Program-made: the position numbers and the translations under genes
Shown: one piece after another, positions 1-64,000 of the stretch
Numbering within the stretch: the stretch's first letter is position 1
Layout of the letters: every line of letters begins with the position of its first letter
The notes under the pieces: generated by a model
The model's database searches: none
The model's input: only the letters and a program-made list of their open reading frames with translations
What the model was told of the DNA's origin: nothing
Source: Naegleria gruberi
Taxonomy: Eukaryota
DNA: 64,000 nucleotides
Assembly: GCA_000004985.1 (NCBI GenBank)
Contig: GG738913.1
Strand: one strand, 5' to 3'

Positions 1-1
1 A

Positions 2-418
2 GCATCAAGTGCTGCTAATAGCAACTCCGAAGGTACATCATCCCTTACTGGCGGATTATCAAATTTAACATTGAGCAATATTTCAAATACGACGAGGAAA
101 TTATTTTCTTTTGAAAGAAAGAGAAATATGTTCTTGATTGGTGTTTGGTGGCTCTTGTTGACCATCTTGTTTGAATTGTTTATTGGATGGATTAGAGGAG
201 TTGATGGATTGAGTGAATCAAAGGATTATTCTTGGTTATCTTACGTTTCTGTGATGAGATGGGCAAAGAGTCATGTTGTTATTTTGATTGTTGGTGTACA
301 ATTAATGTTCCCAATTCTTATCGGAACACTTGTTATGAGAATGGACGAAAAGGCAGAAATTGTGGACAGAGATTTGAATGAATTACAACATGCTGAACAA
401 GAAAAGAAAACCATGTAA
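2..418 (+). CDS. 3' end of a gene entering from the window edge. The frame is open from nt 2 and encodes a small hydrophobic, TM-rich tail.
   Basis: Frame 2 is open from the first base (ASSAANSNSEGTSSLTGGLSNLTLSNISNTTRK...) and continues into the listed ORF 71..418 with two hydrophobic helices. Stop TAA at 416-418. No recognisable domain. Confidence 0.35.
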   Translation, partial: ASSAANSNSEGTSSLTGGLSNLTLSNISNTTRKLFSFERKRNMFLIGVWWLLLTILFELFIGWIRGVDGLSESKDYSWLSYVSVMRWAKSHVVILIVGVQLMFPILIGTLVMRMDEKAEIVDRDLNELQHAEQEKKTM

Positions 419-523
419 ATAATTTGTAATATAGGATTAATTTTTATTCACTCAATAATCTATTATTATTACAAATTCTCTAAGAAGATTGGACAATCAT
501 TACAACAGGTGAAAGGATAAGAG

Positions 524-1219
524 TTATTTCTTTAAGGATGGAGAATTTGATGGCGTTCTAACCTTAAATCCTAACAATTCGGCAATTTTCACAACTGCCA
601 AAGGACTACTGTACACAGCACTGTTAACAACTGATGCAGGAATCCATCCATTGGCAGATGCTTGATTGGTGAATGAAACATGGAAGGTTTTTTCGCTCAA
701 CTTTTCAAATTTTCTCCATGCAAAAATGTTGGTCGAACGAACAGCACCTTTTTGGAACGAGAAATCTTTTGGAGTTTCGTACAAGTCGTCAACACTTGTT
801 GAAACGTGATTAAGAACATTTTCTTTGGTAAAGAATTTTTCCACACAAAGTAAATCTCTATCAGCAACAAAAGGAACACCTGCAGTATAACAAGTATATC
901 TAATCTTCCACAAATCTCCACTTTCGTCCTTCCATTCTTCCAAAGTATTCGATCTGATCGATCCTTTCTGCACATGATTCGTCTTTTCCAAATCATCAGT
1001 GGAGAAATAGTCCAACAATTGCTTGGCATCATCCATTCCCTCAACAATTACATCTCCCCTGATGATTGTATTGGCATCCCCCTTGTTATCATAAATATCC
1101 ATATTCTGTTTGGTGTGATGATAGTGCATTGCATCGAGGGATGACTTGTTCTGAGCCAATTCATAGGCAGTTTTCCACTTTTCAAGGATTTTCTTCTTTG
1201 ATTCTTCGGTGAGTGGCAT
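524..1219 (-). CDS. START / Bet v1-like lipid-transfer domain protein (231 aa), paralog of 8351..9067.
   Basis: Single-exon ORF. About 45% identity to the 8351..9067 product along the full length (shared YHHTKQ, TxxIRGDVIV, LEEWKD, WxICYxCxxAGxPFVxDRD, FQKGAVRxTNIF, NGWIPxxVVNSA, SNSPSLKK end). Overall pattern fits the StAR-related lipid-transfer fold. Confidence 0.55.
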   Translation of the reverse strand: MPLTEESKKKILEKWKTAYELAQNKSSLDAMHYHHTKQNMDIYDNKGDANTIIRGDVIVEGMDDAKQLLDYFSTDDLEKTNHVQKGSIRSNTLEEWKDESGDLWKIRYTCYTAGVPFVADRDLLCVEKFFTKENVLNHVSTSVDDLYETPKDFSFQKGAVRSTNIFAWRKFEKLSEKTFHVSFTNQASANGWIPASVVNSAVYSSPLAVVKIAELLGFKVRTPSNSPSLKK

Positions 1220-1411
1220 GGTGTTGGTTGTGAGCGGGTTTTTTTTGGTCTAGTTTTGAATTAATTGGATTCTCTTTGATCTTGTAAAAGGAGGAGTTGA
1301 ACAAGTCCTCAAGTTGAGTGTGTGGAGGACTTGATAATCCGCTAGATAAATAAACCGATTCGAAAGTTTACAATTATTTATTAGTTATGTAGAGCATGTC
1401 CACGAGACGAT

Positions 1412-3043
1412 CTATTGAATATCAATATAGGCATATTTCTTCTTCTTTCTTAAACAGAGCCAGAATCCAAGTGCAGTAAGCAAAACAGCCACCAGAACGA
1501 ATGCAGCAGCCAAACAAACTCCAATAATTACTGGAACTCTCCAATAAGGTTGAATAGAAGAGGAGAATTTGTAAGTTGAAATAGTATCATTTGAGGTTGT
1601 GTCAAAGAGGAATACCACTTGTTGGACATCACTTCCAATTTCTTTAGAAACTGCATCGCTGGAGCAGAATTTGATTGAATTGGATCCAACTTGAGCAATT
1701 TGCTTTTCAGTATAGCTTGATATTGTTGGAAGGGTTGGATTGTTAATATTGGACTTTTGTTGTAAAGCATAAATAGCTAATGGGCTACCAGAAACGGTGC
1801 CATCAAATGTAATGCAACTGTCATCGTGAGTTTGTGCAATCAAGTAAACTGGACTCGCAGAAGTAATAGATCCAGATAATTTGGTTCCATCAGCAAGTGT
1901 TGAAATGAATGGTTTTGGTGGAATTGTCTTTTTGATATTACCATAAACAATAATGAGAGAATTGTTAAAAAGGAGATTGTTTGACATATCACAAACCATC
2001 TGTCCATCATTATCAGATGATGGAATAATTGGTGAAATTACAGTTCCAAATTGATATCCACTTCCAATAGTACTTCCACAAGTTATTGAATTTGCTTGAA
2101 TTTTCACTTCGTTTCCATTAATATCCTTCATGTTATCAAATTGATACCAGAATGAGAATGTGCTTTCAAGTTTCTCCAAATAGTGAGCATCATAAAACAT
2201 GTAAGCTCTCAAAACAACAAGCTCATCTTGACTATTTTGATATCTAGTGTCAGCAATATCTTTTGGATTAACATTTGATGCAGGAGCCAGCTCAAATTGA
2301 GGAGATGCTGTTCCATCACAGATTGGTTGTTGTTTTGGGAATGCAAGAGTAATCACTCTATTCCATTGATTACCAGTTTGTAATGAGTAACTGGATGGAT
2401 AGGAAACATCAATCCACTCATTCAATGAAATTTCCTTTGGTTTTGGAGTATCGTTAGGTGAAACATCCAGATAAAATTCATTTCCACCTTCAGACAATGA
2501 AACTGCCTTTGCAAGATTCAATTCAAAACTCAATTTCCTGCAATTTCTTGTCAATTTTCCATATTCATCTCCTTGAACTGAAAGAACATGTTCCGCTTCG
2601 CCACTACCAATAATAGTTACATTCATTTGACTCACATCCCTATTGAAAATTCCATCCAATGTCATTATATCCACAAAAATCTTTTCTTGTCCAGTGAAAT
2701 TTGCATCAAATTTGAAATGTCTCAAATATGAAAATTTAGAAATTGAAAATGTAAAATTTGTATCATGATCGGTAGTAGTAGTAGGATATTCATAAAACAC
2801 TTTCATCAAATAAAAGGAAGGAAGTGGTTGATTGTAAACAAATGTAGCAGATTCCATTGTATTATTATTCAGAGGTAAACTATTCTGCTGATCAATTTGA
2901 TAGATCTTTCCCATCTCGGCAGCAATCTCCTCTCCGTTCGCCACCACCACCACAAACTGATGTGTAAAACTCAAAGCTAAAACCAAGACGCAAATCAACA
3001 AGTGGTGGGTACCAATTGCAATTCGGTGATGATGTTTACACAT
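1412..3043 (-). CDS. Type I membrane glycoprotein of unknown function, with a signal peptide, large N-glycosylated ectodomain, one C-terminal TM helix and a KKKK stop-transfer.
   Basis: The ORF track starts at 3175. The likely true start is the aaaaaaaATG at 3041-3043 (MCKHHHRIAIGTHHLLICVLVLALSFT, a signal peptide). Many NxS/T sites. C-terminal VPVIIGVCLAAAFVLVAVLLTALGFWLCLRKKKK. Confidence 0.5.
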   Translation of the reverse strand: MCKHHHRIAIGTHHLLICVLVLALSFTHQFVVVVANGEEIAAEMGKIYQIDQQNSLPLNNNTMESATFVYNQPLPSFYLMKVFYEYPTTTTDHDTNFTFSISKFSYLRHFKFDANFTGQEKIFVDIMTLDGIFNRDVSQMNVTIIGSGEAEHVLSVQGDEYGKLTRNCRKLSFELNLAKAVSLSEGGNEFYLDVSPNDTPKPKEISLNEWIDVSYPSSYSLQTGNQWNRVITLAFPKQQPICDGTASPQFELAPASNVNPKDIADTRYQNSQDELVVLRAYMFYDAHYLEKLESTFSFWYQFDNMKDINGNEVKIQANSITCGSTIGSGYQFGTVISPIIPSSDNDGQMVCDMSNNLLFNNSLIIVYGNIKKTIPPKPFISTLADGTKLSGSITSASPVYLIAQTHDDSCITFDGTVSGSPLAIYALQQKSNINNPTLPTISSYTEKQIAQVGSNSIKFCSSDAVSKEIGSDVQQVVFLFDTTSNDTISTYKFSSSIQPYWRVPVIIGVCLAAAFVLVAVLLTALGFWLCLRKKKKYAYIDIQ

Positions 3044-3177
3044 TTTTTTTAGATTGTGAAATCTTGCAATTCCGCGTGCTCCTAAAATTAACCCCGCCAT
3101 TAAGGGAGCATTATTCAGAATACTAACTCCTATTAATGGAAGGTAATTGGAAGATCCAACTTTGTACAACAACAATC

Positions 3178-4989
3178 TTATTTATTGTTGTTGTTGTGGA
3201 GAGGAATGCACTGACCGTTGTTGCTTACATTGAGTGTGTTGGAGAGGAGTGGAGTGCCAATCTTGTTGGAAAGTGATGCTTGTGAAATGGAGGTGTGGAT
3301 GTGGGTTCCCTTCACCATTTTGAGAATTACGAAAGTGTCATACTTCTCTGTTGTGGTTTGGTCGCCATCCAATAGTTCAGCAAGTCCATAATATTCTGCT
3401 TCCAATTTGAAAACAGCCCAATCATACATTTTCACGCTCACGTATCCAATTTGTAAGAATTGATAAATTAATTTGAAGAATTTTGATGGTCTATCCACCA
3501 AAAATCTACCCTGTTCATCCATTCCACAATAAGATTCCAATCTATAAATTCTCTTATCAAATCCAGCACGTGCCAAAACTGTTTCGCATACAGTTAATTG
3601 AGTATCTGAAAAGACCAATGTAAAATATCCATCAATCATTCTCTTAGGGCTTGTATTGCCAGTCTTATTGGCTGTTGCTTGTTGCTGCAAATTGTTAGAG
3701 GAAATTGAATTTCTCCTAGACATGGTTGGTATTTGAATCACTGCATTTTGATACTCTTGTGTACTTCTCAATTCTCTCAATCTCTCTACGAATCTTTGAG
3801 GTCTGTCACAAAGGCAAAAGTTGGAAGCAGACAATCTTTCCCAACTTTTCAAATGACTTCTAATGTGAGCATAGTGGAAAAAGTCTGATTTCTTAACTTC
3901 CAAAATCATAATCCACAAACTAGGTACATTGGTTGTTTTTTTGAATTCCAATCGATAATGGATAGCAACTCTTGGAGCTGGTGTAATTTGGAAATTTCTG
4001 ATACAATTGTCAAACATGAGTCTAATCTTGTCTCTTTGTTTTTCAGAGAGTTTCATTCCCATGACAACACCATCATCTCGAACACCAAAAATCAAAGCAC
4101 CTCCATTAGAGTTTAAATAAGCAATCAAATACTCAGTCATTCTTTCTCCTAATTTAGCATAATCTATAACACCTGATTCTGAATTTGTTGAACTAGTAGA
4201 AGTTGCAGTGGTTGTTGGTGAAATTACAAATTGAACATGTGAATGCTCACTCACTGGTGTTTTCTCCAATGAACCAATATTTTCTGCAATGAGCTCCTTT
4301 TCAAGTTTTTGTGATTCCTCCTTATTGGTCGTCTTGAAATTGATATAATCCGAAAAGATTGTCAATTTATAATCAAGTGTATTTCCTTCATCATAATTTA
4401 ATTGTGTTCCAACAGGAAAATCTACATTCTCAATAAAGAACCAATCTTGTTGTTGTTGCTGAGTTTGAATAGAAGGTGATGGTGATACAGTTTTTACAGT
4501 TTTAATATTTAAATTATCGGTATATATAGATAATTTGGAATTTCCTCTCGAACGACCATTATTACCACTATTATCATCATCATCATCATTATTCATATTA
4601 TCACTATTTATATTATTATTATTATTACTATTATTACTATTACTATTTAATATTGTTGTTGTTGTTGTATTATGATGCATGGAAGAGGCTGATGATGGAA
4701 AATCCTTCAGCGATGAAGAAAATGGTGAAGTAATCGATCCAGTCGAAGTATTCGTATGTAAATCATCAATATCCTCATCAAAGCCTACTTTTGTATGATG
4801 ATGAGTAGTAGAAGCACCAACAACACCACTGGGAATATTAGAATTACTATTACTTTCATTGGAAAAGTAGGACCAATTAGAGTTTGTTGTTAAACTCGAA
4901 TGTTGTTCAAAATCTTCATCATCAATAATATCAGAATTGGATGATTTGTTGGTTTTTTCCTGTGGGGAAGTAGGTGGAGATTGTAACAT
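3178..4989 (-). CDS. Protein with an AlbA_2/Schlafen-type domain and a C-terminal BTB_2 (KCTD, K+-channel tetramerisation-type) domain. Long poly-N/S/T low-complexity N-terminus.
   Basis: Single ORF of 603 aa. The central segment VIDYAKLGERMTEYLIAYLNSNGGALIFGVRDDGVVMGMKL matches the Schlafen/AlbA_2 'divergent AAA' core. C-terminal GYFTLVFSDTQLTVCETVLARAGFDKRIYRLESYCGMDEQGRFLVDRPSKFFKLIYQFLQIGYVSV matches BTB_2. Confidence 0.5.
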   Translation of the reverse strand: MLQSPPTSPQEKTNKSSNSDIIDDEDFEQHSSLTTNSNWSYFSNESNSNSNIPSGVVGASTTHHHTKVGFDEDIDDLHTNTSTGSITSPFSSSLKDFPSSASSMHHNTTTTTILNSNSNNSNNNNNINSDNMNNDDDDDNSGNNGRSRGNSKLSIYTDNLNIKTVKTVSPSPSIQTQQQQQDWFFIENVDFPVGTQLNYDEGNTLDYKLTIFSDYINFKTTNKEESQKLEKELIAENIGSLEKTPVSEHSHVQFVISPTTTATSTSSTNSESGVIDYAKLGERMTEYLIAYLNSNGGALIFGVRDDGVVMGMKLSEKQRDKIRLMFDNCIRNFQITPAPRVAIHYRLEFKKTTNVPSLWIMILEVKKSDFFHYAHIRSHLKSWERLSASNFCLCDRPQRFVERLRELRSTQEYQNAVIQIPTMSRRNSISSNNLQQQATANKTGNTSPKRMIDGYFTLVFSDTQLTVCETVLARAGFDKRIYRLESYCGMDEQGRFLVDRPSKFFKLIYQFLQIGYVSVKMYDWAVFKLEAEYYGLAELLDGDQTTTEKYDTFVILKMVKGTHIHTSISQASLSNKIGTPLLSNTLNVSNNGQCIPLHNNNNK

Positions 4990-5351
4990 GATGATGAATG
5001 AATTGTTTGATATATTCCTTTCTCTACTTTGATGATGAAAATTAATATATTTAATATTTAATTATATTGAGCGGAGTATGATGATGATGGCGGATAATGA
5101 AAATTTAAAATTCTTGATGAATTTTCTTGTCGGTATTTTTTCAAAGTTATTTGATTGTTGTTGAATGGGAACCAAAAAAAGGTCTTTTTCATTATCTATT
5201 TAAACTATTTAATATTATTTACTGTATAATATTAAATAGTATTACAATAAATATTACAATAAAATTGAAAAATACAAGATTCGGATGGTTGATCATGTTG
5301 TGAAAAGATATTTTGAGCATCACGGGTCAATAAATCTCAGAACAGTTTTTA

Positions 5352-8267
5352 ATGACCACGTCAGATTTCACACATCAAAAAAAATTAATAGACATGAAGA
5401 GGGGAGGATTGTTTTCGACTATTCCCTCAGTCAATACAAACACCAACAACAATACAACATCATCTTCATCTGCTCTCTATCAAAGATCCTCAATTTCGAA
5501 TAACAATTCGAATAATTTAAATGATAGAATTTCTTCACCTTCCGATAATTCGAATTTTCGACCAATTTCCACTTCTGTTGGTCAACAGCCTTTCAAGTTT
5601 AATCCATCACCAGTTTCGTCTCCAACTTCAACCTTTCCAACAACTAATTTTACTGGAAATCGGTTAAATATTTCCTTGACACATCAAGAACGAAATTCTA
5701 ATAGTAGTGGAGTTTCGTCTGGTGTTTCTTCCTCCTCTTCAATTTTACCACTAGTTTCGAATAACCCTTCTTCCATCAATAGAAAGAATGTCAACATTCC
5801 AATGAATTTTTCTCCAATTAGAGGAGCCAATAGTTTATTCCGAAAGAGTTGGAGAAATTCCAGTGGAGGTTTCTGCTGTAATTTATCCTATTTCGTATTG
5901 GGAATTATTTTCTTCATTTCCTTTCTGACTTTTATTGTTTTTGTTTATTATTCAATGAAAAAATCAAATTCTGCATCAAATTCTTTAAATTCAGGAAATT
6001 CACTTGGAGGAGATGGAATGAATACGAAACATTCCGAATCTACATTGATTCTGTCAACTGTTCAGGATTTTTTCACACGTTTGAGGACTAAGAATGATCA
6101 TAGATTGAAAAATGTGCCACTCGAGGAAGGATACAGTCAATTGTTTGAACACGAAAAGGCAGATCAGGAAACTTTGGAAAGGGCAAGTGACAAGCTCACT
6201 AAAGAAATGAAAGAGGAAATGTTAAAAGTGAAGGAATTTTATAAAAAGACTCCAATCAGTAAGGTATTTGTGGCAGTTGTGAATGATCACTCTCAAGTGA
6301 TGAGTGCTCTGATTGTGGCCAAACAGGAAAGACTTGTGCCATCCCACTTGTCTTTGCCAATTCTTCATGTGGATTCTCATTCAGGTCACAAAATAATTCA
6401 ACACTCAAAGAGTTTGCCAGTTTTGGATTTGAAAAAGAAGAAATCAATTACAGCAATTGAAAAGATGACTGATATCAATAATTTCATTTCCACAAGTCAA
6501 TATTATGATTTATTGGGAGGACACGTTGTTTGGGTTCACAATGATTGGGAAGGATCTCATTTTGCAATGCCAAGAGGTAGACATACAGCAGTTCTTGCCA
6601 AGAGATCCAATGCTAAAAAGGGAAAACCAAAGATTTGCTACAAGAATATGCGTGGAATTTTCTGGGATGGAACTGTCAGTGATTTGACATTTGAAACCAT
6701 GGTAGATGAGAATGGCAAGATTTACAAGAATGAAAAGGCAGTTTGCACAAAATCTGAAAAATTGAAAAAGCAAAAACATGTCAGATGGGATGTTTATTCG
6801 ATGGATCAAATTTCTCGATTGAATCATCAAATTTTCAACAATACTCCATATATTTTACATTTGAATGAGGATTTTTTCACTAGCACAGATCCAACGCTTG
6901 CTAGTTTACTTCCAAGGGATGAATTTGGACACTTGTTTGATATGTTAGCTAATCTCCTCTCTCCAAGTAAGATTTGCTATTCAAAGCCAATTAAAATTCC
7001 AACTAAGGAAGGAGTGGATAAGGTCTGGACCAATGAGGAACACAATAGAGAGTGGATTTCAAAGATTATCGATGAGCTCTTCTTTAAGGGATTAATTTTT
7101 GAAAAGGAGGGTACCAGAGCTCCTAGATATACATTCTATTCACCAGAAGTTTTGGAAATGTGGTGTGGTGGACCAAAAGTAGCTCTGGAAGAATTGAAAA
7201 AGATTAACAAGTTGGTTCTCATCATGTTGGACAATATTCCATTCTATACTCTCTCATTATTGAGATATGAATATGATTTTCCAACTATTCACCAAGTTTG
7301 CAATGTGAACAATTTATTTGGAGTTTGTCCTTCTGTTAGGGTAAGTTTACTTTCTAATAATTTTTCCATTAAAGACTTTTGGAACGTGTAGAGCCCAGCT
7401 CATGAATCAACTGATGTGCAAGTTACCAGAGTTTCAGATTCTTTGAAGAATGTTATCAAGAGAGAAGGTTTACCTGCCTTGATTATTCTTTCCAGAGCTA
7501 ATAGAGAGGGATTCGTCAGTGCTGATAAATTATACAAGATTGAACATTCAGCTCTCAAAGCCATTGAAAAAGGACTCTCTGCTCCAATCTTGCTTCACTA
7601 TTTGGATGGTGCCAAACCACTTTCAGAAGCACAAGAATCAAACAATCAATTGGAACAAGAATATTCCATTTTGCAACACGTTGTCGAGCAAGATATGGAT
7701 GATTTGAGCGTCTATGCACCACTCATGACTGATAGAATTGAAAAATTCAAACAAATGAAGAAATTCATCAAGTACAAGGAACTGAGAGTGATGGAATTAT
7801 TCTATGAAGGTCAAGAATTATTGAAAGAATTTGTCAATCAAGTGGAAGAAAACTTGAGATTTGAAACCCCAATTGTCAAGACTCCATATCAATCTCCAAA
7901 GACTCGTATCAAGATTTGCATCAATATGATTGGTGTTTCCAAATTAATTCCACCTTATTTGAAGTGTGTGATTCAAAGAATGAGACAAGAGAAGAGAATT
8001 AATTTCCTAATCAGTGAAAAATTAGTAGAAACTGCAGGAGAATTCAGACAAATCATCACCTCAGATATTCAAATTGCCAAAATCAGTAATCAAGTGAAGG
8101 AGGACAAGTTTATTTTATTGATGGATATAGGATGTGACAATATTCACAAAGTTTTAGTTCAAACCGAAAGAGGACTCAACAAGTATTTCAGTTCCATGCA
8201 AACCAATGTGGATGGTAAATTAATTCATGACATTATGCAAACTCATTCCAAGAGTTGTAGAAAATAA
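5352..8267 (+). CDS. Type II membrane protein of about 950 aa, function unknown. Two exons joined by a 51-nt intron at 7341..7391.
   Basis: ORFs 5352..7391 and 7416..8267 are in the same frame, separated only by TAG at 7389-7391. The GTAAGT at 7341 and the AG at 7390-7391 remove exactly 51 nt including that stop. aaATG start at 5352. One TM helix (FVLGIIFFISFLTFIVFVYY) after a Ser/Asn-rich N-terminus. Confidence 0.5.
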
Positions 8268-8350
8268 CGAATTGAAATCAATCAATATACAATTATGGAG
8301 TTTAATATAATTTATTCGAAATATATTTACAAAAATATATAAAGCAACAA

Positions 8351-9067
8351 TTACTTCTTCAAAGATGGTGAATTAGTTGGCACTCTGACCTTCTTTCCTA
8401 AAAAATCAGCAACTTTGACCATAGTTAATGGAACTGGATAAATTGCTGAATTGACAACTGCTACTGGAATCCATCCATTAGGTTTTGCTTGATTGGCATA
8501 GGTCACTAAATATGATTTTTCTGAGATTTTCTCATAACGTTGAGCAACGAAAATGTTTGTAGCTCTGACAGCTCCCTTTTGTGGTTTGAAATCTGAAGGA
8601 GGTTCATAAATTTCATCACAACTGGTTGACACAAAGTAATCAACATTATCCCTCGTAAAGAATTTGACAACATAAATGAAATCTCTATCAGAAACAAATG
8701 GAGCTCCAGCAGAAATGCAATAATAACAAATTCTCCACTTGGATCCATCATCATCTTTCCATTCTTCCAATAAATCAACTCTCTTTGAATTGGGATCCAA
8801 TTTTGTGGCAATATTCATGTCCAAAGAAGTGAAATATTCAATAAATTCGTTTGAATTTTCCAAATCATCAACAATGACATCTCCTCTAATGACTGTAGTT
8901 GAATCCCCCTTCAATTCATAAACATCAACCAATTGTTTAGTGTGATGATATTTCATTTCACCATTTTCGCTATCGATGGCTTTTTGGCTGGTCAATTTAT
9001 CAGCAATTTCAAAAGCTTGTTGCCATTTTTCAACGACTTTTTGTTTGATCGACTCGGAGAGAACCAT
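8351..9067 (-). CDS. START / Bet v1-like lipid-transfer domain protein (238 aa), paralog of 524..1219.
   Basis: See 524..1219. Same orientation, about 7 kb apart, identical C-terminal SNSPSLKK. Confidence 0.55.
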   Translation of the reverse strand: MVLSESIKQKVVEKWQQAFEIADKLTSQKAIDSENGEMKYHHTKQLVDVYELKGDSTTVIRGDVIVDDLENSNEFIEYFTSLDMNIATKLDPNSKRVDLLEEWKDDDGSKWRICYYCISAGAPFVSDRDFIYVVKFFTRDNVDYFVSTSCDEIYEPPSDFKPQKGAVRATNIFVAQRYEKISEKSYLVTYANQAKPNGWIPVAVVNSAIYPVPLTMVKVADFLGKKVRVPTNSPSLKK

Positions 9068-9304
9068 TTTCTATTTCTGCACGTGATGAGTTATTGGAGG
9101 TGAATTAGGAATCAGCAAGGGAGCGGTTGATTTGTTTTTCCTATTTTTTTTTAAATTTTTTTTATTTCAGATTGGTGATTGAGAATCATCAATTACCAAT
9201 TCATTATGACTTGTCGCATCAGTCGCAATATCAAGCAGAGGACTAGGAGCAGTTCCTCCCCTTTATGGAATATAAATGGTTATGGATGACGATTTCTGAA
9301 ATCA

Positions 9305-9386
9305 AATTTATGTTTCATAATAGCATTGAATGAATGCATCAAAATCCGTGTTTCCATACATTGGAATATTATGAAACATAAATTTG
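9305..9386. repeat. Perfect 18-19 nt inverted repeat (aaatttatgtttcataata ... tattatgaaacataaattt) with an approximately 45-nt spacer, in an intergenic region.
   Basis: Read directly. The arms lie at about 9305-9323 and 9368-9386 and are reverse complements of each other. Confidence 0.4.
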
Positions 9387-9847
9387 ACATTTCCACAAGC
9401 ACTCATTCTTGAATGTTTTCCTCGATGATGACAATTTTACAATTCCCTTCTTTTCTGAACATTTAATTGACGGAGGTGATTTTGCATTTCTTACAAATCT
9501 TGTTTCATTCAATTTTAAATATGAACATTCCACAACTGCTGTTTGGGTTACTCATGGAGTGTTAGATCTGAATTGAACATTATCCAAACAATATTTCACT
9601 TTTTTCGAAGTAAGACAAGTGTCCTTTCTTAATCAATATTTAATTTATTAAATTGAAATATTTTCAACAACATGCATTATGAAAAAATCAGTTTAATGAA
9701 TTCCAATTTCGGGCGTTTCAGCAAATAATCTCTAGTTTATTTAAACAATAATTGGACTAATTCATTCTGACTTGAAGAGGATCAAAACTCTCATATATTA
9801 ATTTCGATCAAATTGATTTAATCACATATAATTCGATGGACTAATCA

Positions 9848-11056
9848 TTAAAGATTTAGAATCACATCGATATCTTGATATATTTCCCTAATATGTTGTT
9901 TTACTTCAACACTTACATCATTATCACAAAGATAAAGATATTCTAATTCTTTCATAGTTGAAATATGTTTAGCTCCTTCATTGCCTAATGAATTCGTGTG
10001 AATTTCGAGTTCAGTTAGTTGATTCATTTGACTAATATATTTGGCTCCTTCAGCATCAACATTATTACCGCTTATATCCAGCAGGTTTAAATTTTGCAGT
10101 TGACTAATGTATTTACATGCGTTAGTCTGAATAGAATTATCTTCAATGTAAAGTTCTGTTAATTGATTCAATTGACCAAAGTTTTCAAAATTTACTCGAT
10201 CAGTAATCTCATTCGAGCCAATATTTAAAATTGTGAGCTGTTTCATTTCGCTTATATATTTAGCTCCTTCATCTCCAATAAAATTGTCATTAATATTAAG
10301 ATTGATCAACTGCTTCATTTCACTTATATGTTTAGCTCCTTCAGCACCAAATTCATTTCTAACAGTTTCAAGTTCTGTTAAATTGGTCAGTTTAATCAAG
10401 TGCGCAGCTCCTTCCTCATCAATATTGTTTGATGATATCACAAGACTCGTTAGTTGTTTCAGTTCACTAATATATAGAGCTCCATTACTTCTAATATCAT
10501 TCTTACTGATATCAAGATACGTTAATTTCTCTAGTTTACCTATATATTTTGCTCCTTCTTCCTCAATGTTGTTTGAACTAATATTAAGAAGTGTCAACTG
10601 TTTCAATGCACTAATGTGTTTGGCTCCATCGTTTTCAATATTGTTCCTACTAATGTACAGTGTAGTTAATGATTTACTCATCAAGTCAAATACTCCACAA
10701 TTAAACACAACACCTTTGATCCGAAAGTTCACTGACAATGTTTCAATATTTTGTAAAAATTCACCATTCAATTTCACATTGTTTTTACATTTCATATGTA
10801 ATTTCAATCTTTCCAAAATGACATTCAACCACTGTTTTGAAACCAATGCACAATTCATCACAATAAATTTAAAATTACCGGAATAATAATGTAAAACTTC
10901 ATAAATTACATCATCGGGAAGGATGTAATTTTGTTCTTTTAATTTTTTCTTTTTTAATTCTGATTCGGAATTATTTAGCTGATCATTAATAGCATCATCA
11001 TTGTTGAATATTGATTGATCCGACAAGTAACAACCTTCTCTTGCTCGTTTGCTCAT
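9848..11056 (-). CDS. F-box-like / leucine-rich-repeat protein with RNI-type LRRs.
   Basis: At least 10 tandem 24-aa repeats of the form LxxLxxLxIsxNxIxxEGAKxIS. The N-terminal LPDDVIYEVLHYY...VSKQWLNVI is F-box-like. The probable start is the A-rich-context ATG at 11054-11056 (MSKRAREG) rather than the ORF-track start at 11128. Confidence 0.55.
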   Translation of the reverse strand: MSKRAREGCYLSDQSIFNNDDAINDQLNNSESELKKKKLKEQNYILPDDVIYEVLHYYSGNFKFIVMNCALVSKQWLNVILERLKLHMKCKNNVKLNGEFLQNIETLSVNFRIKGVVFNCGVFDLMSKSLTTLYISRNNIENDGAKHISALKQLTLLNISSNNIEEEGAKYIGKLEKLTYLDISKNDIRSNGALYISELKQLTSLVISSNNIDEEGAAHLIKLTNLTELETVRNEFGAEGAKHISEMKQLINLNINDNFIGDEGAKYISEMKQLTILNIGSNEITDRVNFENFGQLNQLTELYIEDNSIQTNACKYISQLQNLNLLDISGNNVDAEGAKYISQMNQLTELEIHTNSLGNEGAKHISTMKELEYLYLCDNDVSVEVKQHIREIYQDIDVILNL

Positions 11057-11358
11057 TTTTTTTAAATTATTGTAAAATCCATTATTGGTGAATGCGAAGT
11101 AATCTATTCGAAATAATATAGCCTGCATTGTAAATCATTGTAATTCATTTATTGTAAGCAAGAATATATTAAAATTATTACAAAAATTTTCTTAACCTTT
11201 CACTTGGCATCATGGGTTCAAAAATTCGTTTAAGGAATTTCCGATGAGATTTCATCAGATGTTAATAGATCGATTACATTGGATGATAGTAATTGATAGT
11301 AATTGTGTATGAACCGCCAAAGCTAAATGTCATTAAACATATTCAGAGATAAAAAAAA

Positions 11359-14300
11359 ATGTCAGCACTCAAACAAGTTAAAATTGCTGCCTTGTTGCTC
11401 AATCTCTTAATTATTAGTTGGTGTTTGAATGTTTTTGGAGCGATTAATAGGTTTTCTGCAACTCCAAAGATATTCAATTTTGGTGGAGGAAATACAAGTA
11501 GGTTTCTATTGAGCTTTCGAATTGGAAACTAATATCAAAAAGTTGGTGATGGTTCGGATGCTAGTTTAGCTGTTTTGCAATCACCATTATCTCTATTTAC
11601 TGACTCTTATGAAAGTGGAGGTGATTTATTTATTGTAGAATCGAATAGAATAAGAAGAATCTTTTCCTCCAATAATACAATTGTAACCATAGCAGGAAAT
11701 GGATATTCTGGCTATACAGGAGAAGGATATCTTGCTCTTGAATCTAGATTATCCACTCCTAGTTCTGTTTTTGTTAAATCCAATGAAATTTACTTTACCA
11801 CATTGGACAGAATTAGAAAAATTGATTCTAAAGGTTATGTCACAACAATTACAGGAAATGGAATTCAACAATTAGGTCAGAATGGTGTATTTGCCAATAT
11901 TTCTTCGGTAAATATACCTTCCTCCTTGATAGTTTCAGATGAAAATGAAATATTCTTTGCTGACACTTTCAATTATCAAATTAGGAAAATATCTGATGGA
12001 ATTATTTCAACAATTTGTGGAATTGGAGAAAGTGGATATGGTGGAGATGATCCAATATTAGCCGTAGATTCTCCGATTGGATTAGTCACAGGAATGGCTT
12101 TAGATTTTGAAAATCGACTCCTCTATTATGTTGATTATGATAATAGACGAATCAAAATGATTAATCTCAATGATGAAATGCTCTATACACATGTTGGCGC
12201 AGGCTCCTTATTTGATGATAATGCTAATCGAAATGAAACTCAATTATCTTCTCCACACTCAATTGCCTTCTCATCCTATTCGGGTGCTCTCTATTATTCT
12301 GAAATTGCTAGTAATTACTCAGTGATTAGACGAGTTTATCAAGATGTGGTCAATACGGTGGTTGGTTCTGGAAATTCTGGTTTCTCTGCTGATGGATCCT
12401 TTGCTACTATTGCACAAATTAACAAACCAAAAAGTATTTGCATTACCAGTGATGAGGATATCATTTTCATTGACAGTGGAAATAACAGAATACGAAAGGT
12501 GCTTCACTCCAATGAAACTTTGATAACCATTTCTGGACAGAATACTTCCTTCAAAGCACCTTTCACAACTCCCATTCAATACTCTCAATTATACAATCCA
12601 ACGAGGATAAAACTATATGAGAACAAGACAATCATCACCGAATCAACAATTGTAAGACAAGTGGTGAATGGAGTAATTTCAATTGTAGCAGGTGTATATG
12701 GTAGCTTTGGAGTTGCACAAGAAGGTGCTTTGGCAACAAGCTCCTATTTGAGCTTTCCTAGAAGTGCTGCATTAGATCTTAATGGCAATATTCTCATAGC
12801 TGATTTCAATAATGGTAAAATCAAATTAATTACCAATAGCAAATCGTACACCTTTGCTGGAAGTAAGGCGACCTTTGGTCAAGAAAATGTGATTGGAACG
12901 GCCACAAGATTGTATAATGGATGTGGTTTCTCCTACTATAATGGAGAATTCTATTGGAATGATAGTGGAAATTGCAGAGTTCTCAAATTGGGAACTGATG
13001 GAATAGTTAGAAGAATTGCTGGCATAACAGGTATATGTGGCTTTTCAGGGGATGGTGGTTTGGCCACCAATGCTCTAATGGGAGTTTCATGGGGATTGAG
13101 TGTCTCACCAAGTGGTGATATTTATGTTGCTGAATCTATTAATTCTAGAATAAGAAAGATTTCGAATGGTATCATTACAACTGTTGCTGGAACATCAGTG
13201 GCTGGATACAATGGAGATGATATTGCTGCCACAAGTGCAAGCCTTAATGGCCCTCCTGCAGTCTTTGCTACCAGCACTGCATACTATTTGGCTGATGCTG
13301 GAAACCGTAGAGTTAGAAAAGTTTCATACAGCACTGGAATAATTACAACCATTGCTGGAAATGGAGCTAGTGGATCTTCTGAGGAGAATATTAATGCCAC
13401 AAGTGCAATTATTGGTACAAGCTCCCCAAGAGCTCTTTGGGTTAGCAATGACGATTCTGTCTATTATGCAGATGTTTCAAATGGAAAGACAAGAGTTGTA
13501 ACTAATGGAATAGTTTCGACCATCGCTGGAACTGGAGTGTTGGGCTATTCAGGAGATGGTGGTTTGGCAACCAATGCCAATTTTAGATGGATATATGGCT
13601 TGTGGATGGTTGGTTCTGACTTATATATTGCTGACAGTACTAATAATGTTATAAGAAAGCTGTCGAATAATATTGTAACCACAGTGGCAGGAACTGGAAA
13701 TGCTAACTTCAATGGAGATGGTATACCAGCTCTCTCTGCAAATATTAACACTGCCAATCAAGTAATTATTCATCCACAAACATCTGAAATGTTCATTCTC
13801 TCATCAGATAGAATCAGAAAGGTCAACACCAATGGCACCATTTCCACAGTGGTTGGAGGTATTGGTGATGGGGCTCAGGCCATATATGCACTCATTAATC
13901 CAACAGATATTCATGTCACCAATAATGGTACAATCTATCTCACAGATTCATTAAATCATTGCATTAGAATGATTACAAGTGATGGAGTTATTTCACTTGT
14001 TGCTGGTTCTTACTATGGTGGTTTTGGAGGTGATAATGGACCTGCTGCTAACGCTGTTTTGAATAGTCCAGAATCTCTATTTGTAAATTCGAAGGGTGAA
14101 ATTTACGTTTCAGATACAGTCAACCATCGAGTAAGAAAAATTGATTTGAATGGAACCATTACCACAGTTGCTGGGAGTGGTTTGGCTGGTTTCTATGGAG
14201 ATGGTGGATTGGCTACAAATGCTAAATTGAGTTATCCTATGGGAATTTACGTATCCAAAAATGGTGACATTTATATTGCTGATTATGGCAATCATAGAAT

Positions 14301-17300
14301 TCGAAAGGTTTTCAGTAATGGAACAATCACCACTATAGCTGGAACTGGAAGCATAAATTATAATGGAGATATTCAGGAGGCAACTTTAACAACTCTTAAT
14401 TCACCAAGAGGAGTTTACATGTCACCAAATGAAGATGAAATTTACATTGCCGATTCGGGAAATAACTTGATTAGAAAAATCAAACTTGATTGTCCATCAG
14501 ATTATGAATTGGACAAGAGATTGGGAGAGTGTGTGCAAATTGTCAAGTGTTTTGGTATTTTGGCCACCGACAACTCAGTTTGTTCTGGAAATGGACAATG
14601 TGTCGATGGAAGCTGTATCTGTAACAACCAAACCTTTACAGGGCCTAACTGCTCTAGTATCACTTGTTTTGGAAAAGTACCTTCAGATTTGATGGTTTGT
14701 AGTGGAAATGGTCAATGCGTTACAGCAAATAATTGCTCATGCCTTTCTGGTTATGTTGGGAATGAATGTCAAGCGAATCTGAATCCATTCTCCATCGAAT
14801 TGTTGAGAAATGAAACTATTTCCAATAATTATAGTTATCAGATTAAGGATAATGGATTGAATATGACAAATTATTATTGGACATGCCAGAATTGGGATCC
14901 AAATATTTCAATTTCAACAAGTGGAAGGAATGCATTCGTAACTTTCAGTTCAGCTTACTCTAAAGTGTATCTGTTGTCGGTTTATGCTTCAATTCCCAAT
15001 TTCAGCCCATATCCTCCAAGAATTTCGAATACTATCCTGTTCACTATTATTTCCCCTAATGTTACCATTCAGCCAAGTTTCAATCAAACAACCAATGAAA
15101 CTCTACAAAATAACCAGACAGTGAACTCAAACCAAACAACAAACAATTCATCCATTCCCGTTCAAAATAATCAAACAATAGCAAACGAAACATCCACTAA
15201 TTCAAACAGTACTGATACCAAAAGCGTTAATATTTCAGGAAAGTTGGGAGTTTTTGGTCTTCCCTCGGTTTTGGTTTCAAAACAGATTGACGTTTCAGCA
15301 GTAATTTCTAATATTTCACTGAACCAAACTTCTATCAATTCGTTCCTATCATGCACTCCTAATTGTACATTAAAAATTTCATATGAATGGAAAATCAATA
15401 TTGATAACAACCAAGCAGCCAATCAAACTGGTTTTACCACTTCCATTTCTTTAGGTAATAATTTGATGAGCTTTAATCCACCAATTCAAATCCAATTCAG
15501 TACAAGTAATGTAAAAGGAGAGAAATTCACACTTTCCCTTGCCCTTTTTTCAAACAATGGAAATATTTCATCGAGTACAAGTATGGATATCGTTACCCCA
15601 GTCCAACCACCAACAGCATCTAATTCCACAACTTCAAAATCATCAAATTATTTAATGAGTGTCAATCCAGAGAAGGGAGTTGCCCTGAGTGACTCATTTT
15701 CAGTTAGTGTCGCATCATGGAATGCACCATCACAAATTCTTCCTCTCAAATATGCTATTGGATTTGTTTCTAATGGAAAGGACGTGAGATTTACAGATTA
15801 TGCACAAACTACTTTGTTCAATATTTACCTTCCTTACTTGATCCAACAATCCAGGGGTCAAGTTTCAGAAATTCAACTCTATCTCTATGTTATGGATGCA
15901 ATTGGAAATGTTGTAACATCTCCAACTGGACTCTCCATTTCAGTTTCTCCTTTTAATGGAACTTCTAGTGAATTGGTCCAAAAAATCAACGAGCTTGGCA
16001 CTACTTCACTAGTAGTTGCATCCTATGATAAATCCTATACAGTTCTCTCAAGTAGTGGAGGAAATTCAAGTGAGTTAGTGTATGAAATTGTGAAAAATAT
16101 TCAAATTGATCCAAAGAATCCAGAAACTGCCCTCACATCCATCACCAGTCTTACATCCACTACGAGTGTAATTAATGAAAATATTGTGAGTGAAGTAGCA
16201 AGTAAGATCACCTCGTTTGTTGATAATGTGAAAGATATCTATGCATACGAAAAGAGAGTATATGGATTTGTCAAAAGCAAGGTTTCACCTGACAATATTC
16301 TCTCTACTGTGACTATTACTTCCAACCTATTAGCAAGTGGAGTTGATAGCGAGAAAACTGTTGGCGTAGTTGATAATGTTGCCTCAATGGTATTGTTAGC
16401 AGAAATTCCAAAACTTCTCACAAGCTCTGAAAAGCTCCAATACATCTCATTCACAACTGGTATGGTGAATATTACAGTTTCTAGTTTCAAGATGACCTCT
16501 CCAATAGAGGGTAATCAACTAATCGAGGAGGAGAACAATAAGGTATCTGCAAATTTGACAAGTATCATGATGGAATATGGAACCTTAAATAAGGAGTGTG
16601 GTCTATCGATGGTCTCCTACACAAAGAACATGAAGTTTGACAATTACACATCAAATACTATTCATGCTTCGAGTATTAACGATTTCAAATTCATTCAAGA
16701 GCAAAATATTGTACGACTCGATAATCTCGAGCATCCAATTGTGCTATCATTCAAATTATCTCATATTCCACAACAAAACAGTTCAGTAAATTCCACATTC
16801 TCCTGCAGATATTGGGATGAAACTAATAAGATATGGAGCGATAGAGGTTGTCAACTTTCCAATATTGACCTGAATGCTGGCACAGTAGAATGTTCATGCA
16901 GCCATACTACAATGTTCACAACATTTGTAGAACAAAAGACTACCAGTATTATGATAGCAATGAAAGAAGAAGTTGCAACATTATATTTTGTACAAATAGC
17001 TCTTGGTGCTGTTTATACTATTGTTGCTTTGGTAATTATTACTGGTTTGATAATATTGAGAAAGGAGCAACCAGTAACAAGTAGACTTATCACCCCATAT
17101 GTAGGAATGGTGGCTCTCATTGCAGAGAGTGTGTTGATTTACATTGTCCAAAGAAGTGTCCTTGTGAGTCAGCTCCTTTCCACAACAGATCCCAAAGTAT
17201 GGGAAGTTGGTGATAATGCTGCCAATATTATTGCAAACAGTGTTGCCATTGTTGTGAATACTTTGAATTTGACTGCTACATTGTGCTATGTGATGCAAGT

Positions 17301-18732
17301 TTCCAGATTCCAATTCCTTAAACATTTGTACAAGCTCTTGTCCGATAATAGATCAGATATGGCAAAGAATGCCAAGATTTTGAAAGTCCTCAAATTGATA
17401 ACCTCTCAGAAAATATTCTTTTCAATTATTGCAATCTTTGCCGTGTTGAATGTTTGTTTCTGGACTCTTTGGGTTGTTCTAGTAAGGACACAAGTCATTG
17501 ATGCCTCTACCTATACCTATATTGTATCATCTTGTTACATTACTTGTATTCTCTTCTTTGGAGCAGTTATTTGCATTGTAGCCATTGCTGATTGGATTAT
17601 TTCCACCAAGAAACACGTAACAGCAGGTCAGGAAAGAAAGAGAAAGACTGTCAGTTTCACCACTCTCAGCTCTGAACCACGAGAATCCATCAAGAAGCGA
17701 CTCTTCTCTCCAAAACAACTCTACGAATGGTTAATTCAAGTTGATGAACCACTCTATTTCCGATTCGAAATGCTCCTCTACATGATTTGCTTTGTCTTCC
17801 AAGTGTTAAATCTTGCCATTGGCTCCTCCAGTCTTTCCTACCGATATGCTGACTTGGATTCATACAAGAAAGCACTTGCTCTCGATGGAATCTCCTTCAT
17901 CTTTGAAGTACTCTATGTGGTGAGTTACTTGTTTGTGTTTGGTGGTTTTGCTCTCTTGATTGCCATATTGTACAAGTACAAGAAGAAGAAACAACATGAT
18001 GAAGCCTCTACTTTTCTCATCAACAAATTGAATGGTGGCAACAATAACAAGGTCGACGAAGGAATCATGAGTGAGGAGATGAGGGATGTGCTAGATAAGA
18101 ACGAAGGCTATCTATTATTCGAAGCCTTCTGTGAGAAGGAATTCTCTCTAGAAAACCTCTACTTGTACTCTGACTTGAAAGCCAATGAAACCATCACCAA
18201 AGGAAGACAATTCACCAACCTAACAACCTTCATGAGATTCATCTTTAATAACTACATCCGAACAGGAAGCACCACAGAAGTGAATATACCAGCCAAGTGT
18301 AGGAATAACTTTTTACTTGTCTATAAGAATGTAGCATCAAGTAGTGAACATATGCAACAACAATTGGGAATTGCTGAGAAGGTGAGTAGGAGTGAGGTGG
18401 AAAGACTCGATAGGAATCTACAGGTGGTTATCAAGAATGATCAAGTAGCTACTTTATCAACTAAAACAACAACTACAACTTCTACTAATGAACAACAACA
18501 ACAAGAAGGAAATATCAAATCTTCATCGCCAGTAGCTGCTGTAGAAAATGTTGATCATGTGGTGGAGGGTGTTGTTTCTGCCTTTGAATTCCTCTACAAG
18601 CAAACATTGGTTAATTTGGGTGATACCTTCTCTCGATTTGTCTTTACGAGTGAATACAAGGAATATTTGGCTTCATTGGAGGCTCAGAAGGTTGTTACGG
18701 TGGAAATTATTGCTGCCTACGGAGATGTTTAA
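11359..18732 (+). CDS. Giant adhesion-GPCR-like receptor of about 2440 aa: signal peptide, about 20 NHL repeats, EGF-like Cys modules, Ser/Thr/Asn-rich stalk, GAIN/GPS motif, 7TM, C-terminal RGS domain.
   Basis: Exon 1 is 11359..11497 (MSALKQVKIAALLLNLLIISWCLNVFG signal peptide). A 45-nt intron at 11498..11542 (GTAGGT..AG) preserves phase. Exon 2 is 11543..18732. NHL motifs (YxADxxNxRIRKI) repeat throughout aa 50-950. EGF-like CxxxxxCSGNGQCV appears twice. The GPS motif is CRYWDETNKIWSDRGCQLSNIDLNAGTVECSCSHTTMFTTF. Seven hydrophobic helices follow. The RGS core is LLFEAFCEKEFSLENLYLYSDL...FIFNNYIRTGSTTEVNIPAKCR. Confidence 0.6.
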
Positions 18733-19003
18733 TCATGTTGTTTGTCATTATGTGATGAAAAGCCTTGAAAAATTTGAGATGAAGATTTTCAGACCATTTT
18801 TTGTGAAAATAAAATTTTTATTATTGTTTTAAATTTGATGTAACGGATTAATTAATCTGTATTACAAAATCTTGACAATTTCAAAGCAAGTAGGCCAATT
18901 ATGTTTCCATTTAGGAAATTCAAGGAAAATTGTACATTCTAATTTTCCGAAATTAATTCGACGCCATACTAAAGACAAGCTCTAAAATGGTGATGGAAAT
19001 TTC

Positions 19004-19351
19004 ATGCATTCTATTCAAATCATTTGTTTGGCCATATTGAAAAAAATGCATTTAAATCTCTTGAGTGTTTCAGTTCCTTTGATTTGTGGTCTTTTATCGT
19101 TTGTTTTATTTCCTGTAACATCTGACAGTTTGAAACCCTTCTTGATAATTGGAATATTGCAGTGTTTTGCATTTGTAGCTTTGTTTGTGGTTGATGTAGT
19201 AACTTGTTTTTGGAAGGATTTTGTGTTGGTTGGATTTATTTTTGCAGTGGGACTTGCTTTGTTTTATAGAAATGATATTTGTTTGATGAGTGACAGGAAT
19301 GCATTGCTTTCGGGATGGTGTCATATTTGTCTTTCTCAAGGATTTTACTAG
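19004..19351 (+). CDS. Small 3-4 TM hypothetical protein (115 aa).
   Basis: ORF with three or four hydrophobic helices. No homology recognised. Could be a non-coding chance ORF. Confidence 0.25.
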   Translation: MHSIQIICLAILKKMHLNLLSVSVPLICGLLSFVLFPVTSDSLKPFLIIGILQCFAFVALFVVDVVTCFWKDFVLVGFIFAVGLALFYRNDICLMSDRNALLSGWCHICLSQGFY

Positions 19352-19417
19352 AAATATTTCAATATTCCTTGATGGATTAATTAATGCTAGAAATTATTTA
19401 TTGAAATATTGAAGAAA

Positions 19418-20825
19418 TTATTGAGCTGGTTTATTTGATCTTAGAGGAGACTTGGAAGCTGTAGTTGTCTTTCTAACACCCAAAACTGAGGAAGGTGTTG
19501 AACCAGTTGATCTCTTTGTTGGTGAGCTTGCTTTGGTTGTTGTAGTTGTTGTCGAAGACTTTTTAGTTGGAGAAGAGGATGGTGACCTAGTGACTGATGT
19601 TGGTTTCTTTACTCCCAAACTTGAGGATGGAGTTGTTGTAGTTCTTGTTTTGGTTGGTGAGACAGATTTGGTGACTGTTTTAGAGACTGTTGGTTGACTT
19701 GATACAGTTGTGGTAGGCTTGGTTGTTGCAGTAGTTGACGAACAAGAGCTACCTTCCTTTGCAATTAAATTCTTAATTGCTGTTTCCAATTCCTTTTGGC
19801 TAAATCCTTCAAGACGCTTTGATTCCTTTCCATGGTGGAAGAGCTTGAACGTTGGTAAGCAGCTAATACGTTCCTTAGAAGTGATAGAGTAGAGTTTTGA
19901 TGTATCTACTTTGATAAATTTAACTTTTTGATTACTGAAAGCTAATTTGCTGTATGGAGTTGCACAAGCAACACAAGCTCCACAATTATCTCCATAATAA
20001 TCTGCAACAACTAGAGAATTATCCTTGAGTACGTGATTATATTCCTCCTCACTCTTGACATAGGTAACAAATTCATCACTCGATCCAGCCAACATGTCCT
20101 TCTTCAAATATTCCTCAGATGGAGAATCAAAGTGTAATAAGCATTCCTCCATTTCATAAGAAGATCCACCAATTACAGTTTCCTTCATTTTTCCATTGTA
20201 GAAAAAGACAAATGTTGGCATTGCATGAACATCACATTTAGACATGATCTTTCTATGTTCATCCACATTGACTTTCATAAAGGTGACATCTGTATGTTTG
20301 GCAGCTAAACTCTCAACATATGGAGTGATAGCCTTACAAGGACTATTAAAGGTACATTAATAAAAAGGAAAGTCAAACAGAAACATACCCACACCAATCA
20401 GCATAGAAATCAACTACAACTTTGGTTTTAGATTTGATTGTATCATCAAAATCTTTTTCCTTAACAATATGAAGGATTCCATTTTCGTAAAATGGTGGTT
20501 CAAGTTGCTTTGCTAACATGTCAGCATTTCTTGATACAATGGATTCACAAAGACCATCCAACTTTTGAACAACTTCTCCTTGGGAAATAAAGAGAAAGGT
20601 CGGAAGACACTTGGCTCCATATTCATCAGCAATGCCACTAAAATTATTAATATCCACCTTAGCAAAATTAACCTTTGGTTTTTCAGAGGCCAATCCCTCA
20701 TAATTAGCATCATAGTCTCTGCAAACACCACAATAAGGTGATGAAAAGTAAACTACAACTGATGGATTTTTAGCGATCAAACTACGAAACTCTTCTTCGG
20801 ATTGAATCTTTGTAAAATTGGTCAT
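19418..20825 (-). CDS. Multi-thioredoxin-domain protein with three TRX-like domains (CGVC, WCGPC and CGAC) and a C-terminal Ser/Thr/Pro-rich mucin-like tail.
   Basis: Exon 1 is 20825..20389, starting MTNFTKIQ at an aaATG and ending DFYADWCG in phase 2. A 46-nt intron lies at 20388..20343 (GTATGT..TAG). Exon 2 is 20342..19418 and completes WCG-PCKA. Classic thioredoxin motifs. The tail is TTATTKPTTTVSSQPTVSKTVTKSVSPTKTRTTTTPSSS. Confidence 0.6.
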
Positions 20826-21140
20826 TTCTATTGATTTATTACTCTCTATAGATTTTAATATACAACAATGCAGTATTAGAAAAAAGATCAAAAAATCGTT
20901 CCTTCCAATGTCTTGCTATTTTTTTTGATGATTAAGGGGAGATAAGGCTCAGAGAGAATGAACTTTAAAATTTACAGAAAAAAAAAGTTCATCTCATCAT
21001 TCGCCATCATCATTAATTTATTCATTTATTTTAATTATAAATGATGAAGTAATAATATTAGTTTTTATGATCGGGATGTATTGGAATTTATTTGCTTAAT
21101 GAGATTATTTACAATAAGAGTAGTAACTTTTCTCTTGAAT

Positions 21141-21728
21141 TTAAACTTGTTGATTTTGTTGAAGAGTTGGATAATGAACACCAATTGGATTGGTTGTGTT
21201 ATAAACAACAGGAACTTGAGTAATGTATTGAGAAGGCATGACTTCTTCCTCTCTCAACATTTGATGAGAGTCTTGCTTTTGAATTGTAATGGAATATCCC
21301 TTCTTCTTCAAAATGATAAAAGTAATTCCAGCTCCACAGGCAAATGTCAAGGAAATCATTGAAATGAGACAACCCAAGAATGTGAAAATCATACCGAATG
21401 GGAATCCACGACGACGACCACGTTGATTTGATTCTCCATCACGATTGTTGTTATCATTATTTTGGTCTTGAGCTGATTCAGGATGCTTATTTCCTTGTTG
21501 TTGACCTTGTTGCTTTCCATCTTGTTGTTTCTTTGGTGGTTTGTTTTGATGGTTTGGAGGCATATTCTTATTAGAATCAGAACCAGATTGTTCATCAGGT
21601 CTTGGTGGCTTACCACCAGAAGGCATTGGTGGTCTTGGTTTGTTATTAGAATCTTGATTTTCTTGAGCGAAAGCAAAAGTCAAAATGAGCAAGAATGCAA
21701 TAGCAAGGAGAAGAAATTGTCTAGACAT
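21141..21728 (-). CDS. Small secreted, membrane-anchored Pro/Gln/Asn-rich protein (195 aa).
   Basis: N-terminal signal peptide MSRQFLLLAIAFLLILTFAFA. Low-complexity PRPPMPSGGKPPRP / QQQGQQQG region. C-terminal TM helix (IFTFLGCLISMISLTFACGAGITFIIL). Confidence 0.4.
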   Translation of the reverse strand: MSRQFLLLAIAFLLILTFAFAQENQDSNNKPRPPMPSGGKPPRPDEQSGSDSNKNMPPNHQNKPPKKQQDGKQQGQQQGNKHPESAQDQNNDNNNRDGESNQRGRRRGFPFGMIFTFLGCLISMISLTFACGAGITFIILKKKGYSITIQKQDSHQMLREEEVMPSQYITQVPVVYNTTNPIGVHYPTLQQNQQV

Positions 21729-22052
21729 GTTGTTGATTCTTTTTGTTTTGTTGATTGAAAGATATTACATGTTCAGATTTTGAATTTATAGCTCTGAAAT
21801 TGGAACTGCTCGTCCGAACTGTCACCAAATGTCACTTCGTTCCAAATAGATGAAGTACTTTGGATTGCGGATTTAGAGTTCCTGTGAATGTTCCATTCAG
21901 TGGAAGATGTTCAGTTGATGAAATAGTTGTTCCTCCTCCAGATTTCAATAAATTTTATATTTTATTTATTATTTTGATGGATGGCAATAACGAAATAGTT
22001 GAATGAAGTAAGGGAATTGTAAATGGGTTAAAGTTTTATTTTATTATGTACA

Positions 22053-25000
22053 TTATTTATCATTACTTGGACTGACAGGAGTGGCAGCAGTGACACCAAT
22101 AGAACCAAAGCCACCAACATCAATCTTCAAGAAGGATTTACTCTTCTTATCGTCATTTTCCAATCTCTTTTCAATCCATCCAATAATTTCAGTATTATCA
22201 CTTTGAATGGCAAGTTGTAAAGCTTGTTCAAGTGAGACAGCTCCAATTTCACACAAATACTTGACAACATTCAATTGAACACGTTTGATGGCCATTTCCA
22301 AAGGTGAAACTCCATTCAATGTCTTGATAGCACTAATGTCAACTTTCAATGGTGAATCAGCTGCTGGAGCGAATTTACCATGGTAATTTCCATTTTCAAC
22401 TAATAATTTAACAACGTTTGGATGTCCATAACCAGCTGCAAAGTGGAGTGGAGTCAATTGTTTGTCTTCTCTTGTGTTGATGACTACTGAACAGTCACAA
22501 CCCTTTTCAATGAGATATTGAGCACAGTCAACTCTGCCACTGATAGCACACAAGATAATTGGTCTCATTTGCAAGTCGTGTCTAGATTGATCAACTGAAA
22601 CATTGTACTTTTCAACAAGCAACTTGACAGCATCCAAATTACCATTCTTAGTAGCAGCATGAATTGGTGGATAGGAATTTTCAGTGTACGATTCTTCATA
22701 ACTTCCACAAGGATCCAATTTAACTTCATCAATCAAATATTCAATAACACTGACATTTCCTCCATAAGCAGCAGCTGAAAGAATTGTTTCGGCTCCCTCT
22801 GTAACAGCACCACTGTTAGCACCCTTTTCAATGAGCTTCTTGACAAGCTCAACTTGAGAATTTTGAGCAGCAAAATAAAGTAATGATTGACCCAAACTAT
22901 TGGAGAAGTTCAAAATGTTTTCCTCAGATGGGTTTTCAAGAGCTGTTTGAACAATCTTGGCACCGACGTGTCCTGGCAAATCCTTACATTGAACAGCAAG
23001 GAAAATTGGTAAATCCTTTCCACCAGAACGCTTTTGACAGTCAACTCCATGGTCAACCAAGAAAGAAGCAGCAGGTGGGCAGTGCAACATGCAATTGTGG
23101 AGAGCAGTATATTCTACAGAGTCAGCAGCACGTTTTTCACTTTCATTGACAAGATTGGTCAATTCTTCACTTGTCAACAAGTTAGCATTCAAAATTAATG
23201 GAATGGCATTCATGTTCTTTGCTCTGATAGCCAAATGCAAGAAGGTTGATGAAGAGTGCATTCCAGAAACAGTGCTACCAATATCGAAACGAGAGAGGGC
23301 AAACTTTGGAACTTTGGAGAAGAGAGTCTTCAAGATGACTTGACATTTTTCCAAACAGAATTCATCATGGAATTGAATTCCAGAAATTACAAATTCAATC
23401 AAGAGATTTCTCAAATTTTCCTTCACTTCACCATCAGAATTATCATCAGATGGTGGAGCAATGAATTCAGAAGCCAATTCTTGTAAGTGGGTTTCAATGG
23501 CTTCAGTAGTGACCAATCCAATAGATCCTGTTTGAGTATTATCACCAATGATACTCTTTCCAATTGAAAGCCACTTGGTCACGAGTGGATTATTATTAAT
23601 GGTGAAGAGAACAGATTGATTTGCTGTTGAGCTAGTTGGAGCCAATGGATTGGAAGGTGCATTCTTGTAACCTGGAGTGGCTAATCTTTCATTGAAAGAG
23701 TTCAACAAGGTAGCATTCATCAACTTTCTAGTATTTGAACCAATCAATGAAACCAACATTGCAAATGGACTCATCTTGCCATACTTTTTCAATTCTTCCA
23801 ATTTAATATTACCATACTTGGAAGCTTCACTTTCTGTAATCTTGTCAACATTTCGTTTAGTTCTAAAGAACAAATTACCACCTCCTCTCTTGAGCAAAAT
23901 CTCCAACATTCTTCCATTTTGATTGTAAATGGCATAGTGCATTGGTGTCCAACCAGCATCATTCTCAACATCAACTTGAGCATCTTCATAAACCAATTTT
24001 GTAACCAAATCAAATTCATTTTCACGAGCACACAAATTCAATGCAGTAAATCCACCATTCTTATCAATTTGATTAATGTTAATCTTACTTTCCTTCTTCT
24101 TTTCCAAGATCATACTCAATAATTCTTCACGTGGTTTCAATTGACCTCCAGAACGTGGTGAAATGCCACGAGGAGACATTCCTCCAGATCTAGGTGAAAT
24201 GGATGAACTAAATTCAGCTGTACCAGAAGTATTTAAACTCAATCCAGGAATATCACTTGCAAGTGTTGAGCTAGCAGTTGCTGTCGAAGAATTTTTACTG
24301 TCAGCAAGTGTCAAATCTCTTGAAATGGCAATGAAATGCAAAGCAGTTTGATCCAAACGATTCTTCTTATTAAAATCAACCCCATTATCCAACAAGAACT
24401 TGGTCAATTTCAAATCCTGATTCTTCACAGCAATATGCAATAAAGAATCCTTGTCAACATAACCCATTTGTGTCAATTGTCTAATTTCTTCACTTGTCAA
24501 ATATTGTTCATCTTCTTCATCATCTGATAAATCTTCTTCTCTCAATCCAGGAGCAATTGTCATTCCTCTTGATGAAGGAGTTTTTGGAGTATCTTCTTTC
24601 GAATAATGTAAATAAGCTAATTTCGAATATTCTCCATTACCAATCAAACTACGAACGTCAGTAAAGGAATGTTGTTCGATCAATTTTACAACTTTGAGAT
24701 GAAGTTGAGTTTGAGAAGATTTCAATTCGTCAATTACGTTTTCAATGGCGTTCATCCATTCTTTACGTTGTTCTTGATTTTCGGCTGAGAACCAATAGGT
24801 GAAAGTGGTTGGGGAGTCTTCAGATTGGTTATTTGATCCTTCCTCATTGGAAGGAGCTGTTGTTTTTAAACCAAAGGTGTTTTCTATTGTTATTCGAAAG
24901 TAAAATTAATATTCGAAAAAAGGTAAAATGATCGAATAATGTGATGATTACTTACGGAAACCTTTGTGATTTTCAATATCTACAATAGTAGAAAAACGAG

Positions 25001-25297
25001 TTAATGGAATCTTTTCTTCATGTTTCTTATCAACTTTCTAAAATCAAATTATTCGAAACTAGACTAAATACAAAAACTTACTTCACTGTCTTTAAAACAC
25101 AACATCTTCCTACCTGTCAAGACTACAAATCTTTTATATGATGACTTTTGAAAGAATTTCTTTTTCGAATTTTCCAAAACGAGTTTTCCACTCTTTTTCA
25201 CACGACCAGCAAATCCAGAACTTCCAACAGCTGAAGCAGCAGCAATTCCAGAAGTGCTGATGGATGTGGATGGAGCAAGTAAGTCAATGGTTGACAT
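22053..25297 (-). CDS. PH-domain / ankyrin-repeat protein of about 1000 aa, in three exons.
   Basis: Exon 1 is 25297..25082 (MSTIDLL...KDSE, phase 0). Intron 1 is 25081..25038 (44 nt, GTAAGT..TAG). Exon 2 is 25037..24956 (KVDKKHEEKIPLTRFSTIVDIENHKGF). Intron 2 is 24955..24884 (72 nt, GTAAGT..TAG). Exon 3 is 24883..22053. The assembled N-terminus is a PH domain ending FTYWFSAENQEQRKEWMNAI. More than 15 ankyrin repeats follow (TALHxAxxxGHxxxVxxLLxxGA pattern). Confidence 0.6.
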
Positions 25298-26893
25298 GTT
25301 TTTTTTTTATGTTTGATTTTTGTGTGTTGATGGATGACTGATGGCAATATTGAAAAGTTTTTACATGACAGGAGATGGAAATAGTACATTGTTGGAGGAT
25401 GAACATCTTTTGCTTGAAGTGAAAGTTTGAGAATGATAAGGATTTGTGTTATCCTAAAGTGATTATGTATTCGATTCGAATGGTGTGAAATTTCATATGG
25501 AGGAAGAACCCATTCAATTTAAACAAATAATAATTATTAATTTTGTTTTAAGTTTAAACTACTATTTTTGAATGCATCTTCAATTCTCTTCAATTCTTTG
25601 CTATGCTTCAATGGTTTGCTTCTTGCATTTCTTTCAAATTTTAAACAAACATAATAAAAGTAAATTATTTCTGAATTTTGTTGAATTCTGATTGAATATG
25701 AGGAATGGACTTTTTTTCGATTGTAAATTACAAAATAAAGTGAAAATATTTTGAGTTGCTTAATAAGCGACCTCAATTCCGAGTTGTTAACAATTTTCCA
25801 TGCTCAAAAAATTATTCAAATGTCTGGAAATAACAAGAAAGGAACTCCACAAAGGAAACAACACACTGTATCATCTCCATCTCATCCTAAACAAAGAGTG
25901 GACCCACTACTCCCTCCCAAAAACTGTTGCGCTCATTAATCTTTGGTAAGGGATTAATTTCTGAGTGAGGTTTTTATCAATATTTCGGAAACATTGTAAA
26001 ATTTTCTTTATTTCACTAACATTTCTTTCTCATATTCGCATTTATCGTTGGTCTGACGTTTTTTTTCTTATCCTTAGGATAATGATATTATCTCAAGACC
26101 TGCTCAATAAAGATTTATATTCTTCAAAGCAGGTTCCAGACTGTTTCACCATTAAGGTGAACAGTCTCTGAGCTTTAATACCCATTTGTTTTTATTAATT
26201 TGCAATGTAACATAAGCTTTATGGTGCTTAATGGTTCCTGGCAATTCAGAATAGTCCAACGACAAACCCGTTGCACTTGAATGTTTTGCTGCATACCCTT
26301 CTATTAATAAGAAAAGTTATGATATTAATACATTGAAACCAGCCATTCAATTCTTTGCAGACGTGGAAGGTTGGCAACTCAATGTAGCTGGTAGTTTTTC
26401 AAGAGTTAAGAAAGGTCTTACTAAAGCCTACTATATTGTGGATCGTTCTAAACTCAAACGTAATGGTTTCTCTTCTTATGATATTAAATCATATGTTGAT
26501 TCGATTTCATCACATAATGAATATAGTATTGATAATAATCTAATAAATATTCGTAAAGTGATTTGACTGTATTCCTTACTCAAACACATTTTCAAATAAT
26601 ATTATCCAATCCGAGATTTATCCAAAAAGCCAAGCCCATAAAAATTCAACCAGATTGCCCTTTTTAATTAAGCCATAATATATCCAAAAAAAGCGGTTTG
26701 GATTCTGGATACTAATTCTAGGAATCAGGATTTTATTTTCAATTATAATAGTCAAGTGAGAACAAGAGGAGCACTATTCTCGATAATACATAATACAAAT
26801 GCTTCAACTAAGAGTGAATCAAATGAATGGACATTTAAAAATTGCTTTGAGCAATTTAAATTGAACTGTAAATATATTGAAGAAACGTTAGAT

Positions 26894-29800
26894 CTATTGG
26901 AGAACCTTTTTACAAGTTTGATATATATTATCCAAACTTTCTGCCATGTGTGATGAATCTGTTGTTCTGGAAATATTGCAAATTTCTCTCAGGGTTTGTT
27001 CATATCTCAATAATTGTGCCCTCATGGACTGATTTTCAAACCTCAAAGCATCCATTGTTGAACTTTTCAATTGTAATAATCCTTTCAATAGATCGACATG
27101 TGTAAAATGTTTGGTCGGCTCCTTTAGAATTTCTAATAGATTATTCATAATTTTGAGATAATGAATACATTCTCCTCTGTGTGTTGAACGAGATTGGATC
27201 ATTGTAATTAAACACCTTCCAAGAATATCATTGAATAGCACCTTTTCCAAAAAAGAATTAGGATGGGAGCAAATAACCTCAAGATTTGGATCTATAAACT
27301 TGTCAATTTCCTTTCTAATAGATTGATGAAGCATGGCCTCTCCTTGTGGAGTACTTAATAACTTGAAAAAGTAATTTTTTCCAACTCCAAATAAACAAGA
27401 TGAACCAGAATCTTCATTCGTTGATATAATACTCAATGTTCTGTTGCAGATCATTTTCATTAAGACACATCCCATTGAGTAAGTGTCACAATTCTTTGAG
27501 ATTTTGAAATTTTCCGTTTGTTTGCCTTCTTCCTCATCATAAACCTCTGGAGCAAGATATTACCATGTCCCTATATTCACTGATATTGAGTGGTTGGATT
27601 GAATAACTTTGGAATTGTCAAAATCAATGAGTTTGGCATGTCCTTCATTGTTGATTATTACATTTGCCAACTTTAAATCTGTACAAAATTTCAGTATTGA
27701 TTTTGAAAACAATAAACATACCTCTGTGTGTGAAATTTAGATTATGCAAACTGATGACACCCTCAAGAACTTCAGTAAAGTACTGTAAAACTTCAATCAA
27801 ATCTTGAGTGGATAAGCAATGCTCCAAATTTAAATAATTTTGGTGCATTTCTGACATTACATGATCCAAAGGAGATCCCATTTCCATAATTAAATAGCTA
27901 TACTTGCTATTATGCAACTCATAAAAATTACATTCAAATGTTTTGACAATACCCTTCAAATTTGGTGTTTTCTGCATTTAAAGTTGTGAGTTAATGGAGT
28001 ATGAGGTAGGAGACTTTTTACGGGCAATTTTTCAACAATTTCTTCAATCCTACCGTCTCTAACATATTGATAGAGTTGAAATAGAAATTGAACATCCTCT
28101 CTAAGTTGTTCGGTCTCTAGGACGTAATTTAAAATCTGTTTGTTCTCATAAAGTTTGTTAATTTTTACACAGTCCAAAATTAGTTCAGTATCCAATTTTT
28201 TAGTCGAGTAGAGGATGGCCAATCCAAAAGTTTTGGTAGCTGTCAAGATAATATTTGAATCGCTTTGTAGGGAATTTGATGCAAATTTCAAAAGTTCACC
28301 TTTTTTCTCAATGAGTGGAGTGATAAGATTCTTTCCATACTTGAATTTTTCAGAGGCGAATTGAATGGAAAGTGGATTTTGAGCAATCGCCATCTGAACT
28401 ATTTGTAAATCCTCTTTGAAAATACCTGGAACTATTTCAAGAAGCAATCCGTTCCTTTCTACATATTCCAATATCTTCATTTTGTCGTTTTTCAATTCTC
28501 TAGAAGCATATTCGAAAGAATAATAGTTTTGAGAAACTGCAAGATCAACTATTGTAGGATTATTCCTCAATCTTTCAGATGCATACTTTAAAGATAGTCC
28601 TCTCGATTTTACAGCAATAGAAACGAGACTTTCATCATCCTGAAAGGAGTTTGGAAGAAATTCCAAAGCATATCCATTAAATTCGAGCAACTCCTTCATT
28701 GTTTCAATGCTTACAGTATTCCAATCTGTAAATTTTTGGAGAAGCATTACATTTCTTTCTGTCAATTCTTTTACAGACATATTTTCCTTCATTTCCAAGT
28801 TTAAATAAGAAAATTCCTGTTTCATCAAGAAATTAATAAACACCTGCAGTGCTGGGCAATCAGTTTTGATTCGAATAAAGTGTTCTAAATAATCCATGCC
28901 ATGGATTATGTTATTTTTCGTAACCTTGTTACCAATACCGCCTCTACTAGTTTCACTTTGAGGAAATACCAAAGCCAATAGAAAATAGTATTGAACGGCC
29001 ATTTCTGATGTTGTTATGGCTACTGCCTTCATATCATCAATCAACTTTTCAATAATTTCAAAAGTATAACTTTGTGAAAGGTTGTTGATATATCTGAAAA
29101 CGATATCGACTCCCAAAATTGTTAGATTTGAAATCATACTTCTTATACTGGAACGATAGTCCATTGCTAGGAACCAGTAATTAATGTTCTTCCAATAAAT
29201 TTCCTTTAACAATTCCAAATTACAACAATTTCTTGATTTCTGTTGAAACATTTTCTTGAAACAAAACTCAATTAATTCAAAATCTTTTTCATCTTGAGTA
29301 GTTTCTACAAATTCTCTAAAAATACTGAAAGATTTGTTAAGGTTACGAATTGACTGATTGTAATATGTTTGTAAGAGCATTGCTTTAAATCTTAAAGTTG
29401 CTTCCTTGGATAGTATTTGACTAATTACACCATTTTCGTCCAACAACATGCTGCATTCCGTGAGAGAGCAATAGCAATGTAGATCTTTTGATTCTTTAAC
29501 TAGCATCAATGCATCAAGAATATCTAGTTGTGTTACATGGGAAATAAAAATGAAATTGTCAATAGATATTCTTTCGTTAATAGAAATGACCTCTTGCGGT
29601 AGGTTTCGAATGCTCTTTTGTCTAAGATTCAACAATTTAAGCAGACTGGGACCAAAATATTTACCTTCATCATCGTACACAATTCCTGAATCACGAAATT
29701 GTTTCTTAGCTGATCCATCACTATTAAATAAAATTGAGGAATATTGAGAGTGGACCAAACCTTTAGTCAGCACAATATAATTCTTTTCATCTAACATCAT

Positions 29801-30934
29801 GAGTTCTCTAATGTCATATCCAAAATCCAATGGATCTGTATTTGTTTCATAATCCATTAATAAATTGAATGCTTGATGAATTTTATCATCCATGATAAAT
29901 TGAAAAGCTTTTTGAATTATTGAATGATCTTTTTTGGTTGGAATCTTAATATTTGGATGTGTGAATTTCATAACAATTTGAGTAGTAGACTTGTAATTAG
30001 TGATTCCTTCGATAGTTACAAATAGTCCATGAATGGTTTCTTGAATATTAGTGAATTTTGTTTGTTTCAATTTTGAACCTTCTTGGTGTTGGCTCATTAA
30101 TTCTTCTACAGTCAATGTCTGAAATAAATCAACACTTTTGTCTTTGTTAATATTGTAAAATTGTAATGTTTTTCCATCATGTGAAATACAGGAAGCTAAT
30201 ATTGGTTGACAAATTGAAATTCTCTTAAAAAAATAACCATTAAAAGTGATATCATTCTTTTCAATATTTGAAATCAATTGAGCAACAACTTGAATCTCTG
30301 TCTTTCCATTTCTAATATCGGCTTCATCTCCATTCAACACAATCTCTTTCAAAATTGTTTCGGTTTTGTAATCATACACTACATACACATTCCTAAATCT
30401 CAATACCATACTATTTGCGAGAAAAATCAATGAATCACATCTTTTAGATTCAAATTTCTCCAAATTAAATCTTTTTTCAAAAGATAGAAATAAAAAAGTC
30501 ACTGGTAATTTTCTGTAAACTGTAAATCGAAATTCCTTTCCCCAAACAATACAAAAAGAATCGTCTAAACTTTGTAAAGGAATTCTTCTTGTACAAGAAA
30601 TCAATTCTCCTGTTTCTTTCTTTTGGAAAATGGAATTTCTTTCCTTTAGTGTAAAATCCAAATCAGATCCAGTCTTCTGGAATGCGTTACCCTCAAATTT
30701 AATTGTCAGCTCTTTTCCTAAAGCTGAAAAACTGTAAGAAAAGAGTTGTACAATAGAATTCACACCTTCACCTTGTAAACTTTTATCAATTACTGTTGAG
30801 TAATGAACAAGCAACATTCCTTTTTCTTCATGACATTCAATTTTTTGAATGGAACAAGTTTCGGGTGAATTTTCTTGGAATAAATGTTGGTGGTGAAAAC
30901 TTACCACAAAATAATTCCCAAATTTGTTCCACAA
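26894..30934 (-). CDS. Large protein with C-terminal DUF4116 repeats followed by a protein kinase domain (HRDLKLAN, DFD). It carries one in-frame TAA at 27562..27560.
   Basis: A 992-aa ORF (30934..27956) holds DUF4116-type repeats (FASExFKxDxxxxLxAV...) in its last about 250 aa. The kinase exons are 27977..27722 and 27678..26894. The intron between them, 27721..27679 (43 nt, GTATGT..CAG), reconstitutes HR|DLKLANVIIN. The splice upstream of 27977 is uncertain; one candidate is donor cccGTAAAA with acceptor tgCAG. The activation segment reads GTW-TAA-YLAPEV. Confidence 0.5.
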
Positions 30935-31815
30935 ATAACTTGCTGATATTTTGAATCAAAGGTTGAACAAGTAATCGAGCCATGTTGTGCGGAATCAAAG
31001 TGAAAACATTGGCAAGTTTTCATTAGTGGACCTGATGTCATTTTTTACTAATAATTACAACGCGGTCATGTTTAAAAAATCTTATTTTTGGTTCACAGTT
31101 TGGAATTTATTTTTCATGTGATGAACACCAAATTGTGAAAGATCTGATTCAGGAAAACAGTCCTTCGAACTGAATTCAATGAACCCAATTCGAGTGAATT
31201 CAGATGCCTGCCCAACAGGTTATGGAATTACAATTGAGGCGACAATGTTACGGCAATTTCCTCTAAAAGGAGAGGTTATGGAGTCGTAAAAGAACTCTCA
31301 AATTGCCAGAGACCTCTACAAGATCTTGATGAGAAGAAAATGGTCGATTTCAAAGGAGAACAATTATGCAGTCGTTTAACATCCCAAGAACTACTTGATT
31401 TAGTTCAGACAGAATTTGGAGAACACTCTATGGACGGATTCGTGAATTAACCACAACAATTCAGTTCAACTCATGGATAGAGAACGACACATTCTTGAAT
31501 CCTTGGGAACAAAATCTAACGAGTTATTGTGTTCCTCCTTTGGGCTAATTTCTCAAGCTCTAGTTCACTGCATAAAGTCAGAACCCCCCGACAGTTCCAA
31601 CAGTTGTTTCTTTTACAATATCTCTATATTAGATATTGCAAAAGAAACAACTATTCCAAACTAATCATTTTGGTCAAGTTTTGCTTCTGATTATTGATGA
31701 TATTGATTAATAGACCAAACTGGAAACCGATTCTGAAACTAATTTCCCTGAACGCCGTAAAATCTGTTATCCGAAACTCACGAATGTCAAGTAACCATTC
31801 AACATCCGTTAAAAA

Positions 31816-34351
31816 ATGTCGCAACTTGATGTCAGCTCACATAATGCAAGAGATTCGTCTATTCCACTCCGTGCTACTACTTCTACCCTTCTAAAACAAT
31901 CAACACTCGAGCAATCGTGTGAGAAAGTAAACGAAAGTTCATTAATCATTGAAACATTTCCTTCCCAACATTCTATTGGAAATCAAACACGAAAGGTTCA
32001 TTCTCCACGTTCAGATCAAACTCTTTCCGAAGAAGAAACAAATTCCATCATTTTGGAAATGAAAGAAATGGACGAAATGTTTCGAACAAACAAGAAGAAA
32101 TCGAAATTTGCACATCTTTATCAATCAAATAAGAAACAAGGTTTAAATCAATCGTTTGCCACATCAGAAAAGTTTAGTTCATCATCCCATAATGAAAATT
32201 TATGTGCATCTTGTTGTGGAACTTTACGTTGGTCAACTGTCATGATTTTGACAGCTGTCTTTTCGATAATGATACTTTTATTTGTTGCAATCATTTCCTC
32301 GATTATTGTTACGAGTTATGATGAGTTGGAAAGAGGAAATTCCAAAGCAGATATGAAAAGAGTTGTCAAAAGTTTTTATGATGAATTTGTGAATTCATTG
32401 GAGGTATGTTTGACTTTTGACAATGAGTTTTAATTGAAATTTTGGATAGATTATGCAAGCAGTTGCTGTTTGGGATGAGCCTTATAAATTATTTCAAAGA
32501 TATTATGATCCATCAGAAAATCAAACTGAACTGGCAGTTGACATGCAACTTTTTTTGGAAACTAATATTGATTCAGCTCAAATGTTGTTGGAAAAACACA
32601 ACTATGCGCTGTTCTATACCTTGAATGGAACTTTAATTGCAAGTAGAGCTCACAATCTTATAGACGAAAGTCAAGATTTATCCGATTTGTCAAAAATTCC
32701 AAAAGAATTATTGGAATTGAATGTAAATTCGAATCCTCTTTTCAGAAATGCAGATAAAGCTGGAACTTCGAATGGTGGTTTCCTTAAAGTTTCGAATGGC
32801 GTAGTAGAAAATAGCAAAATTGTCATGTTAGTGGCGAAACCAGTTTCTCCAAGTAATTTCAATGAAAATAATCCAACTTCTGGATTGATAGTGTATGGTA
32901 GACATGTCACTTATCAAACTAAGGAAAGAAATGTGTTTAGAGCTTCTACATGTGTTAGTTTTTTGAATTTTGACGAAACTTTACAAAAATATTCGAATGT
33001 TAATGCTACGAGAGTTTCAGTAACAAGTAATATTTGGGAGAATGATCAAGTTTTATCCATTGATATGTATGACGACCTCTCTAGTAGAAACTCTCTCGAT
33101 GATCGTCATTGCTATTCGAAATCTGAACTAAACTCAACTTCCCCTCGAGTTGGTTCCATTCAATTCCTTGCCGATCTCAATGGAAACCCAATCCTAGCCA
33201 TCCGATCCGATACTGAACGAAACATTTACCTCCTAGGAGTTCGTTCCTTAGCCCTCTCCATTGCCTTACTAGTTTTTTCATGTATTATTGCAGCCATTGT
33301 AATCATTGCCTTTGTGGAGAGGCGAGTATTGAGGAGAATGTTTAAACTTTCAAGGAGAATTCAGGAAATTACAGCATCACATGATCCTAAACAGAGAATT
33401 GAAATTGGTCGAGGAGGAAACTCAATTAATGCCTCGGAAAGAAATTTGATTTTTGATGAAATTGACACGACGGCGAAATATATTAATGAAATGTTGACTA
33501 GTTTGGATATTGTATTGGAAGAGCAGTTGAAGGAACAGAAAATGTTAAGAAAACTATTGGAAAGAGTGTACACAGCAGAGGAATCAGGAAGTGCCATTAT
33601 GAATGCTGTGAAAGATGTCGTGTTTATTGTGAATGGAGATAGTGGACTAGTTCTGAATGCAAATAACAAGTTTTATGAACAGATGGAGAGGAGTGTGATG
33701 GAAGTGGAGGCAAAGGATCAAGTTTATGTTTCGAATTTGTTTTTGGAAATGAAATCACTCGAAGCCAAATTTCAGAATAATTTGAGAACTGCCTTACTCT
33801 CCCTTAATGATGGAAAATCGCATCTTTTCAGAGGAATGACTCCATCTGGTAAAATTATTAGATACAATGTATTCATTTCCAAAACAAAAGTCATGCAAAA
33901 TAACGAGAAGGTCATTTCATTCCTATTTATGGCAAAGAAGGACGATTCACTTTCTTTAGGAATTGACCAAGAAATCATTAATGAAAAATTTGAGAAAATG
34001 ATTAATAATACGAAAAAGAGAAGAAAATTCCAGAAATTCTGCTCAGAAAAAGGTCAACTCTACAATTTCAAGTTTATTAGAGAAGTAAGGGATTACAAAA
34101 CAACGGAACTTCCAATTGACCGAGCAAGGAAACAATCTGAAATTTGTTCCAACTTTTTGAGGAAAGATTCTCCATTCCCATTGAATATTGGAGCAATTGA
34201 TTTGATTAAGGGAGAAATTGAAAAGATTCTAAAAGAAGAAACACCTCAAATTTCCTTATTTGATGGATTGAATGATATTTTGGAAAGTATTTTGAAATCA
34301 GAAGTTTTTACACTTTACAAAATTCAAAAATCAAATCTTCTCTACACATAA
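31816..34351 (+). CDS. Two-TM sensor-type signalling protein: cytoplasmic N-terminus, TM1, extracellular sensor domain of about 270 aa, TM2, PAS-like segment, C-terminal RGS domain.
   Basis: Exon 1 is 31816..32403. A 46-nt intron at 32404..32449 (GTATGT..TAG) preserves phase. Exon 2 is 32450..34351. TM helices: VMILTAVFSIMILLFVAIISSIIV and YLLGVRSLALSIALLVFSCIIAAIVIIAFV. The RGS-like C-terminus is FQKFCSEKGQLYNFKFIREVRDYK...ICSNFLRKDSPFPLNIGAIDLIKGEIEK...LFDGLNDILESILKSEVFTLY. Confidence 0.5.
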
Positions 34352-34426
34352 CTGTTGCAAATAGATTCAACTTATTAATTTTCCTAGTATTTTATGAACG
34401 ACAGATGACTTTGATGTTTCATTTTA

Positions 34427-36823
34427 TTAGCATTTAAAATTTATATTTGAGATTTCGACTGGAACACAATTAAGACAGGAAAGACTGTTGATTGAATAGT
34501 GAAGGGTAGTTCTATAATTCTTGCAAAGTTCAAAAAGTGCATTATCCGAATCTTTCGAATAATCTAAAAGAAAGTTCAGAACATAGATTATTCTATTGGC
34601 AACTAGGGTATCTGAAGGATTTTCATCAATATATCTTTGAAAGATTCGTCTACTTTCTCTAACTTTCTCTGAAAAGTTTGCTTCTTCACTTTCCACTTCG
34701 AATATTGAAACGAAAGCATTTTGTAAACTTTTGAATTGAGAATTACAATTCGATTGTTCCAATTCGTACAGCCATTCGTCAGGATTAATCGAATTTTCTC
34801 TCAAAATTTCATGAACTGAAATTAAATGTTTCGTTTTTGAATTGAAAATTTCCATTTCCAGTCGGTCAACTGGCCTCAACACGTATTGATTGATTATAAT
34901 GGGAGATACTGAACCACTGTCCACCAAAATTTTACAATCGAGAGTTTGCCCAAAGGTGGCCAATTTTCTGGCGTTCTGAACTATAGGCCCAACAATCGAA
35001 TAAGAACGAAGCGAATTGCTACCTACATTTCCAACAAATGCCATATCTGTAAAAATTCCTATCGAATAACAAAGTTTTCTTTCAGATTTACCATGAATAT
35101 TATCTAAAATCTTGCAAATCTTTAGACTTGCTTCGATTGCACTTGATTCACATTTCTTATTTCCATCGACAAAAGTGAGCTGATATTCGTCCATGCTAAA
35201 AATGTGTAAATCCGAAACTTGCATTGTTTTGCAAAGAGTTGAGAGTCCGTTAGCAATTTTGGAAAAGATATTCGAAAGATCATGGGCTGATGTGTCTTCG
35301 TTGAAGCCAAATAATTTTACGTTTACAACGCTAATTCTGGAATAGTTTAAACCTAATTTGAATAAACTTCCTGTGGTGATTTTTGAACTATTTTGAGAGG
35401 AAGTTGTAGAGTTTCGTAAAGTGGAGGTCTTGATCATTTTGGAAGTGCCAATTTCTGAGGAAACTTTGATGGATTGTTGATCCTTTTCGAATAAGGAAGG
35501 TTTCCACTCAACCTGTTCGAAATTCTTCAATTGATTAAAAACATTTTCTGGAAGAAAGGATTTAAATTCGTTCAGCCAAGTTACCATGTCAAATAAATGT
35601 TCATAAATACTATCCACTTCTTTGAATTTGCTAGAATTGAAATTACATGACTTCAAGTCAAAAGTTTTGATTTTCAAGAATTGATTTTCCAAGAATCGAA
35701 GAGGGTCTGTTACCAAATGACCAATGATAAAACTACACACCACTCCAAATACTATCACTACAATAGCAACTCCCACAGAAATGCCAGAATTAATATTTGT
35801 AGTTTTTTCGACATCTGACTTGAAGACAACCATGTAGAGAATCCAGTGCACGTTCAAAAACTTGTAATCAACTTTTGAAATATCATAACCAACCCCCAGG
35901 CTATATATCTGAAAGAATGAAGGAATTTCTTTTAAATTACCATATTGGGAGCGAACATCTTTCATCAGTTGACCAGCATCTTTGTCAGTTAAATCAAATA
36001 TCGAAACCCTTGATCTCCCTTCACTTGAAGATGAGTTAATTGATGCTCCAATAACCAAATCATTCAATTCTGCCAGTATAACATATCCATTTCCAATTAA
36101 GGTTAATTCTTGTAAAAATTCTTGAATGGAATTCAACATTAGATTCGATTTTGCAATTCCAATCAGCTGCTTTTGTCTAGTATGTAGATAATGTGAAGAG
36201 TTATATATTTTGGTGGAGCAGTAAATTGCCATTCCAGAGTTGACCACCAAATATGGTTCACCAATGATTACATTTGTTTGTAATTCCTCAAATAGTTGTA
36301 AACTCTGATTCCAGTAAGGTTGTTCTGTAACATGATAGGTAGAAGAATCATTTCTAAAAACACTAGTTGTGCTTCCATCTGTTTCGTTAACATTCCAAAA
36401 GATTATTCCCTCGTTTAGTTTCTCTAAATAGGTCAGTATTGTATTTGGTGGATAACCAGTCAAGGTATAGGTATACAATTGATCAGGATAGAAAACTCCC
36501 AATCCAGACGATTTAAAAATCTTGTATTTCTCATACAAATAAACAAGTTTCGGTTTTTCTCCAATTACTCCATTATTAATGTCAGCTGCCAAGCTCATTG
36601 ACAGCTTGATATGTGGTTCTATCTCTGAATTGATATAAGAAACTGTTTTATCCCCCACCTTTCCTATCAAATCTTTTGTCATGTTTTGAAGAGCATTCGT
36701 AGATCCCACAAATGAAGCCAACCAAACAAATATTGAACAAGTTATCAATAGGATAACTATTAGAAAGGTAATAAAAGCTCTCATTGATATGAATCCCATG
36801 CATGCGATGGGTTTCTTTTCCAT
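34427..36823 (-). CDS. Sensor adenylyl/guanylyl cyclase (798 aa) with an ACG-like architecture: N-terminal signal-anchor, extracellular sensor domain, TM, class III cyclase homology domain.
   Basis: Continuous ORF. Hydrophobic FITFLIVILLITCSIFVWLASFVG near the N-terminus and GISVGVAIVVIVFGVVCSFIIGHLV at about aa 340. Catalytic-domain motifs VVNVKLFGFNEDTS and LCYSIGIFTDMAFVGNVGSNSLRSYSIVGPIVQNARKL correspond to (F)ADIxGFT and RIGIHSGxVxxGVIGxxxxxYxVxGxxVNxAxR of class III cyclases. Confidence 0.6.
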   Translation of the reverse strand: MEKKPIACMGFISMRAFITFLIVILLITCSIFVWLASFVGSTNALQNMTKDLIGKVGDKTVSYINSEIEPHIKLSMSLAADINNGVIGEKPKLVYLYEKYKIFKSSGLGVFYPDQLYTYTLTGYPPNTILTYLEKLNEGIIFWNVNETDGSTTSVFRNDSSTYHVTEQPYWNQSLQLFEELQTNVIIGEPYLVVNSGMAIYCSTKIYNSSHYLHTRQKQLIGIAKSNLMLNSIQEFLQELTLIGNGYVILAELNDLVIGASINSSSSEGRSRVSIFDLTDKDAGQLMKDVRSQYGNLKEIPSFFQIYSLGVGYDISKVDYKFLNVHWILYMVVFKSDVEKTTNINSGISVGVAIVVIVFGVVCSFIIGHLVTDPLRFLENQFLKIKTFDLKSCNFNSSKFKEVDSIYEHLFDMVTWLNEFKSFLPENVFNQLKNFEQVEWKPSLFEKDQQSIKVSSEIGTSKMIKTSTLRNSTTSSQNSSKITTGSLFKLGLNYSRISVVNVKLFGFNEDTSAHDLSNIFSKIANGLSTLCKTMQVSDLHIFSMDEYQLTFVDGNKKCESSAIEASLKICKILDNIHGKSERKLCYSIGIFTDMAFVGNVGSNSLRSYSIVGPIVQNARKLATFGQTLDCKILVDSGSVSPIIINQYVLRPVDRLEMEIFNSKTKHLISVHEILRENSINPDEWLYELEQSNCNSQFKSLQNAFVSIFEVESEEANFSEKVRESRRIFQRYIDENPSDTLVANRIIYVLNFLLDYSKDSDNALFELCKNYRTTLHYSINSLSCLNCVPVEISNINFKC

Positions 36824-37428
36824 TAGCTTTTCCTTTTCGTCTGTTTCTGAATGATTTGAACTTTCTTCAGAACTTTCGTCTTGTTTCTTTCAAAACATTA
36901 GCTACAGAGAGATTTTGAAAACTTACTGGTTCATAAGGAATAATTTGAATGGTCATCTTTTTTTAAAGTTATTTTAGCTATTATCATTGCTAATCATCAT
37001 TACATAACTACCCAAATAAGGTCAATTGAGTTTTTAGCATGGTACTGAAGTTTTTGCTTGATGGCAGGTGACAGACCTTTGATGTCTTCATTCTTTCATT
37101 TATCCATTTACGATTTGAAATTTTGTGATTTTCATTTTTTATTGTAAATGTTATTGTAAACTTTGAAAATTAGTTTCGAATCAAAAAATTACATAAATTT
37201 AATCTGTTCAATTTTCATACAATGAAAAACTTGAAGTATCATTGTAAAAAACAAAGAAAATTAGGAGTATTGAAAAAAAACTCCTCAATTTTCACGCAAC
37301 TCCCCCGCAATTTCTCCCACATCCACACTCAACCTTTGGGAAGAATCCTGTAATCCAAACATGCATTGCAAAATCTCAACATTTTCACTCCGTTCCAAAC
37401 CAACTCCGTAATTTGAAAACTAAAAAAA

Positions 37429-39337
37429 ATGCAAAAATTCAACGCCGGCGTTCTGTTGATGACCCTAATGGTCGCCATCAGCATGCTCCTGTTATTAACG
37501 AGCCAATCAGTGAGAGCCGATTTGCCAGTCCATTGCTTGTATAATTCCACAGCTCCTGGAGTTTGGGAATTTGAATTGACTGATCAAAACATGAGTGGAG
37601 ATGATGTTGCTGCCAAGTGCGATATTCGTGCTCCAATTCAAGCAACCCGTACAATGAAAGTCTATTTGCAAATGCCAGATATTGCCATTGATGAGAAGGG
37701 AAATACTGGATTCTTTACTTTGGTTTATGATCAAGGCTTTGAAGTTGTTGTTGGTGGAAATAAGTATTGGGCCTTTTTTAATTATACAACTGCTGGAAAG
37801 GGTATGTTTTTATTAATATTCAATGATAACAATAACAAAATTAATATCATCATTTTCATTAATTAATTAATCATGATGATGAAATTTAATAATTAATTTT
37901 ATGATGATGCAAATAATTTTGATTGGATGCGGAATGTGGTATGATGGATAATTAAATATCTAATGATTTTTTGCATGATTTTTGTGCAATGCAATGATGT
38001 TGATGTGGTGAATATGAACATACAGACTCTCAAGGAAATGACATTATCATTTCAAACTGTGATCGTACTTTCACTGGTTGGTATCATGAAGCTAAGGTCA
38101 AGGCCAAGTCTTGGGGATGTTACAGAGCCAGAAGACTCTCATTGCTCCAAGGATCTACTGCTACTCCAAATAAGTTTACTCATACTGTTGCTCCTAGACC
38201 AAACTATAAGGGAATGGTTTTCAAGAATGACATGTCTTTGATTAATGATTTGAATGCTTTGCATGCTAAGGGAGAAATCTCATGGAAGGCCAAGCCAATG
38301 CAAGAATGGGAAAATCAACCACTTGAAACTGTTGTTCCAAAATTCGGTCAAAGAAGTGAATCTTTCAGATTGAAGCAACGTAGAGAACATACCAAGTTTA
38401 TGAGAGCTAAATTCGGTGAACAAGCCAACAAGAAGGTCTTGCTCGAATTGAGAAGTGAAGATTTCAGCAAGGCTGCTGGTAACTTGACTTTCCATCATTT
38501 GAGAGATATTGCTGCTAAGGGTTTCGTTTCCATTCCAAAAGCTTTTGACTGGAGAAATGTCAATGGTCAAGACTTTGTTTCACCAATTAGATCCCAAGGT
38601 CAATGCGGATCTTGCTACAGGTAAGTTTAGTTTTTGAGAATTTGTTGAAATTTAACGAATTACTTGAACAGTTTTTCAACAACTGCCATGATGGAAGCCA
38701 GAAAGAGAGTTTTCACTCAAAACAAGGAACAACCAGTTTACAGTCCAGAAAATATCATTTCATGCTCTTTCTACTCTCAAGGATGTGATGGTGGTTTTGC
38801 CTATCTCAGTAAGTAATATTATTTAATATTTCGGTTTGATTAATCAAAAATATAGTTTCCAAATGGGGTGAAGACTTTGGAATTATCGCTGAGCAATGTG
38901 ATCCATACACTGGAACTCCACACAAGTGCAATCTCAATCAAGCTTGTTCAACCAGACAATACTGGACCAATTATAGATATACTGGTGGTTATTATGGTGC
39001 TGTCACTGTTGAAAATATGCAATTGGATGTCTTAAAGTATGGTCCACTTTCTGTCTCTATGGAAGTTTACAATGATCTCTTCAATTATCACAGTGGTATT
39101 TATAGACATGTTTCATCATCAAAGCTTACTTCTCCAGTTCCAAATCCATTCGAACTCACTAACCATGTTGTTTTGATTGTTGGTTGGGGTGAAAATGAAA
39201 AGGGCGAAAAATATTGGATTGTCAAGAACAGTTGGGGAACATCATTTGGAATGGATGGTTATTTCTTGATTGCTAGAGGTGTTGATGAATGTGCTATTGA
39301 ATCTGAAAATGCTTCTGCTATTCCAACTCAACCATAA
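37429..39337 (+). CDS. Cathepsin C (dipeptidyl peptidase I), a papain-family cysteine protease with an N-terminal exclusion domain. Four exons.
   Basis: Exons are 37429..37801, 38026..38620, 38672..38808 and 38856..39337. Introns are 224, 51 and 47 nt (GTATGT..CAG, GTAAGT..CAG, GTAAGT..TAG) and are phase-consistent. The exclusion domain (CLYNSTAPGVWEFELTD...FFNY...NCDRTFTGWYHE) aligns with human CTSC DTPANCTYLDLLGTWVFQV...FFKY...YCNETMTGWVHD. The catalytic region is [35 protein letters not shown]...QGCDGGFAYL...HVVLIVGWG...YWIVKNSWGTSFGMDGYF. Confidence 0.75.
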
Positions 39338-39745
39338 ATTGATCATTTGGAATAAACAATTTAAATTTTTGAATCATATATTGGATTAAGGAAAATCAAC
39401 TATCTTTGTAATTCTTTCAAGCGATAAAAAGTTGTGGAAGTGAAAGTGGCTTCGATCCACTGCCTCAGAATCAACAAATGCAGGTGTTCTTTTGTGTTCT
39501 CCCTGACTGAACTATTCACCTCCAACCATCTCTGTAATTTTCTCTCCATGTGAACTTGCATGTACAAGAAAAAACTTCACATTGTGGTTCTCAAATTTTT
39601 AATAATTCATATAAACAGTTAACACAAAATTGTTAATTTTTCCACATTGCCACTCCTAACCGAAATGATAAGGTATATTCTCCATCAAATTTTCTTTAAT
39701 TTAACCGATTACACATTTTGCATCCTCATCAAATAATCAAAAAAT

Positions 39746-39795
39746 NNNNNNNNNNNNNNNNNNNNNNNNNNNNNNNNNNNNNNNNNNNNNNNNNN
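39746..39795. other. Assembly gap, one of seven N-runs: 39746-39795, 42290-42339, 57445-57619, 60059-60108, 61092-61141, 62170-62219 and 63343-64000.
   Basis: Runs of n in the sequence. Six of them are exactly 50 nt, which is the scaffolder default. Confidence 1.
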
Positions 39796-39797
39796 TG

Positions 39798-41283
39798 GAA
39801 GCAAGTAGTAGAATTGGAGGAAGAGTTTGTTCCGATGCCGAGAGAGGAATTGAAATTGGAGGTATGTTCATGATGAAATTGTCCCATATTTAAATATTTA
39901 AATATTCGTGTGGGAAATATTTAAATATTCATGTGAAAATTATGAAAATTATAATGTCAAATAATGTGTGAAATTGAATTGATGAAAAAATTCCATGACA
40001 GGTGAATTTGTTCATGGAGAAGGAAGCATGTTGTGGGATGTGATGGTGAATCAATTGAAAGTTCCACTCAAATTTACTCATGATCTTTCAAAGGAAACTC
40101 CAAAGGAATGTGGATTGGGAATGTTGATTGGTAGGTTTTCTTCCAAATGAGTTTAGGATGACATCTATTCGTATAATACTAATAATTATTCAAAACAGAT
40201 GGTAAAATTGTTGAAATGGATAGTCCAATATTCCAAAAGGTTTTGGAAATTCTTGGACAATTGACTGCTGATGATGAATTAAAATCATCTAAGGATATGA
40301 CTTTGAAGGAATGGCTCATTTGGAGAGATGTTCCACAACAATATCACTTGTTGATTGATTCAATTCTTGCTCAAACCAATTCAAGCTGTCTCCATACTCA
40401 CAGTGCTAAGGGAGCTCAAGAAGAAGATTTGAATGGTGAATCCAATCCTCAAATTGGTTACGGAAATTATCACATTCAAGGAAAGAATACTATGGAACAT
40501 TCATTAATTCCATACTTGACCAAAAATATCAAGAAGAATCAAATCAAATTGAATTATATTGTTCAATCCATTGATTACAGTTCTAAATTAATCAAAATTA
40601 ATGGAGGAGAAATTACCTGTGATAAGATTATTCTCACAGTTCCATTGACCACATTGAGAAATCGTTTGATTCAATTCACCCCTGAATTGTCACCATTGAG
40701 AAAACACTTGATTCAAAATCAATTCCACATGCACGGAGGTTGCAAGATTATTCTCGGTTTTAAGAAACCATTCTGGAAGGATCAAATTCCAAATGTGAAT
40801 GTTGTCTGTGTGGGAGATCAAGATCCACTCATTTCTCAATTCTGGTTCTCATCCACATCAAAGGAACAAACTGAAAAATATGGACATATCATTACTGGTT
40901 TCTCAATGAGTAATAGAGCTGATAATGGACTGATTTTGGGAGAGGAAGAAATCAAGGATCACTTTAGAAAATTCATTCAAAAGACCTTTGATTTAAATGA
41001 TAAAAATGATGGATTCATTGGTGGAAAGATTCGTAATTGGCAAGATGTTCAACACGTTGCAGGCGCCTATTCATTTGCCTACACAAGTGACTCATCGAGA
41101 AGAAACTATATTAAAAATCCAAGAGTTCTCCTCTCTCAACCAATTGATTCCAAGCTTTACTTTGCCGGAGAATTATACTGTGCTCACTCTCCTGCCACTA
41201 TTCACGGAGCTATGGAAACTGGAAGAGATGCTGCTTTGAGATTGATTAATGAAAGTTCTCCTCAAAGAGTTAGCAAACTTTAA
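39798..41283 (+). CDS. Flavin-containing amine oxidase family protein. The 5' end is lost in the 39746..39795 gap. At least three exons.
   Basis: Exons are 39798..39861 (EASSRIGGRVCSDAERGIEIGG, the amine-oxidase RIGGRV motif), 40002..40130 (GEFVHGEGSMLWDVM...) and 40199..41283. Introns are 39862..40001 and 40131..40198 (GTATGT..CAG, GTAGGT..CAG). The C-terminus YFAGELYCAHSPATIHGAMETGRDAALRL is the FAD-binding terminal motif. Confidence 0.55.
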
Positions 41284-41369
41284 ATTAAACACAATTTTCA
41301 AAATCAAAAACCTTAACCATTATTCTTCTTAATACTATTAACAGATTACAACATACTGGTGAGAAAAAA

Positions 41370-42650
41370 ATGCAACATTGGTTAGTTGGTGATTTGATAT
41401 CTGTGATTGCTCCATTCCTCTCCGTCCGAGAGAGGATAATCTTTACTAGAATCAACAGGACATGGTATCATACAATTCACATGTTGCAAAATATGTGGAA
41501 GGATGTTTATTGCAATTTATATCAATTTGATAGGACTGTTGATCCTTTTCCAATAGATGATGACTGTGATGATGAAATGGACAATGAAAATACGGATTGG
41601 TTCAAAAAGCTATGCACTTGTTTCAACAAGTTCCCTAAAAAGATTAAAATTGAAATCAAAATGGAAAACTCGGAACAAATAATATCATCCAAAAAGTTTG
41701 ATTCTACATGTTATGGAAATATAAATCTAATATTTCCATGGAGTTTGGACATTCTAGAGGGTAAAATTGAAAGATATCAAATGGCATTACAAGATGGCCA
41801 AGAAGCTGATCTCTGTGTATTCCAAGAATGTTCCACCTATTTCCAATTCAATTTTAATTTGAGAGAATACTATGATGATATCAGATCTATTCATGGTGCC
41901 CAGGCAGCACGTTCCAAGCTAAAGAGCATTTACACTTGTTGTTTGTTCTATGAAATTATGAGTTTGGGACATTATGTTCCCAATCTCTTTCAAGATCAAG
42001 CAAGAATACATCCTTGCTCACTTTCTTCAGAGAATAGCACTCGAGTACCACTTGCTACTCTACTATTTGCCACTCTCAATGATTGCTATCCTTGGGAGGA
42101 TCTAGAGGATTTAGATTACTGTAATATTTCTCCAAACTTTGATGGTCCTGCTTGTTTGTGGTTATCGAGTGATAAATTCATGGAAATTATAGAGTCAATC
42201 TATTTCGACTTTGAGGAGAAGGAATTTAATCAATTAGAGAAGGAAACATTCAAGGCATTTGGTAGAATTGATGGTCAAAGTCCGTCTTTNNNNNNNNNNN
42301 NNNNNNNNNNNNNNNNNNNNNNNNNNNNNNNNNNNNNNNCATTGGTTAGTTGGTGATTTGATATCTGTGATTACTCCATTCCTCTCCGTCCGAGAGAGGA
42401 TAATCTGTACTAGAATCAACAGGAATTTAATCAATTAGAGAAGGAAACATTCAAGGCATTTGGTAGAATTGATGGTCAAAGTCCGTTCTTTTACTTTGAT
42501 GCCGGAGGAGTAATTGAAGAGGTTATACACAATGTAAGCTTTGAAATTGTTCAGCCTCAATCTGCTTCTTCTTTATTGGATGCCATCGATGAGGAGGGAA
42601 AGAAGAGCATTGTGAAGGTAACGAGGCAGGAAGCAAGAAGTTTTTTTTGA
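41370..42650 (+). CDS. Hypothetical Cys-rich protein spanning the 42290..42339 gap.
   Basis: The 328-aa ORF runs into the N-gap. The same frame resumes after it (EFNQLEKETFKAFGRIDGQSPFFYFDAGGVIEEV...). Sequence on both sides of the gap duplicates nearby text: 42340-42415 repeats 41386-41455 and 42421-42485 repeats 42225-42288. Local assembly is unreliable. Confidence 0.3.
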
Positions 42651-43043
42651 ATGGAAATTAATAATTGGCGCGGTATGAAATTAACGACAAAACTAGCCGT
42701 TACATTTTTAAAATATTAAATTTTTTAAATTTTTAGAACAAGAAGCGGAAAAGAAGGACGACAATTAACTGCGCTTTCTAGTAAAGAAGTAAAATGTGTG
42801 AAATTATATTGTTACTAGTAGGAGTCAATTTCGTTTCATTCCGAGGAGCTTGATATTTATTTTCCAACAAGAAAAAACTAACCAGACACTTCTTTCCCAT
42901 TCAAGCTTACTTTCACCTCATACAATTTCATCATGATTCCTTAGCCTTTGATTACCATCATCATCATCATGATCAATTAGATTACGATAATCTTTACAGC
43001 TGACTATGATGATGGAAAAGATGAAAAAGACAAACAACAAAAA

Positions 43044-44513
43044 ATGACCATAGATTCGACTTGGTCCCAACTCGTTGATATGTTGATCAAGGATTATTAT
43101 TCAACATCATCATACGGAACATTTTCATCTATACTACACAACAGTGTTGGTGGTCAGAATCATCATACGGATCAAAATATAGAAGAATATGCATCGACAA
43201 GAACTTCATGGTTATTATCATCACTATTTGGAAGTTTGTCTTTTGATACCAATAATAATAATTATGTAAATTATAATAATGATGGAGAAATGTATAATAA
43301 TAATGGTGGATATTCTATTTTACAATCAGTGTCGAATACTACAGCTACACAGACAGTCTCAGCTATTTTGGATCATTTTCCTCCGTGGATGTGTCTTGTT
43401 ACCTTTACTTTGATTGTTGTCTTTTTCATTATTTGTTGCATACAAACCTATAGGATGAGTAGAAGGAAGGGAGGATCATTCGTATTGGGTAGAATTTCAC
43501 TCAAGAATATTAAGAGAATTCTCTTTTGTTGTTGTTACGATTCACAATCACAAGTTTTATCGTGGAATATTCCTCTTCAATTTTCCTTTCAATTTCTCAT
43601 TACTTTTGGGATTAGGACATTACATGCCTTCTTTTTGCAATACTTTTTCGAGAGTACTTATGAACATACTTGTTTCCAATATCTTGACAGTACTACTGGA
43701 AGATTGAGAAGAACTTGTCCATTGATTAATGTTGTGGACTCGGCAACTTCTATCATGATTAAATCAACTTACATTTTGTTGGCATTGTTTTGGGCAGAGT
43801 TGGCCTATAATGCCTCCTTCTATTACAAACCAACAAATTGTAAGAGAATGGAAAGAATTACTAGAAGACTATATTGGGCATTCATTGGATTGTACTATTT
43901 CTGTGTGAGTTGTGGATTTATTGGATTGACATTGACTAGAACTAATCCTTCCTATTTCCTTGTAGCTATTATTCTTGTATTTGATATTAGTATTCCAATA
44001 TTATTTATTGCATTCACATTTATATTGAGAGGACTTACACACAAAGTTTCTCTTCCTGTAATTATATCAAGACACTTGAAGAGAGTGTCAATTATCAGTT
44101 TAATATTGGGATTGTATCTTGGAATATTGCCAATTGTGAGAATTATTAACATGGTATTGAAGAATTTTGTTTATGCTTCAAGTGGATACAATGCTACATC
44201 CTCCATTTTGGAAGTTATCATACAGGCACTCTTCCTCTACTTGCCATCTATTGTAATTTTTGGAATTGTTGTCGCTCCAACAAGTATCAGTTTCCTTCAT
44301 GCAAATGTTGTTGATAGAAATATTAAGGCCAATAATTGGAAATCCAAATGGAAAGCCAAACAAGCTCTAACAAGAGGAGAGGATGGATTCTACACGAGTA
44401 ATGAAAATGATTATATCAGAACAGGACTCGATGGTGTAACGTTGGGTAATTTCGATTACAAGGAAATTAGTTTGGAAGAAGATTCACGAGCTGTTATTGG
44501 TGGTGAATACTAA
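43044..44513 (+). CDS. Seven-TM membrane protein of 489 aa, GPCR-like topology, family unknown.
   Basis: Seven well-spaced hydrophobic helices after an N/Y-rich N-terminal region of about 110 aa. No motif recognised. Confidence 0.4.
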   Translation: MTIDSTWSQLVDMLIKDYYSTSSYGTFSSILHNSVGGQNHHTDQNIEEYASTRTSWLLSSLFGSLSFDTNNNNYVNYNNDGEMYNNNGGYSILQSVSNTTATQTVSAILDHFPPWMCLVTFTLIVVFFIICCIQTYRMSRRKGGSFVLGRISLKNIKRILFCCCYDSQSQVLSWNIPLQFSFQFLITFGIRTLHAFFLQYFFESTYEHTCFQYLDSTTGRLRRTCPLINVVDSATSIMIKSTYILLALFWAELAYNASFYYKPTNCKRMERITRRLYWAFIGLYYFCVSCGFIGLTLTRTNPSYFLVAIILVFDISIPILFIAFTFILRGLTHKVSLPVIISRHLKRVSIISLILGLYLGILPIVRIINMVLKNFVYASSGYNATSSILEVIIQALFLYLPSIVIFGIVVAPTSISFLHANVVDRNIKANNWKSKWKAKQALTRGEDGFYTSNENDYIRTGLDGVTLGNFDYKEISLEEDSRAVIGGEY

Positions 44514-44931
44514 AGGTAATGAACATCATTAAGGAAAATATCATTGAAACATGCGCCGACCTCGCTCATTAAACAACATGAATATTATCCAAATCTAATC
44601 TCTTCGAAACTATTCTATTGGTTTCATCGACTGTCAATATTCTTTTTTTCTAAAACTAAACCTGTCTAAACCGTATGACTACCTATCAATGGTGGACAAT
44701 ATTTCCAATGAGAGGCCTTCACGTCCAGATTAGGATAGAATTAATACCAACCAAGTTGACTAACAAACAAAAAAGAATCAAAGAAAAATTCATCACACCC
44801 AAAGCAGAGTATCGTCATGACCAAGTCTAATCATCACCAACACATTGAAAATCACACAACAAGGCTTCCACTCACTGCCTTGTTATTTCCCACTACACCT
44901 CTGCAGACACTTTCTATTCTAAACATACCTA

Positions 44932-47253
44932 ATGTCAATAACAACACAACATTTCGAAAATTTTAACAATAACAACCACTCCTCACAAACCAATGTGCAA
45001 AACACTGCTTCTAGTACCTCAACAAGTGGCAGCAGTCCAAGAAATAACTCTCACAGAATTAATAGACAATCATTAGAATCTAGATGGAGACTCCGAGAAC
45101 GTTCTAGAAGATATTCAGTTGCCTTGTCAACTAATAGTGGTGGAAGTGCTAGTCCTCCATCAACTTCAACAACTTCAACCTCTGCAGCCAATAATAATAA
45201 CAATTCGAATAATGATTCGTTTGTTTCTTCTCAAAGTTTTGGATCCAATGAAGAAACACAGCCACAACAGCAACAACAATCAACACCAAGCTCTAGAAGT
45301 TCCTCACTCTTTGATGCTTCCCAAATTCAGAAAAACATTAAAAAGAGAGGCAGTAGTTTGGGAGCTAATTTCATTTCTGGTCGAGATAACAAGACGAATA
45401 GTGTTGATGGAGTGGTTTTTAATGGAACTCAGAGAGATACCTCTCTGTCACTTGCAGTAATGGATTCCTCATTGGCTAATGGTCCAGTTTCAATGACCTA
45501 TGGTTCTGTTGATGCATTGAGAAATAGATTTTTGGACTTTGTGAAATCTTGTGGAAGCCAATCAAAACATTTGAAGAATCCACAATTGGATGAAGAGTTT
45601 GAGGTTAAATTATTGTTTATGGACTATTTCTATGATGGAAGTACTAGAAAACCATCAAAATTATTGAAAGATGTGCCAACTGTTTTGACCTTGTTGGATG
45701 TTTACTGTCATCATTTGGTTTTTCATTTTGATGATTGGCATTCACTTCCAGAAAGTGAAGATGAATATCCATATTTCAAACATATTGTGGAAACAGTCAT
45801 TCCTGATAAGGAAAAGTTCAAATGGATGAATCATTCGAGATTTGAACAATTTTTAATTGAAAAGTATCAAGATGCCATCTCTAAGGATTATCCACCACTT
45901 CGTTCTGATGAGATTTTGTTGAATCAACAAGAAACCAAGGAGAAGGAATCATCTTTTTCAACTACTACTGAGCAAACCAACAATTCATTGGATAATCTCC
46001 ATGCTAGACCAACCATTAGTTTATTACCTGAAAATTCTTATCAGGAAACTGAGGAATTGAGAAGAGACAGTGTTGCCAGTGATGATTCAAGCACTTCTGA
46101 TAGTAATGTAGTCATTACTGAGAATAGTTCCAACCCAATTCCAAAACCAACGCACAGAGTTGGTGTTTTGGAGGAAATTCACATGTTATGCGACATGTTC
46201 TTCTATGAATTGGAAGATTTATTTGTTCTCTATCAAGAAAAGAATCAAAACTATGTTCACAAATGGGTTCAACTTGGTTTAAAGAATGGATCGATTCCAA
46301 CCTATGTCATTGAAGTGTACCGTAAGAAATTGGAATATAACGAGAGTACGCAATCTCAATTCACAGTTGATGCCAGTGATTTTGTTTCACAACATGTCAT
46401 TGATAAGGATTGGAAGTTTTTGAGATATATGTGTAAGGAATATTCACCAGATTGGTATTGCTCTTACAAGGATATTGGAAATGTTGTGCAGTGGACCACT
46501 AAGAGAGATTACACAACCGATAATTTGAAATTGAGAAACTCCAAAATTGTTGGTTATATTAATTTGCCAATGGAGGATGTTGTGAAATCCTTCTCATTTG
46601 ATCATCATTTTTCATATGCCTTTGAGAATATTGAATTCCACAATTATCATCCAATCAATGCTAGTAATTCATTGCACAAGTATCCCTCTGCAACAGTTTC
46701 GGGTACATTCAATTTAAGTTCAGTCTTCTCAAAGAGAAGTATAGAGCAAGTTATTTCATGTAGATCAGTATTTGTGGGTAACGAATTGACTGAACACATG
46801 ATATTGTTCAAATCATGTGATTTATCACCAAACGAAAGTAGTAACTCCAAGAAGGGAAAGGTTAAATTCATGGGTCTTCGTCTCGTTTCTAAAATTGATA
46901 ATAACAGAACTAGATATTGTGAATTGAGGTCGGGAAATCTTGGGGGTGTTTTGAATTCTTCCCTAATTATTAACAATCCAATAATTAATAAGAAAGTTGT
47001 AAAAGGAGTTCATGGAGGATTAATTAATGTATTGAAACTTTTGAAGAATAATGGATTTCCATTCCCAGATGAGAAGGAGAATCACGTAGCTCGTGTTTGG
47101 ATTGATTATTGTAAACAGTATTGCAATGTTGATGTGAAATCTCTGTATGGACAATCAGCAGTAAGAACCATTGATTTATCACATAGCAAGACCAAGTACA
47201 GCAATGATGATTCCTCTTCCTCAACAACAGAAACAACATCATCCAATAAATAA
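44932..47253 (+). CDS. Member A (773 aa) of a three-gene tandem paralog family of unknown function. It has an extra Ser/Asn/Gln-rich N-terminal extension.
   Basis: The C-terminal ~500 aa align with 47677..49275 and 49493..51127. Shared motifs include YVHKWVQ vs YCKKWMQ/YCKKWLQ, ILFKSC vs FLYKSCNSDT/ILYKSCNSDT, and the C-terminal WIDYCKQYCNVD vs WRTFCEYCREYFKVD/WRTFCDYCREHYKID. Confidence 0.45.
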   Translation: MSITTQHFENFNNNNHSSQTNVQNTASSTSTSGSSPRNNSHRINRQSLESRWRLRERSRRYSVALSTNSGGSASPPSTSTTSTSAANNNNNSNNDSFVSSQSFGSNEETQPQQQQQSTPSSRSSSLFDASQIQKNIKKRGSSLGANFISGRDNKTNSVDGVVFNGTQRDTSLSLAVMDSSLANGPVSMTYGSVDALRNRFLDFVKSCGSQSKHLKNPQLDEEFEVKLLFMDYFYDGSTRKPSKLLKDVPTVLTLLDVYCHHLVFHFDDWHSLPESEDEYPYFKHIVETVIPDKEKFKWMNHSRFEQFLIEKYQDAISKDYPPLRSDEILLNQQETKEKESSFSTTTEQTNNSLDNLHARPTISLLPENSYQETEELRRDSVASDDSSTSDSNVVITENSSNPIPKPTHRVGVLEEIHMLCDMFFYELEDLFVLYQEKNQNYVHKWVQLGLKNGSIPTYVIEVYRKKLEYNESTQSQFTVDASDFVSQHVIDKDWKFLRYMCKEYSPDWYCSYKDIGNVVQWTTKRDYTTDNLKLRNSKIVGYINLPMEDVVKSFSFDHHFSYAFENIEFHNYHPINASNSLHKYPSATVSGTFNLSSVFSKRSIEQVISCRSVFVGNELTEHMILFKSCDLSPNESSNSKKGKVKFMGLRLVSKIDNNRTRYCELRSGNLGGVLNSSLIINNPIINKKVVKGVHGGLINVLKLLKNNGFPFPDEKENHVARVWIDYCKQYCNVDVKSLYGQSAVRTIDLSHSKTKYSNDDSSSSTTETTSSNK

Positions 47254-47372
47254 TCGTATAATTAACTATAATATTATTAGTCATTGCCAATATATAGTAC
47301 GCTGTAGCAATAAACGAGACAAATGTGATCACGTAATTTCGTTTTATTCGACTTGATAGATAAAATAGTGTA

Positions 47373-47443
47373 GGGGCGGTGGTGTAATGGTAACATCGCA
47401 GCCTCCAAAGCTGTGGCCGGGGGTTCGATTCCCCCTCGCCCCC
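47373..47443 (+). tRNA. tRNA-Trp (anticodon CCA).
   Basis: Cloverleaf folded by hand. Acceptor GGGGCGG/TCGCCCC. D-arm GTGT-AATGGTA-ACAT. Anticodon stem GCAGC/GCTGT with loop CTCCAAA (anticodon CCA at 47405-47407). 4-nt variable loop. T-arm GGGGG-TTCGATT-CCCCC. Discriminator C. Confidence 0.85.
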
Positions 47444-47676
47444 TACATTTTGCTTTTTTCTTTTTAAAATTATTCTATTAAGCTTTTCTCGTACTCTTAA
47501 TTTTCAATTCCAATTGTCACTCTTCAAACTTGAAAAATTAGCAAATTATTTCAAAAATATTTTTCAAAATTTTATCTTTAAAACCAAAAAGTAATGAATC
47601 ATCTCCAACATCTCCAAATATCAACAAACATGTAACGCAAGAACAATATCTCTCCCATCAACACTTATCTTTTTTT

Positions 47677-49275
47677 ATGACAGCAACCGCTATGACAGCT
47701 GCTGACCTACAAAAATCCAAAAAAATGTCATTTAGAAACAAGACGAATCCGCCTAAAGTATGCAAATGTCTTCCTAAAATTCCATTCGAAGTGTTGATTG
47801 GTTGTTTTCAAGAGAGTGAAAGGGTTTCGTTTCAAAGTGCTTCAAGTTTTTATTCGAATGCTTTTGGTCAAGGAAGACGAAACACCTTTTCTGGAAAGAG
47901 TTGTCTGTATCGAACTGTAGACTTACGAACAAAATTTGAAGAATATCTTTACGATAACTTGCCAATATTCGACAGTGAAGTCATTTGTCAAAAATTACAA
48001 TTTCTTGACATTTTCTGTGAGTCAATGAAAATCAAAGGAAAACCTCTCTATCACATTAGAGATGTCTTTTCACTTTGCAATACTTATCTTTATGAACTCA
48101 TTAAGGGTATTGAACAAGATGGTTCTGTCATTATCCACAACAATAGTTTGGAATATTCCTTCCTTAAACAGTTTAGTTGTGTTGTGAGTGAGAATGAAGA
48201 GTTGTTGCCAGTTTTTTCCAGTCATGAATATTTGAAGAGTTGGTTTAGTAAGAAACAGAAAGAATTGTTGGAATGGAAAGTGGACGAAACTTTTCAGCAC
48301 ACAACTGAGGAATATCAAGATGATCAACTTGGCATTTTGATCACCATGTTTGTCAATCAAATGCATGGACATTTCTTATATTTCCAAGAAAAGAATTCCA
48401 AATATTGCAAAAAATGGATGCAAGAAAACATTACAGAGCTACCGAAACATTTATTCGAATGTCTAAAAAGTGCTGCAGAAAAAACACAAAAATACAGAGA
48501 TCATCTTGCCTACAGCCACAACGATGGCTTTTCCATTCCCAAAATTATCGATGCAGATTTTGAGATTATCCACCACTTGTCGAATCTCAGAAGTTCCAGT
48601 TGGAAAATGCTTTCCATCAGCAAACTCAATGAAATTCTTTCATTTTCATCAACGGAGAATTTCACATCTTGTCCAAAAGGAAAAATTCACAAATTTGTAT
48701 ATTATGAACCTTACAATATTCTCCAGTTGACCAAAGCAATGTTATCATACAAATATGATCGTCCTTCTGAATTTTACAAACTTGGTGAGTGTCAAGAATA
48801 TCAAAAACTAGATGTCAATAATTCTTCCAAAAAGTATTCGACAGTTGTCATGCCTGTCAGTTTACAACTCAACTCTATCCTGCCAAAACGTCAAACCACA
48901 TCAATCTTTGCCACCAAAGCAAAATTCATCAATACTGAACTAGTCGAAACTACTTTCCTTTACAAATCATGCAATTCAGATACCAAGAATCCATACCTCA
49001 CACTTGGTGGATTTATCCTACAAAAAGACGATACGAATCGAACAAGAATAATCGATTCGAAAATGTATCATTTTGGAGGAATTTTACAAACTGATTTTGC
49101 GTTGAGTTTATTTGTGGCAAAATCAAGGAAAGAGTTGAAACCGAGGGTTGAGTGGATGATGGAGAAGGTGAGGGAGAAAGGTTTCGTATTGGATGAAGAG
49201 AAGGAATTGGTGTGGAGAACGTTTTGTGAATATTGTAGAGAATATTTTAAGGTGGATCCGAATGAATTGGAATAA
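47677..49275 (+). CDS. Member B (532 aa) of the tandem paralog family.
   Basis: About 45-50% identity to 49493..51127 across the full length: ...KYCKKWMQENITELPKHLFECLK / KYCKKWLQDNLPILPKHLFEDLK; TLGGFILQKDDTNRTRIIDSKMYHFGGILQTDF / TVGGFIIQKDDVDRCRIIDLKMFNMGGFLQSDF. Confidence 0.5.
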   Translation: MTATAMTAADLQKSKKMSFRNKTNPPKVCKCLPKIPFEVLIGCFQESERVSFQSASSFYSNAFGQGRRNTFSGKSCLYRTVDLRTKFEEYLYDNLPIFDSEVICQKLQFLDIFCESMKIKGKPLYHIRDVFSLCNTYLYELIKGIEQDGSVIIHNNSLEYSFLKQFSCVVSENEELLPVFSSHEYLKSWFSKKQKELLEWKVDETFQHTTEEYQDDQLGILITMFVNQMHGHFLYFQEKNSKYCKKWMQENITELPKHLFECLKSAAEKTQKYRDHLAYSHNDGFSIPKIIDADFEIIHHLSNLRSSSWKMLSISKLNEILSFSSTENFTSCPKGKIHKFVYYEPYNILQLTKAMLSYKYDRPSEFYKLGECQEYQKLDVNNSSKKYSTVVMPVSLQLNSILPKRQTTSIFATKAKFINTELVETTFLYKSCNSDTKNPYLTLGGFILQKDDTNRTRIIDSKMYHFGGILQTDFALSLFVAKSRKELKPRVEWMMEKVREKGFVLDEEKELVWRTFCEYCREYFKVDPNELE

Positions 49276-49492
49276 AGTTGTTGTTTCGAATAAGTTTAGG
49301 TTCCGGAAATTTGGTTTCGGATTAAAAGTTGATTGTAAATTATTTGGTGATTGTAAACTAATTAACTTTCAACATTATTTGTTTCTTATTAATATTGTCG
49401 TTTCCCGAACTAATGTTCAAGATTTTGAAGTTTAGTTTGTTTGGGCAATTCATGTCTTTTAAGAAATTTGATATTTCACGAAAGTTGACACG

Positions 49493-51127
49493 ATGAAAAA
49501 CGAAGAGAATCATTTTCAAACATTAAAAAAAAATAACTTAACAACCTATTCGAAATCCTATTCGAAAGGTCCATTAGAAATGTCGAGTGATGGTTATGAA
49601 CTGTTAACGATTCCACTTGAAGCTGTTATTGGCTTTAAAAACGTTCTCTCCAAGAAATCTTCTTCCCAAACATTAAAATCTAGCCGAAGTGTTTCGTCCG
49701 CAGCCAAGACGAAACCTACACAATCTAACGTGGAAGAAATTCGATACAAATTCGAAGAATATATTTCTTCAGGTGAATTAGAAGAATCCTCACAAATTTC
49801 CCTTCAAAAACTTCAACTTTTGGATTGGTTTTATGATCCAAAAAGGAAAAGATCAATAACTGTGAAAAATCAAGTGGAATTATTCACAACATGTAATTCG
49901 TATCTGTTCGATTTGATTAAACAGAGTGATGAGTCAGGATTGATGATTCAGGAAGATCAGAGTGTGGAGTTTCCATTTCTGTCACAATTTGATGTCATTG
50001 TGCAGGAAAATCAAAAGATTTTGCCAATTTTTTCATCACACAAATATTCGAAAGAGTGGTTTTTGAAGAAACAACAAGAATTGAAAGAGTTTCAACAGAA
50101 AAGATCATCCACCTCGACAGGAATTGATCTATCGTCTGAAGATATTGCCAGGGATTATGAGGAATTTCAAGATTATCAATTGGATATTTTGGTTGTAATG
50201 ATTATCAATCAAATGAAAGATTATTTCAGTTATTTCCATAATGAAAATGCAAAATATTGTAAAAAATGGTTGCAAGATAATTTGCCAATTCTACCAAAAC
50301 ACTTGTTTGAAGATTTAAAGATCAAACATGACAGAATTCAAAAGTTTAAAGATTTACTTTCGTATAAGGAACAAGATATGGTCTATAGCACGATACTTGA
50401 TTCAGATTTTGAATTTATTAAGCATTTATCTGAAAGTACATCCGATTGGAAACTATTCGAAAAATCTAAAATTAACTCAGTTCATGTCTTTACCTCAAAA
50501 GAGAATTACACGAGTGTTTCTGGCACAAAAACCATGAAATATGTCTATTATCATCCGTACGATATTCACAAAGCAAGTAAGGGGTTTCTCTCGTTTGATT
50601 TTGCAGAACAAGATGGCATGTTCACTTGTGGAGAATTTAGAGATTACAAACAATTGGATATTAACAATTCATCCAGAAAGTATTCAAGTGCAGTTCGTTC
50701 ATGTACAATAGATCTAGGGAAATTCTTCTCCAAACGTCATAATGAAACTGTTGTGACTTCTAAGGCCAAATTCATTGGTAATGAGCTAGTAGAAACCATT
50801 ATACTTTACAAATCATGTAACAGTGATACTACACAAAAAAACAAATTCCTAACTGTTGGTGGATTTATTATTCAGAAAGATGATGTTGACAGATGCAGAA
50901 TCATTGATTTGAAAATGTTTAACATGGGTGGTTTTTTACAGAGCGATTTCATTGTAAACTTTGGAATTAAAAATCATTTGAAACAGATGGGACCCATGGT
51001 AAGTCAAATGATGAAAGAAGTTGAGGAAAGTAATTACAAAATTGATTCAGAAAACAAACCAATTTGGAGAACATTTTGTGATTATTGTAGAGAACATTAC
51101 AAAATTGATGCTAACCTGCTTGAATAA
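49493..51127 (+). CDS. Member C (544 aa) of the tandem paralog family.
   Basis: See 47677..49275. Confidence 0.5.
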   Translation: MKNEENHFQTLKKNNLTTYSKSYSKGPLEMSSDGYELLTIPLEAVIGFKNVLSKKSSSQTLKSSRSVSSAAKTKPTQSNVEEIRYKFEEYISSGELEESSQISLQKLQLLDWFYDPKRKRSITVKNQVELFTTCNSYLFDLIKQSDESGLMIQEDQSVEFPFLSQFDVIVQENQKILPIFSSHKYSKEWFLKKQQELKEFQQKRSSTSTGIDLSSEDIARDYEEFQDYQLDILVVMIINQMKDYFSYFHNENAKYCKKWLQDNLPILPKHLFEDLKIKHDRIQKFKDLLSYKEQDMVYSTILDSDFEFIKHLSESTSDWKLFEKSKINSVHVFTSKENYTSVSGTKTMKYVYYHPYDIHKASKGFLSFDFAEQDGMFTCGEFRDYKQLDINNSSRKYSSAVRSCTIDLGKFFSKRHNETVVTSKAKFIGNELVETIILYKSCNSDTTQKNKFLTVGGFIIQKDDVDRCRIIDLKMFNMGGFLQSDFIVNFGIKNHLKQMGPMVSQMMKEVEESNYKIDSENKPIWRTFCDYCREHYKIDANLLE

Positions 51128-51663
51128 ATTGGGTAACCAATTTAATCTTTACTGAAAGCGTGACATGAAAATGATTAGTTTTTATCCTTAATTGGTTGAA
51201 TAACATTTTCATATAGTAAATTGAACATTTTGGTGAAATTGCAAATGTCAGATTTACCCTCATTCTCAATAACATCCTTCAACAATTGAATAATCACATC
51301 AAAATTATTAAATTCCTTCATTTTCTTATTGAGTTCATTCAATTTTAATTCTTAAATTTCCATTTTCCCATTTAAATATTTCAGAAATTGAAACATTACA
51401 AACAATTGCCAAAAATAATTGTGACAAAAAAGCAATACTATAATAATCATGTTCTTTTGTAAATTGAATTAATTCATTTGTTAAATTGGTGAATCTACTT
51501 TTGTGTGAATTGAATTACATGATTGATCACACTCCAAGGTATCACATCACTTGTTAATTATCTACCATCATGTCATTCCAAAAGCTATTTTAAAACTGAC
51601 ACAAAGGTCCAAAAAAAAATACAACAACAACATCTTTACACACCATTAACAAAATAGTTTCGA

Positions 51664-53010
51664 ATGTCTTTCAACAGTTTCAACCTACTCACAAGCGATA
51701 ACGATACCGATCAAGAAATAGAATCCACTTCTCACAAGCAAGAAAATGCTCCTTCTACTGATGAAGATTTCACTACTTCTGAAGATTATAAAGGTTTCCA
51801 AGTTTTAAAAAAGAAAAGTAAAGGAAGGAAACATCCTTTCCGTGCAGAGAACAAGTCAGAGTCAGCTCTTAAAAACAAACTCAAGAAAGACTCTGATTTG
51901 AATATGCATCATTCCCAAACAACTGAGAACAAGTCAGCTCTTCAAAACAGTTTACCAGAACAACTCAAGAAAGACTCTCAATTTGTGGTAGTTGACAAGT
52001 ACCTTGCCAGTGGTAAAGTGCAGTTACATTCCATTGTTACCAAACCAGAAAATTTTAAAACAATGTATGTGATTTATGATTCTAGTTGTGATCTAGCACT
52101 TGGAGACGAGTTACAAATTACACAAGATTGCACAAGTTTATCCTCCACTACCTTTACAAAAATTAATACAGAAGATACTCAAGGATGTATTGTTTCCTCT
52201 GGTTTGCTTATTATGAAAGAAGGAAAGGGATTTTTCATGGAGAATAAGTTTTCATATGGAAAAATTACTTTTTCCTACATGATGAAGGAGCTAGACAAGG
52301 ATTTGACCGAATTACCAGATGATATCAAAGAAGAATTTCAGCATTGTGTGAAACAGTTTACCGATGAAGAGATCAAACAACTGAAGGGAGCCATCAATCT
52401 CATCAACGAGGATATGCAGAAATTCATGATACCACATTTGTTCATTGAAAAAATAACTCGATTTTTCACAAGATTTAGTGAAGATTTGCAGAGATTAGAT
52501 ACTGAGCGCGATATAGATGAAGAAGGATGTGCTTTCAAAAACTTTTCTCCTCCAAAAGGAAAGCTAGAATCTGTAGAAAAACTCATAAGAAAGAAAACAG
52601 AGACTTTGGATTATCGTAAAAATAACAATCTTGATATGAAAATGAGATTTAAAATGTATGACATCTTAAGTGAAGATTACATTAAGGATATGAACGATCT
52701 ATACCTTTGGAATGCAGTTATAGAATGTGTAGAAGAAACCAACTCAATTCCAACCGATCCCAATGACATGCTTTCTGGATTGAACTCAATTGATGTTCCA
52801 CTCGTAAATCTCAACACAAGAATCAAAGGCAGACAAAATCGTCTTTTATGTAGACTATTTATTGTTAATGCTGACCATGATTTTAGACTAAACACAAAAA
52901 TTAGAGACAAAGAGAGGAGGAAGAGAAGCGAATATAAAACGGAAGAAGTTTGGATGACTAAGGAAAATCTCCCAAAGAGCTTTTCCAAACTAGCAGAATT
53001 ATTTCCTTAA
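51664..53010 (+). CDS. Hypothetical acidic protein of 448 aa.
   Basis: Continuous ORF with eukaryotic aaATG context. No domain recognised. Confidence 0.35.
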   Translation: MSFNSFNLLTSDNDTDQEIESTSHKQENAPSTDEDFTTSEDYKGFQVLKKKSKGRKHPFRAENKSESALKNKLKKDSDLNMHHSQTTENKSALQNSLPEQLKKDSQFVVVDKYLASGKVQLHSIVTKPENFKTMYVIYDSSCDLALGDELQITQDCTSLSSTTFTKINTEDTQGCIVSSGLLIMKEGKGFFMENKFSYGKITFSYMMKELDKDLTELPDDIKEEFQHCVKQFTDEEIKQLKGAINLINEDMQKFMIPHLFIEKITRFFTRFSEDLQRLDTERDIDEEGCAFKNFSPPKGKLESVEKLIRKKTETLDYRKNNNLDMKMRFKMYDILSEDYIKDMNDLYLWNAVIECVEETNSIPTDPNDMLSGLNSIDVPLVNLNTRIKGRQNRLLCRLFIVNADHDFRLNTKIRDKERRKRSEYKTEEVWMTKENLPKSFSKLAELFP

Positions 53011-53149
53011 CATATTAACATGGATATTGCATAGATAATTTCCATCATGTGAAGAATAAATTCCACCACACTGCAAAACCTGAAAAGGGCCATATTGCAG
53101 ATATTGGATGATCATTGGCTTAATTGTTTGTGTTCCGAAATCATAAAAA

Positions 53150-54831
53150 ATGTCCAAACTTGTCTTCAGCAGCAGCACTGATGTATCACCTCAAGAAATA
53201 ACAAGAGAAAAGAACAAAGAATCCGATGACGAGGAAATAGAAATTGAAGAAAAGTTTCAACGAAAGGAATTGTTGTCTTCATCCAATACATCTAATAGAA
53301 AAATGAGAAGAAGAGGCTCTGTGATGGTTTATGAAAGTTTTTTCTCATCAGAAAATAATATCCTCAATATTTACCCACAAGCGAAAAGTAATATCCAAGA
53401 ATATTTCAAAAATAGTGAGTTCAAGTTTGAAGAAGAAATTAGTATTACAAAATCAATTTTTGAAAAAGAAACAATGCATTTAGTTCTTGTCCCCTATTCG
53501 AAATTGAATGAATTTGATTTGAATTCATGTTCCAAAGTAATGGTTCTTGGTTTTTTAGTACTGACCAGTTTGCAAGGTTTTGTTTTCAAAATCAATAGCA
53601 AAAAGCTGCAATTTCAAAAACAGGATCCAAATACTGAAGAAGAACAAACTGACAATGATGATGAAAGAAATTCATCCAATAAGAGAAAAAGAAATATGAA
53701 AGAAAATGGATCAAAGAAAAGAAAAGTTTCAACAATCACCAAAGAAATTAATTACTCTGATAATTTGAAAGAAATACTTCAAGAATATGAAATTAATGGT
53801 AAAATTGCTACGAAAATAAGAAATGATGATAAGGTAGCTCTCTATTTTAAACTTGATAATGGGTTTTTAAAGATAATTCACTATTTTGATAATAGTTCAG
53901 AGAATGTGAAAGGCATGCAAATTATCAAATCCATTCAGCATGACAATATTAATCAGATTTTTCAATTTAAGAAACTGTCCATAACTAGCTCACAATTAGA
54001 TGAATTGTTTTTTGAAAACATTTCAGTTACAACCAAATCAGAACCAACAATATTTGATAGAGGATGGATTATCGTTGAGAATAAATTTCAACACTTCCAC
54101 ATAGGTTCCACAACAGTCAATCACTCGAACAGTATTCAATAACATTTTCACAATTTGTTGGTGATATTATTACTTTCATTATTTACCTGAACCAAAAAGA
54201 TTTGAATACCAAATTATTATGTTTTATCAAGTTAATGATGGATGCTATTGAAGCAGTTAATATATTACATGAAAATAATATTATTCATTGTGATATTTCA
54301 ATTAGAAATGTTGGCATGTTATTTACAAAACATGTCATGACATCATATGCCAAAGAAAAAAGCTCAATATTGGAAGCATTGCCAAATGTTTCAAACTGTA
54401 ATTTCATTTTGATTGATTTCAATCATTGTAAAGTGGAAGGACAAGAACAAGCAACATTGAACATTTTTCCAGAATGTAATTTTAAAAAAGAAAATATTTT
54501 CTTTCCATTTATATCAGAGGCATACTATCCTACAGATGAATTGGTTCAATTTACAAAAGAACATGATTATTATAGTATTGCTTTAGTTTTGTCACAATTA
54601 TTTTTGGCAATTGTTTGTAATGTTTCAATTTCTGAAATATTTAAATGGGAAAATGGAAATTTAAAAGAATCAGTATTGAGCGAACTCAATAAGAAAATGA
54701 AGGAATTTAATAATTTTGATGTGATTATTCAATTGTTGAAGGATGTTATTGAGAATGAGGGTAAATCTGACATTTGCAATTTCACCAAAACATTCAATTT
54801 ACTATATGAAAATGTTATTCAACCCAATTAA
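53150..54831 (+). pseudogene. Copy 1 of a protein-kinase-like gene with degenerate catalytic motifs (HCDISIRNV / LIDFNHCKV). Disrupted relative to copy 2 at 61142..62351.
   Basis: Two ORFs (53150..54142 and 54202..54831) lie in different frames. Copy 2 reads through the same region in one frame (…SEPTIFVTFSQFVGDIITFIIYLNQNDLNTKLL…). Copy 1 has an insertion of about 83 nt carrying a TAA after ...SEPTIF, plus a 1-nt indel. No GT..AG pair rescues the frame. Confidence 0.4.
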
Positions 54832-54904
54832 GGATAAAAACTAGTAGTAAAGTATACATCATTGTTGCAACAAATTTTGTTATGATATAATGTGTGAGTA
54901 TTAT

Positions 54905-56993
54905 TTATTGAATGAAACATTTCTTCTTTTCATCATCAATTTCCGAATCAAATTGTGAATCTTCATCAGCACCACCACTCTTTGATTGCTTCTTCTTCAA
55001 TCTCTTTCTATATTTTTCCATCTTTTTTTCATATTCCTCAACTTGTTTAAAGTATGAATCTGGTGGCCATTTGTTTTCAGTAACATGTTTCAGATTTTCA
55101 CCTGTCAAAAGTTCCCATTCCCTTCTTGCTTTCATTGGACCATAATTTGTAGAGATGAAATGGAGACAAAAGTTGGCCAATTGATTGGCTTCATAAGTTT
55201 GAGCTAGTAATAGTAGACCTATAATGTCAATGTCAGCTTTTTCAATTCCTTGAGCAACTGATTTGTCAATATTTTTCGAGATGAAAATTTCACACATTGA
55301 GGTCAATCCAGACATGCCATATTCGTTGGCCAAGCTCAACAATCCAACAGCATTTCTTTCATTGATGGTAGAGTGAGCAGAGTACAGATATTCGAATAGG
55401 GCGTGGAATTCACTTATTCTATTCTCATTCTCACCAATTTCACCACTCAAATCTACTTGCCTTGATGAGTGCTCTACGAAATTGCCCTCAAACATTGTTC
55501 TGAATACATCACAATTAGCAGAGAGGAATAGTTTGTGTCCCTGAAAATTCTTGGAAGAATCAGTTGTGGAAAAGACAATTTCGACATCGGAGTGAGTTTT
55601 CTTATCAAAGTACTTTTTCTTAATTTCACTACCCAATAGATCATTAAGATAGGTTTCAATACTTTCATTGAACACATCTTCCTCTCCTCTCTGGTAATTA
55701 CTGACTATATTGTCAGTGTATTCACATTCAAAGATGGTAGATGCAATCTTGACCTTATTGAGAAATTGATCTTTTTTACACCTTTCCAGCATAGTTTCCG
55801 ATCCTCCATAATATTGGATTTCCAATAGGGATTTGAAAGCCCTATGATGAATAGTGTTGGAGAGTCTGAATTTCAATATATTCGGCTCATTCTCATCAAT
55901 AGAGACAGATGAGAAACCACTCACTCTACCTCCATTAATTTTGGCACTCAATTTTTCAAATGCTTCATGTGAATAGCTATTCATTCCAGCATCTCTACAC
56001 ACCAATACGTCATCGAATAATTTTCTAATAACTTTGGAGGGAACACAAGCCAACACCAATGAATGGGCCTTAATTTCCACATCAATGTCCTTAGTGGAAT
56101 TGTAAATAACAAACTTGGTATCACAGCAAAAATCACTATCCAGAAGGTTTTTAAAACCCTTGCCATAATTTGAGCTTTCCACATAAATCCAAGGAGCTTT
56201 ACCAGCTGGAGGCATTACAGGAGGAGTTGGTTCAATATCTTCAGAGTTTCCAATCACTACCTTCTTTCTTCCTTTTTTTGAAGATTTGGACTCGTCAATT
56301 GCTTGTGAAATTGCCAAATTGAAGAGTTTATCAATATTGTACATGGTTCTAGAGCTTGTAACAATGGATCCTGAAGCAGGTGAGTTCTGTACCATTTGCT
56401 CAATCATTTCCTGAGTGATTATTGAGTCACGATCCGCATCAGAGACAAGATCACTCTTACACCCAACCAATATGATCTATTTGAATAGAAAGGGAATATT
56501 AAATGAATACATTGGTATATGGAATGGTCAACTTACTGGAATATCAGGACAGTGATGAATCAATTCTGGAATCCATTTTGATTTGACATTTGCAAATGAA
56601 GCTCGATTGACCATTGAAAAACTGAATCATTTTGTTAGAGAAATAACCACTGAAAAACATACCAAACAAAGAAGACATCAGTTCCTGGATATGAAAGAGG
56701 TCTCAATCTGTCATAATCTAGTCAATTGTCAAATTGTCACAATTATTAACAACAATTTCAACATACCTTCTTGACCAGCAGTATCCCACAATCCAACATT
56801 ATAATTTCTATTTCCATATGTCACATTAGCACTCTTCCGAAATCAATTTAACTGTCATCAAATTACTTACGTAATTGTCAAAAACTGTTGGAACATAATC
56901 TTCGGGAAATGAATTTGTGGTGGAGGCAATCAAAAGACAACTCTTTCCGACGGCGCCATCACCAACAACTACCAATTTCAAGCTATTGTCCAT
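54905..56993 (-). CDS. racA: RhoBTB-type atypical Rho GTPase (Rho GTPase domain plus two BTB domains). Three exons.
   Basis: Exon 1 is 56993..56871 ([41 protein letters not shown]). Intron 1 is 37 nt (GTAAGT..AAG). Exon 2 runs 56833 to about 56768 ([22 protein letters not shown], donor GTATGT). The last exon is 56476..54905 ([10 protein letters not shown]... then two BTB-like regions and a basic/acidic tail). The GTPase plus tandem BTB architecture is that of RhoBTB, as in Dictyostelium RacA. Confidence 0.7.
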
Positions 56994-57674
56994 TATTATG
57001 TACACGTTGATGTGAGTTTGTTATTTTTTTTTGATTTTGTTTTCAAAGTACCATTGAACAAGGAACTCTTACAAAAATTTGATTAATGATTACTTTATTC
57101 AGATTTAAGATCATAATTAAAATTCAAAAACAACTTTATTAGTAGGATAGTTTGTAAACTTCAATTTCTTCAACTTTGCATTTCAACAATCTATAAAAAA
57201 AATAGTCAACATTCTTCTACTCTAGGAGGACATGATGATTTTCGGAGTGGTTTTACATCATGAAACTACCAAACTTTCACAGCATCATCTCAACATCATC
57301 TAAATAGTAGTAATAGTAATAATTGTTTTTGGTGGATTATCATCATCATTTTGGAATTTATTTTTCATGATGGAAAATCACACGTTGATGTTTAATCATC
57401 CGATCATTCACCTACCATCATCAATGTTGTTTTACATTAAAATANNNNNNNNNNNNNNNNNNNNNNNNNNNNNNNNNNNNNNNNNNNNNNNNNNNNNNNN
57501 NNNNNNNNNNNNNNNNNNNNNNNNNNNNNNNNNNNNNNNNNNNNNNNNNNNNNNNNNNNNNNNNNNNNNNNNNNNNNNNNNNNNNNNNNNNNNNNNNNNN
57601 NNNNNNNNNNNNNNNNNNNCATCATTCTGTTTTATGCTTCTCCAATAGGAAAATGGTGGAGTGATAGGGTTTTT

Positions 57675-58373
57675 ATGATTGAGGCATTGAAGAGTGATGT
57701 ATGTTTAATAAGAAACTGTTCTGAGGAAATACGGACTGATAGAGAAATTATTGACATGATTATTGACATAGATGCAGCAAGTTCTTTTCAATATATTGGA
57801 AAATTCAAGGAAGATGAAGATATTGTGAAAAAGGCACTATTTAAATCAAACTTCACGATTCTACATTATATCAATAGTGATTTTCTGCTTAATAATAGAG
57901 AACTAGTTCTCACAATATTGAAAAGTAACGGAAAGTATATTAACGAAATGCCAGAGGCAATCCAAAAGGATAGAGAATGCTTTTTCCTAGCTGCAAGAAC
58001 GCCTTATTTTACATCCAAAGTTCAATCTCTTTACAAAATAATAGAGAGTGACAGAGAGGATTTCAAATCAATTCTGCAATTTAATCCGGACCTTTTGGAG
58101 AAGACCATTTTCAAAGACGACAGAGAGCTTCTTAAAGAGGCTCTTTCACACTGTGGATTTTGTCTCAGATTTGCAAGTGAAGAATTCAAGGCAGATAAGG
58201 AACTTGTTTTGACAGCCGTAACAAAAAATGGATCTGCCCTTATGTATGCCTCTCCAAAACTCAAAGATTGTGAAGAGATTGTCTTGGCAGCTGTAACGAA
58301 TGATGGAAAAGCAATTCGATTTGCTTCAAAGAGATTATCGAATCAGAAAACTCTAAATTGTAATATTTATTAA
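57675..58373 (+). CDS. DUF4116-repeat protein (232 aa visible). The N-terminus may be lost in the 57445..57619 gap.
   Basis: Repeats of about 35 aa: CGFCLRFASEEFKADKELVLTAVTKNGSALMYASPKLKDCEEIVLAAVTNDGKAIRFASKRLSN. Same repeat type as in the 26894..30934 kinase. Confidence 0.45.
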   Translation: MIEALKSDVCLIRNCSEEIRTDREIIDMIIDIDAASSFQYIGKFKEDEDIVKKALFKSNFTILHYINSDFLLNNRELVLTILKSNGKYINEMPEAIQKDRECFFLAARTPYFTSKVQSLYKIIESDREDFKSILQFNPDLLEKTIFKDDRELLKEALSHCGFCLRFASEEFKADKELVLTAVTKNGSALMYASPKLKDCEEIVLAAVTNDGKAIRFASKRLSNQKTLNCNIY

Positions 58374-58999
58374 CGTCTCTGGTCTACAATGAGTATACAC
58401 ATTTTGGCGATCGACGATTGGCGAAAATTGCCACTTGAATTTTACGAATAGTTTCATTCGCTTAATGAAATTGGAGATCTCCAGATGAAAATTGCGATTG
58501 GTTTTTTGAAAAAGACCAAAATTCCAACATATGTGGGATATTTGTTATTAAAATTACAAAGAAATTCTTTTAGAAGAGTCAACACCATATTTTCTAGCAT
58601 CTACATAATCCTTTGGATCTTGTGAATATCTCAGTATCACAAATGGAATCACTCTCACAGTAGCCATTCCAATAATTCACTTCATCAAGTACATCATACC
58701 TCTGTTGATTCTTGGTGTAATTTCACATCTATTAACTCCAAGAATTTCACCACATCATCTCATCATGATTTAAATAATTTTATATTGCCACTAAAATCAG
58801 ATTCACATGATAATTTGGAAAACTTTCAATCTAGTATTGTTCAGCATGGTCGATCCCATCAGATAAAATCACTTCCGAATATTTTCCTATTGGTTATCAT
58901 GATGATAGGTACATGTATTCCATATCATAAACATTCGGAATGAATTCAACATCTTTTCCCTTAAAACCAGCTAATCTTCATTAAGGAACCTTAAAAAAA

Positions 59000-60058
59000 A
59001 TGAGATTCGTCAGAGAGCGTCTTGAAGTCGTTACCTGTTACATTCCTTTCAGTGGTGAGGCGGTTGGTGATAACACTTCTCAAACTTTCCAGAAGACTCC
59101 TGGTAAGAACCATTATCCATCCAATGCTTGCTTTAACGTTTTTTGGTATCAACAACCAACATGGACACCACCTATCTGCAAGTATCTAATAGAATATTAT
59201 GATACTCTCAAATCATTACCAAGTGCTTCGGAAGGTACTAGTGCTGTTGTTAGATTAAGTTCCACAAGAAAAACTGGTAACAACGCTTTTATTAGAAGTT
59301 CAGGCTCTGGATTTTACATTCTTCCCAACACAATTATTACAAATAGTCATGTTGAAGCTGAACTTGAGAGAATTGGTGGTAAAATAACTGCATTCAGCAA
59401 TGCATGGAACAATAGCAATTCAACAATTTTGCCTACCAGGATCAGAACCTTGCATTCTGGGAAAACTATCAAAGATTCCCAATTGGGTAATTTATTTCCG
59501 GTCACTTATAGTTGGGTTGGAAGAGATCCTATCACTACCAAAGTAGGAGACTTTGATTACTTTGATGTCACCGCAATGGACTTTACTACTGGTTCTCTTG
59601 GTAATAAGGTTTTTTTCATTCCTTCTCCAAGAATTTTGCAACCTAATGATGAAATTATTTCTCTTTCTTATCCAGGAGACAAGCATCAACAACCTCCTTA
59701 TTCTAGTAGCCTTACTTATGTTGATTGGGCTCCAAGTGAATCCTTTTTGAAGGACAATATCTTTAATGGCTACGGAAAGTTATGTGCAAGTGTTGGGACG
59801 ATTATGCACCCATACAAATTGTCAGAAAATGGATTTGTAGAAAAAGATGAAAACTTTCGTTACGATTCGTCTAATCAAGAATGTTTGGCAAGCTCTGAAT
59901 GCTTAATATATGGAAGTTCTGGTGGTGTTATGATTTCAAAATTCTCACAAGTGTATCAAATTGGAGAGTATACATTAGTTGAGTTTAATGCTATCCACAC
60001 TGGTGGAGAGTTTGTTCGATGTTCAGATTGTTTGAAAGAAAGTTCATCTGCTTACATA
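59000..60058 (+). CDS. Trypsin-like (chymotrypsin-fold, Trypsin_2-type) serine peptidase. The 3' end runs into the 60059..60108 gap.
   Basis: NAFIRSSGSGFYILPNTIITNSHV (His region) ... DFDYFDV (Asp) ... CLIYGSSGGVMISKF (GxSGG Ser motif), in the canonical His-Asp-Ser order. Confidence 0.45.
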
Positions 60059-60695
60059 NNNNNNNNNNNNNNNNNNNNNNNNNNNNNNNNNNNNNNNNNN
60101 NNNNNNNNTTCTATATCATTATAGATCATGTACATCAGGTTGGTAAAGTTTCAATAAGTGGTCCTTTTTCAAGATTTCATCCTATTCGTCATAGTTGAAG
60201 AAGTGTGATTGAGGGAAGAAATCTTTAAATATGAAAGTTAAAATAAATTTGATGTTCGATGTATACTCACCAAATGGAACATTTTCATGTCAGGATTCAA
60301 TATGTTTTGATGAGAAACTCAAAAGTTATAGTTGACCTATTTTACTTCACAACTTCCCTTTTCACTTCATACTTTTATATCTACAGACTTGAACTTTTGA
60401 AATTTCATATGAAAGTGATTATAAATGTTGTTAATGGTGATATAGACTATATAATCTCATTAAAGGATTTTGAAATTATCATTCTTCCTATAGTTTCATT
60501 TATGAAATTTTAATCTGACATTATTTACAAAGTTAATATTTTATAAATTGAAAAACTAAATATACCACGTTGTTCTACTCATCATTTCCTATCGAATGAT
60601 ATAAAATTTAATGATATTTGAATAAGTTTATAATTTTGGGCTAGGGTTTGAAGGTTGGGTTTAGAATAATTCTATTTTTAGAATTGGGTTTGGGT

Positions 60696-61091
60696 TTGGG
60701 TTTGGGTTTGGGTTTGGGTTTGGGTTTGGGTTTGGGTTTGGGTTTGGGTTTGGGTTTGGGTTTGGGTTTGGGTTTGGGTTTGGGTTTGGGTTTGGGTTTG
60801 GGTTTGGGTTTGGGTTTGGGTTTGGGTTTGGGTTTGGGTTTGGGTTTGGGTTTGGGTTTGGGTTTGGGTTTGGGTTTGGGTTTGGGTTTGGGTTTGGGTT
60901 TGGGTTTGGGTTTGGGTTTGGGTTTGGGTTTGGGTTTGGGTTTGGGTTTGGGTTTGGGTTTGGGTTTGGGTTTGGGTTTGGGTTTGGGTTTGGGTTTGGG
61001 TTTGGGTTTGGGTTTGGGTTTGGGTTTGGGTTTGGGTTTGGGTTTGGGTTTGGGTTTGGCCCTGGGTTTGGGTTTGGGTTTGGGTTTGGGT
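60696..61091. repeat. (GGGTTT)n telomere-like hexamer microsatellite of about 66 units with one variant unit. Degenerate TAGGGTTTGAAGGTTGGGTTTAG units precede it at 60638-60670. It ends in an N-gap.
   Basis: Read directly. ORFs 60641..61183 (PKPKPK...) and the first 150 aa of 60648..62351 (GLGLGL...) are translations of this repeat, not genes. Confidence 0.95.
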
Positions 61092-61141
61092 NNNNNNNNN
61101 NNNNNNNNNNNNNNNNNNNNNNNNNNNNNNNNNNNNNNNNN

Positions 61142-62351
61142 ATATTTATTCACAGTGCCAAGTATCATCAAAGAATATTTCAAAAATAGTGAATTTAGAT
61201 TTGAAGAAGAAATTAGTATTACAAAATCAACATTTGAAACTGAAACAATGCTCTTAACGCTTGTACCTTATTCGAAATTGAATGAATTTGATTTGAATTC
61301 ATGTACCAAAGTAATGGTTGTTGGTTTTTTAGTTCTGACCAGTTTACAAGGTTTTATTTTCCAAATCGATAGCAAAAAGCTGCAATTTCAAAAACAGGAT
61401 CCAAATACTGAAGAACAAACTGAAAAGCATGATGAAGAGAATTCATCCAATAAGAGAAAAAGAAATAATAGCAAAGAAACAGGATCAAAGAAAAGAAAAG
61501 TTTCAACAATCACCAAAGAAATTAATTATTCTGACAATTTGAAAGAAATACTTCAAGAATATGACATTAATGGTAAAACAGCTACGAAAATAAGAAATGA
61601 TGATAAGGTAGCTCTTTATTTTAAACTTGATAGTGGGTTTTTAAAGATAGTTCACTATTTTGATAATAGTTCAGAGAATGTGAAAGGCATGCAAAGTATC
61701 AAATCCATTCAACATGACAATATTAATCAGATTTTTCAATTCAAGAAACTCTCCATAACTATCTCACAATTAGATGAATTGTTTTTTGAAAGAATTTCAC
61801 TTACAACCAAATCAGAACCAACAATATTTGTAACATTTTCACAATTTGTTGGTGATATTATTACTTTCATTATTTACCTGAACCAAAATGATTTGAATAC
61901 CAAATTATTATGTTTTATCAAGTTAATGATGGATGCTATTGAAGCAGTTAATATATTACATGAAAATAATATTATTCATTGTGATATTTCAATTAGAAAT
62001 GTTGGCATGTTATTTACAAAACCTGTCATGACATCATATGCCAAAGAAAAAAGCTCAATATTGGAAGCATTGCCAAATGTTTCAAACTTTAATTTCATTT
62101 TGATTGATTTCAATCATTGTAAAGTGGAAGGACAAGAACAAGCTAAATGGAACATTTTTCCAGAATGTANNNNNNNNNNNNNNNNNNNNNNNNNNNNNNN
62201 NNNNNNNNNNNNNNNNNNNAATTTTGATGTGATTATTCAATTGTTGAAGGATGTTATTGAGAATGAGGGTAAATCTGACATTTGCAATTTCACCAAAACG
62301 TTCAATTTACTATATGAAAATGTCATTCAACCAATTAAGAATAAAAACTAG
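61142..62351 (+). CDS. Copy 2 of the kinase-like gene (duplicate of 53150..54831). It begins in a gap, contains an internal gap at 62170..62219, and has a continuous reading frame.
   Basis: About 90% nt identity to copy 1 over 53370..54831. Single frame through the region where copy 1 is broken. Confidence 0.45.
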
Positions 62352-62377
62352 TAAAGTTTACATCATTGTTTGAATAT

Positions 62378-63342
62378 TTATTGAATGAAACATTTCTTCT
62401 TTTCATCATCAATTTCCGAATCAAATTGTGAATCTTCATCAGCACCTCCACTCTTTGATTGCTTCTTCTTCAATCTCTTTCTATATTTTTCCATCTTTTT
62501 TTCATATTCCTCAACTTGTTTAAAGTATGAATCTGGTGGCCATTTGTTTTCAGTAACATGTTTCAGATTTTCACCTGTTAAAAGTTCCCATTCCCTTCTT
62601 GCTTTCATTGGACCATAATTTGTAGATATGAAATGGAGACAAAAGTTGGCCAATTGATTGGCTTCATAAGTTTGAGCTAGTAACAGTAGACCTATAATGT
62701 CAATGTCAGCTTTTTCAATTCCTTGAGCTACTGATTTGTCAATATTTTTCGAGATGAAAATTTCACACATTGAGGTCAATCCAGACATGCCATATTCGTT
62801 GGCCAAGCTCAACAATCCAACAGCATTTCTTTCATTGATGGTAGAGTGAGCAGAGTACAGATATTCGAATAGGGCATGGAATTCACTTATTCTATTCTCA
62901 TTCTCACCAATTTCACCACTCAAATCTACTTGCCTTGATGAGTGCTCTACGAAATTGCCCTCAAACATTGTTCTGAATACATCACAATTAGCAGAGAGGA
63001 ATAGTTTGTGTCCCTGAAAATTCTTGGAAGAATCAGTCGTGGAAAAGACAATTTCGACATCGGAGTGAGTTTTCTTATCAAAGTACTTTTTCTTAATTTC
63101 ACTACCCAATAGATCATTAAGATAGGTTTCAATACTTTCATTGAACACATCTTCCTCTCCTCTCTGGTAATTACTGACTATATTGTCAGTGTATTCACAT
63201 TCAAAGATGGTAGATGCAATCTTGACCTTATTGAGAAATTGATCTTTTTTACACCTTTCCAGCATAGTTTCCGATCCTCCATAATATTGGATTTCCAATA
63301 GGGATTTGAAAGCCCTATGATGAATAGTGTTGGAGAGTCTGA
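62378..63342 (-). CDS. racA: Copy 2 of the last racA (RhoBTB) exon. About 99% identical to 54905..55870. Truncated by the terminal N-run at 63343..64000.
   Basis: Near-identical sequence. For example, 62385..62618 matches 54912..55145 with one substitution. Confidence 0.55.
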
Positions 63343-64000
63343 NNNNNNNNNNNNNNNNNNNNNNNNNNNNNNNNNNNNNNNNNNNNNNNNNNNNNNNNNN
63401 NNNNNNNNNNNNNNNNNNNNNNNNNNNNNNNNNNNNNNNNNNNNNNNNNNNNNNNNNNNNNNNNNNNNNNNNNNNNNNNNNNNNNNNNNNNNNNNNNNNN
63501 NNNNNNNNNNNNNNNNNNNNNNNNNNNNNNNNNNNNNNNNNNNNNNNNNNNNNNNNNNNNNNNNNNNNNNNNNNNNNNNNNNNNNNNNNNNNNNNNNNNN
63601 NNNNNNNNNNNNNNNNNNNNNNNNNNNNNNNNNNNNNNNNNNNNNNNNNNNNNNNNNNNNNNNNNNNNNNNNNNNNNNNNNNNNNNNNNNNNNNNNNNNN
63701 NNNNNNNNNNNNNNNNNNNNNNNNNNNNNNNNNNNNNNNNNNNNNNNNNNNNNNNNNNNNNNNNNNNNNNNNNNNNNNNNNNNNNNNNNNNNNNNNNNNN
63801 NNNNNNNNNNNNNNNNNNNNNNNNNNNNNNNNNNNNNNNNNNNNNNNNNNNNNNNNNNNNNNNNNNNNNNNNNNNNNNNNNNNNNNNNNNNNNNNNNNNN
63901 NNNNNNNNNNNNNNNNNNNNNNNNNNNNNNNNNNNNNNNNNNNNNNNNNNNNNNNNNNNNNNNNNNNNNNNNNNNNNNNNNNNNNNNNNNNNNNNNNNNN

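Follow-up and report, generated by a model that had tools for sequence, protein, structure and literature searches.

The hexamer TTTGGG has been described as the candidate telomere repeat of the heterolobosean amoeba Naegleria gruberi from the position and orientation of its arrays in the genome assembly (Fulneckova et al. 2013, Genome Biol Evol 5:468, PMC3622300), and both the motif and its assignment to this species are accordingly known since that year. The survey in question screened 143 genome assemblies for telomere-type minisatellites, reported a convincing terminal pattern, established in silico, for the TTTGGG arrays of N. gruberi, and called experiments necessary; it further noted that most or many genomes with terminal arrays also have internal blocks of more than 100 bp (PMC3622300). 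Our literature search, covering publications other than the N. gruberi genome paper, recovered no Bal31 or telomerase assay and no matching telomerase RNA template for Naegleria, and nothing relevant beyond this survey. The macronuclear telomeres of the ciliate Paramecium are a random mixture of TTGGGG and TTTGGG. The presence of TTTGGG as one of two hexamers in these telomeres is also documented in recent work (bioRxiv 10.1101/2025.11.06.686955). A first-pass annotation of the locus described here had left TTTGGG without assignment to a known lineage, an assignment that these two precedents supply.

Telomere tracts are found between the copies of tandem Y' elements in Saccharomyces cerevisiae and of human subtelomeric duplicons. 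These internal tracts are short, measuring tens to about 300 bp, and in many cases degenerate, and fixed interstitial telomere tracts are usually shorter and degenerate. False tandem duplications, in which haplotypes or paralogues have been chained one after another, occur in drafts of heterozygous genomes, and the genome-wide heterozygosity of N. gruberi NEG-M is well under 1%. The draft assembly of this strain is of the Sanger era and consists of 1977 contigs in 784 scaffolds (PMC6831594), and nanopore data for N. gruberi also exist (PMC12695648).

Structure and orientation of the TTTGGG array

The window analysed here is a stretch of 64,000 nucleotides that forms part of a 236,320-bp record. 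It contains seven N runs in total, and to the right of position 57620 it is broken up into contigs of 2439, 983, 1028 and 1123 bp, about the length of Sanger reads, which are joined through runs of 50 Ns. The features in the immediate vicinity of the array are the following:

59000-60058, plus strand: gene P, the last gene before the telomere-bearing contig; no Pfam match
60059-60108: 50-N gap, a placeholder; by homology to XP_002681429.1, the final 74 codons of gene P, or at least 222 bp, must be hidden in it
60109-61091: telomere-bearing contig, 983 bp (close to the length of a single Sanger read), flanked by gaps on both sides
60638-60662, plus strand: degenerate telomere-like tract, GGGCTA GGGTTT GAAGGTT GGGTTT, as read from the sequence
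60684-61091, plus strand: (TTTGGG)n telomere-type array, with the G-rich strand running 5' to 3' rightward
61092-61141: 50-N gap directly 3' of the array, an untrustworthy join; the next contig is free of any telomere unit

The telomere-bearing contig begins with 575 bp of AT-rich non-coding DNA, which is unique within the window, and then enters the array. Tandem Repeats Finder delineated the latter as 408 bp with a period of 6, 68 copies, 98% matches and a score of 795. A regular-expression scan resolved it into 62 perfect GGGTTT units (60686-61057), a single GGCCCT variant unit (61058-61063) situated 34 nt before the contig end, and 4 more perfect units (61064-61087) followed by GGGT up to 61091, such that 1 of 67 units is a variant. 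The first-pass annotation had counted about 66 perfect units, which agrees with 62 + 4 as a number but not as an unbroken run, given the intervening GGCCCT. Likewise, the degenerate units that it had placed ahead of the array are indeed present at 60638-60662, but a 21-nt AT-rich spacer (60663-60683) lies between them and the array and the two are not contiguous.

The array has two traits of a telomerase-type terminal telomere: it is a highly pure tandem repeat of a short G/T-rich unit, and its G-rich strand, which is the plus strand, runs 5' to 3' toward the putative end, away from the unique DNA that lies on the left. As had been recognized at the outset, the array (60684-61091) runs straight into the Ns at 61092-61141. 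The contig ends inside the repeat, and the only sequenced junction of the array is the proximal one at 60683/60684, the distal side being gap. In the remaining 62.9 kb or so of the window GGGTTT is encountered 11 times and AAACCC 6 times, never in tandem, against a chance expectation of about 11 per strand calculated from the base composition (33.8% G+C); the array itself is far above the chance level.

The locus agrees with the published N. gruberi arrays in species, in hexamer and in the kind of evidence used, namely the position and orientation of an array in a draft assembly. It differs from them in that the array is not at an assembled scaffold end and is followed by a duplicated block; the published assignment is itself in silico. 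Comparison with Paramecium reveals a difference in composition, in that the array contains no GGGGTT unit at all and hence is not a G4T2/G3T3 mixture: the window has just two instances of this hexamer, at 47420 and 50581, and neither falls within the array. Furthermore, the host is a heterolobosean amoeba using the standard genetic code, as its long ORFs read through, and not a ciliate. A ciliate origin, first suspected because TTTGGG is a Paramecium unit, was rejected on the strength of these ORFs, of the closest named homologues, which are from Naegleria, and of two exact matches to N. gruberi proteins.

Rfam and tRNA scans of the window returned nothing close to the array, the only Rfam/ARAGORN match in the window being a tRNA-Trp (CCA) at 47373-47443. 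Two ORFs that overlap the array, at 60641-61183 (minus strand) and 60648-62351 (plus strand), were rejected as artefacts that come from reading the repeat and the runs of Ns as codons.

TTTGGG arrays in environmental contigs

Metagenome contigs were scanned for eight pure units, (GGGTTT)8, and 120 loci were obtained. On AT-rich contigs (less than 40% G+C), the G-rich strand points outward in 25 of the 26 pure (TTTGGG)n arrays that lie at a contig end (p = 8e-7), a bias which shows that at least one AT-rich organism with the standard code does use TTTGGG as a telomere. GC-rich contigs mostly carry internal (GGGTTT)n of 7-20 units, and the arrays at their ends display no orientation bias (10 outward versus 7 inward). 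None of the 120 loci resembles the window at the DNA or the protein level, and an exact search of the JGI metagenomes with the subtelomeric junction motif TAGGGTTTGAAGGTTGGGTTTAG gave 0 matches. The terminal arrays of the AT-rich contigs belong to one or several organisms that share the telomere hexamer of N. gruberi, and they say nothing specific about Naegleria.

The AT-rich loci that have long ORFs in the standard code and a pure (TTTGGG)n array at the end are L004, L012, L013, L019, L024, L038-L041, L050, L057, L059, L063, L069, L079, L084, L087, L088, L092, L107 (WGS set JAESGV01) and a few others.

A duplicated block on the two sides of the array

The terminal block, comprising the last 7.5-7.8 kb, is made up of a kinase-like gene (K), a RhoBTB-like gene (R), a DUF4116 gene (D) and gene P. 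Parts of this block recur after the array, and the segments concerned are:

53367-55869: copy 1, with the kinase-like gene K (plus strand) and the 3' part of the RhoBTB/RacA-like gene R (minus strand)
61142-62169: first contig of copy 2, 1028 bp, with the kinase-like K' from mid-gene; 87-98% identity to copy 1
62170-62219: 50-N gap, concealing 233 bp by homology to copy 1
62220-63342: second contig of copy 2, 1123 bp, with the 3' end of K' and the 3' part of the RhoBTB-like R' (minus strand); 96-100% identity
63343-64000: run of 658 Ns reaching the window end, probably a real, sized gap

The offset between the colinear segments 53367-55869 and 61142-63342 goes from 7775 to 7473 bp, and the two are 96.5% identical over 2148 aligned nucleotides. 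Copy 2 begins in the middle of a gene, at about codon 73 of the kinase-like ORF. When compared in successive 200-nt windows from left to right, the identities are 87, 92, 95.5, 97, 98.5, 96, 99, 98.5, 99.5, 99.5 and 100%, where the window of 96% is the one spanning intergenic indels. Over its last 148 nt, up to the point where it stops, the second contig of copy 2 matches copy 1 at 100%.

We noted that R and R', which are 99.3% identical, differ by 7 synonymous and 0 nonsynonymous changes (dS 0.040), while the 5' parts of K and K' show a dS of 0.174 and a dN of 0.068 (dN/dS about 0.4) together with two in-frame 3-bp indels. The exclusively synonymous changes in R and the in-frame indels in K rule out sequencing error as the source of these differences, which are biological variants filtered by selection. 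The RhoBTB gene of a related Naegleria strain, represented by the metagenome locus L001, is equidistant from both copies (96.4-96.6%); given this, and the 99.3% likeness of the copies in the same gene, copies 1 and 2 separated recently.

An 83-bp insertion at 54057-54139 breaks the kinase-like ORF in copy 1 only, and the ORF of K' is intact across this site; the copy 1 gene may therefore be a pseudogene. The segment was also considered as an intron, a candidate that was discarded on finding neither GT-AG boundaries nor another copy of it in the window. A third, fragmentary copy of the kinase-like gene is found at 51176-51481, just downstream of the ORF at 49493-51127, where part of the 3' end of the gene (54532-54843) recurs in inverted orientation at about 95% identity.

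L001 (ENA ERZ929261, 4520 bp) aligns with window positions 54902-56997 over the RhoBTB-like gene, at 93% nucleotide identity overall and 96.5% in the 3' part. The neighbouring gene differs in this locus and encodes a 403-aa protein predicted, by the look of its sequence, to be secreted or membrane-bound; a kinase-like fragment of about 117 bp is also present. Given this different neighbour, synteny around the RhoBTB-like gene is not conserved in L001. The best named homologues of the RhoBTB-like protein are those of Naegleria fowleri and N. lovaniensis, with 52-53% amino acid identity.

The gene P family and the continuation of the scaffold

Gene P is 97% identical to XP_002681429.1, a protein of 427 aa from another scaffold (707,703-bp record). 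The alignment runs to the contig end, and the missing C-terminus of P is encoded nowhere in the window. A partial relative with 69% identity, XP_002668564.1, is found on an 11,321-bp record. A further copy, P' (XP_002670646.1; EFC37902.1; NAEGRDRAFT_74409), of 191 aa, is annotated on the window's own 236,320-bp record and is not encoded in the window. P and P' are identical at 158 of 162 positions: the first 131 aa match and are followed by four substitutions, one of which is common to an environmental strain. The last 29 residues of P' are likewise encoded nowhere in the window, and an origin of this tail by frameshift from P was rejected. Given the four substitutions and the absence of the 29-aa tail from the window, XP_002670646.1 is not a model of the P gene seen here.

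The ORFs at 43044-44513 and 44932-47253 are exact matches to the N. gruberi proteins XP_002670641.1 (EFC37897.1, JGI 74398) and XP_002670642.1 (EFC37898.1, JGI 74399), respectively, both from the 236,320-bp record, and these matches place the window in the NEG-M draft assembly. Since GenBank and JGI identifiers rise with the coordinate (EFC37897 and EFC37898 at 43-47 kb; EFC37902 and JGI 74409 for P'), P' should lie to the right of the window. This would give the order K-R-D-P, array, K'-R'-...-P', as scaffolded, and as this second annotated copy of gene P must lie further right on the same record, the run of 658 Ns is best taken as a real gap. The P family is small and recently duplicated. 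It counts at least four loci, distributed over three scaffolds (identities of 97%, 98% and 69%), and may be subtelomeric.

The P' model departs from homology with P exactly at codon 162, and the window at 59485-59490 reads TTG and then GGTAAT, which is donor-like. The annotated model has probably been spliced over a gap to unrelated DNA and is doubtful for that reason.

Other genes in the window

Toward the left of the window a single ORF of 2385 aa (11575-18732) carries NHL/teneurin-like repeats along with EGF domains and a GPS motif, and an RGS domain at its C-terminus, an architecture resembling that of an adhesion GPCR fused to RGS. A second RGS protein, with a CHASE4 domain, is encoded at 32453-34351. 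The ORFs at 47677-49275 and 49493-51127 are tandem paralogues with 42% amino acid identity over 517 residues and contain no Pfam domain.

A probable chromosome-end telomere misplaced in the scaffold

The array is an N. gruberi telomere-type repeat in the orientation of a right-hand chromosome end, and nothing sequenced ties it to the DNA that follows. Both joins of the telomere-bearing contig are gaps of the placeholder kind and no sequence crosses either, for which reason the distrust of the join at 61092-61141 voiced in the first-pass annotation was well placed. The 50-N gaps of this region are, as the homologous copies show, placeholders and not size estimates, and the order of the contigs to the right of 57620 is set by mate pairs alone. 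The first-pass annotation had also noticed that the scaffold resumes in mid-gene within a diverged copy of upstream sequence, as the 96.5% match of 61142-63342 to 53367-55869 from about codon 73 bears out, and had proposed, as one of two options, that another contig was appended at this point. What comes after the array is more than a single contig: a second copy of the whole terminal block starts there and continues past the window. The choice is still between the two options it had entertained, namely a chromosome end with a wrongly appended sequence, or an interstitial tract marking the breakpoint of a subtelomeric duplication. Its mention of an ancient fusion found no support: with a purity of 98-100% in the array and an identity of up to 100% between the copies, the event is either recent or an artefact.

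We consider it probable that the array is a true chromosome-end telomere and that its position within the scaffold is an artefact of layout. Several observations favor a terminal array. It spans at least 408 bp, is 98-100% pure and is limited by the length of the read, as is typical of a terminal tract in Sanger data; its unit is the published TTTGGG candidate, with the G-rich strand pointing away from unique DNA; and the contig past the gap is non-telomeric, starts in mid-gene and has zero repeat units. The outward orientation of 25 of 26 terminal arrays on AT-rich environmental contigs, which shows that TTTGGG is used as a telomere elsewhere in nature, argues in the same direction. The published terminal position of TTTGGG is, on the other side, an in silico inference, and this weighs against the terminal reading.

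That the layout is at fault is suggested by the read-length contigs, by the placeholders that each hide at least 222-233 bp, and by an order derived from mate pairs whose anchors fall in near-identical copies (99.3% identity between R and R', the first 131 aa of P and P', and the paralogue of P at 97%). As in false tandem duplications, the second copy is confined to small contigs tied together by gaps (1028 + 1123 bp), one of which ends where it is 100% identical to copy 1, and the differences between the copies are true variants; the end of this contig 148 nt into the identical stretch fits an alternative contig anchored on variants. Unlike in a typical false duplication of alleles, however, divergence is high in the left part (87%, dS 0.17). 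The divergence between the copies (dS of 0.04 for R and 0.17 for the 5' portion of K) far exceeds the heterozygosity of NEG-M, which disfavors simple alleles, favors true paralogues and makes a real tandem plausible. The artefact reading is also weakened by the scaffolder links, which put copy 2 to the right of the telomere-bearing contig with a minimal gap, and by the natural occurrence of tandem subtelomeric repeats split by telomere tracts, as in the yeast Y' elements.

Under a terminal placement, the array would cap the chromosome and, as general telomere biology suggests, would be made by telomerase. One read-length contig would have captured it by extending from unique AT-rich subtelomeric DNA, about 0.8-1 kb past P, into the repeats. 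The scaffolder would then have linearised two closely related versions of the K-R-D-P block as copy 1, telomere contig and copy 2, the source of the artefact being the Sanger-era mate-pair assembly. This could have come about in more than one way, for each of which we can offer a rough estimate only. Two diverged haplotypes or paralogous chromosome ends might have been chained one after another, a tentative but reasonable proposition. It is unlikely that the tandem duplication is real and the telomere contig was set after P rather than after the near-identical P', and decidedly improbable that the telomere contig was drawn from another paralogous chromosome end.

A possible interstitial tract between tandem subtelomeric blocks

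A real interstitial telomere tract between tandem subtelomeric blocks, in the order K-R-D-P, TTTGGGn, K'-R'-..-P', is possible, though we regard it as rather doubtful. Such a tract could arise when an end that already bears a telomere gains a further terminal block and the old telomere is left inside, with break-induced replication, unequal exchange between telomere tracts or telomere capture as potential routes. The flank distal to the array is, if the scaffold order is to be relied on, a subtelomeric copy in direct orientation, which continues to a second P gene on the same record, and the orientation of the array is that expected of such a tract. The divergence of the copies points the same way: the differences bear the mark of selection (only synonymous changes in R; in-frame indels and a dN/dS of about 0.4 in K), and a dS of 0.04-0.17 suits paralogues better than alleles. 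The additional P copies elsewhere indicate that the region does duplicate, and internal blocks of more than 100 bp are present in many genomes with terminal repeats (PMC3622300).

The likeness to the yeast Y' elements and the human duplicons thus extends, as assembled, to a multi-kb terminal block repeated directly, a telomere tract in between, and a G-rich strand that points toward the end. The tract itself, however, sets the locus apart from these systems, as it is at least 408 bp long and essentially pure, and is neither short nor degenerate, a trait that is typical rather than strictly defining of interstitial tracts. Moreover, the distal junction falls in a gap and the adjacency derives from mate pairs only, so that no telomere-to-unique junction is sequenced on the distal side, where the contig carries no repeat unit. 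The telomere and copy 2 contigs are of read length and joined by placeholders, as happens when reads are split among near-identical versions; copies with full coverage in one collapsed locus should have yielded a better-assembled copy 2.

It is scarcely credible that the array is an ordinary GGGTTT microsatellite free of telomere function that happens to lie at an assembly break: GC-rich environmental contigs are rich in internal (GGGTTT)n lacking an end-orientation bias, but those have 7-20 units against 66 here, and the motif is exactly the published candidate repeat of N. gruberi, is oriented correctly for a right-hand end, has a degenerate telomere-like tract 21 nt proximal to it and has no other tandem copy in the remaining 62.9 kb.

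General considerations

In a Sanger draft with this many gaps, an internal array beside a duplicated block most likely reflects misassembly and not new biology. The immediate consequence is that, in the 236,320-bp record, the order to the right of about 57.6 kb in the window is doubtful, above all at the join 61092-61141, and should not be used. The locus nevertheless provides one probable chromosome end of N. gruberi, with its subtelomeric junction sequence pinned to a defined gene neighbourhood, and adds a concrete instance of the TTTGGG candidate telomere for Naegleria. The last genes before the array are members of a small family that duplicated recently, consisting of P, P', XP_002681429.1 and XP_002668564.1.

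A broader proposal, which we hold to be unlikely at present, is that N. gruberi chromosome ends carry tandem K-R-D-P blocks of about 7.5 kb split by long pure internal (TTTGGG)n tracts, in the manner of Y' elements. If true, it would show for the first time that Heterolobosea have Y'-like tandem subtelomeric repeats, a result of moderate interest to telomere and genome-evolution specialists that would leave the larger picture unchanged, and it would mean that recombination or break-induced replication at telomeres amplifies subtelomeric genes in this lineage.
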